From Auanema rhodensis (taxonomy: Eukaryota; Animalia; Nematoda): a stretch of DNA of 64,000 nucleotides. Positions 1 through 64,000 of this stretch are shown in pieces. The notes under the pieces are model-generated. The model had not been told where the DNA came from. It saw only the letters and a list, made by a program, of their open reading frames with translations, and searched no databases. The position numbers and the translations under genes are program-made. The stretch lies in NCBI GenBank assembly GCA_964057225.1, contig OZ059898.1, forward strand, positions 10,292,001-10,356,000. The letters are read 5' to 3'. Each line of letters opens with the position of its first letter. Positions within the stretch are counted from its first letter, which is position 1.

Positions 1-197
1 AAAATATGGTAACAGTTTTTATTAAAAGTTTCCATGATTAAGATTAAACAAAGAAAAAAAATCAAAGAGAAACACTTCTTGTTTACTAATTTGATTATAA
101 CACTTGAAAATCCAACAAAAGTAAAATAAAACTGTAAAAGCGAGTAAAACTGTTGAAATAAAACAGTTTTTATTAAATATAAATGATATTTTTTTAT

Positions 198-202
198 AAA
201 AA
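198..202 (-). terminator. Pol III oligo-T terminator (T5) of the first tRNA; an equivalent T5 or T4 follows nearly every copy
   Basis: Minus strand reads tRNA-ACTTCATTTTT; most central copies read ACTTCACTTTT. Confidence 0.7.
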
Positions 203-208
203 TGAAGT

Positions 209-279
209 TGCATCGGCCGGGAATCGAACCCGGGTCGCCCGCGTGGCAGGCGAGCATTCTACCACTGAACCACCGATGC
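209..279 (-). tRNA. tRNA-Gly(GCC)
   Basis: Reverse complement GCATCGGTGGTTCAGTGGTAGAATGCTCGCCTGCCACGCGGGCGACCCGGGTTCGATTCCCGGCCGATGCA: 7-bp acceptor stem, A box, GCC anticodon, GGTTCGATTCC B box, no encoded CCA. Confidence 0.97.
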
Positions 280-1067
280 TTGTTAGATTGTTTCCGAAAA
301 ATTATGAAAAGTCAAGTTCTACTGATTTGAAGAAAATTGTAAGTTTTAGAAAATAATTAAAAATAAGTTCTCTCTACTATTAACTGATTGTCGGCTAAAA
401 TATGGTAACAGTTTTCATGAAAAGTTTCCATGATTAGGATTAAACAAAAAAAAGAATTAAAAAGAAACACTTTTTGTTTACTTATTTGATTATAATACTT
501 GAAATTCCAAAAACAGTAGAATAAAATTGAGAAATCGACAAAAACAGTTGAACAATTTGAAGACAATTGTAAGTTGAAGAAAAAAATTAAAGTTTAGCTC
601 TCTCTACTATTTAATGATTGTCGGCTGAAATATGGTGACAGTTTTTTATTAAAAGTTTCCATGATTAAGATTAAACAAAGAAAAAAAATCAAAGAGAAAC
701 ACTTCTTATTTACTTACTTGATTATAATACTTGAAATTCCAAAAACAGTAAAATAAAATAGAGAAAGCGACGAAAAAAGTTGAACAATTTGAAGACAATT
801 GTAAGTTGAAGAAAAAAATTAAAGTTTAGCTCTCTCTACTATTTAATGATTGTCGGCTAAAATATGGTAACAGTTTTTATTAAAAGTTTCCATGATTAAG
901 ATTGAACAAAGAAAAAAAAATCAAAGAGAAACACTTCTTGTTTACTAATTTGATTATAACACTTGAAAATCCAACAAAAGTAAAATAAAACTGTAAAAGC
1001 GAGTAAAACTGTTGAAATAAAACAGTTTTTATTAAATATAAATGATATTTTTTTATAAAAATGAAGT

Positions 1068-1138
1068 TGCATCGGCCGGGAATCGAACCCGGGTCGCCCG
1101 CGTGGCAGGCGAGCATTCTACCACTGAACCACCGATGC
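1068..1138 (-). tRNA. tRNA-Gly(GCC)
   Basis: Identical 71-nt copy. Confidence 0.97.
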
Positions 1139-1926
1139 TTGTTAGATTGTTTCCGAAAAATTATGAAAAGTCAAGTTCTACTGATTTGAAGAGAATTGTA
1201 AGTTTTAGAAAAGAATTAAAGTTCAGCTATCTCTACTATTAACTGATTATCGGCTAAAATAAGGTAACAGTTTTTATTAAAAGTTTCCATGATTAAGATT
1301 AAACAAAGAAAAAAAATCAAAGAGAAACACTTCTTGTTTACTTATTTGATTATAATACTTGAAATTCGAAAAAAAGTAAAAAACAATTGAGAAAGCGACA
1401 TAAACAGTTGAACGATTTGAAGAGAATTGTAAGTTTTAGAAAAGAATTGAAGTTTAGCTTTGTCTACTATTAACTGATTATCGGCTGAAATATGGTGACA
1501 GTTTTTTTTTAAAAGTTTCCATGATTAAGATTAATCAAAGAAAAAAAATCAAAGAGAAACACTTCTTGTTTACTAATTTGATTATAACACTTGAAATTCC
1601 AACAAAAGTAAAGTAAAACTGTTAAAGCGAGTAAAACTGTTGAAGAATTTGAAGACAATTGTAAGTTGAAGAATAAAATTAAAGTTTAGCTCTCTCTACT
1701 ATTAACTGAATGTCGGCTAAAATATGGTAACAGTTTTTATTAAAAGTTTCCATGATTAAGATTAAACAAAGAAAAAAAATCAAAGAGAAACACTTCTTGT
1801 TTACTAATTTGATTATAACACTTGAAAATCCAACAAAAGTAAAATAAAACTGTAAAAGCGAGTAAAACTGTTGAAATAAAACAGTTTTTATTAAATATAA
1901 ATGATATTTTTTTATAAAAATGAAGT

Positions 1927-1997
1927 TGCATCGGCCGGGAATCGAACCCGGGTCGCCCGCGTGGCAGGCGAGCATTCTACCACTGAACCACCGATGC
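1927..1997 (-). tRNA. tRNA-Gly(GCC)
   Basis: Identical 71-nt copy. Confidence 0.97.
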
Positions 1998-2785
1998 TTG
2001 TTAGATTGTTTCCGAAAAATTATGAAAAGTCAAGTTCTACTGATTTGAAGAAAATTGTAAGTTTTAGAAAATAATTAAAAATAAGTTCTCTCTACTATTA
2101 ACTGATTGTCGGCTAAAATATGGTAACAGTTTTCATGAAAAGTTTCCATGATTAGGATTAAACAAAAAAAAGAATTAAAAAGAAACACTTCTTGTTTACT
2201 TACTTGATTATACTACTTGAAATTCGAAAAAAAGTAAAAAACAATTGAGAAAGCGACATAAACAGTTGAACGATTTGAAGAGAATTGTAAGTTTAAGAAA
2301 AGATTTAAAGTTTAGCTTTGTCTACTATTTAATGATTGTCGGCTGAAATATGGTGACAGTTTTTTATTAAAAGTTTCCATGATTAAGATTAAACAAAGAA
2401 AAAAAATCAAAGAGAAACACTTCTTATTTACTTACTTGATTATAATACTTGAAATTCCAAAAACAGTAAAATAAAATAGAGAAAGCGACGAAAAAAGTTG
2501 AACAATTTGAAGACAATTGTAAGTTGAAGAAAAAAATTAAAGTTTAGCTCTCTCTACTATTTAATGATTGTCGGCTAAAATATGGTAACAGTTTTTATTA
2601 AAAGTTTCCATGATTAAGATTGAACAAAGAAAAAAAAATCAAAGAGAAACACTTCTTGTTTACTAATTTGATTATAACACTTGAAAATCCAACAAAAGTA
2701 AAATAAAACTGTAAAAGCGAGTAAAACTGTTGAAATAAAACAGTTTTTATTAAATATAAATGATATTTTTTTATAAAAATGAAGT

Positions 2786-2856
2786 TGCATCGGCCGGGAA
2801 TCGAACCCGGGTCGCCCGCGTGGCAGGCGAGCATTCTACCACTGAACCACCGATGC
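2786..2856 (-). tRNA. tRNA-Gly(GCC)
   Basis: Identical 71-nt copy. Confidence 0.97.
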
Positions 2857-3645
2857 TTGTTAGATTGTTTCCGAAAAATTATGAAAAGTCAAGTTCTACT
2901 GATTTGAAGAGAATTGTAAGTTTTAGAAAAGAATTAAAGTTCAGCTATCTCTACTATTAACTGATTATCGGCTAAAATAAGGTAACAGTTTTTATTAAAA
3001 GTTTCCATGATTAAGATTAAACAAAGAAAAAAAATCAAAGAGAAACACTTCTTGTTTACTTATTTGATTATAATACTTGAAATTCGAAAAAAAGTAAAAA
3101 ACAATTGAGAAAGCGACATAAACAGTTGAACGATTTGAAGAGAATTGTAAGTTTTAGAAAAGAATTGAAGTTTAGCTTTGTCTACTATTAACTGATTATC
3201 GGCTGAAATATGGTGACAGTTTTTTTTTAAAAGTTTCCATGATTAAGATTAATCAAAGAAAAAAAAATCAAAGAGAAACACTTCTTGTTTACTAATTTGA
3301 TTATAACACTTGAAATTCCAACAAAAGTAAAGTAAAACTGTTAAAGCGAGTAAAACTGTTGAACAATTTGAAGACAATTGTAAGTTGAAGAATAAAATTA
3401 AAGTTTAGCTCTCTCTACTATTAACTGAATGTCGGCTAAAATATGGTAACAGTTTTTATTAAAAGTTTCCATGATTAAGATTAAACAAAGAAAAAAAATC
3501 AAAGAGAAACACTTCTTGTTTACTAATTTGATTATAACACTTGAAAATCCAACAAAAGTAAAATAAAACTGTAAAAGCGAGTAAAACTGTTGAAATAAAA
3601 CAGTTTTTATTAAATATAAATGATATTTTTTTATAAAAATGAAGT

Positions 3646-3716
3646 TGCATCGGCCGGGAATCGAACCCGGGTCGCCCGCGTGGCAGGCGAGCATTCTACC
3701 ACTGAACCACCGATGC
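3646..3716 (-). tRNA. tRNA-Gly(GCC), 5' flank replaced by the gypsy 3' LTR
   Basis: Identical 71-nt copy; LTR begins 3 nt upstream of G1. Confidence 0.97.
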
Positions 3717-3719
3717 TTG
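3716..3719. repeat. Target-site duplication CTTG (left copy)
   Basis: Empty site in neighbouring units is gatgcttgttag; the filled site reads gatg-CTTG-[element]-CTTG-ttag. Confidence 0.85.
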
Positions 3720-4085
3720 CGTTCCATTATGCTCCTACGTATATTGAACAGACCATTGTAGTCTGCTCAACTACGCGTATAGTATTCCATAAGTGTAGCG
3801 GTATGGAAACAGAGCATAAGGATTACATAAGATAAGGAAATATATAGGTTTATTATACACAATACAATATCATTACAATACATTAACACAAGGATAAAGT
3901 AAACTACATTTACAAGACAAAGACTAATATATAAGATTAACTAAGTTAGATGCAAACCGTCCATGGGCTTGCAAAGGGGCGAACTCCCGAATAGGGGCAT
4001 GAGGGAAGGCGGTGCCATTCCTCATTCCTCTAGTCGGTCTGGCTCTAACCCTGCAGTTACATATATAGAGTCTCCGAATGGAACG
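3720..4085 (-). repeat. 3' LTR (366 bp)
   Basis: cgttccatt...aatggaacg, matches 15426-15791; 9-bp terminal inverted repeat; AATAAA on the minus strand at 3849-3854. Confidence 0.96.
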
Positions 4086-4087
4086 TG

Positions 4088-4096
4088 CCCTTTTTC
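4088..4096 (-). promoter_or_regulatory. Polypurine tract
   Basis: Minus strand GAAAAAGGG, then CA, then the 3' LTR. Confidence 0.75.
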
Positions 4097-4790
4097 AAAG
4101 ATTGTCGCGACCTCGCGATATTTTAAACAAAAATTTGGGCTTATATGTAACTGAGTTTTAGAGTTCAATTGTTTTAGCTTCACAATAACTATAGTATGAT
4201 AGAGTTTTAGTTAGTATACAAACAAAATTACAATAATTTATAAGAAGGGTTCAATATAATATGAAGGGACGATGAATTAGAATATTATTAATTTCATAAA
4301 TTAATTATCTTAATATTCAAGCATTTCCTAATAGAGATTGTAGAATAAAGGGGCTAGTAATGAATGGGAATATGTTATTATTTTGACTAATGGTCTCAAG
4401 AAGTACTCATTTCTAAATTGAACCGAGATTATGATTTAATAATGTGTCTCCATATGTCTCCCAGAGTGAATCCTTGATTACTAATGGAGACTACCACTTA
4501 AGATGAAATTGTGGTTGATACGCCTACCAGTGTTCATCTCATCTTATTTGGAGAGGCACATGGAGCTCGGATGGTTGTCAAAATGTCCTCTAGTCCGCAT
4601 AGGATTACGGTAACTTGGAACCATTAGTCATAACATCTCCTCGTTTAGAATTTGCCTTATTTTTCCTTTCTCAATCTCTATTAAATGCTATTTTTATTTT
4701 GAATGTTATTTAGCATTAATTTTTTTTTTTTTTTTTTAATTCATCGTTATTTTGTTACAATAATTTAAATAACGTAGCATTATCTTGTTG

Positions 4791-7700
4791 TTATTCTTCT
4801 TCATTCCTCGGAAGCCATATTTCGTCTTCATTTTCATCTTCTGGCTCTGTATCTATGCTATCCTTGTTGTTCCTGTTGATCACTTCTATTATTTCGATGT
4901 CGCTATCTTCTTCTGCTTGACTTTCTCGAAACCTTGCGCGAGTGTTGTAAGAGATGTTTTGTGAAGCAGGAGAGAAGATTTTCAAGTTATCTTTGTGGAT
5001 ATCTTGTAGTTTTCCTGATGAATTTCTGATTTGAACTTTTGATCCTTCTACGTTGATGACTTCGCATGGTCCATCATAGCTTTTCCGAAGCTTTTGGCCG
5101 ATTTGGTGTGATTTTATAGTCGTCATCACCATGTCGCCCGGTTGAATGTCTCTATGGTGTGCTCTTTGCGTTCTATCTTTCTTCTTTTTCGCATTTTCTT
5201 GATTTTTAGCTATGCGGTTCTTTATTATTTCGTCTCTCTTGTCCATATCTGGTCTTCTTTGGAGTAATTCTTCAGAAATTTCTTGAATTTTGGTGATCGT
5301 TTCTGGTAATTCAGCGTCCATTGACATTCTGCATTCTTTACCGAATAATGCAATGTATGGCGCAATCCCTGTAGTCGCGTGCTGAATATTGTTAATAGCA
5401 AAAGTGATTTTTGGTAATACAGTATCCCAGTCACTAAGGTCCTCTTTTAAGTAGTGGGTTAATCCTTCTTCGAGGGTTCGGTGAAGTCTTTCCACTTGTC
5501 CATTTGAGTTCTTTTGGTGTGGTAGTGTTGGTTCATGTTTGATTCCAAGTTTAGTACACATTTCTTCGAACTTTTTAGATACAAAGTTTGAACCTCTATC
5601 GGTGATCAAGCGATGGGGTGGTCCAAAAATGTAAACGAAATGTCTTAGAAATCGATCAATTGTGATTTCCGTTGTTATTTGTGGTACAGCAATTGTTGTT
5701 GACCATTTTGTAAATGCGTCTTGCATGGTAATGACGTAGGTACAGTTTCTTTTTGAAGGGGGAAATGGTCCCATTACGTCCATGTGGACTCGTTCAAATG
5801 GCTTGCTTGGTATCTCAAAATGACCTATTGGTTGTACCGTCATGGAATGTGGATCTTTTTTTCTTTGAGCACATTTAATGCAGTTCTTGATGAATATAGT
5901 AATGTCGTTCTGCATATTTGTCCAATAGAATCTTCTTAGAATTGCTTCTTTTGTTTTAATAATTCCTTGATGTGCTGCAATTGTAGGATCCTCATGAAAA
6001 ACTTTGATTATTTCCTCAATTATGGGGTGTTCTTGTGGTATTACGATAGCGGGTTGTGGCTTTTTGTCTGTTGGTTTTGTATAGAGCAAGTCATTTATGA
6101 CACAATATCTGTCATTAGCTGTCATGTTCTTTTGTGCTCTATATTCAATCTCCGCTATCGTCCGTTTAATCCAAGGGGTGCTTAGTTGAATTTCCTTTAT
6201 TGTTGGTGTATTTATGGCGTTAATGTGAATTTCTTCCATTTTCTTCTTCTTTGTTTCCGGCTTAGCATCGTTAGCTTCTTCACCTATATATCGAGATAGA
6301 GCATCGCATACTTTATTTAATTGGCCTGCGCGATATTTTATTTCAATATCATATTCTTGGATGACCAGCTGGAACTTCGCAAGACGACCAAATAAGTCTC
6401 TGCGTGTCATTAAGCTGGTAAGAGGTCGATGGTCCGTAATACATATAGTATGAGTTCCAAGAATGTATGTACGGAATTGATTTAATGCATATACAAGGCC
6501 TAATGCTTCTATCTCGATTGGTGCGTAGTTACGTTCGGCTTTAACTAGTTTTCTGCTTGCAAATGCGATAGGGTGTAGATTTTTCAGAGGTTGTTTTGGA
6601 TCTTCCGGTTGTAATAATACAGCACCTATGGCGATGTTACTACCGTCGCTTTCAACTATAAACAAGCGGTCCGATTTAGGTGGGCTTAAAACGGGTGCCT
6701 GTATTAAACTTCTTTTAAGGAGGTCTAAAGCTTCTTGATGTTTGTTTTCCCATTTGAATTCAGTATCTGCCTTTGTCAGATCGTATAAAGGGCTTGCGAT
6801 ACGTGCAAAATCTTTCATGAATTTGCGAAAGAATCCAACCATTCCCAAGAATGCTCGTACACCTGTTGCATTCTTTGGTGCCGGATAATCTTGTATGGCG
6901 GCGACTTTTTGAGGGTCAGGTTTTATACCTTGACGTCCTACAATAAGTCCTAGAAATTTCACTTCTGGTTGAGCAAAAGCGCATTTCTTAAGCTTTATCT
7001 TCATTCCCAATTCTTCTACTGCTTGCAGTAAATCATCGATATCTTTGAGATGTTGTTCTCTTGTATCAGATATAACTAATAGATCGTCCAAATAAACAAA
7101 TAGTTTACAAGAACATTTACTTTGCAAATACCTTACTGCTGTTTGAAAGGTATGAGGGGCTCCACAAAGGCCCATCGGCATCCGTTTGTACTGGTATGTG
7201 CCGGATGTGGTCGTAAATGCTGTTAGTGGTCGATCTGATTTTCTCAAGGATATTTGAAAAAATCCTGACACTAAATCGAAGTTTGAGAAAAATTGGGCGC
7301 CTGCTGCCAAATCAACTATGTCAGAAATGCTTGGAATGACATAAGTTTGCTTGCGTGTGACATTATTTAAAGCTCGAAAATCTGTCACAAACCTATACGT
7401 GTCATCTTTCTTCTTAACTAGTACTACAGGGCTATTAAATAGAGATGTAGAAGGCTCTATTATGCCTTGCTCAAGCATTTCTTTGACTTGTTTTTCAATT
7501 TCTTCCTGTTTTCCTAAGGGAATACGTGTTATTCTCGGCTTTGGCATATCCATATCTGTTCTCAATGGTATGGTATGCTCTATAGGACCTTTAAATAAGC
7601 CTATTTTCCTGTCCTCGTTAAGAAATGCCTCACGATGGCTTTCAATTATTTTTGTAAGCTCATGTTTTTCTTCTTTCGTGAGATCAGCATTCTCTAGATC

Positions 7701-8470
7701 AAGATCTTTTATGAAGTCTCTTGGAAAATATGGTAGTTTACTCTCCCAATCGGCCTCTGGCGGAACATATGGTAGAATTGGCTTATGCTTAAAGGGTTCA
7801 CAAGCCGGAATTTCTCCAATTATTGCCTGTCCGATGACTGAATTAGCTTCCATAGCTATTGTTTCATCGGTATTGTTACGGAACATAACATATACTCCAC
7901 TGGTATCACGAAACGCAGTTGGATATAATGATTTTAATGCGCTTCCACTATCCCCTAAGACAACCACTTCGTTAGATTCTAGTGGTTTATCTGTCTTTAT
8001 TGGGATAGGTGCCTCTTCATCAGGCTTTAATGTTTTTGTTCTTAAATTAATGATATTCACAGTTATCTCCGTATGCTTAATAGATTCGTTTCCTATTAAT
8101 GGGATGGCATTGTTTCCAATCTCCAACCTCTTCTTGGATGGTTTAAGGCTGACGTCGATGTTTTCGCTGTCAAGCGCTTTCATGAAATCTAGTCCAATTA
8201 AAGCGGGAGCAGGACAGTCATGATCGTTTGAGACCAAAAAGGTGTGTTCGATCTCGTAACCGGCAATTTCAATTACAAGATTTATCTTTCCATAAAATGT
8301 GAAAGTGGACTTGTTGGCTGCCATCGCTACTAAATGTCTCTTCTTGACATTTTCGGCCATGTTCAGATATTTGAGGGTGGAGAGCCTAACATATGACACT
8401 GATGAGCCTGAATCCCATAAAGCTAAAATCAGTTTATCTTCAACTGATATATATATTAATGGTAACTTTG
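4791..8470 (-). other. pol: Pol region: aspartic protease, reverse transcriptase, RNase H, integrase
   Basis: DSG, SPVVLVKKKD..YRFVTDFRALN, DLVSGFFQI, MPMGL, YLDD, RAFLGMVGFFRKF, integrase core. Confidence 0.97.
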
Positions 8471-11400
8471 TTTCCGCTGATACAATAGAAGCAACAAATG
8501 GTATTGCGATTGGAATAAATGTTACTAAAGCAGGATAGTATTGCTTCATGATGTTATCTGGCATCTGTTGGTCTGGGCGGCTTACAAGTTCCAATGTTTC
8601 TTCATAGCTTGGGGGCTCATTATCTATTTCGTGGACATGCATTACGGTTAGTGGAGTGGCTCTGAAGAACCAAAATTTAGCAACAACGAAAAGAATTATT
8701 AATACTGCGGCAATCGTAACCATTGATCCTATGAAGATGAGTGTTCTCTCAATTGATCCTATTAGAAATTGCTTTACGCTAGTCCAGGCGGAAGTTGTGA
8801 ACTCAGCTGCTTTAGAGATATAGTCACTGCCCTTTTTCAAAAGATTAAAGGCGGACGTAATTTTTGGATCGTTGTGAATAGTATGTAAAACATGGTTCTG
8901 TCGTATGGATGCTAAACTTGCTCCATATGCAATAGCTGTTGACATTGAGTAAACTCTCAATGATAAATTGGTGTATAAGTTAGCGCCTGTGAACTTTAAA
9001 GGTGTTAATTGGTGGTATTGCGCTTTATCAAAGAGTGATATTGGTTTTACTTCAACCGATCCATTTATATTTATCCATTCTCCATTTTGATAGTATACAT
9101 CTGTGGGTACATGTTCGCAATCTATCTCTTTTCCATGTGTTAATAAGTCTCTTGATCCTGGAGCAGCAAAATATAATCTCTCATCTTCTGTTATTACTGG
9201 TGTTTCCAAATAGCATGTATCATTGATCTTATGATTATGATAAACAGCTTTAGGTTGAAGAGGTAGGCATATATGAACATGAACTATATCGCTGCCTACG
9301 AAACGGGCTGCAATATCCTCTCTTCCTAAAATAGTCCTCATTGCTATTGTAGGTTCTATGTGTAAAATAGAACGCCATAGCTCGAGGTATCTATTTTGAA
9401 TCTCACATATGGATTCATAAGATTCCATGAAATGTTTCTGTAGCTCTTCTTGTATGAGTGTTGTTGTATATTGTAGATGATCTTGAGCTATTCTGCGAGA
9501 TACGTTGAGGTTGAATTGTATTTCGTTGTTCACTTTTGACGCTGTATACGTTGCCTGAGCCTGAATTTCTCTGGTTTCTACGGGTGGAGATGATGTTCTT
9601 TGTTTCCTTAAGATTCGTGACGCCGTGTCAGTGACTGTTGCTAATGTTGTTGGCGAGAGAGTCGTAGTTATCGCGGCTGTTGTCGTCTCAACTGTGGTTG
9701 TCGTCGGAATCCGAGTCGTATGGCTTTTAGTTGTCTCCTGAACTAGTGAAGCGGGTTTGTCCGTTGTTGTCGTTAATGACAGTCTTCTAGTCAGATAAGG
9801 CGGTGTTTCAATATCCTCTAACAGTGGTAAAAATGTTTTTATAAGTAGCTGGCGTGTATCTGCGCTTGGGTTTTGAATGCGAGGGTGGGGCCCTATCGAT
9901 ATACCGTAGTTAGAATCTTTATCTCGATATAATTTGTTGGTATCTGGCACATTGATTGTTAATTGTCGGAACTTTTCATCATCTACGGCTGCTGCTGTTT
10001 TATTTGGCCTTATTACTCGCAATGTCATCAAGTTATGGTATAAGTAAAGAGTGTTTCTAAGTACTATACGCTCATCAGCATTGTCAGTTGTTAGAGTTGG
10101 TCGGATCGGCGGCATGTTCACAAAGGATTTTAAAACCTCTTGCCTTGATGGTACCGACAGATTGTTTTCAAATATTACCGGTGTATAAGCTAACTCCATC
10201 GCTATGCTTTCGGCTCTTTCACGGTAGGATCCGTCTTTTTCTAGCAGTTTTTCGTCAAATTCGTGTGCTGTTAATCTGTCACCTATCTGTTCTAATAATT
10301 GTTGTGAGGTTAAATACCGTATAGCGCCGCGAGTGGTTGCTGCCAGTTCCTTTTGCGCAAGAAAATAAAGTATTGCTTCCTCAGGGTCGTGTATTTCGTA
10401 TGTTTGAAGGAAACGTTGTATGGATTTATCAGATACGGGACTTCTTAAGAAGAAATAAAACTTCTCGGGATGTGCTGAAACCCAGTCAATAATTGAATAT
10501 GAAGGGTTGACAGCTCGTCTGGCCTTTATAAGCGGTATTATCTGATAAATACCAGGATTACTCATCACCGGTCGTAAGAAAGGATAAGGACAAATATTTA
10601 ATATTAAAGTTTCAAAATCTTCCTGTTTTTGTATCCACTCCTTGTTTAATTCAACCGTGCATTCCGCAATTGCTCTTTTATCTCTTTTCGCCGGAAGTTT
10701 CTTATATTCTCTCTCTATTAAAACATGGATATTGGTGTCATTTGGGTACTGTGGTAAGAGAATGTAATTGCCAGTTGTGGTGTGGAAGATTGGCTGTTTA
10801 AAACAAGAAGATATTTGCTTCGGTATCTCTTTTTGATCGATTACAAGGGCTGATTGAGTGGTTGGTAACAGAATAATGCCGTCTCCAATTATCACATCAT
10901 ATTCACTCATGTCGATATAGTTGCATCGATATTCATAAGGCTGTTTCTCCCATATGATGATTGAGGTATCTGATGCACATTCTCCATGATGCGCTAAGCA
11001 TCCTTCAGTATTTAGTATTAAATTGGAGATTATAGTTTCATCTGGCATCCGTGTCATAACCCCTCTTTCGATAACCAATCTGGCTTTCTCTTCACATAGT
11101 TCATTATTAAAAGATCGGCCTGGCGAGAAGGAAGGCTCGTCAGTTGCATATGTTATGCTGTCGATCTTCTTTAATTCACTCCAATTCCATCTTCTATCTC
11201 TCACTGCCAGTCTGCATTCTGCAGCTGGTATCTTTTCAATTCTCGCTATCGTTGTATTGGTATCTCTAAGGAACAAAAGGTCTCTGATACACATTTTATG
11301 AATTTCTTTGGAGCATCTCCATGCATCCCATTCATGTGCCGTTTGATTCCTTGTATAAAGATGAACTTTTGTTCGTAAGATATGCTTTATTGGTGGTAAT

Positions 11401-13496
11401 AAGCATTTTCGGAGAGATGGGGGACGGAGAAGGGCTCCTCCAGTAGCTTTAGTACATAGCTGGTATGCTTCAGCTGTTGTAACCAGTGATAAGATTACTG
11501 ATAAAGCTACGGCTAAAGTCAAAGGAGATATCAGAGTCAAATTATTGACTCTTGAGCCTCTACCTCTGCCTCTATTGTTGTTATTTCCCCTAAAGGTACT
11601 GTTATTTCTCTGTCTATTATTGCTCATTTCTTGATTTTGTGATGCATTATGGCTTCTTTGATACCCATTTTGATTTTGATTCTGATAATTTCGACCGCGG
11701 TCACCAAAATTGCGGTTCCTAGCAAATGGGTTTTGGAAATTCCAGCCTTTTTGATTTTTTGAAAATTTATGATAATTTTGATTGTTTTGAAAGTTTGGAT
11801 GATAATTGTTATAATTATTATAATTTTGATAATTTTTATTATTAAAAGATTGATAACCTCTTGCCATACCTCTCCCACCATTGTTTCTGCGCGGGGGGAA
11901 AGTTCTTTCAATTGCGTTAACCAATAGCGCCTGAGGGTCTGCTACTTGGTTTGCAATTGATTCCTCCCAGCGAGCACTATCAACAGCCTCAGCAAAAGTT
12001 TTGGGTTTTGCTCGAATTACCCCTGGGCGTATCGTATTTTTCAAGCCTCTCAAAAATGTGGACCTCAGAATGTGATCTTTATGAGTATCACTATTAGAGA
12101 AAGCATTTAAGCTGAGGTTTCTTAACGTTTGTGCAAAACCATCAATTGATAAATCGCCTTGAGTGCTGTTTTGAAGTGTGATAAGGGCAGGGTCTTGATT
12201 GTATTCGGGACACAGCTTGGATGTTAACTCTTCTATTAGGGTAACCCAAGGTCCAGCAGTTCTGACCTTGTCAGGTAGCTCTAAATAAGCTTCCTCTGCT
12301 CTATCATTTTTCAATAGTAATGGTAAAATAGTTAGTCTTTCGGGCATCACTAAGCCTAAGGCGTTAGAAAAGGTATTAAACTTTGCCACGAAATCTCTAA
12401 AGTTACGACTTCCGTCGTATATGGGGCAATAAGGTGAGCTTAATGCGTGCGCAATGGTAGATTTACCAGCTCCCGGAAGACGTGGTGTCTCCGTCATGGT
12501 TGGTATATCCTCAGGGTATGTGCGAGATGACGTAATCCCTTTACTGCCTGAGCTTCTCGCCGTTAAATTCTTACCTCCCTTTTTCGAGTTACCAGATGTT
12601 GGATAACTAATGGTAGGGGCGGCTGAGGAGAACCGCTTCCCTGGGAGTTTGATAATTCGACTCGTTGCCTGAGGCGTCGAATGTATTGATACGCTTGAGC
12701 TGGGTATAGCGCTATCTGACTTATTAAGGGTTGGGTTGGAGGATACGTGAAGAGAGTTATCAACTTGTTCTGTTGTTACCTCCCCTGGAGACAAATTCAA
12801 AACTTTTATTAAGCGAGCTGTTAAAGATTTCTTACTTTTGAACTTATCAGTAGTTAGTGATAAGGGCAAAACTTCGGTAATTTCCTGATTTGGTTCTACG
12901 GGATTATTAGAGGTTGAGCGCCTACGCGGTGTATTAGTTTTTCTTTTATTAATTTTTTTAGAATCAAGCTTTTTCGAATCAAGCTTATCAGTGATAACTG
13001 ATAAGGGTGATTTGCGAATAGTGAGAGATGAGGTTTTATTAAGTTGTGAGTTTTCTATCGGAGTGGAAAATGCCTGCGGTGTTAGAGTTAGTTCAAAAGA
13101 AGATGCAAGATCGTTATCAGTATTAACTGATAAAGTTGATAAGTTTAGGTGGGGAGTGGCTGGTGAAGTATTAGAGGTTATTTGTTTTGGTTTTTGAATT
13201 TTTTGAATCTTTTTATTACTTTTAAAAGAGTGTACCTTTGGAGTTGAAGCTGAAGTTTGAATATTGTAGTCCTGAATATAGAAATCAGGGTCCTCCTCGG
13301 TGTTGTCCGGAGGTGAATACGTGCCTTCTCGAGGAATGAAGGTTTTCTCGACTTTGGGTTTTACCTCTTGTTCAGGCTCTTCAATCTGAACACTGAGGAG
13401 TCGAGTGCGGCTTCTGGTTCGACTGGCGACTGCGATGTCGTCACTGGACTCAGAAGGGTATAGAGCAGGGACGGCCGAAGAGTATCTTCGTGCCAC
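4791..13496 (-). CDS. Gag-Env-Pol polyprotein (2901 aa as called from GTG; true start uncertain, first ATG at 12497)
   Basis: Gag capsid motifs (YDGSRNF; FLRGLKNTIR; PKTFAEAV), signal peptide plus Cys-rich ectodomain plus TM, protease LWDSGS (8406-8414), RT YLDD (7083-7094), RNase H ESDGS/TDHRPL, integrase H-H-C-C and D,D-E (HMDVMGP, ITDRGSNF, QVERLHRTL). Confidence 0.95.
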   Translation of the reverse strand: MARRYSSAVPALYPSESSDDIAVASRTRSRTRLLSVQIEEPEQEVKPKVEKTFIPREGTYSPPDNTEEDPDFYIQDYNIQTSASTPKVHSFKSNKKIQKIQKPKQITSNTSPATPHLNLSTLSVNTDNDLASSFELTLTPQAFSTPIENSQLNKTSSLTIRKSPLSVITDKLDSKKLDSKKINKRKTNTPRRRSTSNNPVEPNQEITEVLPLSLTTDKFKSKKSLTARLIKVLNLSPGEVTTEQVDNSLHVSSNPTLNKSDSAIPSSSVSIHSTPQATSRIIKLPGKRFSSAAPTISYPTSGNSKKGGKNLTARSSGSKGITSSRTYPEDIPTMTETPRLPGAGKSTIAHALSSPYCPIYDGSRNFRDFVAKFNTFSNALGLVMPERLTILPLLLKNDRAEEAYLELPDKVRTAGPWVTLIEELTSKLCPEYNQDPALITLQNSTQGDLSIDGFAQTLRNLSLNAFSNSDTHKDHILRSTFLRGLKNTIRPGVIRAKPKTFAEAVDSARWEESIANQVADPQALLVNAIERTFPPRRNNGGRGMARGYQSFNNKNYQNYNNYNNYHPNFQNNQNYHKFSKNQKGWNFQNPFARNRNFGDRGRNYQNQNQNGYQRSHNASQNQEMSNNRQRNNSTFRGNNNNRGRGRGSRVNNLTLISPLTLAVALSVILSLVTTAEAYQLCTKATGGALLRPPSLRKCLLPPIKHILRTKVHLYTRNQTAHEWDAWRCSKEIHKMCIRDLLFLRDTNTTIARIEKIPAAECRLAVRDRRWNWSELKKIDSITYATDEPSFSPGRSFNNELCEEKARLVIERGVMTRMPDETIISNLILNTEGCLAHHGECASDTSIIIWEKQPYEYRCNYIDMSEYDVIIGDGIILLPTTQSALVIDQKEIPKQISSCFKQPIFHTTTGNYILLPQYPNDTNIHVLIEREYKKLPAKRDKRAIAECTVELNKEWIQKQEDFETLILNICPYPFLRPVMSNPGIYQIIPLIKARRAVNPSYSIIDWVSAHPEKFYFFLRSPVSDKSIQRFLQTYEIHDPEEAILYFLAQKELAATTRGAIRYLTSQQLLEQIGDRLTAHEFDEKLLEKDGSYRERAESIAMELAYTPVIFENNLSVPSRQEVLKSFVNMPPIRPTLTTDNADERIVLRNTLYLYHNLMTLRVIRPNKTAAAVDDEKFRQLTINVPDTNKLYRDKDSNYGISIGPHPRIQNPSADTRQLLIKTFLPLLEDIETPPYLTRRLSLTTTTDKPASLVQETTKSHTTRIPTTTTVETTTAAITTTLSPTTLATVTDTASRILRKQRTSSPPVETREIQAQATYTASKVNNEIQFNLNVSRRIAQDHLQYTTTLIQEELQKHFMESYESICEIQNRYLELWRSILHIEPTIAMRTILGREDIAARFVGSDIVHVHICLPLQPKAVYHNHKINDTCYLETPVITEDERLYFAAPGSRDLLTHGKEIDCEHVPTDVYYQNGEWININGSVEVKPISLFDKAQYHQLTPLKFTGANLYTNLSLRVYSMSTAIAYGASLASIRQNHVLHTIHNDPKITSAFNLLKKGSDYISKAAEFTTSAWTSVKQFLIGSIERTLIFIGSMVTIAAVLIILFVVAKFWFFRATPLTVMHVHEIDNEPPSYEETLELVSRPDQQMPDNIMKQYYPALVTFIPIAIPFVASIVSAETKLPLIYISVEDKLILALWDSGSSVSYVRLSTLKYLNMAENVKKRHLVAMAANKSTFTFYGKINLVIEIAGYEIEHTFLVSNDHDCPAPALIGLDFMKALDSENIDVSLKPSKKRLEIGNNAIPLIGNESIKHTEITVNIINLRTKTLKPDEEAPIPIKTDKPLESNEVVVLGDSGSALKSLYPTAFRDTSGVYVMFRNNTDETIAMEANSVIGQAIIGEIPACEPFKHKPILPYVPPEADWESKLPYFPRDFIKDLDLENADLTKEEKHELTKIIESHREAFLNEDRKIGLFKGPIEHTIPLRTDMDMPKPRITRIPLGKQEEIEKQVKEMLEQGIIEPSTSLFNSPVVLVKKKDDTYRFVTDFRALNNVTRKQTYVIPSISDIVDLAAGAQFFSNFDLVSGFFQISLRKSDRPLTAFTTTSGTYQYKRMPMGLCGAPHTFQTAVRYLQSKCSCKLFVYLDDLLVISDTREQHLKDIDDLLQAVEELGMKIKLKKCAFAQPEVKFLGLIVGRQGIKPDPQKVAAIQDYPAPKNATGVRAFLGMVGFFRKFMKDFARIASPLYDLTKADTEFKWENKHQEALDLLKRSLIQAPVLSPPKSDRLFIVESDGSNIAIGAVLLQPEDPKQPLKNLHPIAFASRKLVKAERNYAPIEIEALGLVYALNQFRTYILGTHTICITDHRPLTSLMTRRDLFGRLAKFQLVIQEYDIEIKYRAGQLNKVCDALSRYIGEEANDAKPETKKKKMEEIHINAINTPTIKEIQLSTPWIKRTIAEIEYRAQKNMTANDRYCVINDLLYTKPTDKKPQPAIVIPQEHPIIEEIIKVFHEDPTIAAHQGIIKTKEAILRRFYWTNMQNDITIFIKNCIKCAQRKKDPHSMTVQPIGHFEIPSKPFERVHMDVMGPFPPSKRNCTYVITMQDAFTKWSTTIAVPQITTEITIDRFLRHFVYIFGPPHRLITDRGSNFVSKKFEEMCTKLGIKHEPTLPHQKNSNGQVERLHRTLEEGLTHYLKEDLSDWDTVLPKITFAINNIQHATTGIAPYIALFGKECRMSMDAELPETITKIQEISEELLQRRPDMDKRDEIIKNRIAKNQENAKKKKDRTQRAHHRDIQPGDMVMTTIKSHQIGQKLRKSYDGPCEVINVEGSKVQIRNSSGKLQDIHKDNLKIFSPASQNISYNTRARFRESQAEEDSDIEIIEVINRNNKDSIDTEPEDENEDEIWLPRNEEE
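8604..11540 (-). other. env: Envelope-like glycoprotein region (probable class III fusogen, herpes gB/chuvirus G-like)
   Basis: Signal peptide LTLAVALSVILSLVTTAEA/YQLC, spaced Cys, N-glycosylation sequons (NQT, NTT, NWS, NDT, NVS, NGS, NLS), furin site RDKR (10674-10685), motif CEIQN..EPTIAMRTILGREDIAAR..C..CYLETPV..F..RDLL..C, TM at 8679-8741, PPSY. Fold assignment is by recognition, not by search. Confidence 0.8.
11550..12497 (-). other. gag: Gag region (capsid-like domain followed by an N/Q/R/G-rich tail; no CCHC knuckle)
   Basis: Retrotransposon-gag-like residue pattern, then RGMARGYQSFNNKNYQNYNNYNNY...NNNNRGRGRG. Confidence 0.8.
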
Positions 13497-13908
13497 TTTG
13501 GAATCACTCTTGGTTCGGAAAAACCGCGAGTGTTTCGTTATATGGGGGATGTTGACGTTGAATGAGTGACAAGAAATTCGGGTCGGTTATAGGAAAAGTA
13601 AGAAACGTTTGAAGATTGAGACGTGGCGTCTTTCGCCGAGAATCGTTATTAGATGAGAAAGAGTTTTAAAATCTTGGCCTGAGATCTGGCTCCGCCTATC
13701 TACCGTATTCTCTTTTCTTTATTCTATTTCACAGATGTTCATCAATTATAAATTTTTTTGGTCTTCGCTCTTTCTAGCCTCAATCTTAATACTTTACTCT
13801 AATTGAATTCTTGAAAGTATGAGAGAGATTTTCAGTCGTTTTATGTCCCCTTTTTATGCATAAGAATCTTTATATTTGTAGAGCTGAAAAAAAAAAATAA
13901 ATCAAAGA

Positions 13909-14442
13909 ATGGCTTATGAAGGTCTATCGGGAATGACTTTTGTCTTGAGGAAGCTGTACGCTGACCTCGTCTTGTATGATCAAGACGAAGTGTTAGCTTA
14001 TAGGCCGCACCCAGACATAATTAAGATGGTTGGTTAAAACAAAGAAACATGTTATCTTAATAAGAATTTTTAGTTTATTGAGGATTTAAAGATGCATTAT
14101 CTGGGAAGGGGATTAGTAAACTTCTCCCTAATGCAGGAAATAGCGGATGAGGTTGCAGCTATCCGGCGATGGTGCCTCACCGACTTGTGCGCGCATTGGT
14201 ATGAAAACCCAAATCTGGTCGCATCCCCTTGGAATTGGTATGAGCATAAGTCTCATGATTTTTATGATTATATGTCTAAAATTTTGTTTAAAATTTATTT
14301 ATTTTATGAACAGTCTCCTATGGGCTTATTGCTAAGGACCTCTGCGGATTCGGTGTATTCGCAGTATTTAGAGCCTAGCGATGAGCCCATCTCACAGCCT
14401 ATAGAATTTGTGAGACAGTTGCATTTTAAATGGGGCTTTTAA
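13909..14442 (+). CDS. Putative two-exon accessory gene antisense to the element (exons 13909-14028 and 14074-14442; 162 aa; unknown function)
   Basis: 40-codon exon MAYEGLSG...PDIIKM, 45-nt AT-rich intron GTTGGT...TTTTTAG, in-frame join to FIEDLK-MHYLGRG...KWGF*, AATAAA 16 nt after the stop. Confidence 0.65.
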
Positions 14443-14458
14443 CAATTGTTTCATATAT

Positions 14459-14464
14459 AATAAA
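14459..14464 (+). promoter_or_regulatory. Polyadenylation signal of the antisense gene
   Basis: AATAAA followed by a pyrimidine/T-rich tract at 14480-14510. Confidence 0.55.
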
Positions 14465-15412
14465 TACTTAATTTCACTCATTTGTTCTCTCTCTCTTTTT
14501 TTTTTTTTTCCATAACACAAACTTTGGTCGAGCTTATTAATAAAGAAGGAGTGCGTGCGCCTTGGGAAAATGGCTCATGTGCACGTTATTATTAAAAGCC
14601 GTGGGCGATTCTTTTTCGGAATGATTTTGGCATGCTAATGAGATTCCGAGAATATTTAAAAAGATTGCTCATTTTACTAATGGACTGAGACCAAAGCTCG
14701 TTTATAAAACGCAATTTTTTTCTTTAAACCATTCTACTAATTTATAGAATATTACAATATGAATACTACGGTAGGTGTGTGGGAATATCTTATGATGTTA
14801 GCAACAAAAATGAGCTGAGGAAGGTGACACATTCTACGGAGAAGAAAACATCCGTAGCCCATGTGCTTTCGCCAAAATGACCTGACAGGCAATAAAATTT
14901 GTGCCAGGATTTTTCGGACTAGTGTGGTCTATTCTCACAATCAAAAAAAAAATAAAAACCGAATAACGGCTCCCGCAAAAATATTTAGTTAGCATGCTCT
15001 TTTACGCCTGAATTTAACTTTCAAATCTCTAGTCCTGACCACAATAAAATATTAAACTTTGTGCGCTTTCAAAATTTCATTCTAACTCCTCGTTGCCAAA
15101 TAATAATGTAATCAAAATTTCGTTTGGTGAAATTGTCCCCTATTTCGATCCAAACGTCCTCAAAAAAAAATGCAAGAGAAGCGGTGCAGGATACGGTATT
15201 ATAAGGGTGGACACTCAGACGGTTTTATGAGTGGGGACAGCGGGTGAAATTTCAAAATTATGTAGTCCTAGCTCTCTAAAAGAGAGATCCCTTGTACCTG
15301 CACCTTATACAAGTTGGCGCCCTCATTATGTTGCTAACCGTGGAGGAAGTTTTAATTTAGATATCAAAATATGGACTTTTTATGCGAGTTTTTGCGACAA
15401 AAATGAGTTCGA

Positions 15413-15425
15413 GGTGGAACCTCCA
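15413..15425 (-). promoter_or_regulatory. Primer-binding site, tRNA-Gln
   Basis: Minus strand TGGAGGTTCCACC directly after the 5' LTR; complementary to the conserved eukaryotic tRNA-Gln 3' end GGTGGAACCT-CCA. Confidence 0.85.
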
Positions 15426-15791
15426 CGTTCCATTATGCTCCTACGTATATTGAACAGACCATTGTAGTCTGCTCAACTACGCGTATAGTATTCCATAAGT
15501 GTAGCGGTATGGAAACAGAGCATAAGGATTACATAAGATAAGGAAATATATAGGTTTATTATACACAATACAATATCATTACAATACATTAACACAAGGA
15601 TAAAGTAAACTACATTTACAAGACAAAGACTAATATATAAGATTAACTAAGTTAGATGCAAACCGTCCATGGGCTTGCAAAGGGGCGAACTCCCGAATAG
15701 GGGCATGAGGGAAGGCGGTGCCATTCCTCATTCCTCTAGTCGGTCTGGCTCTAACCCTGCAGTTACATATATAGAGTCTCCGAATGGAACG
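15426..15791 (-). repeat. 5' LTR (366 bp)
   Basis: Identical by eye to 3720-4085; followed by the PBS. Confidence 0.96.
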
Positions 15792-15795
15792 CTTG
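15792..15795. repeat. Target-site duplication CTTG (right copy)
   Basis: aatggaacg-CTTG-ttagattg. Confidence 0.85.
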
Positions 15796-16582
15796 TTAGA
15801 TTGTTTCCGAAAAATTATGAAAAGTCAAGTTCTACTGATTTGAAGAAAATTGTAAGTTTTAGAAAATAATTAAAAATAAGTTCTCTCTACTATTAACTGA
15901 TTGTCGGCTAAAATATGGTAACAGTTTTCATGAAAAGTTTCCATGATTAGGATTAAACAAAAAAAAGAATTAAAAAGAAACACTTCTTGTTTACTTACTT
16001 GATTATACTACTTGAAATTCGAAAAAAAGTAAAAAACAATTGAGAAAGCGACATAAACAGTTGAACGATTTGAAGAGAATTGTAAGTTTAAGAAAAGATT
16101 TAAAGTTTAGCTTTGTCTACTATTAACTGATTATCGGCTGAAATATGGTGACAGTTTTTTATTAAAAGTTTCCATGATTAAGATTAAACAAAGAAAAAAA
16201 AATCAAAGAGAAACACTTCTTATTTACTTACTTGATTATAATACTTGAAATTCCAAAAACAGTAAAATAAAACTGTTAAAGCGAGTAAAACTATTGAACG
16301 ATTTGAAGACAATTGTAAGTTGAAGAAAAAAATTAAAGTTTAGCTCTCTCTACTATTTAATGATTGTCGGCTAAAATATGGTAACAGTTTTTATTAAAAG
16401 TTTCCATGATTAAGATTGAACAAAGAAAAAAAAATCAAAGAGAAACACTTCTTGTTTACTAATTTGATTATAACACTTGAAAATCCAACAAAAGTAAAAT
16501 AAAACTGTAAAAGCGAGTAAAACTGTTGAAATAAAACAGTTTTTATCAAATATAAATGATGTTTTTTTATAAAACATGAAGT

Positions 16583-16653
16583 TGCATCGGCCGGGAATCG
16601 AACCCGGGTCGCCCGCGTGGCAGGCGAGCATTCTACCACTGAACCACCGATGC
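16583..16653 (-). tRNA. tRNA-Gly(GCC)
   Basis: Identical 71-nt copy. Confidence 0.97.
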
Positions 16654-17210
16654 TTGTTAGATTGTTTCCGAAAAATTATGAAAAGTCAAGTTCTACTGAT
16701 TTGAAGAGAATTGTAAGTTTTAGAAAAGAATTAAAGTTCAGCTATCTCTACTATTAACTGATTATCGGCTGAAATATGGTGACAGTTTTTTTTTAAAAGT
16801 TTCCATGATTAAGATTAATCAAAGGAAAAAAAATCAAAGAGAAACACTTCTTGTTTACTAATTTGATTATAACACTTGAAATTCCAACAAAAGTAAAGTA
16901 AAACTGTTAAAGCGAGTAAAACTGTTGAACAATTTGAAGACAATTGTAAGTTGAAGAATAAAATTAAAGTTTAGCTCTCTCTACTATTAACTGAATGTCG
17001 GCTAAAATATGGTAACAGTTTTTATTAAAAGTTTCCATGATTAAGATTAAACAAAGAAAAAAAATCAAAGAGAAACACTTCTTGTTTACTAATTTGATTA
17101 TAACACTTGAAATTCCAACAAAATAAAAAAAAACTGTGAAAGCGGGTAAAACTGTTGAACTAAAACAATCTTTATAAAATATAAATGATATTTTTTTATT
17201 AAAGTGATGT

Positions 17211-17281
17211 TGCATCGGCCGGGAATCGAACCCGGGTCGCCCGCGTGGCAGGCGAGCATTCTACCACTGAACCACCGATGC
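17211..17281 (-). tRNA. tRNA-Gly(GCC)
   Basis: Identical 71-nt copy; the proximal T-run is only T3. Confidence 0.96.
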
Positions 17282-17844
17282 TTCGAAAATGTTAGATTGT
17301 TTCCGAAAAATTATGAAAAGTCAAGTTCTACTGATTTGAAGAAAATTGTAAGTTTTAGAAAATAATTAAAAATAAGTTCTCTCTACTATTAACTGATTGT
17401 CGGCTAAAATATGGTAACAGTTTTCATGAAAAGTTTCCATGATTAGGATTAAACAAAAAAAAGAATTAAAAAGAAACACTTCTTGTTTACTTACTTGATT
17501 ATACTACTTGAAATTCGAAAAAAAGTAAAAAACAATTGAGAAAGCGACATAAACAGTTGAACGATTTGAAGAGAATTGTAAGTTTAAGAAAAGATTTAAA
17601 GTTTAGCTTTGTCTACTATTAACTGATTGTCGGCTAAAATATGGTAACAGTTTTTATTAAAAGTTTCCATGATTAAGATTGAACAAAGAAAAAAAAATCA
17701 AAGAGAAACACTTCTTGTTTACTAATTTGATTATAACACTTGAAAATCCAACAAAAGTAAAATAAAACTGTAAAAGCGAGTAAAACTGTTGAAATAAAAC
17801 AGTTTTTATTAAATATAAATGATATTTTTTTATAAAAATGAAGT

Positions 17845-17915
17845 TGCATCGGCCGGGAATCGAACCCGGGTCGCCCGCGTGGCAGGCGAGCATTCTACCA
17901 CTGAACCACCGATGC
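17845..17915 (-). tRNA. tRNA-Gly(GCC)
   Basis: Identical 71-nt copy. Confidence 0.97.
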
Positions 17916-18887
17916 TTCGAAAATGTTAGATTGTTTCCGAAAAATTATGAAAAGTCAAGTTCTACTGATTTGAAGAGAATTGTAAGTTTTAGAAAAGAAT
18001 TAAAGTTCAGCTATCTCTACTATTAACTGATTATCGGCTAAAATAAGGTAACAGTTTTTATTGAAAGTTTCCATGATTAAGATTAAACAAAGAAAGAAAA
18101 TCAATGAGAAACACTTCTTGTTTACTTATTTGATTATAACACTTGAAATTCCAAAAACAGTAGAATAAAATAGAGAAAGCGACGAAAAAAGTTGAACGAT
18201 TTGAAGAGAATTGTAAGTTTTAGAAAAGAATTAAAGTTCAGCTATCTCTACTATTAACTGATTATCGGCTAGAATAAGATAACAGTTTTTATTAAAAGTT
18301 TTCATGATTAGGATTAAACAAGAAAAAGAATCAAAAACACTTCTTGTTTACTTATTTGATTATAATACTTGAAATTCCAAAAACAGTAGAATAAAATAGA
18401 GAAAGCGACGAAAAAAGTTCAACGATTTGAAGAGAATTGTAAGTTTTAGAAAAGAATTAAAGTTCAGCTATCTCTAATATTAACTGATTATCGGCTGAAA
18501 TAAGGTAACAGTTTTTATTAAAGCGAGTAAAACTGTTGAACGATTTGAAGACAATCGGCTAAAATAAGGTAACAGTTTTTATTAAAGCGAGTAAAACTGT
18601 TGAACGATTTGAAGACAATTGTAAGTTGAAGAAAAAAATTAAAGTTTAGCTCTCTCTACTATTTAATGATTGTCGGCTAAAATATGGTAACAGTTTTTAA
18701 TAAAAGTTTCCATGATTAAGATTAAACAAAGAAAAAAAAATCAAAGAGAAACACTTCTTGTTTACTAATTTGATTATAACACTTGAAAATCCAACAAAAG
18801 TAAAATAAAACTGTAAAAGCGAGTAAAACTGTTGAAATAAAACAGTTTTTATTAAATATAAATGATATTTTTTTATAAAAATGAAGT

Positions 18888-18958
18888 TGCATCGGCCGGG
18901 AATCGAACCCGGGTCGCCCGCGTGGCAGGCGAGCATTCTACCACTGAACCACCGATGC
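18888..18958 (-). tRNA. tRNA-Gly(GCC)
   Basis: Identical 71-nt copy. Confidence 0.97.
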
Positions 18959-19752
18959 TTCGAAAATGTTAGATTGTTTCCGAAAAATTATGAAAAGTCA
19001 AGTTCTACTGATTTGAAGAGAATTGTAAGTTTTAGAAAAGAATTAAAGTTCAGCTATCTCTACTATTAACTGATTATCGGCTAAAATAAGGTAACAGTTT
19101 TTATTAAAAGTTTCCATGATTAAGATTAAACAAAGAAAAAAAATCAAAGAGAAACACTTCTTGTTTACTTATTTGATTATAATACTTGAAATTCCAAAAA
19201 CAGTAGAATAAAATAGAGAAAGCGACGAAAAAAGTTGAACGATTTGAAGAGAATTGTAAGTTTTAGAAAAGAATTAAAGTTCAGCTATCTCTACTATTAA
19301 CTGATTATCGGCTTAAATAAGGTAACAGTTTTTATTAAAAGTTTCCATGATTAAGATTAAACAAAGAAAAAAAATTAAAGAAAAACACTTCTTGTTTACT
19401 AATTTGATTATAACACTTGAAATTCCAACAAAAGTAAAGTAAAACTGTTAAAGCGAGTAAAACTGTTGAACGATTTGAAGACAATTGTAAGTTTCAGAAA
19501 AGAATTAAAGTTTAGCTCTCTCTACTATTAACTGAATGTCGGCTGAAATAAGGTAACAGTTTTTATTAAAAGTTTCCATGATTAAGATTAAACAAAGAAA
19601 AAAAATCAAAAAGAAACACTTCTTGTTTACTTACTTGATTATAATACTTGAAATTCAAAAAAAAGTAAAAAACAATTGAGAAAGCGGGTAAAACTGTTGA
19701 ACTAAAACAGTCTTTATAAAATATAAATGATATTTTTTTATAAAAGTGAAGT

Positions 19753-19823
19753 TGCATTGGCCGGGAATCGAACCCGGGTCGCCCGCGTGGCAGGCGAGCA
19801 TTCTACCACTGAACCACCGATGC
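19753..19823 (-). tRNA. tRNA-Gly(GCC), G68A variant
   Basis: Plus strand tgcattggcc instead of tgcatcggcc; C5-A68 acceptor-stem mismatch. Confidence 0.92.
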
Positions 19824-21338
19824 TTCGAAAATGTTAGATTGTTTCCGAAAAATTATGAAAAGTCAAGTTCTACTGATTTGAAGAGAATTGTAAGTTTTAG
19901 AAAATAATTAAAAATTAGTTCTCTCTACTATTAACTGATTGTCGGCTAAAATATGGTAACAGTTTTTATAAAAACACAATAAGGTAACAGTTTTTATTGA
20001 AAGTTTCCATGATTAAGATTAAACATAAAAAAAAGGATCAAAAAGAAACACTTCTTGTTTACTTACTTGATTATAATACTTGAAATTCCAAAAACAGTAG
20101 AATAAAATAGAGAAAGCGACAAAAACAGTTGAACGATTTGAAGACAATTGTAAGTTTTAAAAAATAATTAAAAATTAGTTCTCTCTACTATTAACTGATT
20201 GTCGGCTAAAATATGGTAACAGTTTTTATAAAAAGGTTCTATGATTAGGATTAAACAAAAAAAAGAATCAAAAAGAAACACTTCTTGTTTACTTACTTGA
20301 TTATAATACTTAAAATTCAAAAAAAAGTAAAAAACAATTGAGAAAGCGACATAAACAGTTGAACGATTTGAAGAGAATTGTAAGTTTTAGAAAAGAATTA
20401 AAGTTCAGCTATCTCTACTTTTAACTGATTAACGGCTAAAATAAGGTAACAGTTTTTATTGAAAATTTCCGTGATTAAGATTAAACAAAGAGAAAAAAAT
20501 CAAAGAGAAACACTTCTTGTTTACTTATTTGATTATAACACTTGAAATTCCAACAAAAGTAAAGTAAAACTGTTAAAGCGAGTAAAACTGTTGAACGATT
20601 TGAAGACAATTGTAAGTTGAAGAAAAAAATTGAAGTTTAGCTCTCTCTACTATTAACTGAATGTCGGCTAAAATATAGTAACAGTTTTTATTAAAAGTTT
20701 CCATGATTAAGATTAAACAAAAAAAAAGGATCAAAAAGAAACACTTCTTGTTTACTTACTTGATTATAATACTTGAAATTCCAAAAACAGTAGAATAAAA
20801 TAGAGAAAGCGACAAAAACAGTTGAACGATTTGAAGACAATTGTAAGTTTTAGAAAATAATTAAAAATTAGTTCTCTCTACTATTAACTGATTGTCGGCT
20901 AAAATATGGTAACAGTTTTTATAAAAAGGTTCTATGATTAGGATTAAACAAAAAAAAGAATCAAAAAGAAACACTTCTTGTTTACTTACTTGATTATAAT
21001 ACTTGAAATTCAAAAAAAAGTAAAAAACAATTGAGAAAGCGACATAAACAGTTGAACGATTTGAAGACAATTGTAAGTTGAAGAAAAAAAATAAAGTTTA
21101 GCTCTCTCTACTATTAACTGAATGTCGGCTAAAATATAGTAACAGTTTTTATTAAAAGTTTCCATGATTAAGATTAAACAAAGAAAAAAAATCAAAAAGA
21201 AACACTTCTTGTTTACTTACTTGATTATAATACTTGAAATTCAAAAAAAAGTAAAAAACAATTGAGAAAGCGGGTAAAACTGTTGAACTAAAACAGTCTT
21301 TATAAAATATAAATGATATTTTTTTATAAAAGTGAAGT

Positions 21339-21409
21339 TGCATCGGCCGGGAATCGAACCCGGGTCGCCCGCGTGGCAGGCGAGCATTCTACCACTGAAC
21401 CACCGATGC
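21339..21409 (-). tRNA. tRNA-Gly(GCC)
   Basis: Identical 71-nt copy. Confidence 0.97.
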
Positions 21410-22154
21410 TTCGAAAATGTTAGATTGTTTCCGAAAAATTATGAAAAGTCAAGTTCTACTGATTTGAAAAGAATTGTAAGTTTTAGAAAATAATTAAAAA
21501 TTAGTTCTCTCTACTATTAACTGATTGTCGGCTAAAATATGGTAACAGTTTTTATTTAAAGTTTTCATGATTAGGATTAAACAAGAAAAAGAATCAAAAA
21601 GAAACACTTCTTGTTTACTTATTTGATTATAATACTTGAAATTCCAAAAACAGTAGAATAAAATAGAGAAAGCGACGAAAAAAGTTCAACGATTTGAAGA
21701 GAATTGTAAGTTTTAGAAAAGAATTAAAGTTCAGCTATCTCTAATATTAACTGATTATCGGCTGAAATAAGGTAACAGTTTTTATTAAAGCGAGTAAAAC
21801 TGTTGAACGATTTGAAGACAATCGGCTAAAATAAGGTAACAGTTTTTATTAAAGCGAGTAAAACTGTTGAACGATTTGAAGACAATTGTAAGTTGAAGAA
21901 AAAAATTAAAGTTTAGCTCTCTCTACTATTTAATGATTGTCGGCTAAAATATGGTAACAGTTTTTAATAAAAGTTTCCATGATTAAGATTAAACAAAGAA
22001 AAAAAAATCAAAGAGAAACACTTCTTGTTTACTAATTTGATTATAACACTTGAAAATCCAACAAAAGTAAAATAAAACTGGAAAAGCGAGTAAAACTGTT
22101 GAAATAAAACAGTTTTTATTAAATATAAATGATATTTTTTTATAAAAATGAAGT

Positions 22155-22225
22155 TGCATCGGCCGGGAATCGAACCCGGGTCGCCCGCGTGGCAGGCGAG
22201 CATTCTACCACTGAACCACCGATGC
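22155..22225 (-). tRNA. tRNA-Gly(GCC)
   Basis: Identical 71-nt copy. Confidence 0.97.
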
Positions 22226-23019
22226 TTCGAAAATGTTAGATTGTTTCCGAAAAATTATGAAAAGTCAAGTTCTACTGATTTGAAGAGAATTGTAAGTTTT
22301 AGAAAAGAATTAAAGTTCAGCTATCTCTACTATTAACTGATTATCGGCTAAAATAAGGTAACAGTTTTTATTAAAAGTTTCCATGATTAAGATCAAACAA
22401 AGAAAAAAAATCAAAGAGAAACACTTCTTGTTTACTTATTTGATTATAATACTTGAAATTCCAAAAACAGTAGAATAAAATAGAGAAAGCGACGAAAAAA
22501 GTTGAACGATTTGAAGAGAATTGTAAGTTTTAGAAAAGAATTAAAGTTCAGCTATCTCTACTATTAACTGATTATCGGCTTAAATAAGGTAACAGTTTTT
22601 ATTAAAAGTTTCCATGATTAAGATTAAACAAAGAAAAAAAATTAAAGAAAAACACTTCTTGTTTACTAATTTGATTATAACACTTGAAATTCCAACAAAA
22701 GTAAAGTAAAACTGTTAAAGCGAGTAAAACTGTTGAACGATTTGAAGACAATTGTAAGTTTCAGAAAAGAATTAAAGTTCAGCTCTCTCTACTATTAACT
22801 GAATGTCGGCTGAAATAAGGTAACAGTTTTTATTAAAAGTTTCCATGATTAAGATTAAACAAAGAAAAAAAATCAAAAAGAAACACTTCTTGTTTACTTA
22901 CTTGATTATAATACTTGAAATTCAAAAAAAAGTAAAAAACAATTGAGAAAGCGGGTAAAACTGTTGAACTAAAACAGTCTTTATAAAATATAAATGATAT
23001 TTTTTTATAAAAGTGAAGT

Positions 23020-23090
23020 TGCATTGGCCGGGAATCGAACCCGGGTCGCCCGCGTGGCAGGCGAGCATTCTACCACTGAACCACCGATGC
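23020..23090 (-). tRNA. tRNA-Gly(GCC), G68A variant
   Basis: Same single substitution as 19753. Confidence 0.92.
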
Positions 23091-24607
23091 TTCGAAAATG
23101 TTAGATTGTTTCCGAAAAATTATGAAAAGTCAAGTTCTACTGATTTGAAGAGAATTGTAAGTTTTAGAAAATAATTAAAAATTAGTTCTCTCTACTATTA
23201 ACTGATTGTCGGCTAAAATATGGTAACAGTTTTTATAAAAACACAATAAGGTAACAGTTTTTATTGAAAGTTTCCATGATTAAGATTAAACAAAAAAAAA
23301 AGGATCAAAAAGAAACACTTCTGGTTTACTTACTTGATTATAATACTTGAAATTCCAAAAACAGTAGAATAAAATAGAGAAAGCGACAAAAACAGTTGAA
23401 CGATTTGAAGACAATTGTAAGTTTTAAAAAATAATTAAAAATTAGTTCTCTCTACTATTAACTGATTGTCGGCTAAAATATGGTAACAGTTTTTATAAAA
23501 AGGTTCTATGATTAGGATTAAACAAAAAAAAGAATCAAAAAGAAACACTTCTTGTTTACTTACTTGATTATAATACTTAAAATTCAAAAAAAAGTAAAAA
23601 ACAATTGAGAAAGCGACATAAACAGTTGAACGATTTGAAGAGAATTGTAAGTTTTAGAAAAGAATTAAAGTTCAGCTATCTCTACTTTTAACTGATCAAC
23701 GGCTAAAATAAGGTAACAGTTTTTATTGAAAATTTCCGTGATTAAGATTAAACAAAGAGAAAAAAATCAAAGAGAAACACTTCTTGTTTACTTATTTGAT
23801 TATAACACTTGAAATTCCAACAAAAGTAAAGTAAAACTGTTAAAGCGAGTAAAACTGTTGAACGATTTGAAGACAATTGTAAGTTGAAGAAAAAAATTGA
23901 AGTTTAGCTCTCTCTACTATTAACTGAATGTCGGCTAAAATATAGTAACAGTTTTTATTAAAAGTTTCCATGATTAAGATTAAACAAAGAAAAAAAATCA
24001 AAGAGAAACACTTCTTGTTTACTTATTTGATTATAATACTTGAAATTCCAAAAACAGTAGAATAAAATAGAGAAAGCGACGAAAAAAGTTGAACGATTTG
24101 AAGAGAATTGTAAGTTTTAGAAAAGAATTAAAGTTCAGCTATCTCTACTATTAACTGATTATCGGCTTAAATAAGGTAACAGTTTTTATTAAAAGTTTCC
24201 ATGATTAAGATTAAACAAAGAAAAAAAATTAAAGAAAAACACTTCTTGTTTACTAATTTGATTATAACACTTGAAATTCCAACAAAAGTAAAGTAAAACT
24301 GTTAAAGCGAGTAAAACTGTTGAACGATTTGAAGACAATTGTAAGTGTCAGAAAAGAATTAAAGTTTAGCTCTCTCTACTATTAACTGAATGTCGGCTGA
24401 AATAAGGTAACAGTTTTTATTAAAAGTTTCCATGATTAAGATTAAACAAAGAAAAAAAAATCAAAAAGAAACACTTCTTGTTTACTTACTTGATTATAAT
24501 ACTTGAAATTCAAAAAAAAGTAAAAAACAATTGAGAAAGCGGGTAAAACTGTTGAACTAAAACAGTTTTTATAAAATATAAATGATATTTTTTTATAAAA
24601 GTGAAGT

Positions 24608-24678
24608 TGCATTGGCCGGGAATCGAACCCGGGTCGCCCGCGTGGCAGGCGAGCATTCTACCACTGAACCACCGATGC
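24608..24678 (-). tRNA. tRNA-Gly(GCC), G68A variant
   Basis: Same single substitution as 19753. Confidence 0.92.
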
Positions 24679-27113
24679 TTCGAAAATGTTAGATTGTTTC
24701 CGAAAAATTATGAAAAGTCAAGTTCTACTGATTTGAAGAGAATTGTAAGTTTTAGAAAATAATTAAAAATTAGTTCTCTCTACTATTAACTGATTGTCGG
24801 CTAAAATATGGTAACAGTTTTTAAAAAAACACAATAAGGTAACAGTTTTTATTGAAAGTTTCCATGATTAAGATTAAACAAAAAAAAAGGATCAAAAAGA
24901 AACACTTCTTGTTTACTTACTTGATTATAATACTTGAAATTCCAAAAACAGTAGAATAAAATAGAGAAAGCGACAAAAACAGTTGAACGATTTGAAGACA
25001 ATTGTAAGTTTTAAAAAATAATTAAAAATTAGTTCTCTCTACTATTAACTGATTGTCGGCTAAAATATGGTAACAGTTTTTATAAAAAGGTTCTATGATT
25101 AGGATTAAACAAAAAAAAGAATCAAAAAGAAACACTTCTTGTTTACTTACTTGATTATAATACTTAAAATTCAAAAAAAAGTAAAAAACAATTGAGAAAG
25201 CGACATAAACAGTTGAACGATTTGAAGAGAATTGTAAGTTTTAGAAAAGAATTAAAGTTCAGCTATCTCTACTTTTAACTGATTAACGGCTAAAATAAGG
25301 TAACAGTTTTTATTGAAAATTTCCGTGATTAAGATTAAACAAAGAGAAAAAAATCAAAGAGAAACACTTCTTGTTTACTTATTTGATTATAACACTTGAA
25401 ATTCCAACAAAAGTAAAGTAAAACTGTTAAAGCGAGTAAAACTGTTGAACGATTTGAAGACAATTGTAAGTTGAAGAAAAAAATTGAAGTTTAGCTCTCT
25501 CTACTATTAACTGAATGTCGGCTAAAATATAGTAACAGTTTTTATTAAAAGTTTCCGTGATTAAGATTACACAAAGAAAAAAAATCAAAGAGAAACACTT
25601 CTTGTTTACTTATTTGATTATAACACTTGAAATTCCAACAAAAGTAAAGTAAAACTGTTAAAGCGAGTAAAACTGTTGAACGATTTGAAGACAATTGTAA
25701 GTTGAAGAAAAAAATTGAAGTTTAGCTCTCTCTACTATTAACTGAATGTCGGCTGAAATAAGGTAACAGTTTTTATTGAAAGTTTCCGTGATTAAGATTA
25801 CACAAAGAAAAAAATCAAAGAGAAACACTTCTTGTTTACTTATTTGATTATAACACTTGAAATTCCAACAAAAGTAAAGTAAAACTGTTAAAGCGAGTAA
25901 AACTGTTGAACGATTTGAAGACAATTGTAAGTTTTAGAAAATAATTAAAAATTAGTTCTCTCTACTATTAACTGATTGTCGGCTAAAATATGGTAACAGT
26001 TTTTATAAAAAGTTTCCATGATTAGGATTAAACAAAAAAAAGAATTAAAGAGAAACACTTTTTGTTTACTTATTTGATTATAATACTTGAAATTCCAAAA
26101 ACAGTAGAATAAAATTGAGAAAGCGACAAAAACAGTTGAACGATTTGAAGAGAATTGTAAGTTTTAGAAAAGAATTAAAGTTCAGCTATCTCTACTATTA
26201 ACTGATTATCGGCTAAAATAAGGTAACAGTTTTTATTGAAAGTTTCCATGATTAAGATTAAACAAAGAAAAAAATCAAAGAGAAATACTTCTTGTTTACT
26301 TACTTGATTATAATACTTGAAATTCCAAAAACAGTAGAATAAAATAGAGAAAGCGACAAAAACAGTTGAACGATTTGAAGACAATTGTAAGTTTTAGAAA
26401 ATAATTGAAAATTAGTTCTCTCTACTATTAACTGATTGTCGGCTAAAATATGGTAACAGTTTTTATAAAAAGGTTCTATGATTAGGATTACACAAAAAAA
26501 GAATCAAAAAGAAACACTTCTTGTTTACTTACTTGATTATAATACTTGAAATTCAAAAAAAAGTAAAAAACAATTGAGAAAGCGACATAAACAGTTGAAC
26601 GATTTGAAGAGAATTGTAAGTTTTAGAAAATAATTAAAGTTCAGCTATCTCTACTATTAACTGATTGTCGGCTAAAATATGGTAACAGTTTTTATAAAAA
26701 GGTTCTATGATTAGGATTACACAAAAAAAGAATCAAAAAGAAACACTTCTTGTTTACTAATTTGATTATAACACTTGAAATTCCAAAAACAGTAGAATAA
26801 AATAGAGAAAGCGACAAAAACAGTTGAACGATTTGAAGACAATTGTAAGTTTTAGAAAATAATTGAAAATTAGTTCTCTCTACTATTAACTGAATGTCGG
26901 CTAAAATATAGTAACAGTTTTTATTAAAAGTTTCCATGATTAAGATTAAACAAAGAAAAAAAAATCAAAAAAAAAAACACTTCTTGTTTACTTACTTGAT
27001 TATAATACTTGAAATTGAAAAAAAAGTAAAAAACAATTGAGAAAGCGGGTAAAACTGTTGAACTAAAACAGTCTTTATAAAATATAAATGATATTTTTTT
27101 ATAAAAGTGAAGT

Positions 27114-27184
27114 TGCATCGGCCGGGAATCGAACCCGGGTCGCCCGCGTGGCAGGCGAGCATTCTACCACTGAACCACCGATGC
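27114..27184 (-). tRNA. tRNA-Gly(GCC)
   Basis: Identical 71-nt copy. Confidence 0.97.
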
Positions 27185-28206
27185 TTCGAAAATGTTAGAT
27201 TGTTTCCGAAACATTATGAAAAGTCAAGTTCTACTGATTTGAAGAGAATTGTAAGTTTTAGAAAATAATTAAAAATTAGTTCTCTCTACTATTAACTGAT
27301 TGTCGGCTAAAATATGGTAACAGTTTTTATAAAAAGTTTCCATGATTAGGATTAAACAAAAAAAAGAATTAAAGAGAAACACTTTTTGTTTACTTATTTG
27401 ATTATAATACTTGAAATTCCAAAAACAGTAGAATAAAATTGAGAAAGCGACAAAAACAGTTGAACGATTTGAAGAGAATTGTAAGTTTTAGAAAAGAATT
27501 AAAGTTCAGCTATCTCTACTATTAACTGATTATCGGCTAAAATAAGGTAACAGTTTTTATTGAAAGTTTCCATGATTAAGATTAAACAAAGAAAAAAATC
27601 AAAGAGAAACACTTCTTGTTTACTTACTTGATTATAATACTTGAAATTCCAAAAACAGTAGAATAAAATAGAGAAAGCGACAAAAACAGTTGAACGATTT
27701 GAAGACAATTGTAAGTTTTAGAAAATAATTGAAAATTAGTTCTCTCTACTATTAACTGATTGTCGGCTAAAATATGGTAACAGTTTTTATAAAAAGGTTC
27801 TATGATTAGGATTACACAAAAAAAGAATCAAAAAGAAACACTTCTTGTTTACTTACTTGATTATAATACTTGAAATTCAAAAAAAAGTAAAAAACAATTG
27901 AGAAAGCGACATAAACAGTTGAACGATTTGAAGAGAATTGTAAGTTTTAGAAAAGATTTAAAGTTCAGCTATCTCTACTATTAACTGAATGTCGGCTAAA
28001 ATATAGTAACAGTTTTTATTAAAAGTTTCCATGATTAAGATTAAACAAAGAAAAAAAAATCAAAAAAAAACACTTCTTGTTTACTTACTTGATTATAATA
28101 CTTGAAATTGAAAAAAAAGTAAAAAACAATTGAGAAAGCGGGTAAAACTGTTGAACTAAAACAGTCTTTATAAAATATAAATGATTTTTTTTTATAAAAG
28201 TGAAGT

Positions 28207-28277
28207 TGCATCGGCCGGGAATCGAACCCGGGTCGCCCGCGTGGCAGGCGAGCATTCTACCACTGAACCACCGATGC
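28207..28277 (-). tRNA. tRNA-Gly(GCC)
   Basis: Identical 71-nt copy. Confidence 0.97.
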
Positions 28278-29073
28278 TTCGAAAATGTTAGATTGTTTCC
28301 GAAAAATTATGAAAAGTCAAGTTCTACTGATTTGAAGAGAATTGTAAGTTTTAGAAAATAATTAAAAATTAGTTCTCTCTACTATTAACTGATTGTCGGC
28401 TAAAATATGGTAACAGTTTTTATAAAAAGGTTCTATGATTAGGATTAAACAAAAAAAAGAATCAAAAAGAAACACTTCTTGTTTACTTACTTGATTATAA
28501 TACTTAAAATTCAAAAAAAAAGTAAAAAACAATTGAGAAAGCGACATAAACAGTTGAACGATTTGAAGAGAATTGTAAGTTTTAGAAAAGAATTAAAGTT
28601 CAGCTATCTCTACTTTTAACTGATTAACGGCTAAAATAAGGTAACAGTTTTTATTGAAAATTTCCGTGATTAAAATTAAACAAAGAGAAAAAAATCAAAG
28701 AGAAACACTTCTTGTTTACTTATTTGATTATAACACTTGAAATTCCAACAAAAGTAAAGTAAAACTGTTAAAGCGAGTAAAACTGTTGAACGATTTGAAG
28801 ACAATTGTAAGCTGAAGAAAAAAATTGAAGTTTAGCTTTGTCTACTATTAACTGATAATCGGCTGAAATATGGTGACAGTTTTTTATTAAAAGGTTCCAT
28901 GATTGGGATTAAACAAAAAAAAAGAATCAAAAAGAAACACTTCTTGTTTACTTACTTGATTATAACACTTGAAATTGAAAAAAAAGTAAAAAACAATTGA
29001 GAAAGCGGGTAAAACTGTTGAACTAAAACAGTCTTTATAAAATATAAATGATATTTTTTTATAAAAGTGAAGT

Positions 29074-29144
29074 TGCATCGGCCGGGAATCGAACCCGGGT
29101 CGCCCGCGTGGCAGGCGAGCATTCTACCACTGAACCACCGATGC
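29074..29144 (-). tRNA. tRNA-Gly(GCC)
   Basis: Identical 71-nt copy. Confidence 0.97.
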
Positions 29145-30659
29145 TTCGAAAATGTTAGATTGTTTCCGAAAAATTATGAAAAGTCAAGTTCTACTGATTT
29201 GAAGAGAATTGTAAGTTTTAGAAAATAATTAAAAATTAGTTCTCTCTACTATTAACTGATTGTCGGCTAAAATATGGTAACAGTTTTTATAAAAAGTTTC
29301 CATGATTAGGATTAAACAAAAAAAAGAATTAAAGAGAAACACTTTTTGTTTACTTATTTGATTATAATACTTGAAGTTCCAAAAACAGTAGAACAAAATT
29401 GAGAAAGCGACAAAAACAGTTGAACGATTTGAAGAGAATTGTAAGTTTTAGAAAAGAATTAAAGTTCAGCTATCTCTACTATTAACTGATTATCGGCTAA
29501 AATAAGGTAACAGTTTTTATTGAAAGTTTCCATGATTAAGATTAAACAAAGAAAAAAATCAAATAGAAACACTTCTTGTTTACTTACTTGATTATAATAC
29601 TTGAAATTCCAAAAAAAGTAAAATAAAATTGAGAAAGCGACAAAAACAGTTGAACGATTTGAAGACAATTGTAAGTTTAAGAAAAGAATTAAAGTTTAGC
29701 TTTGTCTACTATTAACTGATAATCGGCTGAAATATGGTGACAGTTTTTTATTAAAAGGTTCCATGATTGGGATTAAACAAAAAAAAAGAATCAAAAAGAA
29801 ACACTTCTTGTTTACTTACTTGATTATAATACTTGAAATTCAAAAAAAAGTAAAAAACAATTGAGAAAGCGACATAAACAGTTGAACGATTTGAAGAGAA
29901 TTGTAAGTTTTAGAAAATAATTAAAAATTAGTTCTCTCTACTATTAACTGATTGTCGGCTAAAATATGGTAACAGTTTTTATAAAAACACAATAAGGTAA
30001 CAGTTTTTATTGAAAGTTTCCATGATTAAGATTAAACAAAAAAAAAAGGATCAAAAAGAAACACTTCTTGTTTACTTACTTGATTATAATACTTGAAATT
30101 CCAAAAACAGTAGAATAAAATAGAGAAAGCGACAAAAACAGTTGAACGATTTGAAGACAATTGTAAGTTTTAAAAAATAATTAAAAATTAGTTCTCTCTA
30201 CTATTAACTGATTGTCGGCTAAAATATGGTAACAGTTTTTATAAAAAGGTTCTATGATTAGGATTAAACAAAAAAAAAGAATCAAAAAGAAACACTTCTT
30301 GTTTACTTACTTGATTATAATACTTAAAATTCAAAAAAAAGTAAAAAACAATTGAGAAAGCGACATAAACAGTTGAACGATTTGAAGACAATTGTAAGTT
30401 GAAGAAAAAAATTAAAGTTTAGCTCTCTCTACTATTAACTGAATGTCGGCTAAAATATAGTAACAGTTTTTATCAAAAGTTTCCATGATTAAGATTAAAC
30501 AAAGAAAAAAAATCAAAAAGAAACAGTTCTTGTTTACTTACTTGATTATAACACTTGAAAATCCAACAAAAGTAAAATAAAACTGTGAAAGCGGGTAAAA
30601 CTGTTGAACTAAAACAGTCTTTATAAAATATAAATGATATTTTTTTATAAAAGTGAAGT

Positions 30660-30730
30660 TGCATCGGCCGGGAATCGAACCCGGGTCGCCCGCGTGGCAG
30701 GCGAGCATTCTACCACTGAACCACCGATGC
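30660..30730 (-). tRNA. tRNA-Gly(GCC)
   Basis: Identical 71-nt copy. Confidence 0.97.
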
Positions 30731-32012
30731 TTCGAAAATGTTAGATTGTTTCCGAAAAATTATGAAAAGTCAAGTTCTACTGATTTGAAGAGAATTGTAA
30801 GTTTTAGAAAATAATTAAAAATTAGTTCTCTCTACTATTAACTGATTGTCGGCTAAAATATGGTAACAGTTTTTATAAAAACACAATAAGGTAACAGTTT
30901 TTATTGAAAGTTTCCATGATTAAGATTAAACAAAAAAAAGGATCAAAAAGAAACACTTCTTGTTTACTTACTTGATTATAATACTTGAAATTCCAAAAAC
31001 AGTAGAATAAAATAGAGAAAGCGACAAAAACAGTTGAACGATTTGAAGACAATTGTAAGTTTTAAAAAATAATTAAAAATTAGTTCTCTCTACTATTAAC
31101 TGATTGTCGGCTAAAATATGGTAACAGTTTTTATAAAAAGGTTCTATGATTAGGATTAAACAAAAAAAAGAATCAAAAAGAAACACTTCTTGTTTACTTA
31201 CTTGATTATAATACTTAAAATTCAAAAAAAAAGTAAAAAACAATTGAGAAAGCGACATAAACAGTTGAACGATTTGAAAAGAATTGTAAGTTTTAGAAAA
31301 GAATTAAAGTTCAGCTATCTCTACTTTTAACTGATTAACGGCTAAAATAAGGTAACAGTTTTTATTGAAAGTTTCCATGATTAAGATTAAACAAAGAAAA
31401 AAAATCAAAGAGAAACACTTCTTGTTTACTTATTTGATTATAACTTTTGAAATTCCAACAAAAGTAAAGTAAAACTGTTAAAGCGAGTAAAACTGTTGAA
31501 CGATTTGAAGACAATTGTAAGTTTCAGAAAAGAATTAAAGTTCAGCTATCTCTACTATTAACTGAATATCGGCTGAAATAAGGTAACAGTTTTTATTGAA
31601 AGTTTCCGTGATTAAGATTAAACAAAGAAAAAAAATCAAAGAGAAACACTTCTTGTTTACTTATTTGATTATAACACTTGAAATTCCAACAAAAGTAAAG
31701 TAAAACTGTTAAAGCGAGTAAAACTGTTGAACGATTTGAAGACAATTGTAAGTTTCAGAAAAGAATTAAAGTTCAGCTATCTCTACTATTAACTGAATAT
31801 CGGCTGAAATAAGGTAACAGTTTTTATTAAAATTTTCATGATTAAGATTAAACAAAGAAAAAAAATCAAAGAGAAACACTTCTTGTTTACTAATTTGATT
31901 ATAACACTTGAAAATCCAACAAAAGTAAAATAAAACTGTGAAAGCGGGTAAAACTGTTGAACTAAAACAGTCTTTATAAAATATAAATGATATTTTTTTA
32001 TAAAAGTGAAGT

Positions 32013-32083
32013 TGCATCGGCCGGGAATCGAACCCGGGTCGCCCGCGTGGCAGGCGAGCATTCTACCACTGAACCACCGATGC
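32013..32083 (-). tRNA. tRNA-Gly(GCC)
   Basis: Identical 71-nt copy. Confidence 0.97.
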
Positions 32084-33598
32084 TTCGAAAATGTTAGATT
32101 GTTTCCGAAACATTATGAAAAGTCAAGTTCTACTAATTTAAAGAGAATTGTAAGTTTTAGAAAATAATTAAAAATTAGTTCTCTCTACTATTAACTGATT
32201 GTCGGCTAAAATATGGTAACAGTTTTTATAAAAAGTTTCCATGATTAGGATTAAACAAAAAAAAGAATTAAAGAGAAACACTTTTTGTTTACTTATTTGA
32301 TTATAATACTTGAAATTCCAAAAACAGTAGAATAAAATTGAGAAAGCGACAAAAACAGTTGAACGATTTGAAGAGAATTGTAAGTTTTAGAAAAGAATCA
32401 AAGTTCAGCTATCTCTACTATTAACTGATTATCGGCTAAAATAAGGTAACAGTTTTTATTGAAAGTTTCCATGATTAAGATTAAACAAAGAAAAAAATCA
32501 AAGAGAAACACTTCTTGTTTACTTACTTAATTATAATACTTGAAATTCCAAAAAAAGTAAAATAAAATTGAGAAAGCGACAAAAACAGTTGAACGATTTG
32601 AAGACAATTGTAAGTTTAAGAAAAGAATTAAAGTTTAGCTTTGTCTACTATTAACTGATAATCGGCTGAAATATGGTGACAGTTTTTTATTAAAAGGTTC
32701 CATGATTGGGATTAAACAAAAAAAAAGAATCAAAAAGAAACACTTCTTGTTTACTTACTTGATTATAATACTTGAAATTCAAAAAAAAGTAAAAAACAAT
32801 TGAGAAAGCGACATAAACAGTTGAACGATTTGAAGAGAATTGTAAGTTTTAGAAAATAATTAAAAATTAGTTCTCTCTACTATTAACTGATTGTCGGCTA
32901 AAATATGGTAACAGTTTTTATAAAAACACAATAAGGTAACAGTTTTTATTGAAAGTTTCCATGATTGAGATTAAACAAAAAAAAAAGGATCAAAAAGAAA
33001 CACTTCTTGTTTACTTACTTGATTATAATACTTGAAATTCCAAAAACAGTAGAATAAAATAGAGAAAGCGACAAAAACAGTTGAACGATTTGAAGACAAT
33101 TGTAAGTTTTAGAAAATAATTGAGAATTAGTTCTCTCTACTATTAACTGATTGTCGGCTAAAATATGGTAACAGTTTTTATAAAAAGGTTCTATGATTAA
33201 GATTAAACAAAAAAAAGAATCAAAAAGAAACACTTCTTGTTTACTTACTTGATTGTAATACTTGAAATTCAAAAAAAAGTAAAAAACAATTGAGAAAGCG
33301 ACGTAAACAGTTGAACGATTTGAAGAGAATTGTAAGTTTTAGAAAAGAATTAAAGTTCAGCTATCTCTACTATTAACTGAATGTCGGCTAAAATATAGTA
33401 ACAGTTTTTATTAAAAGTTTCCATGATTAAGATTAAACAAAGAAAAAAAAATCAAAAAGAAACACTTCTTGTTTACTTACTTGATTATAATACTTGAAAT
33501 TGAAAAAAAAGTAAAAAACAATTGAGAAAGCGGGTAAAACTGTTGAACTAAAACAGTCTTTATAAAATATAAATGATATTTTTTTATAAAAGTGAAGT

Positions 33599-33669
33599 TG
33601 CATCGGCCGGGAATCGAACCCGGGTCGCCCGCGTGGCAGGCGAGCATTCTACCACTGAACCACCGATGC
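33599..33669 (-). tRNA. tRNA-Gly(GCC)
   Basis: Identical 71-nt copy. Confidence 0.97.
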
Positions 33670-34491
33670 TTCGAAAATGTTAGATTGTTTCCGAAAAATT
33701 ATGAAAAGTCAAGTTCTACTGATTTGAAGAGAATTGTAAGTTTTAGAAAATAATTAAAAATTAGTTCTCTCTACTATTAACTGATTGTCGGCTAAAATAT
33801 GGTAACAGTTTTTATAAAAACACAATAAGGTAACAGTTTTTATTGAAAGTTTCCATGATTAAGATTAAACAAAAAAAAAAGGATCAAAAAGAAACACTTC
33901 TTGTTTACTTACTTGATTATAATACTTGAAATTCCAAAAACAGTAGAATAAAATAGAGAAAGCGACAAAAACAGTTGAACGATTTGAAGACAATTGTAAG
34001 TTTTAAAAAATAATTAAAGATTAGTTCTCTCTACTATTAACTGATTGTCGGCTAAAATATGGTAACAGTTTTTATAAAAAGGTTCTATGATTAGGATTAA
34101 ACAAAAAAAAGAATCAAAAAGAAACACTTCTTGTTCACTTACTTGATTATAATACTTAAAATTCAAAAAAAAGTAAAAAACAATTGAGAAAGCGACATAT
34201 ACAGTTGAACGATTTGAAGAGAATTGTAAGTTTTAGAAAATAATTAAAAATTAGTTCTCTCTACTATTAACTGAATGTCGGCTAAAATATAGTAACAGTT
34301 TTTATTAAAAGTTTCCATGATTAAGATTAAACAAAGAAAAAAAATCAAAAAGAAACAGTTCTTGTTTACTTACTTGATTATAACACTTGAAAATCCAACA
34401 AAAGTAAAATAAAACTGTGAAAGCGGGTAAAACTGTTGAACTAAAACAGTCTTTATAAAATATAAATGATATTTTTTTATAAAAGTGAAGT

Positions 34492-34562
34492 TGCATCGGC
34501 CGGGAATCGAACCCGGGTCGCCCGCGTGGCAGGCGAGCATTCTACCACTGAACCACCGATGC
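34492..34562 (-). tRNA. tRNA-Gly(GCC)
   Basis: Identical 71-nt copy. Confidence 0.97.
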
Positions 34563-35817
34563 TTCGAAAATGTTAGATTGTTTCCGAAACATTATGAAAA
34601 GTCAAGTTCTACTGATTTGAAGAGAATTGTAAGTTTTAAAAAATAATTAAAAATTAGTTCTCTCTACTATTAACTGATTGTCGGCTAAAATATGGTAACA
34701 GTTTTTATAAAAAGTTTCCATGATTAGGATTAAACAAAAAAAAGAATTAAAGAGAAACACTTTTTGTTTACTTATTTGATTATAATACTTGAAGTTCCAA
34801 GAACAGTAGAATAAAATTGAGAAAGCGACAAAAACAGTTGAACGATTTGAAGAGAATTGTAAGTTTTAGAAAAGAATTAAAGTTCAGCTATCTCTACTAT
34901 TAACTGATTATCGGCTAAAATAAGGTAACAGTTTTTATTGAAAGTTTCCATGATTAAGATTAAACAAAGAAAAAAATCAAAGAGAAACACTTCTTGTTTA
35001 CTTACTTGATTATAATACTTGAAATTCCAAAAAAAGTAAAATAAAATTGAGAAAGCGACAAAAACAGTTGAACGATTTGAAGACATATGTAAGTTTAAGA
35101 AAAGAATTAAAGTTTAGCTTTGTCTACTATTAACTGATAATCGGCTGAAATATGGTGACAGTTTTTTATTAAAAGGTTCCATGATTGGGATTAAACAAAA
35201 AAAAAGAATCAAAAAGAAACACTTCTTGTTTACTTACTTGATTATAATACTTGAAATTCAAAAAAAAGTAAAAAACAATTGAGAAAGCGACATAAACAGT
35301 TGAACGATTTGAAGAGAATTGTAAGTTTTAGAAAATAATTGAGAATTAGTTCTCTCTACTATTAACTGATTGTCGGCTAAAATATGGTAACAGTTTTTAT
35401 AAAAAGGTTTTATGATTAGGATTAAACAAAAAAAAGAATCAAAAAGAAACACTTCTTGTTTACTAACTTGATTGTAATACTTGAAATTCAAAAAAAAGTA
35501 AAAAACAATTGAGAAAGCGACATAAACAGTTGAACGATTTGAAGAGAATTGTAAGTTTTAGAAAAGAATTAAAGTTCAGCTATCTCTACTATTAACTGAA
35601 TGTCGGCTAAAATATAGTAACAGTTTTTATTAAAAGTTTCCATGATTAAGATTAAACAAAGAAAAAAAAATCAAAAAGAAACACTTCTTGTTTACTTACT
35701 TGATTATAATACTTGAAATTGAAAAAAAAGTAAAAAACAATTGAGAAAGCGGGTAAAACTGTTGAACTAAAACAGTCTTTATAAAATATAAATGATATTT
35801 TTTTATAAAAGTGAAGT

Positions 35818-35888
35818 TGCATCGGCCGGGAATCGAACCCGGGTCGCCCGCGTGGCAGGCGAGCATTCTACCACTGAACCACCGATGC
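35818..35888 (-). tRNA. tRNA-Gly(GCC)
   Basis: Identical 71-nt copy. Confidence 0.97.
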
Positions 35889-37170
35889 TTCGAAAATGTT
35901 AGATTGTTTCCGAAAAATTATGAAAAGTCAAGTTCTACTGATTTGAAGAGAATTGTAAGTTTTAGAAAATAATTAAAAATTAGTTCTCTCTACTATTAAC
36001 TGATTGTCGGCTAAAATATGGTAACAGTTTTTATAAAAACACAATAAGGTAACAGTTTTTATTGAAAGTTTCCATGATTAAGATTAAACAAAAAAAAGGA
36101 TCAAAAAGAAACACTTCTTGTTTACTTACTTGATTATAATACTTGAAATTCCAAAAACAGTAGAATAAAATAGAGAAAGCGACAAAAACAGTTGAACGAT
36201 TTGAAGACAATTGTAAGTTTTAAAAAATAATTAAAAATTAGTTCTCTCTACTATTAACTGATTGTCGGCTAAAATATGGTAACAGTTTTTATAAAAAGGT
36301 TCTATGATTAGGATTAAACAAAAAAAAGAATCAAAAAGAAACACTTCTTGTTTACTTACTTGATTATAATACTTAAAATTCAAAAAAAAAGTAAAAAACA
36401 ATTGAGAAAGCGACATAAACAGTTGAACGATTTGAAAAGAATTGTAAGTTTTAGAAAAGAATTAAAGTTCAGCTATCTCTACTTTTAACTGATTAACGGC
36501 TAAAATAAGGTAACAGTTTTTATTGAAAGTTTCCATGATTAAGATTAAACAAAGAAAAAAAATCAAAGAGAAACACTTCTTGTTTACTTATTTGATTATA
36601 ACTTTTGAAATTCCAACAAAAGTAAAGTAAAACTGTTAAAGCGAGTAAAACTGTTGAACGATTTGAAGACAATTGTAAGTTTCAGAAAAGAATTAAAGTT
36701 CAGCTATCTCTACTATTAACTGAATATCGGCTGAAATAAGGTAACAGTTTTTATTGAAAGTTTCCGTGATTAAGATTAAACAAAGAAAAAAAATCAAAGA
36801 GAAACACTTCTTGTTTACTTATTTGATTATAACACTTGAAATTCCAACAAAAGTAAAGTAAAACTGTTAAAGCGAGTAAAACTGTTGAACGATTTGAAGA
36901 CGATTGTAAGTTTCAGAAAAGAATTAAAGTTCAGCTATCTCTACTATTAACTGAATATCGGCTGAAATAAGGTAACAGTTTTTATTAAAATTGTCATGAT
37001 TAAGATTAAACAAAGAAAAAAAATCAAAGAGAAACACTTCTTGTTTACTAATTTGATTATAACACTTGAAAATCCAACAAAAGTAAAATAAAACTGTGAA
37101 AGCGGGTAAAACTGTTGAACTAAAACAGTCTTTATAAAATATAAATGATATTTTTTTATAAAAGTGAAGT

Positions 37171-37241
37171 TGCATCGGCCGGGAATCGAACCCGGGTCGC
37201 CCGCGTGGCAGGCGAGCATTCTACCACTGAACCACCGATGC
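37171..37241 (-). tRNA. tRNA-Gly(GCC)
   Basis: Identical 71-nt copy. Confidence 0.97.
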
Positions 37242-38756
37242 TTCGAAAATGTTAGATTGTTTCCGAAACATTATGAAAAGTCAAGTTCTACTAATTTAAA
37301 GAGAATTGTAAGTTTTAGAAAATAATTAAAAATTAGTTCTCTCTACTATTAACTGATTGTCGGCTAAAATATGGTAACAGTTTTTATAAAAAGTTTCCAT
37401 GATTAGGATTAAACAAAAAAAAGAATTAAAGAGAAACACTTTTTGTTTACTTATTTGATTATAATACTTGAAATTCCAAAAACAGTAGAATAAAATTGAG
37501 AAAGCGACAAAAACAGTTGAACGATTTGAAGAGAATTGTAAGTTTTAGAAAAGAATCAAAGTTCAGCTATCTCTACTATTAACTGATTATCGGCTAAAAT
37601 AAGGTAACAGTTTTTATTGAAAGTTTCCATGATTAAGATTAAACAAAGAAAAAAATCAAAGAGAAACACTTCTTGTTTACTTACTTAATTATAATACTTG
37701 AAATTCCAAAAAAAGTAAAATAAAATTGAGAAAGCGACAAAAACAGTTGAACGATTTGAAGACAATTGTAAGTTTAAGAAAAGAATTAAAGTTTAGCTTT
37801 GTCTACTATTAACTGATAATCGGCTGAAATATGGTGACAGTTTTTTATTAAAAGGTTCCATGATTGGGATTAAACAAAAAAAAAGAATCAAAAAGAAACA
37901 CTTCTTGTTTACTTACTTGATTATAATACTTGAAATTCAAAAAAAAGTAAAAAACAATTGAGAAAGCGACATAAACAGTTGAACGATTTGAAGAGAATTG
38001 TAAGTTTTAGAAAATAATTAAAAATTAGTTCTCTCTACTATTAACTGATTGTCGGCTAAAATATGGTAACAGTTTTTATAAAAACACAATAAGGTAACAG
38101 TTTTTATTGAAAGTTTCCATGATTGAGATTAAACAAAAAAAAAAGGATCAAAAAGAAACACTTCTTGTTTACTTACTTGATTATAATACTTGAAATTCCA
38201 AAAACAGTAGAATAAAATAGAGAAAGCGACAAAAACAGTTGAACGATTTGAAGACAATTGTAAGTTTTAGAAAATAATTGAGAATTAGTTCTCTCTACTA
38301 TTAACTGATTGTCGGCTAAAATATGGTAACAGTTTTTATAAAAAGGTTCTATGATTAAGATTAAACAAAAAAAAGAATCAAAAAGAAACACTTCTTGTTT
38401 ACTTACTTGATTGTAATACTTGAAATTCAAAAAAAAGTAAAAAACAATTGAGAAAGCGACATAAACAGTTGAACGATTTGAAGAGAATTGTAAGTTTTAG
38501 AAAAGAATTAAAGTTCAGCTATCTCTACTATTAACTGAATGTCGGCTAAAATATAGTAACAGTTTTTATTAAAAGTTTCCATGATTAAGATTAAACAAAG
38601 AAAAAAAAATCAAAAAGAAACACTTCTTGTTTACTTACTTGATTATAATACTTGAAATTGAAAAAAAAGTAAAAAACAATTGAGAAAGCGGGTAAAACTG
38701 TTGAACTAAAACAGTCTTTATAAAATATAAATGATATTTTTTTATAAAAGTGAAGT

Positions 38757-38827
38757 TGCATCGGCCGGGAATCGAACCCGGGTCGCCCGCGTGGCAGGCG
38801 AGCATTCTACCACTGAACCACCGATGC
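38757..38827 (-). tRNA. tRNA-Gly(GCC)
   Basis: Identical 71-nt copy. Confidence 0.97.
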
Positions 38828-40139
38828 TTCGAAAATGTTAGATTGTTTCCGAAAAATTATGAAAAGTCAAGTTCTACTGATTTGAAGAGAATTGTAAGTT
38901 TTAGAAAATAATTAAAAATTAGTTCTCTCTACTATTAACTGATTGTCGGCTAAAATATGGTAACAGTTTTTATAAAAACACAATAAGGTAACAGTTTTTA
39001 TTGAAAGTTTCCATGATTAAGATTAAACAAAAAAAAAAGGATCAAAAAGAAACACTTCTTGTTTACTTACTTGATTATAATACTTGAAATTCCAAAAACA
39101 GTAGAATAAAATAGAGAAAGCGACAAAAACAGTTGAACGATTTGAAGACAATTGTAAGTTTTAAAAAATAATTAAAGATTAGTTCTCTCTACTATTAACT
39201 GATTGTCGGCTAAAATATGGTAACAGTTTTTATAAAAAGGTTCTATGATTAGGATTAAACAAAAAAAAGAATCAAAAAGAAACACTTCTTGTTCACTTAC
39301 TTGATTATAATACTTAAAATTCAAAAAAAAGTAAAAAACAATTGAGAAAGCGACATATACAGTTGAACGATTTGAAGAGAATTGTAAGTTTTAGAAAATA
39401 ATTAAAAATTAGTTCTCTCTACTATTAACTGATTGTCGGCTAAAATATGGTAACAGTTTTTATAAAAACACAATAAGGTAACAGTTTTTATTGAAAGTTT
39501 CCATGATTGAGATTAAACGAAAAAAAAAGGATCAAAAAGAAACACTTCTTGTTTACTTACTTGATTATAATACTTGAAATTCCAAAAACAGTAGAATAAA
39601 ATAGAGAAAGCGACAAAAACAGTTGAACGATTTGAAGACAATTGTAAGTTTTAGAAAATAATTGAAAATTAGTTCTCTCTACTATTAACTGATTGTCGGC
39701 TAAAATATGGTAACAGTTTTTATAAAAAGGTTCTATGATTAGGATTAAACAAAAAAAAGAATCAAAAAGAAACACTTCTTGTTTACTTACTTGATTGTAA
39801 TACTTGAAATTCAAAAAAAAGTAAAAACAATTGAGAAAGCGACATAAACAGTTGAACGATTTGAAGAGAATTGTAAGTTTTAGAAAAGAATTAAAGTTCA
39901 GCTATCTCTACTATTAACTGAATGTCGGCTAAAATATAGTAACAGTTTTTATTAAAAGTTTCCATGATTAAGATTAAACAAAGAAAAAAAAATCAAAAAG
40001 AAACACTTCTTGTTTACTTACTTGATTATAATACTTGAAATTGAAAAAAAAGTAAAAAACAATTGAGAAAGCGGGTAAAACTGTTGAACTAAAACAGTCT
40101 TTATAAAATATAAATGAAATTTTTTTATAAAAGTGAAGT

Positions 40140-40210
40140 TGCATCGGCCGGGAATCGAACCCGGGTCGCCCGCGTGGCAGGCGAGCATTCTACCACTGAA
40201 CCACCGATGC
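40140..40210 (-). tRNA. tRNA-Gly(GCC)
   Basis: Identical 71-nt copy. Confidence 0.97.
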
Positions 40211-41263
40211 TTCGAAAATGTTAGATTGTTTCCGAAAAATTATGAAAAGTCAAGTTCTACTGATTTGAAGAGAATTGTAAGTTTTAGAAAATAATTAAAA
40301 ATTAGTTCTCTCTACTATTAACTGATTGTCGGCTAAAATATGGTAACAGTTTTTATAAAAACACAATAAGGTAACAGTTTTTATTGAAAGTTTCCATGAT
40401 TAAGATTAAACAAAAAAAAAAGGATCAAAAAGAAACACTTCTTGTTTACTTACTTGATTATAATACTTGAAATTCCAAAAACAGTAGAATAAAATAGAGA
40501 AAGCGACAAAAACAGTTGAACGATTTGAAGACAATTGTAAGTTTTAAAAAATAATTAAAAATTAGTTCTCTCTACTATTAACTGATTGTCGGCTAAAATA
40601 TGGTAACAGTTTTTAAAAAAAGGTTCTATGATTAGGATTAAACAAAAAAAAGAATCAAAAAGAAACACTTCTTGTTTACTTACTTGATTATAATACTTAA
40701 AATTCAAAAAAAAGTAAAAAACAATTGAGAAAGCGACATAAACAGTTGAACGATTTGAAGAGAATTGTAAGTTTTAAAAAATAATTAAAAATTAGTTCTC
40801 TCTACTATTAACTGATTGTCGGCTAAAATATGGTAACAGTTTTTATAAAAAGGTTCTATGATTAGGATTAAACAAAAAAAAAGAATCAAAAAGAAACACT
40901 TCTTGTTTACTTACTTGATTATAATACTTAAAATTCAAAAAAAAGTAAAAAACAATTGAGAAAGCGACATAAACAGTTGAACGATTTGAAGACAATTGTA
41001 AGTTGAAGAAAAAAATTAAAGTTTAGCTCTCTCTACTATTAACTGAATGTCGGCTAAAATATAGTAACAGTTTTTATTAAAAGTTTCCATGATTAAGATT
41101 AAACAAAGAAAAAAAATCAAAAAGAAACAGTTCTTGTTTACTTACTTGATTATAACACTTGAAAATCCAACAAAAGTAAAATAAAACTGTGAAAGCGGGT
41201 AAAACTGTTGAACTAAAACAGTCTTTATAAAATATAAATGATATTTTTTTATAAAAGTGAAGT

Positions 41264-41334
41264 TGCATCGGCCGGGAATCGAACCCGGGTCGCCCGCGTG
41301 GCAGGCGAGCATTCTACCACTGAACCACCGATGC
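41264..41334 (-). tRNA. tRNA-Gly(GCC)
   Basis: Identical 71-nt copy. Confidence 0.97.
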
Positions 41335-42852
41335 TTCGAAAATGTTAGATTGTTTCCGAAACATTATGAAAAGTCAAGTTCTACTGATTTGAAGAGAATT
41401 GTAAGTTTTAGAAAATAATTAAAAATTAGTTCTCTCTACTATTAACTGATTGTCGGCTAAAATATGGTAACAGTTTTTATAAAAAGTTTCCATGATTAGG
41501 ATTAAACAAAAAAAAGAATTAAAGAGAAACACTTTTTGTTTACTTATTTGATTATAATACTTGAAGTTCCAAGAACAGTAGAATAAAATTGAGAAAGCGA
41601 CAAAAACAGTTGAACGATTTGAAGAGAATTGTAAGTTTTAGAAAAGAATTAAAGTTCAGCTATCTCTACTATTAACTGATTATCGGCTAAAATAAGGTAA
41701 CAGTTTTTATTGAAAGTTTCCATGATTAAGATTAAACAAAGAAAAAAATCAAAGAGAAACACTTCTTGTTTACTTACTTGATTATAATACTTGAAATTCC
41801 AAAAAAAGTAAAATAAAATTGAGAAAGCGACAAAAACAGTTGAACGATTTGAAGACATATGTAAGTTTAAGAAAAGAATTAAAGTTTAGCTTTGTCTACT
41901 ATTAACTGATAATCGGCTGAAATATGGTGACAGTTTTTTATTAAAAGGTTCCATGATTGGGATTAAACAAAAAAAAAAAGAATCAAAAAGAAACACTTCT
42001 TGTTTACTTACTTGATTATAATACTTGAAATTCAAAAAAAAAGTAAAAAACAATTGAGAAAGCGACATAAACAGTTGAACGATTTGAAGAGAATTGTAAG
42101 TTTTAGAAAATAATTAAAAATTAGTTCTCTCTACTATTAACTGATTGTCGGCTAATATATGGTAACAGTTTTTATAAAAACACAATAAGGTAACAGTTTT
42201 TATTGAAAGTTTCCATGATTAAGATTAAACAAAAAAAAAAGGATCAAAAAGAAACACTTCTTGTTTACTTACTTGATTATAATACTTGAAATTCCAAAAA
42301 CAGTAGAATAAAATAGAGAAAGCGACAAAAACAGTTGAACGATTTGAAGACAATTGTAAGTTTTAAAAAATAATTAAAAATTAGTTCTCTCTACTATTAA
42401 CTGATTGTCGGCTAAAATATGGTAACAGTTTTTATAAAAAGGTTCTATGATTAGGATTAAACAAAAAAAAAGAATCAAAAAGAAACACTTCTTGTTTACT
42501 TACTTGATTATAATACTTAAAATTCAAAAAAAAGTAAAAAACAATTGAGAAAGCGACATAAACAGTTGAACGATTTGAAGACAATTGTAAGTTGAAGAAA
42601 AAAATTAAAGTTTAGCTCTCTCTACTATTAACTGAATGTCGGCTAAAATATAGTAACAGTTTTTATTAAAAGTTTCCATGATTAAGATTAAACAAAGAAA
42701 AAAAATCAAAAAGAAACACTTCTTGTTTACTTACTTGATTATAATACTTGAAATTCAAAAAAAAGTAAAAAACAATTGAGAAAGCGGGTAAAACTGTTGA
42801 ACTAAAACAGTCTTTATAAAATATAAATGATATTTTTTTATAAAAGTGAAGT

Positions 42853-42923
42853 TGCATCGGCCGGGAATCGAACCCGGGTCGCCCGCGTGGCAGGCGAGCA
42901 TTCTACCACTGAACCACCGATGC
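42853..42923 (-). tRNA. tRNA-Gly(GCC)
   Basis: Identical 71-nt copy. Confidence 0.97.
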
Positions 42924-43746
42924 TTCGAAAATGTTAGATTGTTTCCGAAAAATTATGAAAAGTCAAGTTCTACTGATTTGAAGAGAATTGTAAGTTTTAG
43001 AAAATAATTAAAAATTAGTTCTCTCTACTATTAACTGATTGTCGGCTAAAATATGGTAACAGTTTTTATAAAAACACAATAAGGTAACAGTTTTTATTGA
43101 AAGTTTCCATGATTAAGATTAAACAAAAAAAAAGGATCAAAAAGAAACACTTCTTGTTTACTTACTTGATTATAATACTTAAAATTCAAAAAAAAGTAAA
43201 AAACAATTGAGAAAGCGACATAAACAGTTGAACGATTTGAAGAGAATTGTAAGTTTTAGAAAAGAATTAAAGTTCAGCTATCTCTACTTTTAACTGATTA
43301 ACGGCTAAAATAAGGTAACAGTTTTTATTGAAAATTTCCGTGATTAAGATTAAACAAAGAGAAAAAAATCAAAGAGAAACACTTCTTGTTTACTTATTCG
43401 ATTATAACACTTGAAATTCCAACAAAAGTAAAGTAAAACTGTTAAAGCGAGTAAAACTGTTGAACGATTTGAAGACAATTGTAAGTTGAAGAAAAAAATT
43501 GAAGTTTAGCTCTCTCTACTATTAACTGAATGTCGGCTAAAATATAGTAACAGTTTTTATTAAAAGTTTCCATGATTAAGATTAAACAAAGAAAAAAAAT
43601 CAAAAAGAAACAGTTCTTGTTTACTTACTTGATTATAACACTTGAAAATCCAACAAAAGTAAAATAAAACTGTGAAAGCGGGTAAAACTGTTGAACTAAA
43701 ACAGTCTTTATAAAATATAAATGATATTTTTTTATAAAAGTGAAGT

Positions 43747-43817
43747 TGCATCGGCCGGGAATCGAACCCGGGTCGCCCGCGTGGCAGGCGAGCATTCTAC
43801 CACTGAACCACCGATGC
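43747..43817 (-). tRNA. tRNA-Gly(GCC)
   Basis: Identical 71-nt copy. Confidence 0.97.
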
Positions 43818-45072
43818 TTCGAAAATGTTAGATTGTTTCCGAAACATTATGAAAAGTCAAGTTCTACTGATTTGAAGAGAATTGTAAGTTTTAAAAAATA
43901 ATTAAAAATTAGTTCTCTCTACTATTAACTGATTGTCGGCTAAAATATGGTAACAGTTTTTATAAAAAGTTTCCATGATTAGGATTAAACAAAAAAAAGA
44001 ATTAAAGAGAAACACTTTTTGTTTACTTATTTGATTATAATACTTGAAGTTCCAAGAACAGTAGAATAAAATTGAGAAAGCGACAAAAACAGTTGAACGA
44101 TTTGAAGAGAATTGTAAGTTTTAGAAAAGAATTAAAGTTCAGCTATCTCTACTATTAACTGATTATCGGCTAAAATAAGGTAACAGTTTTTATTGAAAGT
44201 TTCCATGATTAAGATTAAACAAAGAAAAAAATCAAAGAGAAACACTTCTTGTTTACTTACTTGATTATAATACTTGAAATTCCAAAAAAAGTAAAATAAA
44301 ATTGAGAAAGCGATAAAAACAGTTGAACGATTTGAAGACATATGTAAGTTTAAGAAAAGAATTAAAGTTTAGCTTTGTCTACTATTAACTGATAATCGGC
44401 TGAAATATGGTGACAGTTTTTTATTAAAAGGTTCCATGATTGGGATTAAACAAAAAAAAAGAATCAAAAAGAAACACTTCTTGTTTACTTACTTGATTAT
44501 AATACTTGAAATTCAAAAAAAAGTAAAAAACAATTGAGAAAGCGACATAAACAGTTGAACGATTTGAAGAGAATTGTAAGTTTTAGAAAATAATTGAGAA
44601 TTAGTTCTCTCTACTATTAACTGATTGTCGGCTAAAATATGGTAACAGTTTTTATAAAAAGGTTCTATGATTAGGATTAAACAAAAAAAAGAATCAAAAA
44701 GAAACACTTCTTGTTTACTAACTTGATTGTAATACTTGAAATTCAAAAAAAAGTAAAAAACAATTGAGAAAGCGACATAAACAGTTGAACGATTTGAAGA
44801 GAATTGTAAGTTTTAGAAAAGAATTAAAGTTCAGCTATCTCTACTATTAACTGAATGTCGGCTAAAATATAGTAACAGTTTTTATTAAAAGTTTCCATGA
44901 TTAAGATTAAACAAAGAAAAAAAAATCAAAAAGAAACACTTCTTGTTTACTTACTTGATTATAATACTTGAAATTGAAAAAAAAGTAAAAAACAATTGAG
45001 AAAGCGGGTAAAACTGTTGAACTAAAACAGTCTTTATAAAATATAAATGATATTTTTTTATAAAAGTGAAGT

Positions 45073-45143
45073 TGCATCGGCCGGGAATCGAACCCGGGTC
45101 GCCCGCGTGGCAGGCGAGCATTCTACCACTGAACCACCGATGC
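45073..45143 (-). tRNA. tRNA-Gly(GCC)
   Basis: Identical 71-nt copy. Confidence 0.97.
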
Positions 45144-46425
45144 TTCGAAAATGTTAGATTGTTTCCGAAAAATTATGAAAAGTCAAGTTCTACTGATTTG
45201 AAGAGAATTGTAAGTTTTAGAAAATAATTAAAAATTAGTTCTCTCTACTATTAACTGATTGTCGGCTAAAATATGGTAACAGTTTTTATAAAAACACAAT
45301 AAGGTAACAGTTTTTATTGAAAGTTTCCATGATTAAGATTAAACAAAAAAAAGGATCAAAAAGAAACACTTCTTGTTTACTTACTTGATTATAATACTTG
45401 AAATTCCAAAAACAGTAGAATAAAATAGAGAAAGCGACAAAAACAGTTGAACGATTTGAAGACAATTGTAAGTTTTAAAAAATAATTAAAAATTAGTTCT
45501 CTCTACTATTAACTGATTGTCGGCTAAAATATGGTAACAGTTTTTATAAAAAGGTTCTATGATTAGGATTAAACAAAAAAAAGAATCAAAAAGAAACACT
45601 TCTTGTTTACTTACTTGATTATAATACTTAAAATTCAAAAAAAAAGTAAAAAACAATTGAGAAAGCGACATAAACAGTTGAACGATTTGAAAAGAATTGT
45701 AAGTTTTAGAAAAGAATTAAAGTTCAGCTATCTCTACTATTAACTGAATGTCGGCTAAAATAAGGTAACAGTTTTTATTGAAAGTTTCCATGATTAAGAT
45801 TAAACAAAGAAAAAAAATCAAAGAGAAACACTTCTTGTTTACTTATTTGATTATAACTTTTGAAATTCCAACAAAAGTAAAGTAAAACTGTTAAAGCGAG
45901 TAAAACTGTTGAACGATTTGAAGACAATTGTAAGTTTCAGAAAAGAATTAAAGTTCAGCTATCTCTACTATTAACTGAATATCGGCTGAAATAAGGTAAC
46001 AGTTTTTATTGAAAGTTTCCGTGATTAAGATTAAACAAAGAAAAAAAATCAAAGAGAAACACTTCTTGTTTACTTATTTGATTATAACACTTGAAATTCC
46101 AACAAAAGTAAAGTAAAACTGTTAAAGCGAGTAAAACTGTTGAACGATTTGAAGACAATTGTAAGTTTCAGAAAAGAATTAAAGTTCAGCTATCTCTACT
46201 ATTAACTGAATATCGGCTGAAATAAGGTAACAGTTTTTATTAAAATTTTCATGATTAAGATTAAACAAAGAAAAAAAATCAAAGAGAAACACTTCTTGTT
46301 TACTAATTTGATTATAACACTTGAAAATCCAACAAAAGTAAAATAAAACTGTGAAAGCGGGTAAAACTGTTGAACTAAAACAGTCTTTATAAAATATAAA
46401 TGATATTTTTTTATAAAAGTGAAGT

Positions 46426-46496
46426 TGCATCGGCCGGGAATCGAACCCGGGTCGCCCGCGTGGCAGGCGAGCATTCTACCACTGAACCACCGATGC
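46426..46496 (-). tRNA. tRNA-Gly(GCC)
   Basis: Identical 71-nt copy. Confidence 0.97.
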
Positions 46497-48009
46497 TTCG
46501 AAAATGTTAGATTGTTTCCGAAACATTATGAAAAGTCAAGTTCTACTAATTTAAAGAGAATTGTAAGTTTTAGAAAATAATTAAAAATTAGTTCTCTCTA
46601 CTATTAACTGATTGTCGGCTAAAATATGGTAACAGTTTTTATAAAAAGTTTCCATGATTAGGATTAAACAAAAAAAAGAATTAAAGAGAAACACTTTTTG
46701 TTTACTTATTTGATTATAATACTTGAAATTCCAAAAACAGTAGAATAAAATTGAGAAAGCGACAAAAACAGTTGAACGATTTGAAGAGAATTGTAAGTTT
46801 TAGAAAAGAATCAAAGTTCAGCTATCTCTACTATTAACTGATTATCGGCTAAAATAAGGTAACAGTTTTTATTGAAAGTTTCCATGATTAAGATTAAACA
46901 AAGAAAAAAATCAAAGAGAAACACTTCTTGTTTACTTACTTAATTATAATACTTGAAATTCCAAAAAAAGTAAAATAAAATTGAGAAAGCGACAAAAACA
47001 GTTGAACGATTTGAAGACAATTGTAAGTTTAAGAAAAGAATTAAAGTTTAGCTTTGTCTACTATTAACTGATAATCGGCTGAAATATGGTGACAGTTTTT
47101 TATTAAAAGGTTCCATGATTGGGATTAAACAAAAAAAAAGAATCAAAAAGAAACACTTCTTGTTTACTTACTTGATTATAATACTTGAAATTCAAAAAAA
47201 AGTAAAAAACAATTGAGAAAGCGACATAAACAGTTGAACGATTTGAAGAGAATTGTAAGTTTTAGAAAATAATTAAAAATTAGTTCTCTCTACTATTAAC
47301 TGATTGTCGGCTAAAATATGGTAACAGTTTTTATAAAAACACAATAAGGTAACAGTTTTTATTGAAAGTTTCCATGATTGAGATTAAACAAAAAAAAAAG
47401 GATCAAAAAGAAACACTTCTTGTTTACTTACTTGATTATAATACTTGAAATTCCAAAAACAGTAGAATAAAATAGAGAAAGCGACAAAAACAGTTGAACG
47501 ATTTGAAGACAATTGTAAGTTTTAGAAAATAATTGAGAATTAGTTCTCTCTACTATTAACTGATTGTCGGCTAAAATATGGTAACAGTTTTTATAAAAAG
47601 GTTCTATGATTAAGATTAAACAAAAAAAAGAATCAAAAAGAAACACTTCTTGTTTACTTATTTGATTATAACACTTGAAATTCCAACAAAAGTAAAGTAA
47701 AACTGTTAAAGCGAGTAAAACTGTTGAACGATTTGAAGACAATTGTAAGTTTCAGAAAAGAATTAAAGTTCAGCTATCTCTACTATTAACTGAATATCGG
47801 CTGAAATAAGGTAACAGTTTTTATTAAAATTTTCATGATTAAGATTAAACAAAGAAAAAAAATCAAAGAGAAACACTTCTTGTTTACTAATTTGATTATA
47901 ACACTTGAAAATCCAACAAAAGTAAAATAAAACTGTGAAAGCGGGTAAAACTGTTGAACTAAAACAGTCTTTATAAAATATAAATGATATTTTTTTATAA
48001 AAGTGAAGT

Positions 48010-48080
48010 TGCATCGGCCGGGAATCGAACCCGGGTCGCCCGCGTGGCAGGCGAGCATTCTACCACTGAACCACCGATGC
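48010..48080 (-). tRNA. tRNA-Gly(GCC)
   Basis: Identical 71-nt copy. Confidence 0.97.
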
Positions 48081-49622
48081 TTCGAAAATGTTAGATTGTT
48101 TCCGAAACATTATGAAAAGTCAAGTTCTACTAATTTAAAGAGAATTGTAAGTTTTAGAAAATAATTAAAAATTAGTTCTCTCTACTATTAACTGATTGTC
48201 GGCTAAAATATGGTAACAGTTTTTATAAAAAGTTTCCATGATTAGGATTAAACAAAAAAAAGAATTAAAGAGAAACACTTTTTGTTTACTTATTTGATTA
48301 TAATACTTGAAATTCCAAAAACAGTAGAATAAAATTGAGAAAGCGACAAAAACAGTTGAACGATTTGAAGAGAATTGTAAGTTTTAGAAAAGAATCAAAG
48401 TTCAGCTATCTCTACTATTAACTGATTATCGGCTAAAATAAGGTAACAGTTTTTATTGAAAGTTTCCATGATTAAGATTAAACAAAGAAAAAAATCAAAG
48501 AGAAACACTTCTTGTTTACTTACTTAATTATAATACTTGAAATTCCAAAAAAAGTAAAATAAAATTGAGAAAGCGACAAAAACAGTTGAACGATTTGAAG
48601 ACAATTGTAAGTTTAAGAAAAGAATTAAAGTTTAGCTTTGTCTACTATTAACTGATAATCGGCTGAAATATGGTAACAGTTTTTATAAAAACACAATAAG
48701 GTAACAGTTTTTATTAAAAGGTTCCATGATTGGGATTAAACAAAAAAAAAGAATCAAAAAGAAACACTTCTTGTTTACTTACTTGATTATAATACTTGAA
48801 ATTCAAAAAAAAGTAAAAAACAATTGAGAAAGCGACATAAACAGTTGAACGATTTGAAGAGAATTGTAAGTTTTAGAAAATAATTAAAAATTAGTTCTCT
48901 CTACTATTAACTGATTGTCGGCTAAAATATGGTAACAGTTTTTATAAAAACACAATAAGGTAACAGTTTTTATTGAAAGTTTCCATGATTGAGATTAAAC
49001 AAAAAAAAAAGGATCAAAAAGAAACACTTCTTGTTTACTTACTTGATTATAATACTTGAAATTCCAAAAACAGTAGAATAAAATAGAGAAAGCGACAAAA
49101 ACAGTTGAACGATTTGAAGACAATTGTAAGTTTTAGAAAATAATTGAGAATTAGTTCTCTCTACTATTAACTGATTGTCGGCTAAAATATGGTAACAGTT
49201 TTTATAAAAAGGTTCTATGATTAAGATTAAACAAAAAAAAGAATCAAAAAGAAACACTTCTTGTTTACTTACTTGATTGTAATACTTGAAATTCAAAAAA
49301 AAGTAAAAAACAATTGAGAAAGCGACATAAACAGTTGAACGATTTGAAGAGAATTGTAAGTTTTAGAAAAGAATTAAAGTTCAGCTATCTCTACTATTAA
49401 CTGAATGTCGGCTAAAATATAGTAACAGTTTTTATTAAAAGTTTCCATGATTAAGATTAAACAAAGAAAAAAAAATCAAAAAGAAACACTTCTTGTTTAC
49501 TTACTTGATTATAATACTTGAAATTGAAAAAAAAGTAAAAAACAATTGAGAAAGCGGGTAAAACTGTTGAACTAAAACAGTCTTTATAAAATATAAATGA
49601 TATTTTTTTATAAAAGTGAAGT

Positions 49623-49693
49623 TGCATCGGCCGGGAATCGAACCCGGGTCGCCCGCGTGGCAGGCGAGCATTCTACCACTGAACCACCGATGC
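49623..49693 (-). tRNA. tRNA-Gly(GCC)
   Basis: Identical 71-nt copy. Confidence 0.97.
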
Positions 49694-51005
49694 TTCGAAA
49701 ATGTTAGATTGTTTCCGAAAAATTATGAAAAGTCAAGTTCTACTGATTTGAAGAGAATTGTAAGTTTTAGAAAATAATTAAAAATTAGTTCTCTCTACTA
49801 TTAACTGATTGTCGGCTAAAATATGGTAACAGTTTTTATAAAAACACAATAAGGTAACAGTTTTTATTGAAAGTTTCCATGATTAAGATTAAACAAAAAA
49901 AAAAGGATCAAAAAGAAACACTTCTTGTTTACTTACTTGATTATAATACTTGAAATTCCAAAAACAGTAGAATAAAATAGAGAAAGCGACAAAAACAGTT
50001 GAACGATTTGAAGACAATTGTAAGTTTTAAAAAATAATTAAAAATTAGTTCTCTCTACTATTAACTGATTGTCGGCTAAAATATGGTAACAGTTTTTATA
50101 AAAAGGTTCTATGATTAGGATTAAACAAAAAAAAGAATCAAAAAGAAACACTTCTTGTTCACTTACTTGATTATAATACTTAAAATTCAAAAAAAAGTAA
50201 AAAACAATTGAGAAAGCGACATATACAGTTGAACGATTTGAAGAGAATTGTAAGTTTTAGAAAATAATTAAAAATTAGTTCTCTCTACTATTAACTGATT
50301 GTCGGCTAAAATATGGTAACAGTTTTTATAAAAACACAATAAGGTAACAGTTTTTATTGAAAGTTTCCATGATTGAGATTAAACGAAAAAAAAAGGATCA
50401 AAAAGAAACACTTCTTGTTTACTTACTTGATTATAATACTTGAAATTCCAAAAACAGTAGAATAAAATAGAGAAAGCGACAAAAACAGTTGAACGATTTG
50501 AAGACAATTGTAAGTTTTAGAAAATAATTGAAAATTAGTTCTCTCTACTATTAACTGATTGTCGGCTAAAATATGGTAACAGTTTTTATAAAAAGGTTCT
50601 ATGATTAGGATTAAACAAAAAAAAGAATCAAAAAGAAACACTTCTTGTTTACTTACTTGATTGTAATACTTGAAATTCAAAAAAAAGTAAAAACAATTGA
50701 GAAAGCGACATAAACAGTTGAACGATTTGAAGAGAATTGTAAGTTTTAGAAAAGAATTAAAGTTCAGCTATCTCTACTATTAACTGAATGTCGGCTAAAA
50801 TATAGTAACAGTTTTTATTAAAAGTTTCCATGATTAAGATTAAACAAAGAAAAAAAAATCAAAAAGAAACACTTCTTGTTTACTTACTTGATTATAATAC
50901 TTGAAATTGAAAAAAAAGTAAAAAACAATTGAGAAAGCGGGTAAAACTGTTGAACTAAAACAGTCTTTATAAAATATAAATGAAATTTTTTTATAAAAGT
51001 GAAGT

Positions 51006-51076
51006 TGCATCGGCCGGGAATCGAACCCGGGTCGCCCGCGTGGCAGGCGAGCATTCTACCACTGAACCACCGATGC
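51006..51076 (-). tRNA. tRNA-Gly(GCC)
   Basis: Identical 71-nt copy. Confidence 0.97.
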
Positions 51077-51718
51077 TTCGAAAATGTTAGATTGTTTCCG
51101 AAAAATTATGAAAAGTCAAGTTCTACTGATTTGAAGAGAATTGTAAGTTTTAGAAAATAATTAAAAATTAGTTCTCTCTACTATTAACTGATTGTCGGCT
51201 AAAATATGGTAACAGTTTTTATAAAAACACAATAAGGTAACAGTTTTTATTGAAAGTTTCCATGATTAAGATTAAACAAAAAAAAAAGGATCAAAAAGAA
51301 TGAAAGTTTCCGTGATTAATATTAAACAAAGAAAAAAAAATCAAAGAGAAACACTTCTTGTTTACTTATTTGATTATAACACTTGAAATTCCAACAAAAG
51401 TAAAGTAAAACTGTTAAAGCGAGTAAAACTGTTGAACGATTTGAAGACAATTGTAAGTTGAAGAAAAAAATTAAAGTTTAGCTCTCTCTACTATTAACTG
51501 AATGTCGGCTGAAATAAGGTAACAGTTTTTATTAAAAGTTTCCATGATTAAGATTAAACAAAGAAAAAAAATCAAAGAGAAACACTTCTTGTTTACTAAT
51601 TTGATTATAACACTTGAAAATCCAACAAAAGTAAAATAAAACTGTGAAAGCGGGTAAAACTGTTGAACTAAAACAGTATTTATAAAATATAAATGATATT
51701 TTTTTATAAAAGTGAAGT

Positions 51719-51789
51719 TGCATCGGCCGGGAATCGAACCCGGGTCGCCCGCGTGGCAGGCGAGCATTCTACCACTGAACCACCGATGC
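51719..51789 (-). tRNA. tRNA-Gly(GCC)
   Basis: Identical 71-nt copy. Confidence 0.97.
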
Positions 51790-52352
51790 TTCTAAAATGT
51801 TAGATTGTTTCCGAAAAATTATGAAAAGTCAAGTTCTACTGATTTGAAGAGAATTGTAAGTTTTTGAAAATAATTAAAAATTAGTTCTCTCTACTATTAA
51901 CTGATTGTCGGCTAAAATATGGTAACAGTTTTTATGAAAAATTTCCATGATTAGGATTAAACAAAGAAAAAAATCAAAGAGAAACACTTCTTGTTTACTT
52001 ACTTGATTATACTACTTGAAATACGAAAAAAAGTAAAGAACAATTGAGAAAGCGACATAAACAGTTGAACGATTTGAAGAGAATTGTAAGTTTAAGAAAA
52101 GAACTAAAGTTTAGCTTTGTCTACTATTAACTGAATGTCGGCTAAAATATAGTAACAGTTTTTATAAAAAGTTTCCATGATTAAGATTAAACAAAGAAAA
52201 AAAAATCAAAGAGAAACACTTCTTGTTTACTAATTTGATTATAACACTTGAAAATCCAACAAAAGTAAAATAAAACTGTGAAAGCGGGTAAAACTGTTGA
52301 ACTAAAACAGTCTTTATAAAATATAAATGATATTTTTTTATAAAAGTGAAGT

Positions 52353-52423
52353 TGCATCGGCCGGGAATCGAACCCGGGTCGCCCGCGTGGCAGGCGAGCA
52401 TTCTACCACTGAACCACCGATGC
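52353..52423 (-). tRNA. tRNA-Gly(GCC)
   Basis: Identical 71-nt copy. Confidence 0.97.
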
Positions 52424-52988
52424 TTCTAAAATGTTAGATTGTTTCCGAAAAATTATGAAAAGTCAAGTTCTACTGATTTGAAGAGAATTGTAAGTTTTTG
52501 AAAATAATTAAAAATTAGTTCTCTCTACTATTAACTGATTGTCGGCTAAAATATGGTAACAGTTTTCATAAAAAATTTCCATGATTAGGATTAAACAAAG
52601 AAAAAAAATCAAAGGGAAACACTTCTTGTTTACTTACTTGATTATACTACTTGAAATACGAAAAAAAGTAAAGAACAATTGAGAAAGCGACATAAACAGT
52701 TGAACGATTTGAAGAGAATTGTAAGTTTAAGAAAAGAACTAAAGTTTAGCTTTGTCTACTATTAACTGATTATCGGCTGAAATATGGTAACAGTTTTTTA
52801 TTAAAAGTTTCCATGATTAAGATTAAACAAAGAAAAAAAAATCAAAGAGAAACACTTCTTGTTTACTAATTTGATTATAACACTTGAAAATCCAACAAAA
52901 GTAAAATAAAACTGTTAAAGCGAGTAAAACTGTTGAAATAAAACAGTTTTTATTAAATATAAATGATATTTTTTTATAAAAATGAAGT

Positions 52989-53059
52989 TGCATCGGCCGG
53001 GAATCGAACCCGGGTCGCCCGCGTGGCAGGCGAGCATTCTACCACTGAACCACCGATGC
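52989..53059 (-). tRNA. tRNA-Gly(GCC)
   Basis: Identical 71-nt copy. Confidence 0.97.
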
Positions 53060-54725
53060 TTCGAAAATGTTAGATTGTTTCCGAAAAATTATGAAAAGTC
53101 AAGTTCTACTGATTTGAAGAGATTTGTAAGTTTTAGAAAAGAATTAAAGTTCAGCTATCTCTACTATTAACTGATTATCGGCTAAAATAAGGTAACAGTT
53201 TTTATTGAAAGTTTCCATGATTAAGATTAAACAAAGAAAAAAAATCAAAGAGAAACACTTCTTGTTTACTTATTTGATTATAACACTTGAAATTCCAACA
53301 AAAGTAAAGTAAAACTGTTAAAGCGAGTAAAACTGTTGAACGATTTGAAGACAATTGTAAGTTGAAGAAAAAAATTAAAGTTCAGCTATCTCTACTATTA
53401 ACTGATTATCGGCTAAAATAAGGTAACAGTTTTTATTGAAAGTTTCCATGATTAAGATTAAACAAAGAAAAAAAATCAAAGAGAAACACTTCTTGTTTAC
53501 TTATTTGATTATAATACTTGAAATTCCAAAAACAGTAGAATAAAATAGAGAAAGCGACGAAAAAAGTTGAACGATTTGAAGAGAATTGTAAGTTTTAGAA
53601 AAGAATTAAAGTTCAGCTATCTCTACTATTAACTGATTATCGGCTAAAATAAGATAACAGTTTTTATTAAAAGTTTTCATGATTACGAATAAACAAAAAA
53701 AAGAATCAAAAAGAAACACTTCTTGTTTACGTATTTGATTATAATACTTGAAATTCCAAAAACAGTAGAATAAAATAGAGAAAGCGACGAAAAAAGTTGA
53801 ACGATTTGAAGAGAATTGTAAGTTTTAGAAAAGAATTAAAGTTCAGCTATCTCTACTATTAACTGATTATCGGCTAAAATAAGGTAACAGTTTTTATTAA
53901 AGCGAGTAAAACTGTTGAACGATTTGAAGACAATCCGCTAAAATAAGGTAACAGTTTTTATTAAAGCGAGTAAAACTGTTGAACGATTTGAAGACAATTG
54001 TAAGTTTTAGAAAAGAATTAAAGTTCAGCTATCTCTACTATTAACTGATTATCGGCTAAAATAAGGTAACAGTTTTTATTGAAAGTTTCCATGATTATGA
54101 TTAAACAAAGAAAAAAATCAAAGAGAAACACTTCTTGTTTACTTATTTGATTATAATACTTGAAATTCCAAAAACAGTAGAATAAAATTGAGAAAGCGAC
54201 AAAAACAGTTGAACGATTTGAAGAGAATTGTAAGTTTTAGAAAAGAATTAAAGTTCAGCTATCTCTACTATTAACTGATTATCGGCTAAAATAAGGTAAC
54301 AGTTTTTATTGAAAGTTTCCATGATTAAGATTAAACAAAAAAAAAATCAAAGAGAAACACTTCTTGTTTACTTACTTGATTATAATACTTGAAATTCCAA
54401 AAACAGTAAAATAAAATTGAGAAAGCGACAAAAACAGTTGAACGATTTGAAGAGAATTGTAAGTTTAAGAAAAGATTTAAAGTTTAGCTTTGTCTACTAT
54501 TAACTGATTATCGGCTGAAATATGGTAACAGTTTTTATTGAAAGTTTCCGTGATTAAGATTAAACAAAGAAAAAAAAATCAAAGAGAAACACTTCTTGTT
54601 TACTAATTTGATTATAACACTTGAAAATCCAACAAAAGTAAAATAAAACTGTGAAAGCGGGTAAAACTGTTGAACTAAAACAGTATTTATAAAATATAAA
54701 TGATATTTTTTTATAAAAGTGAAGT

Positions 54726-54796
54726 TGCATCGGCCGGGAATCGAACCCGGGTCGCCCGCGTGGCAGGCGAGCATTCTACCACTGAACCACCGATGC
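54726..54796 (-). tRNA. tRNA-Gly(GCC)
   Basis: Identical 71-nt copy. Confidence 0.97.
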
Positions 54797-55361
54797 TTCT
54801 AAAATGTTAGATTGTTTCCGAAAAATTATGAAAAGTCAAGTTCTACTGATTTGAAGAGAATTGTAAGTTTTTGAAAATAATTAAAAATTAGTTCTCTCTA
54901 CTATTAACTGATTGTCGGCTAAAATATGGTAACAGTTTTTATAAAAAATTTCCATGATTAGGATTAAACAAAGAAAAAAATCAAAGAGAAACACTTCTTG
55001 TTTACTTACTTGATTATACTACTTGAAATACGAAAAAAAGTAAAGAACAATTGAGAAAGCGACATAAACAGTTGAACGATTTGAAGAGAATTGTAAGTTT
55101 AAGAAAAGAACTAAAGTTTAGCTTTGTCTACTATTAACTGATTATCGGCTGAAATATGGTAACAGTTTTTTATTAAAAATTTTCCATGATTAAGATTAAA
55201 CAAAGAAAAAAAAATCAAAGAGAAACACTTCTTGTTTACTAATTTGATTATAACACTTGAAAATCCAACAAAAGTAAAATAAAACTGTTAAAGCGAGTAA
55301 AACTGTTGAAATAAAACAGTTTTTATTAAATATAAATGATATTTTTTTATAAAAATGAAGT

Positions 55362-55432
55362 TGCATCGGCCGGGAATCGAACCCGGGTCGCCCGCGTGGC
55401 AGGCGAGCATTCTACCACTGAACCACCGATGC
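55362..55432 (-). tRNA. tRNA-Gly(GCC)
   Basis: Identical 71-nt copy. Confidence 0.97.
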
Positions 55433-56457
55433 TTCGAAAATGTTAGATTGTTTCCGAAAAATTATGAAAAGTCAAGTTCTACTGATTTGAAGAGATTTGT
55501 AAGTTTTAGAAAAGAATTAAAGTTCAGCTATCTCTACTATTAACTGATTATCGGCTAAAATAAGGTAACAGTTTTTATTGAAAGTTTCCATGATTAAGAT
55601 TAAACAAAGAAAAAAAATCAAAGAGAAACACTTCTTGTTTACTTATTTGATTATAACACTTGAAATTCCAACAAAAGTAAAGTAAAACTGTTAAAGCGAG
55701 TAAAACTGTTGAACGATTTGAAGACAATTGTAAGTTTTAGAAAAGAATTAAAGTTCAGCTATCTCTACTATTAACTGATTATCGGCTAAAATAAGGTAAC
55801 AGTTTTTATTGAAAGTTTCCATGATTATGATTAAACAAAGAAAAAAATCAAAGAGAAACACTTCTTGTTTACTTATTTGATTATAATACTTGAATTTCCA
55901 AAAACAGTAGAATAAAATAGAGAAAGCGACGAAAAAAGTTGAACGATTTGAAGAGAATTGTAAGTTTCAGAAAAGAATCAAAGTTCAGCTATCTCTACTA
56001 TTAACTGATTATCGGCTGAAATAAGGTAACAGTTTTTATTGAAAGTTTCCGTGATTAATATTAAACAAAGAAAAAAAAATCAAAGAGAAACACTTCTTGT
56101 TTACTTATTTGATTATAACACTTGAAATTCCAACAAAAGTAAAGTAAAACTGTTAAAGCGAGTAAAACTGTTGAACGATTTGAAGACAATTGTAAGTTGA
56201 AGAAAAAAATTAAAGTTTAGCTCTCTCTACTATTAACTGAATGTCGGCTGAAATAAGGTAACAGTTTTTATTAAAAGTTTCCATGATTAAGATTAAACAA
56301 AGAAAAAAAATCAAAGAGAAACACTTCTTGTTTACTAATTTGATTATAACACTTGAAAATCCAACAAAAGTAAAATAAAACTGTGAAAGCGGGTAAAACT
56401 GTTGAACTAAAACAGTATTTATAAAATATAAATGATATTTTTTTATAAAAGTGAAGT

Positions 56458-56528
56458 TGCATCGGCCGGGAATCGAACCCGGGTCGCCCGCGTGGCAGGC
56501 GAGCATTCTACCACTGAACCACCGATGC
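56458..56528 (-). tRNA. tRNA-Gly(GCC)
   Basis: Identical 71-nt copy. Confidence 0.97.
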
Positions 56529-57091
56529 TTCTAAAATGTTAGATTGTTTCCGAAAAATTATGAAAAGTCAAGTTCTACTGATTTGAAGAGAATTGTAAGT
56601 TTTTGAAAATAATTAAAAATTAGTTCTCTCTACTATTAACTGATTGTCGGCTAAAATATGGTAACAGTTTTTATAAAAAATTTCCATGATTAGGATTAAA
56701 CAAAGAAAAAAATCAAAGAGAAACACTTCTTGTTTACTTACTTGATTATACTACTTGAAATACGAAAAAAAGTAAAGAACAATTGAGAAAGCGACATAAA
56801 CAGTTGAACGATTTGAAGAGAATTGTAAGTTTAAGAAAAGAACTAAAGTTTAGCTTTGTCTACTATTAACTGAATGTCGGCTAAAATATAGTAACAGTTT
56901 TTATAAAAAGTTTCCATGATTAAGATTAAACAAAGAAAAAAAAATCAAAGAGAAACACTTCTTGTTTACTAATTTGATTATAACACTTGAAAATCCAACA
57001 AAAGTAAAATAAAACTGTGAAAGCGGGTAAAACTGTTGAACTAAAACAGTCTTTATAAAATATAAATGATATTTTTTTATAAAAGTGAAGT

Positions 57092-57162
57092 TGCATCGGC
57101 CGGGAATCGAACCCGGGTCGCCCGCGTGGCAGGCGAGCATTCTACCACTGAACCACCGATGC
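57092..57162 (-). tRNA. tRNA-Gly(GCC)
   Basis: Identical 71-nt copy. Confidence 0.97.
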
Positions 57163-57727
57163 TTCTAAAATGTTAGATTGTTTCCGAAAAATTATGAAAA
57201 GTCAAGTTCTACTGATTTGAAGAGAATTGTAAGTTTTTGAAAATAATTAAAAATTAGTTCTCTCTACTATTAACTGATTGTCGGCTAAAATATGGTAACA
57301 GTTTTTATAAAAAATTTCCATGATTAGGATTAAACAAAGAAAAAAAATCAAAGAGAAACACTTCTTGTTTACTTACTTGATTATACTACTTGAAATACGA
57401 AAAAAAGTAAAGAACAATTGAGAAAGCGACATAAACAGTTGAACGATTTGAAGAGAATTGTAAGTTTAAGAAAAGAACTAAAGTTTAGCTTTGTCTACTA
57501 TTAACTGATTATCGGCTGAAATATGGTAACAGTTTTTTATTAAAAGTTTCCATGATTAAGATTAAACAAAGAAAAAAAAATCAAAGAGAAACACTTCTTG
57601 TTTACTAATTTGATTATAACACTTGAAAATCCAACAAAAGTAAAATAAAACTGTTAAAGCGAGTAAAACTGTTGAAATAAAACAGTTTTTATTAAATATA
57701 AATGATATTTTTTTATAAAAATGAAGT

Positions 57728-57798
57728 TGCATCGGCCGGGAATCGAACCCGGGTCGCCCGCGTGGCAGGCGAGCATTCTACCACTGAACCACCGATGC
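57728..57798 (-). tRNA. tRNA-Gly(GCC), 62 bp from the BEL/Pao LTR
   Basis: Identical 71-nt copy. Confidence 0.97.
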
Positions 57799-57860
57799 TT
57801 CGAAAATGTTAGATTGTTTCCGAAAAATTATGAAAAGTCAAGTTCTACTGATTTGAAGAG

Positions 57861-57924
57861 TGTCGCGATAAGCGAGTGAGTTTGTATAATTTTTTTATCT
57901 TCAACAATTGTTTTATTTGTTTCT

Positions 57925-58001
<77 letters not shown>

Positions 58002-58245
58002 TTCTTCTAACTTCCTAAGTAATTTTTATCCATACCACATGTTGTGTTATACATGTGGCATGACTAACTCTTTGTTTCAGGCTGACGACCGCCCACGAGA
58101 AGAGATCAGTCTTACATTTTTTAACGTTCGCAGTCAGTGATTCTATTCCGTGCTTGTCTTGTTAATTCATCAATAAACCCTTTTCTACATATTCGCTTTG
58201 TGTTTTATTTCCAACCATACTATACACTTGCGGTATAACGCCACA
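57861..58245 (+). repeat. Predicted 5' LTR of the BEL/Pao element (385 bp)
   Basis: TGTCGCG...CGCCACA imperfect terminal inverted repeat, AATAAA at 58172, PBS 3 nt downstream; the second LTR is outside the window. Confidence 0.8.
57929..57998 (+). repeat. (CT)35 microsatellite inside the BEL LTR
   Basis: Direct reading. Confidence 0.95.
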
Positions 58246-58248
58246 AAT

Positions 58249-58260
58249 TGGTGCATCGGC
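58249..58260 (+). promoter_or_regulatory. Primer-binding site, tRNA-Gly(GCC)
   Basis: TGGTGCATCGGC is the exact complement of GCCGATGCA+CCA, the 3' end of the array tRNA. Confidence 0.9.
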
Positions 58261-58526
58261 TAGTTCAGATCTTAGCCGCTTCAAGTCCCGCGTGGCAGGT
58301 GAGATACAGCTCAAACCAAGCGTGTTTGAGCAAAAAACATACTTAATAGAAATCGTGGCAACCATTAGTCCACGTCAAGTCACACCAAAAAGACTTGAAC
58401 CATAAGCAAACTCTGCAGACAGAAACAGAGATTCACTATCACATATACTGTGATCACCAAACAAACAAAAAAAAAAAAAGAGAAAGTAAAAGGAATATAA
58501 GCATTATTCCTACATCTACGACAAAA

Positions 58527-61500
58527 ATGTCACTCCTTTTTGTCAATCATATCAAACAGTCTAACCAGTTTCTCGGAGAATTACTTACACGATACGAGAT
58601 GGAAGTGAAGGACCTTCCTGGTATTCTGGTAGATTGCGACTTCCACACTGAGGAAGAAGAGGAAACCCTCTCTTGCCTTATCATTCGCTGGACAAAAGTC
58701 CAACACCAATTCAAAGAATCGTTGAAAAATCATCAAGATAACGAGAAAAAATTCCAAAAATTTTACGAAGCATCAGACAAAACGCTTCGTAAAGCATTAG
58801 ACGAACAGTACATCGCCTTCACATCCGATGAAGACTTTGAACCCAACATTAAAAAGGTTCAAAACGCCATTATTGAGCTTGACGAACACATCATGAAAGC
58901 CGAACGCATACTTAGAAAGCTGAGAAAAACGCTTCATAAGAATGAATCTGAGCACAACAGCAATCGCTCAACAGAAAACAATGAAACAGAAAACAAATCG
59001 AATGATCAATTTCTGGAAATTATCAAGTCATTCCTACACATCCAACAAACTAGTATCCAAAAACCAGCGATGTCGCTACCTACATTTGATGGCAAACCAG
59101 AGAACTTCAAATCATTCTGGGGCCGTTTTGATAGACTTGTTCATGATAATGAACAGTTTACAACCTTAGAAAAGGTAAACCTACTCTGTGAAAGCCTCAA
59201 AGGCGATTCACAAATAGCAATCAGAGGAATAGAACCCTCTGCTCAAAATTATGAGCTTATGCGTGAAGCATTAGTTTCTGAATTTGGAGACTATTCGTCG
59301 GATATCAACTCTCTTTTGACACAACTACGTAATTTGAAATTTGCAAGCAATAATGCAAAAGCATGCAAAGAAACATTTGGAGAAACCAAGGCACTTATCA
59401 GGCAAATTGAAGCAGCCGGAGCTACAGTATCCCGCGAAATGTGTACCGCGATGATTCTCAACAAATTCCCATACCACATCGTGGAAGACATTCTAATTCA
59501 TCCAAACAACTACCATTCTACTAAAGAAATGCTGACAGCTGTAGACCACAAAATCTATTCCTTTTTTCTAAAAGAACAAACAAGAAATAGTCATGAACAA
59601 AAGTTTCGAAATCACAAAGACAATGTCACATCTGTTTCACATAAAGACAGCACTGCAGAACAACGGAAAACCCAAACTTGGCCATGTGTCTTTTGCGACT
59701 CATCCGAGCATCGTTTTTATCAATGCACCACATTTGAAACACCAGAGAAAAGAAGGTACCGCATTCGCGGAAAGGCCATCTGTTGGATTTGCTTTTCCGA
59801 TAAACACAAAAGTTCGGAATGCAGAAAACAAAAATGTCGCAATTGCCAAGGAGATCATAATTCCGCCTTGTGCTCACAAGGAAGAAAAAGTGTACAAAAT
59901 ATCCAAAAAGATAAAGAAACTCCCACAATTAAAAAAGATCAGGCTTTACTGATCACCACAGAAGAATTATTGAATAAAAAAACAACAGAATATAAACAAG
60001 AATCTGACACTAATAATCGAATCCCTACTGAGGCACTTAATGCACCAGTATCGCTTAATCACATTGCTGACACACATAATATTGAAGAAAGTCAAGTAAT
60101 ATTACGAACAGCAATGGCGAACATATACAACCACAATAGTAAAAAATATGAGCAAGTACGCATGCTCATAGATGAAGGATCCATGAGATCTTTTATATCC
60201 AAGGACCTATCTACAAGATTAGGACTGCCCATTCTTGGTTCTCAGAAGAGAACCTTTTACGGCATTGGAGCATTATCAGAAACACATGAAGTTGAAGATG
60301 TTAAGGTAATTATTGGAACCTCAACTGGATCCCTTATCGTAACAAAACTGTTCACAAAACCCATGTTAACCACACCTATACGGTGTCCTAAACTATCTAA
60401 TGAAGACTTAAAATTCATACAAAGAAGAAAAATTAAATTAGCCAATCCAAAAACAAACGGAGAATCATTTACTCCGGATATACTGATAGGTATGGATAGA
60501 TACAAACTATTCATGCACTTAAACGAAGAAACCGAACTCCCCTCACGTATGAGATTGAAAAACTCGGTATTCGGCCACATGATACATGGGGAAGCTCCTC
60601 TTCCCGATGATAATACACAACAAGAAGTAATATTATGCTCTACATTAGAAGAGATAACAAAAGAAACCTCTCATAAAGAACTCCTCACTAATCTGTTTGA
60701 ACTGGATTCTATCGGCATCAATACAGAAAATGCCAACGCAGACCGCACTATTGATTACTATGAAGAATACTCAAAAGATATAAAAATTGAGAACAACCGT
60801 ATTATTGCACCGTTCCCGTTAAAAAATAACTTCAAAAATCTCAAAAACAACAAAATGCCCGCGTACCATAGATTCGTATCCCTATGGCGAAAGTTACTGC
60901 ACAATCCAGAAATGCTCTCACACTATACTACAACCATTGAAAGTTACCTCAAAGATAACATTGTCGAACAAATTCCCAACAATCACCAGGAGCCTTTAGA
61001 GTTTTATATGCCCCACCATGGGGTTTGGAAGCCCAGCAAGGCTAACCCTCTCAGAATCGTTTTTGACGCCTCCGCTAAACAGAAGGATAGCCCATCGTTG
61101 AATGAGATAATACACACAGGACGATCATTTATCACATATATACACGACATCATGATCTCCTGCAGAACAAGACCAATAATAATAACATGCGATATTAAAG
61201 CCGCATTTCTACAAGTACAATTGACAGAAAATCACAAGAATTTATGCAAATTCTTTTGGATAAAAAACAAAGAATACCCAATATCACACAATAATATCAT
61301 AACCCTTCGATTCAACAGATTACCATTCGGTATCACTGCATCCCCCAGCGTATTGAACATGGGCATAAAATGGTTCTTAGAATCAAAAGTAGACAACCCA
61401 TTAGCTATGGAAATCCTGCACAATTTATACGTCGACAATATCATTCTTACAGCAAATACAACCGAAGAAGCTATAAAGAAATGTAAAGAAACCCAAACAC

Positions 61501-64000
61501 TATTCTCAGAAATAAACATGCATGTTCGCGAATTCTTGTCAAACGATGAACAAGTAATACAGAACCTTCCTGAAGAAGACAGATATCCGAACATGACAAC
61601 CAAAATACTTGGCATATCTTTTAATAAAGAACACGACTCCTTCATTATCCCAATAAAAATAACAACGACTCACACAAGTTACACCAAGAGAATTCTACTC
61701 AGTCAGTTACATTCAATATTTGATCCCATTGGATTATCAGCACCAATACTGTTACCCCTCAAACTTATCTTGCGAGAAATCATTAGCACAAAATTATCAT
61801 GGGACCAACCCATTGACTCAAACAGTATCAAGCAATGGGAACAACATATTACTCAGATTAACAATAAGCAATTAACCATGAACAGATATTTTAAGTTTTC
61901 TGAACATGAAACACAGTTATGGGTCTTCGCTGACGCAAGCAACCAAGCAATGGCCGCTTGTTCATATTTCCAAACAAATGGGAAGATTAGTTCTCTGCTC
62001 AACGGGAAATCACGCATAGCACCCAAAAATAAAACTACAATTCCACGATTAGAGTTACTAGCCATTCGTTTAGCTGTACGAATGGCATTATCTATCGTCA
62101 CCATATGTCCGAAAATAGCGAAAGTTAACATTGTGAGCGATAGCAACATCGCACTATCATGGATTGTCTCACAAAAATCTCTCCCACTGTTCATTAATAA
62201 TCAAACAAATACTATAAAGAAACAACTCAAGCAAATCGAACAAATATGTTGCAATATAGAACTATATCACGTACAAACCTCGTTCAACACAGCAGACATC
62301 GGATCTCGAGGTGCAGACATGGAAAAACTACAAGTTTCCGACTGGATTGAAGGCCCACATTGGTTAACTAAACTTTCCGTGCATAACCCTCTGACATCAC
62401 TCGGCTCACCTAACAACTCGAGCAGGAATAACGCAGAATTAAAATCGGAGCATCACAATGTTGTCCACATAATCATAGACAATCCTCCAACCCATGATAT
62501 TTGGAACATTCGTGAAAACTATGATGACGTGATCAAAACAATGACAACCGTAGGGAAATTATTCAAGAAATGGTTTTTCACAGTCCATCCTAACGACGCC
62601 AACAAGTTGCAAAAAATAAAACATCTCACATCAACAGACACGCACACTGTTGAAGACATCAACATTATTGAAAAAATTTTGATCAGTAACAGTCAATCTA
62701 ATATGAGCCTTGATGACTTACAGCAAAGACATATAAATCTAAAATTCTTCAAAGATACATGGGATATTTATCGCGTAAGAAGCCGTTTACAAAATACTCT
62801 TCTTCCCGAAGAGACGAAAAACCCTATATTCCTTCTTAAAACAAACCCCATAGTTAAAAAACTGATCAACAAAATACACAAAGACAATAATCATCAAGGC
62901 AAACATTTCACGCTTATTCAACTCAGACAAAAGTTCTATATACCAAAAACAACCGGAGTCATTAAGCAAACATTGAAAAACTGTGTGACATGTAAAAGAT
63001 TTCAATCACACCCTTATGAATTACCAGATATGCCATCGCTACCAAAAGATAGAACGATTCTTACAAGAGCATTCTTTTCAACAGGGTGTGATCTTATGGG
63101 CCCCTTCACCCTTCGAAATGGGTCTAAAGTCCATATCTGTCTGTTTACATGCATGACAACTAGAGCAATTCACTTAGAGGTAGTCACCAATCAATCCACA
63201 GTTGCTTTTATGAATGCATTCACTAGATTTATATCACGCAGAGGTACTCCAGAAATTATGCGTAGTGACTGCGCAGGAAACTTTATATTGAGCTCAAAAA
63301 TATTAGAAACCCTTGAAAAAACATCGGATTACAACGAAAGAAGCTTACTAAACACACTAGCACAACAAAAAATTAAATGGATATACAACACTCCATTATC
63401 ACCCTGGAAAGGTGGATGTTGGGAACGTTTAGTAGGTGTAACCAAAGCTTCACTCAAAAAATGTTTCATTCCTAGTCGAATGTCCCTGGATGACTTACAC
63501 ACAGCCATTGTAAAAATAGAAGCTATAATTAATACACGCCCACTCACCCATCCACACCCAGATAATTTAGATACTCTACCCATAAGGCCAATTGACTTTT
63601 TAACATCAGCCATAAAGTTTTCATTACCTGAAAACAACGCGGATACTCATATATTTGATATCCTTAGCGATATTCAAACGATTCAATCAACAGAGCAAGC
63701 GCTAGAAGCGCTTCAATTATCAGAAGACTCAGCATCTAAATTTTGGAAACGATTTCAAGAAGAATATCTAACAAGCTTAAAAGATATATTTAAGCATAAA
63801 CACCATAGAAAAAATCACACAAACATCTTCCCCCAACCAGATGAAATAGTATTGATACAAAACGACATGTTGCCACGAGGAACATGGAAACTAGGTCGCA
63901 TCATTGAAACAATCACTAGTTCAGATGGCAACATACGTTCAGCAAAAGTTGCAACAAGCAACGGAAACATAATTACTCGATCTATCAATCAGCTCTATCC
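58527..64000 (+). CDS. BEL/Pao Gag-Pol polyprotein, 3'-incomplete (not in the ORF track because it has no stop in the window)
   Basis: ATG at 58527 (MSLLFVNHIK); same frame at LPTFDGKPENF (59076), CVFC/CWIC/CRNC knuckles (~59685-59872), protease LIDEGS (~60165), RT YVDN (61428), RNase H WVFADAS (61920), integrase GCDLMGP/RSDCAGNF/WERLVG, ending RSINQLYP at the edge. Confidence 0.92.
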   Translation, partial: MSLLFVNHIKQSNQFLGELLTRYEMEVKDLPGILVDCDFHTEEEEETLSCLIIRWTKVQHQFKESLKNHQDNEKKFQKFYEASDKTLRKALDEQYIAFTSDEDFEPNIKKVQNAIIELDEHIMKAERILRKLRKTLHKNESEHNSNRSTENNETENKSNDQFLEIIKSFLHIQQTSIQKPAMSLPTFDGKPENFKSFWGRFDRLVHDNEQFTTLEKVNLLCESLKGDSQIAIRGIEPSAQNYELMREALVSEFGDYSSDINSLLTQLRNLKFASNNAKACKETFGETKALIRQIEAAGATVSREMCTAMILNKFPYHIVEDILIHPNNYHSTKEMLTAVDHKIYSFFLKEQTRNSHEQKFRNHKDNVTSVSHKDSTAEQRKTQTWPCVFCDSSEHRFYQCTTFETPEKRRYRIRGKAICWICFSDKHKSSECRKQKCRNCQGDHNSALCSQGRKSVQNIQKDKETPTIKKDQALLITTEELLNKKTTEYKQESDTNNRIPTEALNAPVSLNHIADTHNIEESQVILRTAMANIYNHNSKKYEQVRMLIDEGSMRSFISKDLSTRLGLPILGSQKRTFYGIGALSETHEVEDVKVIIGTSTGSLIVTKLFTKPMLTTPIRCPKLSNEDLKFIQRRKIKLANPKTNGESFTPDILIGMDRYKLFMHLNEETELPSRMRLKNSVFGHMIHGEAPLPDDNTQQEVILCSTLEEITKETSHKELLTNLFELDSIGINTENANADRTIDYYEEYSKDIKIENNRIIAPFPLKNNFKNLKNNKMPAYHRFVSLWRKLLHNPEMLSHYTTTIESYLKDNIVEQIPNNHQEPLEFYMPHHGVWKPSKANPLRIVFDASAKQKDSPSLNEIIHTGRSFITYIHDIMISCRTRPIIITCDIKAAFLQVQLTENHKNLCKFFWIKNKEYPISHNNIITLRFNRLPFGITASPSVLNMGIKWFLESKVDNPLAMEILHNLYVDNIILTANTTEEAIKKCKETQTLFSEINMHVREFLSNDEQVIQNLPEEDRYPNMTTKILGISFNKEHDSFIIPIKITTTHTSYTKRILLSQLHSIFDPIGLSAPILLPLKLILREIISTKLSWDQPIDSNSIKQWEQHITQINNKQLTMNRYFKFSEHETQLWVFADASNQAMAACSYFQTNGKISSLLNGKSRIAPKNKTTIPRLELLAIRLAVRMALSIVTICPKIAKVNIVSDSNIALSWIVSQKSLPLFINNQTNTIKKQLKQIEQICCNIELYHVQTSFNTADIGSRGADMEKLQVSDWIEGPHWLTKLSVHNPLTSLGSPNNSSRNNAELKSEHHNVVHIIIDNPPTHDIWNIRENYDDVIKTMTTVGKLFKKWFFTVHPNDANKLQKIKHLTSTDTHTVEDINIIEKILISNSQSNMSLDDLQQRHINLKFFKDTWDIYRVRSRLQNTLLPEETKNPIFLLKTNPIVKKLINKIHKDNNHQGKHFTLIQLRQKFYIPKTTGVIKQTLKNCVTCKRFQSHPYELPDMPSLPKDRTILTRAFFSTGCDLMGPFTLRNGSKVHICLFTCMTTRAIHLEVVTNQSTVAFMNAFTRFISRRGTPEIMRSDCAGNFILSSKILETLEKTSDYNERSLLNTLAQQKIKWIYNTPLSPWKGGCWERLVGVTKASLKKCFIPSRMSLDDLHTAIVKIEAIINTRPLTHPHPDNLDTLPIRPIDFLTSAIKFSLPENNADTHIFDILSDIQTIQSTEQALEALQLSEDSASKFWKRFQEEYLTSLKDIFKHKHHRKNHTNIFPQPDEIVLIQNDMLPRGTWKLGRIIETITSSDGNIRSAKVATSNGNIITRSINQLY

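Follow-up and report, generated by a model that had tools for sequence, protein, structure and literature searches.

In the analyzed window, a 64-kb stretch of the Auanema rhodensis genome, an intact and probably young enveloped Ty3/gypsy element is inserted directly at the 5' end of a tRNA-Gly(GCC) gene, which belongs to a tandem array of 41 such genes. We put at about 0.45 the probability that its integration complex was tethered at this gene by the RNA polymerase III (Pol III) initiation machinery. The broader reading, that a lineage of envelope-bearing nematode errantiviruses integrates at Pol III starts by a chromodomain-free tether and a cut a few bases from the mature tRNA, seems similarly tentative. 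The odds of targeting come out about even because the single site lifts a prior that we judged to be a few per cent (compact-genome family).

The array extends from position 1 to 57860 with all 41 genes on the minus strand and AT-rich repeats of about 232 bp between them, and measures 45,784 bp with the element removed. The target gene (3646-3716, minus strand; ARAGORN, Rfam) is 71 nt long, intact and equipped with A and B boxes, and its sequence is identical in 38 of the 41 genes including the target itself; a G66A exchange in the acceptor stem was noticed in three copies (19753, 23020, 24608). Only two stretches of the window, 3720-15791 and 57861-64000, consist of non-array DNA. Solo LTRs or additional inserts were not seen in the array, and Rfam detected no RNAs other than tRNA within 1-20000. 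The upstream flanks of the tRNAs across 209-57798 fall into a short type, found in six units including the target and confined to the left part, and a long type with 7 additional bp in 35 units. The corresponding indel is located immediately upstream of the gene, which is also the insertion site of the element. A T4 run at -8 to -5 characterizes the long type (35/40 uninterrupted units), and T4 is the sole downstream terminator in 28 of the 41 genes.

The insertion bears the hallmarks of integrase action. It is flanked by a target-site duplication (TSD) with the sequence CTTG at 3716-3719 and 15792-15795 (CAAG on the tRNA strand). The tRNA-side copy covers positions -3 to +1 of the mature tRNA, and the far copy is followed by the sequence that originally flanked the tRNA upstream. 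If the element and one TSD copy are removed, the rebuilt empty site is identical to two of the five compared neighboring units in 131/131 positions and to the remaining three in 130/131. A 5-bp TSD (-3 to +2) with an outer LTR end that is one base shorter is an alternative reading of the junction, but the 4-bp version is favored because the terminal inverted repeat is then perfect over 9 bp. The insertion is located at the 5' side of the tRNA gene, and the element is co-oriented with the tRNA, as ORF, PBS and polypurine tract (PPT) are all on the minus strand. This confirms what the earlier note had read from the junction, namely a 4-bp TSD at -3 to +1, an intact 71-nt gene and co-orientation of both. 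An assembly artefact or a recombination scar was ruled out by the exact reconstruction of the empty site and by the intactness of the two LTR ends. The tRNA as cargo of the element was likewise rejected, as the gene is positioned beyond the LTR and 37 further copies in the array have the same sequence.

The element comprises 12,072 bp (3720-15791, minus strand) and contains two direct LTRs, a PBS, a PPT and the flanking TSD, together with the order PR-RT-RH-IN in pol (Pfam), as expected for Ty3/gypsy. The 3' LTR (3720-4085), whose U5 end now forms the upstream flank of the tRNA, and the 5' LTR (15426-15791) are identical over 366/366 bp, and the repeat extends by 0 bases beyond either side. 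Ty3/gypsy LTRs usually have TG...CA ends, which are common, although not universal. In contrast, the ends found here (3720-3728, 4077-4087, 15424-15434, 15783-15791) are CG...CG, with a 9-bp terminal inverted repeat. A PPT with a CA dinucleotide adjoins the 3' LTR (4086-4096), and a PBS complementary to the 3' end of tRNA-Gln abuts the 5' LTR (15414-15425; both minus strand). A single open frame of 2,931 codons (4791-13586, minus strand) contains an ATG-free stretch of 363 codons followed by gag, env, PR, RT, RNase H and IN. The identical LTRs and the unbroken frame suggest a recent insertion, and we therefore consider the element as likely a young, intact Ty3/gypsy retrotransposon. The 5' LTR is separated from the first Met by 2.9 kb (12498-15425, minus strand), in which the last 363 codons are open without an ATG, and a strong acceptor-like splice site is located near 13889, upstream of the first Met. 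A spliced or trans-spliced product from this region, as with CERV of Cer1, is possible.

All coding regions described in the following are on the minus strand. The gag region, which starts at the first Met (codon 364; 11541-12497), has no Pfam match in the protein of the element and aligns to parts of related proteins that match Retrotrans_gag or Ty3_capsid. Env spans 8658-11540 and consists of a signal-like hydrophobic stretch (11475-11540), a gB-like ectodomain with 16 Cys and 10 sequons (8748-11474) and a transmembrane helix (8658-8747), the first and the last assigned by hydropathy. Pfam matches were obtained with PF24664 (5.7e-15) and with PF00606 (6.4e-9, which is below the curated cut-off of PF00606). 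In a Foldseek search with a model of modest confidence (mean pLDDT 59) the best matches were all herpesvirus gB (E 3e-12, low TM). With its signal-like stretch and transmembrane helix the protein thus corresponds to the HSV/gB type, within the limits set by the low TM and the pLDDT of the model. Pfam further identified an aspartic protease (WDSGS; 8178-8447) and RT (YLDD) with RNase H (6351-7418; PF00078 6e-32, PF17917 2.7e-28). The designation as an enveloped Gypsy element, which also goes back to the earlier note, is thus supported by intact pol domains and a gB-type envelope found with both Pfam and Foldseek. The integrase (4794-6023) is composed of an H2C2 zinc domain, the core, a long helical linker, an SH3-like CTD at about 4974-5132 and an acidic tail of 56 aa; residues 396-452 are acidic and of low confidence in the structure model, in which no chromodomain is predicted.

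The closest named proteins are from the rhabditid nematodes Auanema, Heterorhabditis, Caenorhabditis and Diploscapter, with 53-67% identity in RT-RNase H. A FastTree analysis of 53 RT-RH sequences, from which P0037-P0079 (except P0047), matches covering at most 330 residues and the sequences of PMC13524379 itself were left out, placed the element within the clade of these rhabditid, env-bearing elements (support 0.999) with two Auanema proteins as sisters (support 0.955). Nematode errantiviruses with the order GAG-ENV-POL and an HSV/gB-type Env have already been described (PMC13524379), and the earlier note made no mention of these published envelope-bearing elements of the same layout. According to the available parts of that study, Clat_errantivirus_4 and Ctro_errantivirus_1 share with our element the gag-env-pol order, the gB-type Env, a tRNA-Gln PBS abutting the LTR and LTRs of a few hundred bp. 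In its supplementary file 1 a tRNA-Gln PBS is listed in 8 of 11 Caenorhabditis rows and in 8 of 36 nematode rows, and the PBS of our element is the same as that of the Gln entries Clat_4 and Ctro_1 in 12/12 nt. As judged by the sequence, the element is a new family in this known group, separate from the known members with a best RT-RH identity of 67%. No insertion-site preference of these elements was found in the main text of PMC13524379, in the part available, in which the term 'target site' occurs 0 times. The C-terminal integrase tails of the relatives differ in length and charge.

Further loci were fetched with pol profiles, in total 131, made up of 80 metagenome loci (the best 80 of at least 346 relatives), 2 viral loci and 49 GTDB-contaminant loci. 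None of the 131 had an env match or a tRNA, and the best RT identity was about 43%. These loci represent other lineages, for the most part on short contigs, and are neutral with respect to targeting. Ty3/gypsy elements of eukaryote type are present in many GTDB bacterial MAGs among them (L083-L131), in several cases with full LTRs, which is probably host contamination. Three gene models of named relatives also drew our attention. The model of P0007, a C. nigoni relative with 55% RT-RH identity, continues into the middle of a BEL/Pao integrase core and is fused to this integrase and a phlebovirus-G2 env. The P0008 model is fused to an eEF1A/HBS1-like GTPase gene, and P0020 has doubled protease and zinc domains. 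These gene models hint at nested or gene-proximal insertions, and in the case of P0007 the model suggests a copy nested in a BEL/Pao integrase gene, i.e., at a non-tRNA site.

To judge the position of the insertion we used the empty array as an empirical null. Positions upstream of a tRNA +1 account for 0.36% of the array within 3 bp, 0.99% within 10 bp, 3.1% within 33 bp and 5.9% within 65 bp, so that 0.4-6% of random insertions would land this near, according to how wide a window is accepted. The previous estimate that a 10-bp window at each of the 41 genes covers about 0.9% of a pre-insertion array of about 45.8 kb agrees with these figures. Under a uniform null the position is unusual, in line with the accompanying statement that chance is unlikely, although n=1. 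The 64-kb window contains one copy of the element, which leaves the family-level Pol III targeting and the safe-harbour role put forward in the earlier note as hypotheses, and the case was picked post hoc from a very large scan. In PMC5006619, as far as available, the criterion for targeting is the presence of several copies at a similar distance.

In the preferred reading, with tethering by the Pol III machinery, the polyprotein would be cut by signal peptidase and the element's own protease, tRNA-Gln would prime reverse transcription at the PBS abutting the LTR, and the integrase would join the CG ends with a 4-bp stagger, all as known from the family. TFIIIB or TFIIIC may serve as the docking site of the intasome, at a constant spacing to the A box, and the cut may be made at or beside the start site. 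The insertion would spare the internal A/B promoter as well as the +1 base, and the redundant array would buffer any loss of expression of the target tRNA. Tethering is favored by the small share of array positions within 3 bp of a +1, by an array that is free of inserts apart from the two non-array stretches, and by the long helical CCD-CTD linker and the SH3-like CTD predicted in the integrase model. In Ty3 the SH3 CTD contacts TBP and the chromodomain contacts Brf1 via an extended linker, and linker and CTD are needed to reach TFIIIB, as described in the accessible text of bioRxiv 10.1101/2021.07.27.453949. Ty3 Gag-Pol was the best match of a PDB sequence search, marginally ahead of PFV, and the fold search ranked PFV integrase above Ty3. 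In terms of the model, the integrase is about equally like Ty3 and PFV, and linker and SH3 domain are generic. The missing chromodomain is compatible with targeting, as DGLT-A of D. discoideum targets without one (PMC5006619). As the same element also lacks the extension, the absence weakens the claim that the mechanism is the same as in Ty3, but not that it works like Ty3.

The insertion distance is a larger mismatch with Ty3 than the lack of a chromodomain. Ty3 integrates on the upstream side of the TSS, where its 5-bp TSD is 1-4 bp away; relative to the mature +1 this is about 15 bp upstream. The cut itself is placed 2-3 bp upstream of the TSS, with a 5-nt TSD (bioRxiv 10.1101/2021.07.27.453949, available text). 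Compared with the sites of Ty3 and DGLT-A, the insertion described here is about 10 bp nearer to the gene, and a TSD at -3 to +1 is also closer than the 6-65 bp given for LTR elements in the available parts of PMC5911963 and PMC5006619. The geometry fits Ty3 only if tRNA transcription in the host starts within about 4 nt of +1, and a very short leader would reconcile the mismatch. The T4 run at -8 to -5 may weakly hint at short tRNA leaders in this host; our literature search found no data on leader lengths or start sites of nematode tRNAs. The apparently nested P0007 copy argues against a specific tether, although this rests on a gene model and sister families can differ in targeting, as reported for Pp_DGLT-A.1-3 versus A.4 (PMC5006619, available text).

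A second argument against a specific tether comes from an unrelated BEL/Pao element on the plus strand (57861-64000, Pfam), which runs past the window end and was not mentioned in the earlier note. Its ORF is open from 58527 to the window end and matches Peptidase_A17, DUF1759 and DUF5641. The element begins 63 bp upstream of the last array tRNA and faces away from it. Within 58249-58299 lies its PBS, with complementarity to the 3' terminus of tRNA-Gly(GCC), the array's own tRNA, followed by a 13-nt match to the anticodon arm of the same tRNA (58287-58299), which could possibly represent an extended primer contact. As BEL/Pao is also located just upstream of a tRNA, the zone may be generally accessible for integrases, unless the element merely marks the array end. 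This leads to the most serious alternative, which we rate as somewhat less probable than tethering: a widely inserting element prefers open or bent DNA, such as that bordering an active tRNA gene on its upstream side, and the redundant array tolerates the insertion without any specific tether. Two unrelated LTR superfamilies within 63 bp upstream of a tRNA, with a joint chance of about 0.3% under a uniform null, would be explained in this way, as would the G+C step at the target from 25-30% to 55-70% and the seemingly nested P0007 copy. However, the far end of BEL/Pao is beyond the window and its position may reflect the array edge, and a cut at most 3 bp from +1 is rarely expected from a passive preference.

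It is also conceivable, though rather unlikely, that one untargeted insertion happened to fall beside a gene in a stretch with 41 of them and was noticed for that. A laxer post hoc window, in which genes plus 30 bp of flank on each side are counted, makes up 11.7% of the array, and any such insertion would have drawn notice in a scan of some 250,000 windows. Furthermore, Cer1 of C. elegans is located in the protein-coding gene plg-1 (PMC3315495), and the literature searched contained no report that nematode LTR elements target tRNA genes. On the other hand, just 0.4-1% of positions are as near upstream as the element, and BEL/Pao is upstream-proximal too. Direct recognition of the conserved 5' end or the A box by the integrase, which would suit a duplication overlapping +1 and a cut beside conserved gene sequence and has a parallel in the animal Dada transposons that insert at fixed tRNA-gene sites, is very improbable, as the target flank is mostly spacer, the 10-mer context is present in just 6 of 41 units, CAAG alone is found 434 times across the array, and strict targeting of multicopy genes is described in the available text of PMC3706591 for non-LTR elements and Dada and not for LTR integrases.

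The statement that such targeting is little documented for animal LTR elements is in line with our literature search. All 12 tRNA-adjacent LTR elements listed in Table 1 of PMC5911963 are from yeast or Dictyostelium, the accessible sections of a 2026 review give yeast examples only (PMC13269885), and a search of mostly open literature, with Repbase outside its scope, found no animal or nematode LTR element that targets tRNA genes. The idea that Oikopleura Tor elements target small-RNA genes was not supported by the available text of PMC4402516, and no insertion-target information was found in the accessible parts of PMC7084138 and PMC1858694. Should tethering by the Pol III machinery hold true, Ty3-like targeting would be known for the first time, within the literature searched, from an animal LTR element and also from an enveloped one. 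Pol III tethering would then have evolved in metazoan Ty3/gypsy viruses too, in this case in a potentially infectious element, and tandem tRNA arrays would serve it as safe harbour, a natural case of safe-harbour integration in animal cells. It would also offer a second structural solution for comparison with the Ty3-TFIIIB complex. If targeting fails, the element is still an intact, young representative of a nematode group that was described only recently, and its LTR ends are of an unusual type.

Among the known systems, Cer1 of C. elegans resembles our element as a Ty3/gypsy retrotransposon of a nematode that has a single long ORF and a PBS immediately adjoining the LTR, but it differs by a tRNA-Pro PBS, an extra ORF (CERV) instead of a true env and the insertion in plg-1 (PMC3315495). 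Animal elements in tRNA genes, arrays or spacers are represented by Dada and Dewa of fish, which are not LTR elements, and Dada disrupts the tRNA gene (PMC3706591, available text), whereas the gene is left intact here. The sole known element as near to a tRNA is the non-LTR element Dp_NLTR-A of D. purpureum (2-6 bp). Ty3 of Saccharomyces cerevisiae shares with our element the Ty3/gypsy integrase with SH3 CTD and extended linker, as far as the model goes, and the insertion on the 5' side of an intact tRNA gene. In contrast, Ty3 has a chromodomain, a 5-bp TSD and no env, whereas we found no predicted chromodomain, a 4-bp TSD overlapping +1 and an env, and a yeast host stands against an animal host with n=1. 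DGLT-A of the dictyostelids is likewise a single-ORF Ty3/gypsy element, and in D. discoideum it targets regions upstream of tRNA genes with neither a chromodomain nor a C-terminal IN extension (PMC5006619). It differs in its distance of 10-65 bp upstream across families, the lack of env, the evidence from multiple copies and, in D. discoideum, the insertion in either orientation to the tRNA, whereas the element described here is co-oriented. According to the available texts, the known tRNA-targeting LTR elements, a class that comprises Ty3, DGLT-A and Tj1, likewise spare the gene, targeting was gained or lost among sister families of DGLT-A, and tRNA targeting has repeatedly arisen in compact genomes among elements of the Ty3/gypsy type (PMC5911963, Table 1; PMC5006619).

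Follow-up and report, generated by a model that had tools for sequence, protein, structure and literature searches.

Introduction

Ty3/gypsy retroelements with the gene order gag-env-pol have been described in nematodes, bryozoans and flatworms (Chary and Hayashi, PMC13524379), and Sacco et al, 2022 is cited in the same source for 'non-canonical nematode endogenous retroviruses'. Primer-binding sites for tRNA-Gln are given there for 8 of 36 nematode rows and for none of the 10 bryozoan or 9 flatworm rows (PMC13524379, supplementary file 1). Catalogues of the enveloped Ty3/gypsy elements of invertebrates have so far covered gag, env and pol alone. The words 'antisense' and 'accessory' each occur 0 times in the main text of PMC13524379, figures lying outside this count, and the passage of PMC5408684 that was covered contributed nothing about antisense genes. 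In the literature searched, the scope of which did not extend to the likeliest source, Sacco et al, 2022, no antisense gene was found reported from the leader of a gag-env-pol element.

Antisense additional ORFs are known from the maize element Grande (gene23), from rice RIRE2, from Retand (the TRP28 ORFs) and from Boty of Botrytis (brtn) (PMC7264820, PMC11963269, PMC8365987), those of plants having a promoter of their own (PMC7264820). In Caenorhabditis elegans the LTR element Cer1 makes CERV, a spliced accessory protein with splice acceptors before its start codon. CERV is encoded on the sense strand, has 517 amino acids and exons in common with gag, and is needed for export of the genomic RNA (PMC10309623).

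We describe here a stretch of 64,000 nucleotides from the nematode Auanema rhodensis (contig OZ059898.1), referred to below as the window, which holds a probable accessory gene, as judged from sequence, of an unrecognised family in an element of known type with an unusual back-to-back splice layout. Like gene23, the RIRE2 and Retand ORFs and brtn, it would be an extra coding gene of obscure function, antisense to gag-pol in a Ty3/gypsy element and likely to have its own promoter. Unlike these, it belongs to an enveloped animal element, where it occupies the 5' leader head-to-head with gag, and it is without TRP28 or any other Pfam domain. It would work like an aORF-3R but is not one, because it is placed between the primer site and gag. 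With CERV it has in common that its mRNA would be spliced and that the product, an accessory protein of a nematode Ty3/gypsy element, lacks homologues outside its lineage; it differs from the published description of CERV, on which this distinction is drawn, in being antisense, in its length of 162 amino acids and in having no similarity to the polyprotein of its element.

A young and intact gag-env-pol element

The features of the element and of its insertion site are as follows.

3646..3716, minus strand: tRNA-Gly(GCC) gene with the element at its 5' end, 1 of 41 in the window
3716..3719 and 15792-15795: left and right copies of the 4-bp target-site duplication, covering tRNA-Gly +1 to -3
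3720..4085, minus strand: 3' LTR, 366 bp, same sequence as the 5' LTR
4791..13586, minus strand: single ORF of 2931 codons, with its first ATG only at 12497
15414..15425, minus strand: primer-binding site, a 12-nt match to the 3'-most 12 nt of tRNA-Gln
15426..15791, minus strand: 5' LTR, 366 bp, same sequence as the 3' LTR, ends CG...CG

The Ty3/gypsy element is 12,072 bp long, lies on the minus strand and is inserted in a tandem repeat array. It is young and intact: its two LTRs are identical and are flanked by the 4-bp duplication, and all 2931 codons are open. The antisense gene would thus have been copied together with the element. Along the polyprotein the order is a gag-like region, a fusion glycoprotein of the gB/Monjiviricetes type, protease, RT, RNase H and integrase. 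The gB-type env ahead of the protease was recognised by Pfam at residues 1368-1511 (PF24664, E 5.7e-15; PF00606, E 6.4e-9); the other Pfam stretches are protease (1714-1803, below the cut-off), RT (2057-2215), RNase H (2279-2412) and integrase (2522-2690). No gag match to Pfam was found ahead of env, and the gag region is named by its position. A search for the gag region of sister elements with polyprotein residues 330-720 gave no homologue among proteins of 1612-5130 aa, and none of 19 viral contigs searched with RT-RNase H matched.

The element resembles the errantiviruses with an env of the HSV gB type, sharing with them the gag-env-pol order as far as gag can be placed by position, the gB-type env, a size of about 12 kb, the 366-bp LTR and the tRNA-Gln primer site (PMC13524379). 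The 12-mer of the primer site is the tRNA-Gln 12-mer given for two Caenorhabditis elements (PMC13524379, supplementary rows), and by this feature a nematode host is likely.

Antisense to the protease-RT region there is also a stop-free frame of 292 codons (7345-8223, plus strand) with no Pfam match, which is probably a shadow frame. Both LTRs end in CG...CG with a short terminal inverted repeat, the usual termini of LTRs being TG...CA.

A two-exon frame antisense to the polyprotein

The 1836-nt (1.8-kb) 5' leader harbours, on the strand opposite to the 2931-codon ORF and inside the LTRs between the primer site and gag, a two-exon frame with the following parts.

13817..13835, plus strand: donor-like GTATGA (13817) and alternative acceptor TTTTCAG (ends 13835)
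13875..13881, plus strand: acceptor-like TTTGTAG, 27 nt ahead of the ATG at 13909
13909..14028, plus strand: exon 1, 40 codons from the ATG
14029..14073, plus strand: predicted GT-AG intron, 45 nt, phase 0, with two in-frame stops
14074..14442, plus strand: exon 2, 122 codons and the stop
14459..14464, plus strand: AATAAA, predicted poly(A) signal of the antisense gene, 17 nt past the stop
about 14481..14511, plus strand: pyrimidine/T-rich tract beyond the poly(A) signal

Joined, the two exons encode 162 amino acids. An earlier note on this DNA had given the ATG at 13909, the 40-codon exon, the 45-nt GT-AG intron, the AATAAA and the T-rich tract, all of which proved to be right; it also had the extent of the second exon right, its figure of 123 codons including the stop. 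The ATG has an A at -3 and a G at +4. The GC content of the intron is 22%, against 44% in exon 1 and 40% in exon 2. Its donor junction reads ATG/GTTGGT and it ends in TTTTTAG, neither this donor nor the TAG acceptor being of the strongest consensus.

The same note held that the acceptor at 13881 was unpaired and a possible trans-splice site. TTTGTAG is indeed found there, but it is not clearly unpaired: the donor-like GTATGA at 13817 would define with it an intron of 65 nt, and TTTTCAG ending at 13835 is a better acceptor. These motifs do not distinguish trans-splicing at 13881 from a cis-splice with the donor at 13817 or from use of the site at 13835. An upstream coding exon joined in the same phase through 13881 is ruled out by an in-frame TGA at 13885. 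Upstream of the gene, a hydrophobic mini-ORF of 23 codons (13735-13806, plus strand) directly follows a strong acceptor-like site ending at 13734; this mini-ORF may be a uORF or form an exon upstream of the gene.

Evidence that the antisense frame is probably coding

A blind search of both strands of the leader for the longest model of the form ATG-GT-(40-65 nt)-TTTYAG-stop returned exactly the antisense model, with its 162 codons. Among 1000 dinucleotide shuffles of the leader none matched this length (median 42 codons, 95th percentile 88). Exon 2 taken alone carries little weight, as a stop-free run of at least 122 codons arose in 62 of 1000 shuffles. Its openness is not explained by the other strand, because there is no long frame there; the longest is of 60 codons, and each of the five other frames has 7-13 stops. 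The GC3 of the exons is 0.49 and 0.41, against 0.31 for the polyprotein.

When 1.84 billion cluster representatives were searched exhaustively with exon 2, a single match emerged, P0003, a singleton of 125 aa from a contig of 1035 nt, known from its protein sequence alone. It aligns with the whole of exon 2 (query residues 1-122) at 59% identity with an E of 4.3e-38, the frame being kept through two one-codon indels, and it stops at the same residue. No homologue of exon 1 was found, and P0003 does not cover it: P0003 starts with M-F-Q, directly ahead of the exon-2 match and three residues before it. These F-Q codons are compatible with a TTY-CAG acceptor in the same phase as the TTT-TAG of the window.

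Between P0003 and exon 2, 50 of 121 aligned positions differ, and 19 of the 50 require at least two base changes where about 8 would be expected; doubtful alignment near the indels of P0003 may have raised this figure of 19. Set against the share of about 15% expected without selection, this has a binomial probability of 9e-5, or 0.004 under a laxer 21%. Such a number of multi-base changes points to selection on the protein. Neutral drift to the same identity would leave the frame stop-free with a probability of 0.023, though the set of representatives consists of called ORFs only, which in part ensures an open frame in P0003. The amino-acid differences are not clearly more conservative than those expected under neutrality (mean BLOSUM62 score -0.22 versus -0.63, z 1.7), and the share of them with a positive score is 0.30, compared with 0.28 under neutrality. 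Taken together, the frame, its end and the multi-base changes point to selection on the protein.

Two lines of evidence, the shuffle control and a single relative in which the exon-2 frame, the C-terminal end and a compatible acceptor position are preserved, support the reading as a real coding gene. We consider it very probable that the two-exon frame is a coding gene, and fairly likely that the gene has been kept as part of the element family.

Back-to-back acceptors and a proposed expression of the two strands

Directly against the 13881 site there is a second acceptor, on the element's own strand, which the earlier note did not contain.

13884..13897, minus strand: T11-CAG acceptor, back-to-back with the 13881 site

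It is the only TTTTCAG on the minus strand of the 12-kb element, and its T-run is the complement of an A-run in the 5' UTR of the antisense gene. Mature RNAs starting from 13881 on the plus strand and from 13884 on the minus strand would share 2 nt. This geometry was noticed post hoc, and an A-rich 5' UTR gives a T-run on the other strand in any case. No such layout was found in the literature searched on nematode enveloped retroelements.

The distribution of ATGs on the sense strand changes at this site. In the 1542 nt before 13884 there are 22 (22 expected), in the next 297 nt there are 2, and in the following 1089 nt there are 0 (6 to 14 expected). The last of these stretches (12498-13586, minus strand) comprises 363 open codons (chance about 3e-9) with no ATG in any frame until Met 12497, and no NCBIfam match was found in it; an open stretch so free of ATGs suggests a non-AUG start with leaky scanning, or an unseen upstream exon. 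Given the strong acceptor at 13884 and the drop in sense ATGs beyond it, the antisense gene would likely lie in RNA that is removed from the polyprotein mRNA. That this mRNA is spliced or trans-spliced at 13884, dropping the leader with the antisense gene, seems to us an evenly balanced proposition on these signals.

Expression of the two strands might then proceed as follows. Transcription of the antisense gene would run away from gag, driven by a promoter that lies within the beginning of the long ORF or just ahead of it. A splice at 13881 or 13835, in trans or in cis, would give the RNA its 5' end, and the RNA would also lose the 45-nt intron and be polyadenylated past 14459. Antisense orientation is known to shield the introns and poly(A) signals of retroelement genes during copying via genomic RNA. 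Here the intron and the poly(A) signal would have been kept because the gene is antisense and neither is read in the genomic RNA; they would survive reverse transcription, with no shortening of the genome. The polyprotein mRNA, spliced or trans-spliced at 13884, would lose the antisense gene in full, along with the leader and 22 of the 24 ATGs that lie upstream, and from a mature 5' end near 13883 would then be scanned. If 13884 is used in this way, the mature mRNAs would overlap by 2 nt only, which would leave unspliced genomic RNA as the sole pairing partner of the antisense mRNA. Back-to-back acceptors would in that case explain both how an RNA with 24 ATGs upstream can yield a polyprotein and how pairing between the sense and antisense mRNAs is avoided.

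A bolder version, which we regard as speculative and unlikely, is that a 23-nt junction with two back-to-back acceptors starts two opposite mRNAs overlapping by 2 nt, one for gag-env-pol and one for a small protein of a new family. As the antisense mRNA would pair only with unspliced genomic RNA, the cassette would both encode a countermeasure to host silencing and discriminate RNA for packaging from RNA that is translated.

Character of the antisense product

The earlier note did not recognise the product, and this was borne out by searches that found neither family nor fold. Pfam, taken up to an E of 10, gave no family for either exon, for the intron read-through or for P0003, and NCBIfam gave no match for the antisense product. 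The best match in PHROGs had an E of 0.12 and was not credible; five matches to PDB sequences (E 0.14-0.8) were at chance level. In the word-index protein search, 0 of 33 candidates held up for the read-through query and 1 of 26 for the two-sequence profile, this one being P0003 itself. Of the metagenome contig stretches compared, 453 in one set and 92 in another, none matched, nor did any of 45 viral contigs with the two-sequence profile. The antisense protein has no similarity to the polyprotein of its own element, the 64-kb window holds no second copy of the gene, and Rfam gave no match across 13400-15800.

In prokaryote genomes 1 of 23 candidates gave a match of 19 residues, which overlaps a 520-codon ORF resembling a membrane protein and was rejected as chance. 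Neither DUF3800 (Atlas 0.81) nor Peptidase S28 (0.76) is supported as the family of the product, both scores being under 0.9, the lead differing between the two homologues, Pfam giving no match and the models being too poor for a comparison of folds.

Two AlphaFold models are mostly helical, with mean pLDDT values of 42.7 and 53.5; exon 1 was modelled only as part of the intron read-through, which makes the model of the mature N-terminus unreliable. With these low-pLDDT models, Foldseek gave no match at an E of 0.001 among PDB or viral structures, and the best Z score in VIA-align was 4.8, with 0 of 48161 chains at a Z of at least 5, from which at such pLDDT the novelty of the fold cannot be inferred. 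Recognition by a language model scored 1393 and 1777, where most known families reach 2300.

The product is acidic, with a net charge (K+R-D-E) of -2 for exon 1, -6 for exon 2 and -10 for P0003, and has no long hydrophobic stretch, the highest 19-residue hydropathy being 0.90 and 1.05. Both properties together argue against a basic nucleic-acid binder of the HBZ kind and against a membrane protein. It would act through protein contacts and not by binding nucleic acid, and our best guess from its composition is a soluble protein-binding adaptor. HBZ is a bZIP protein transcribed from a promoter in the 3' LTR. It is the antisense gene of a retrovirus, HTLV-1 (PMC11963269), and the earlier note had offered it as a possible analogue of the gene described here. 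The analogy holds for orientation, both being antisense genes of a retrovirus or retrovirus-like element, but not for location, the present gene lying in the 5' leader, or for the product, which is acidic and has no bZIP or other Pfam match. Given that acidity, the analogy is positional only.

Alternative explanations

On balance we favour a real intron-containing accessory gene, placed backwards in the 5' leader of a gag-env-pol Ty3/gypsy element, whose product of 162 aa is predicted to be an acidic, small helical protein-binding adaptor that dampens host control. A role in anti-silencing or host control comes from the context of the gene alone and is put forward tentatively, as a doubtful part of this reading. 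If the reading is true, a conserved spliced antisense leader gene would make this lineage one of 'complex' retroelements with an accessory factor of their own, and would add a protein family without recognised relatives together with a testable route for coping with host silencing.

The gene could instead be a passenger captured recently from the host, capture being one of the options in the earlier note, in which case P0003 would be a host paralogue or orthologue, selection would have acted in the host and the gene would be of no use to the element. A host gene gained by antisense read-through or DNA recombination would bring along features of the kind present here, namely a poly(A) signal, an intron and a site that may serve trans-splicing; the exons exceed the polyprotein in GC3; and P0003, a protein from a 1035-nt contig, might come from a host locus. 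However, neither of two protein collections, nor Pfam or NCBIfam, contained a named or annotated cellular homologue, annotations tending to miss repeat-masked genes, and the 5' end of the antisense gene fits against the element's own acceptor at 13884. Capture from the host thus finds no support in these searches and we regard it as rather improbable.

It is more doubtful still that the antisense RNA is the working product, pairing with the leader of the unspliced genomic RNA to feed small-RNA silencing or block packaging, and so limiting copy number, with the protein secondary. The whole gene is complementary to the leader and, if 13884 is used, to unspliced RNA alone, and for micropia non-coding antisense RNAs and a role of dsRNA have been discussed (PMC7264820). 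Against this, the frame, its end and the multi-base amino-acid changes point to selection on the protein, and the leader region gave no match in Rfam. A role of the RNA and a role of the protein can coexist.

That there is no spliced gene at all, exon 2 being a chance or decaying frame or the 177 codons an old ORF broken by two nonsense changes, might be argued from the 6% of shuffles with a stop-free run as long as exon 2, from amino-acid changes that are not clearly conservative and from the low recognition scores and pLDDT, but is very unlikely, as no shuffle matched the full two-exon model, both stops fall within one AT-rich 45-nt GT-AG stretch of an element that is stop-free over 2931 codons, and the called ORF of P0003 begins at the exon boundary and ends at the same residue.

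Insertion site of the element

Most of the window is filled by a tandem array of AT-rich repeats of about 231 bp with a higher-order arrangement (1-3700 and 15800-57860), which carries the 41 tRNA-Gly(GCC) genes, every one on the minus strand. The element is placed exactly at the 5' end of one of these, and the sequence of the empty site is found in 5 of the 41 units. For Ty3, integration takes place 1-4 bp away from where Pol III starts (PMC5911963). With a single insertion, and that in an array dense in tRNA genes, targeting of the Ty3 kind in an animal element is no more than hinted at. Another insertion, on the plus strand, starts some 60 nt upstream of the final tRNA gene and occupies about 57860-64000. 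Judged by eye, it looks like an LTR element of the Bel/Pao type.
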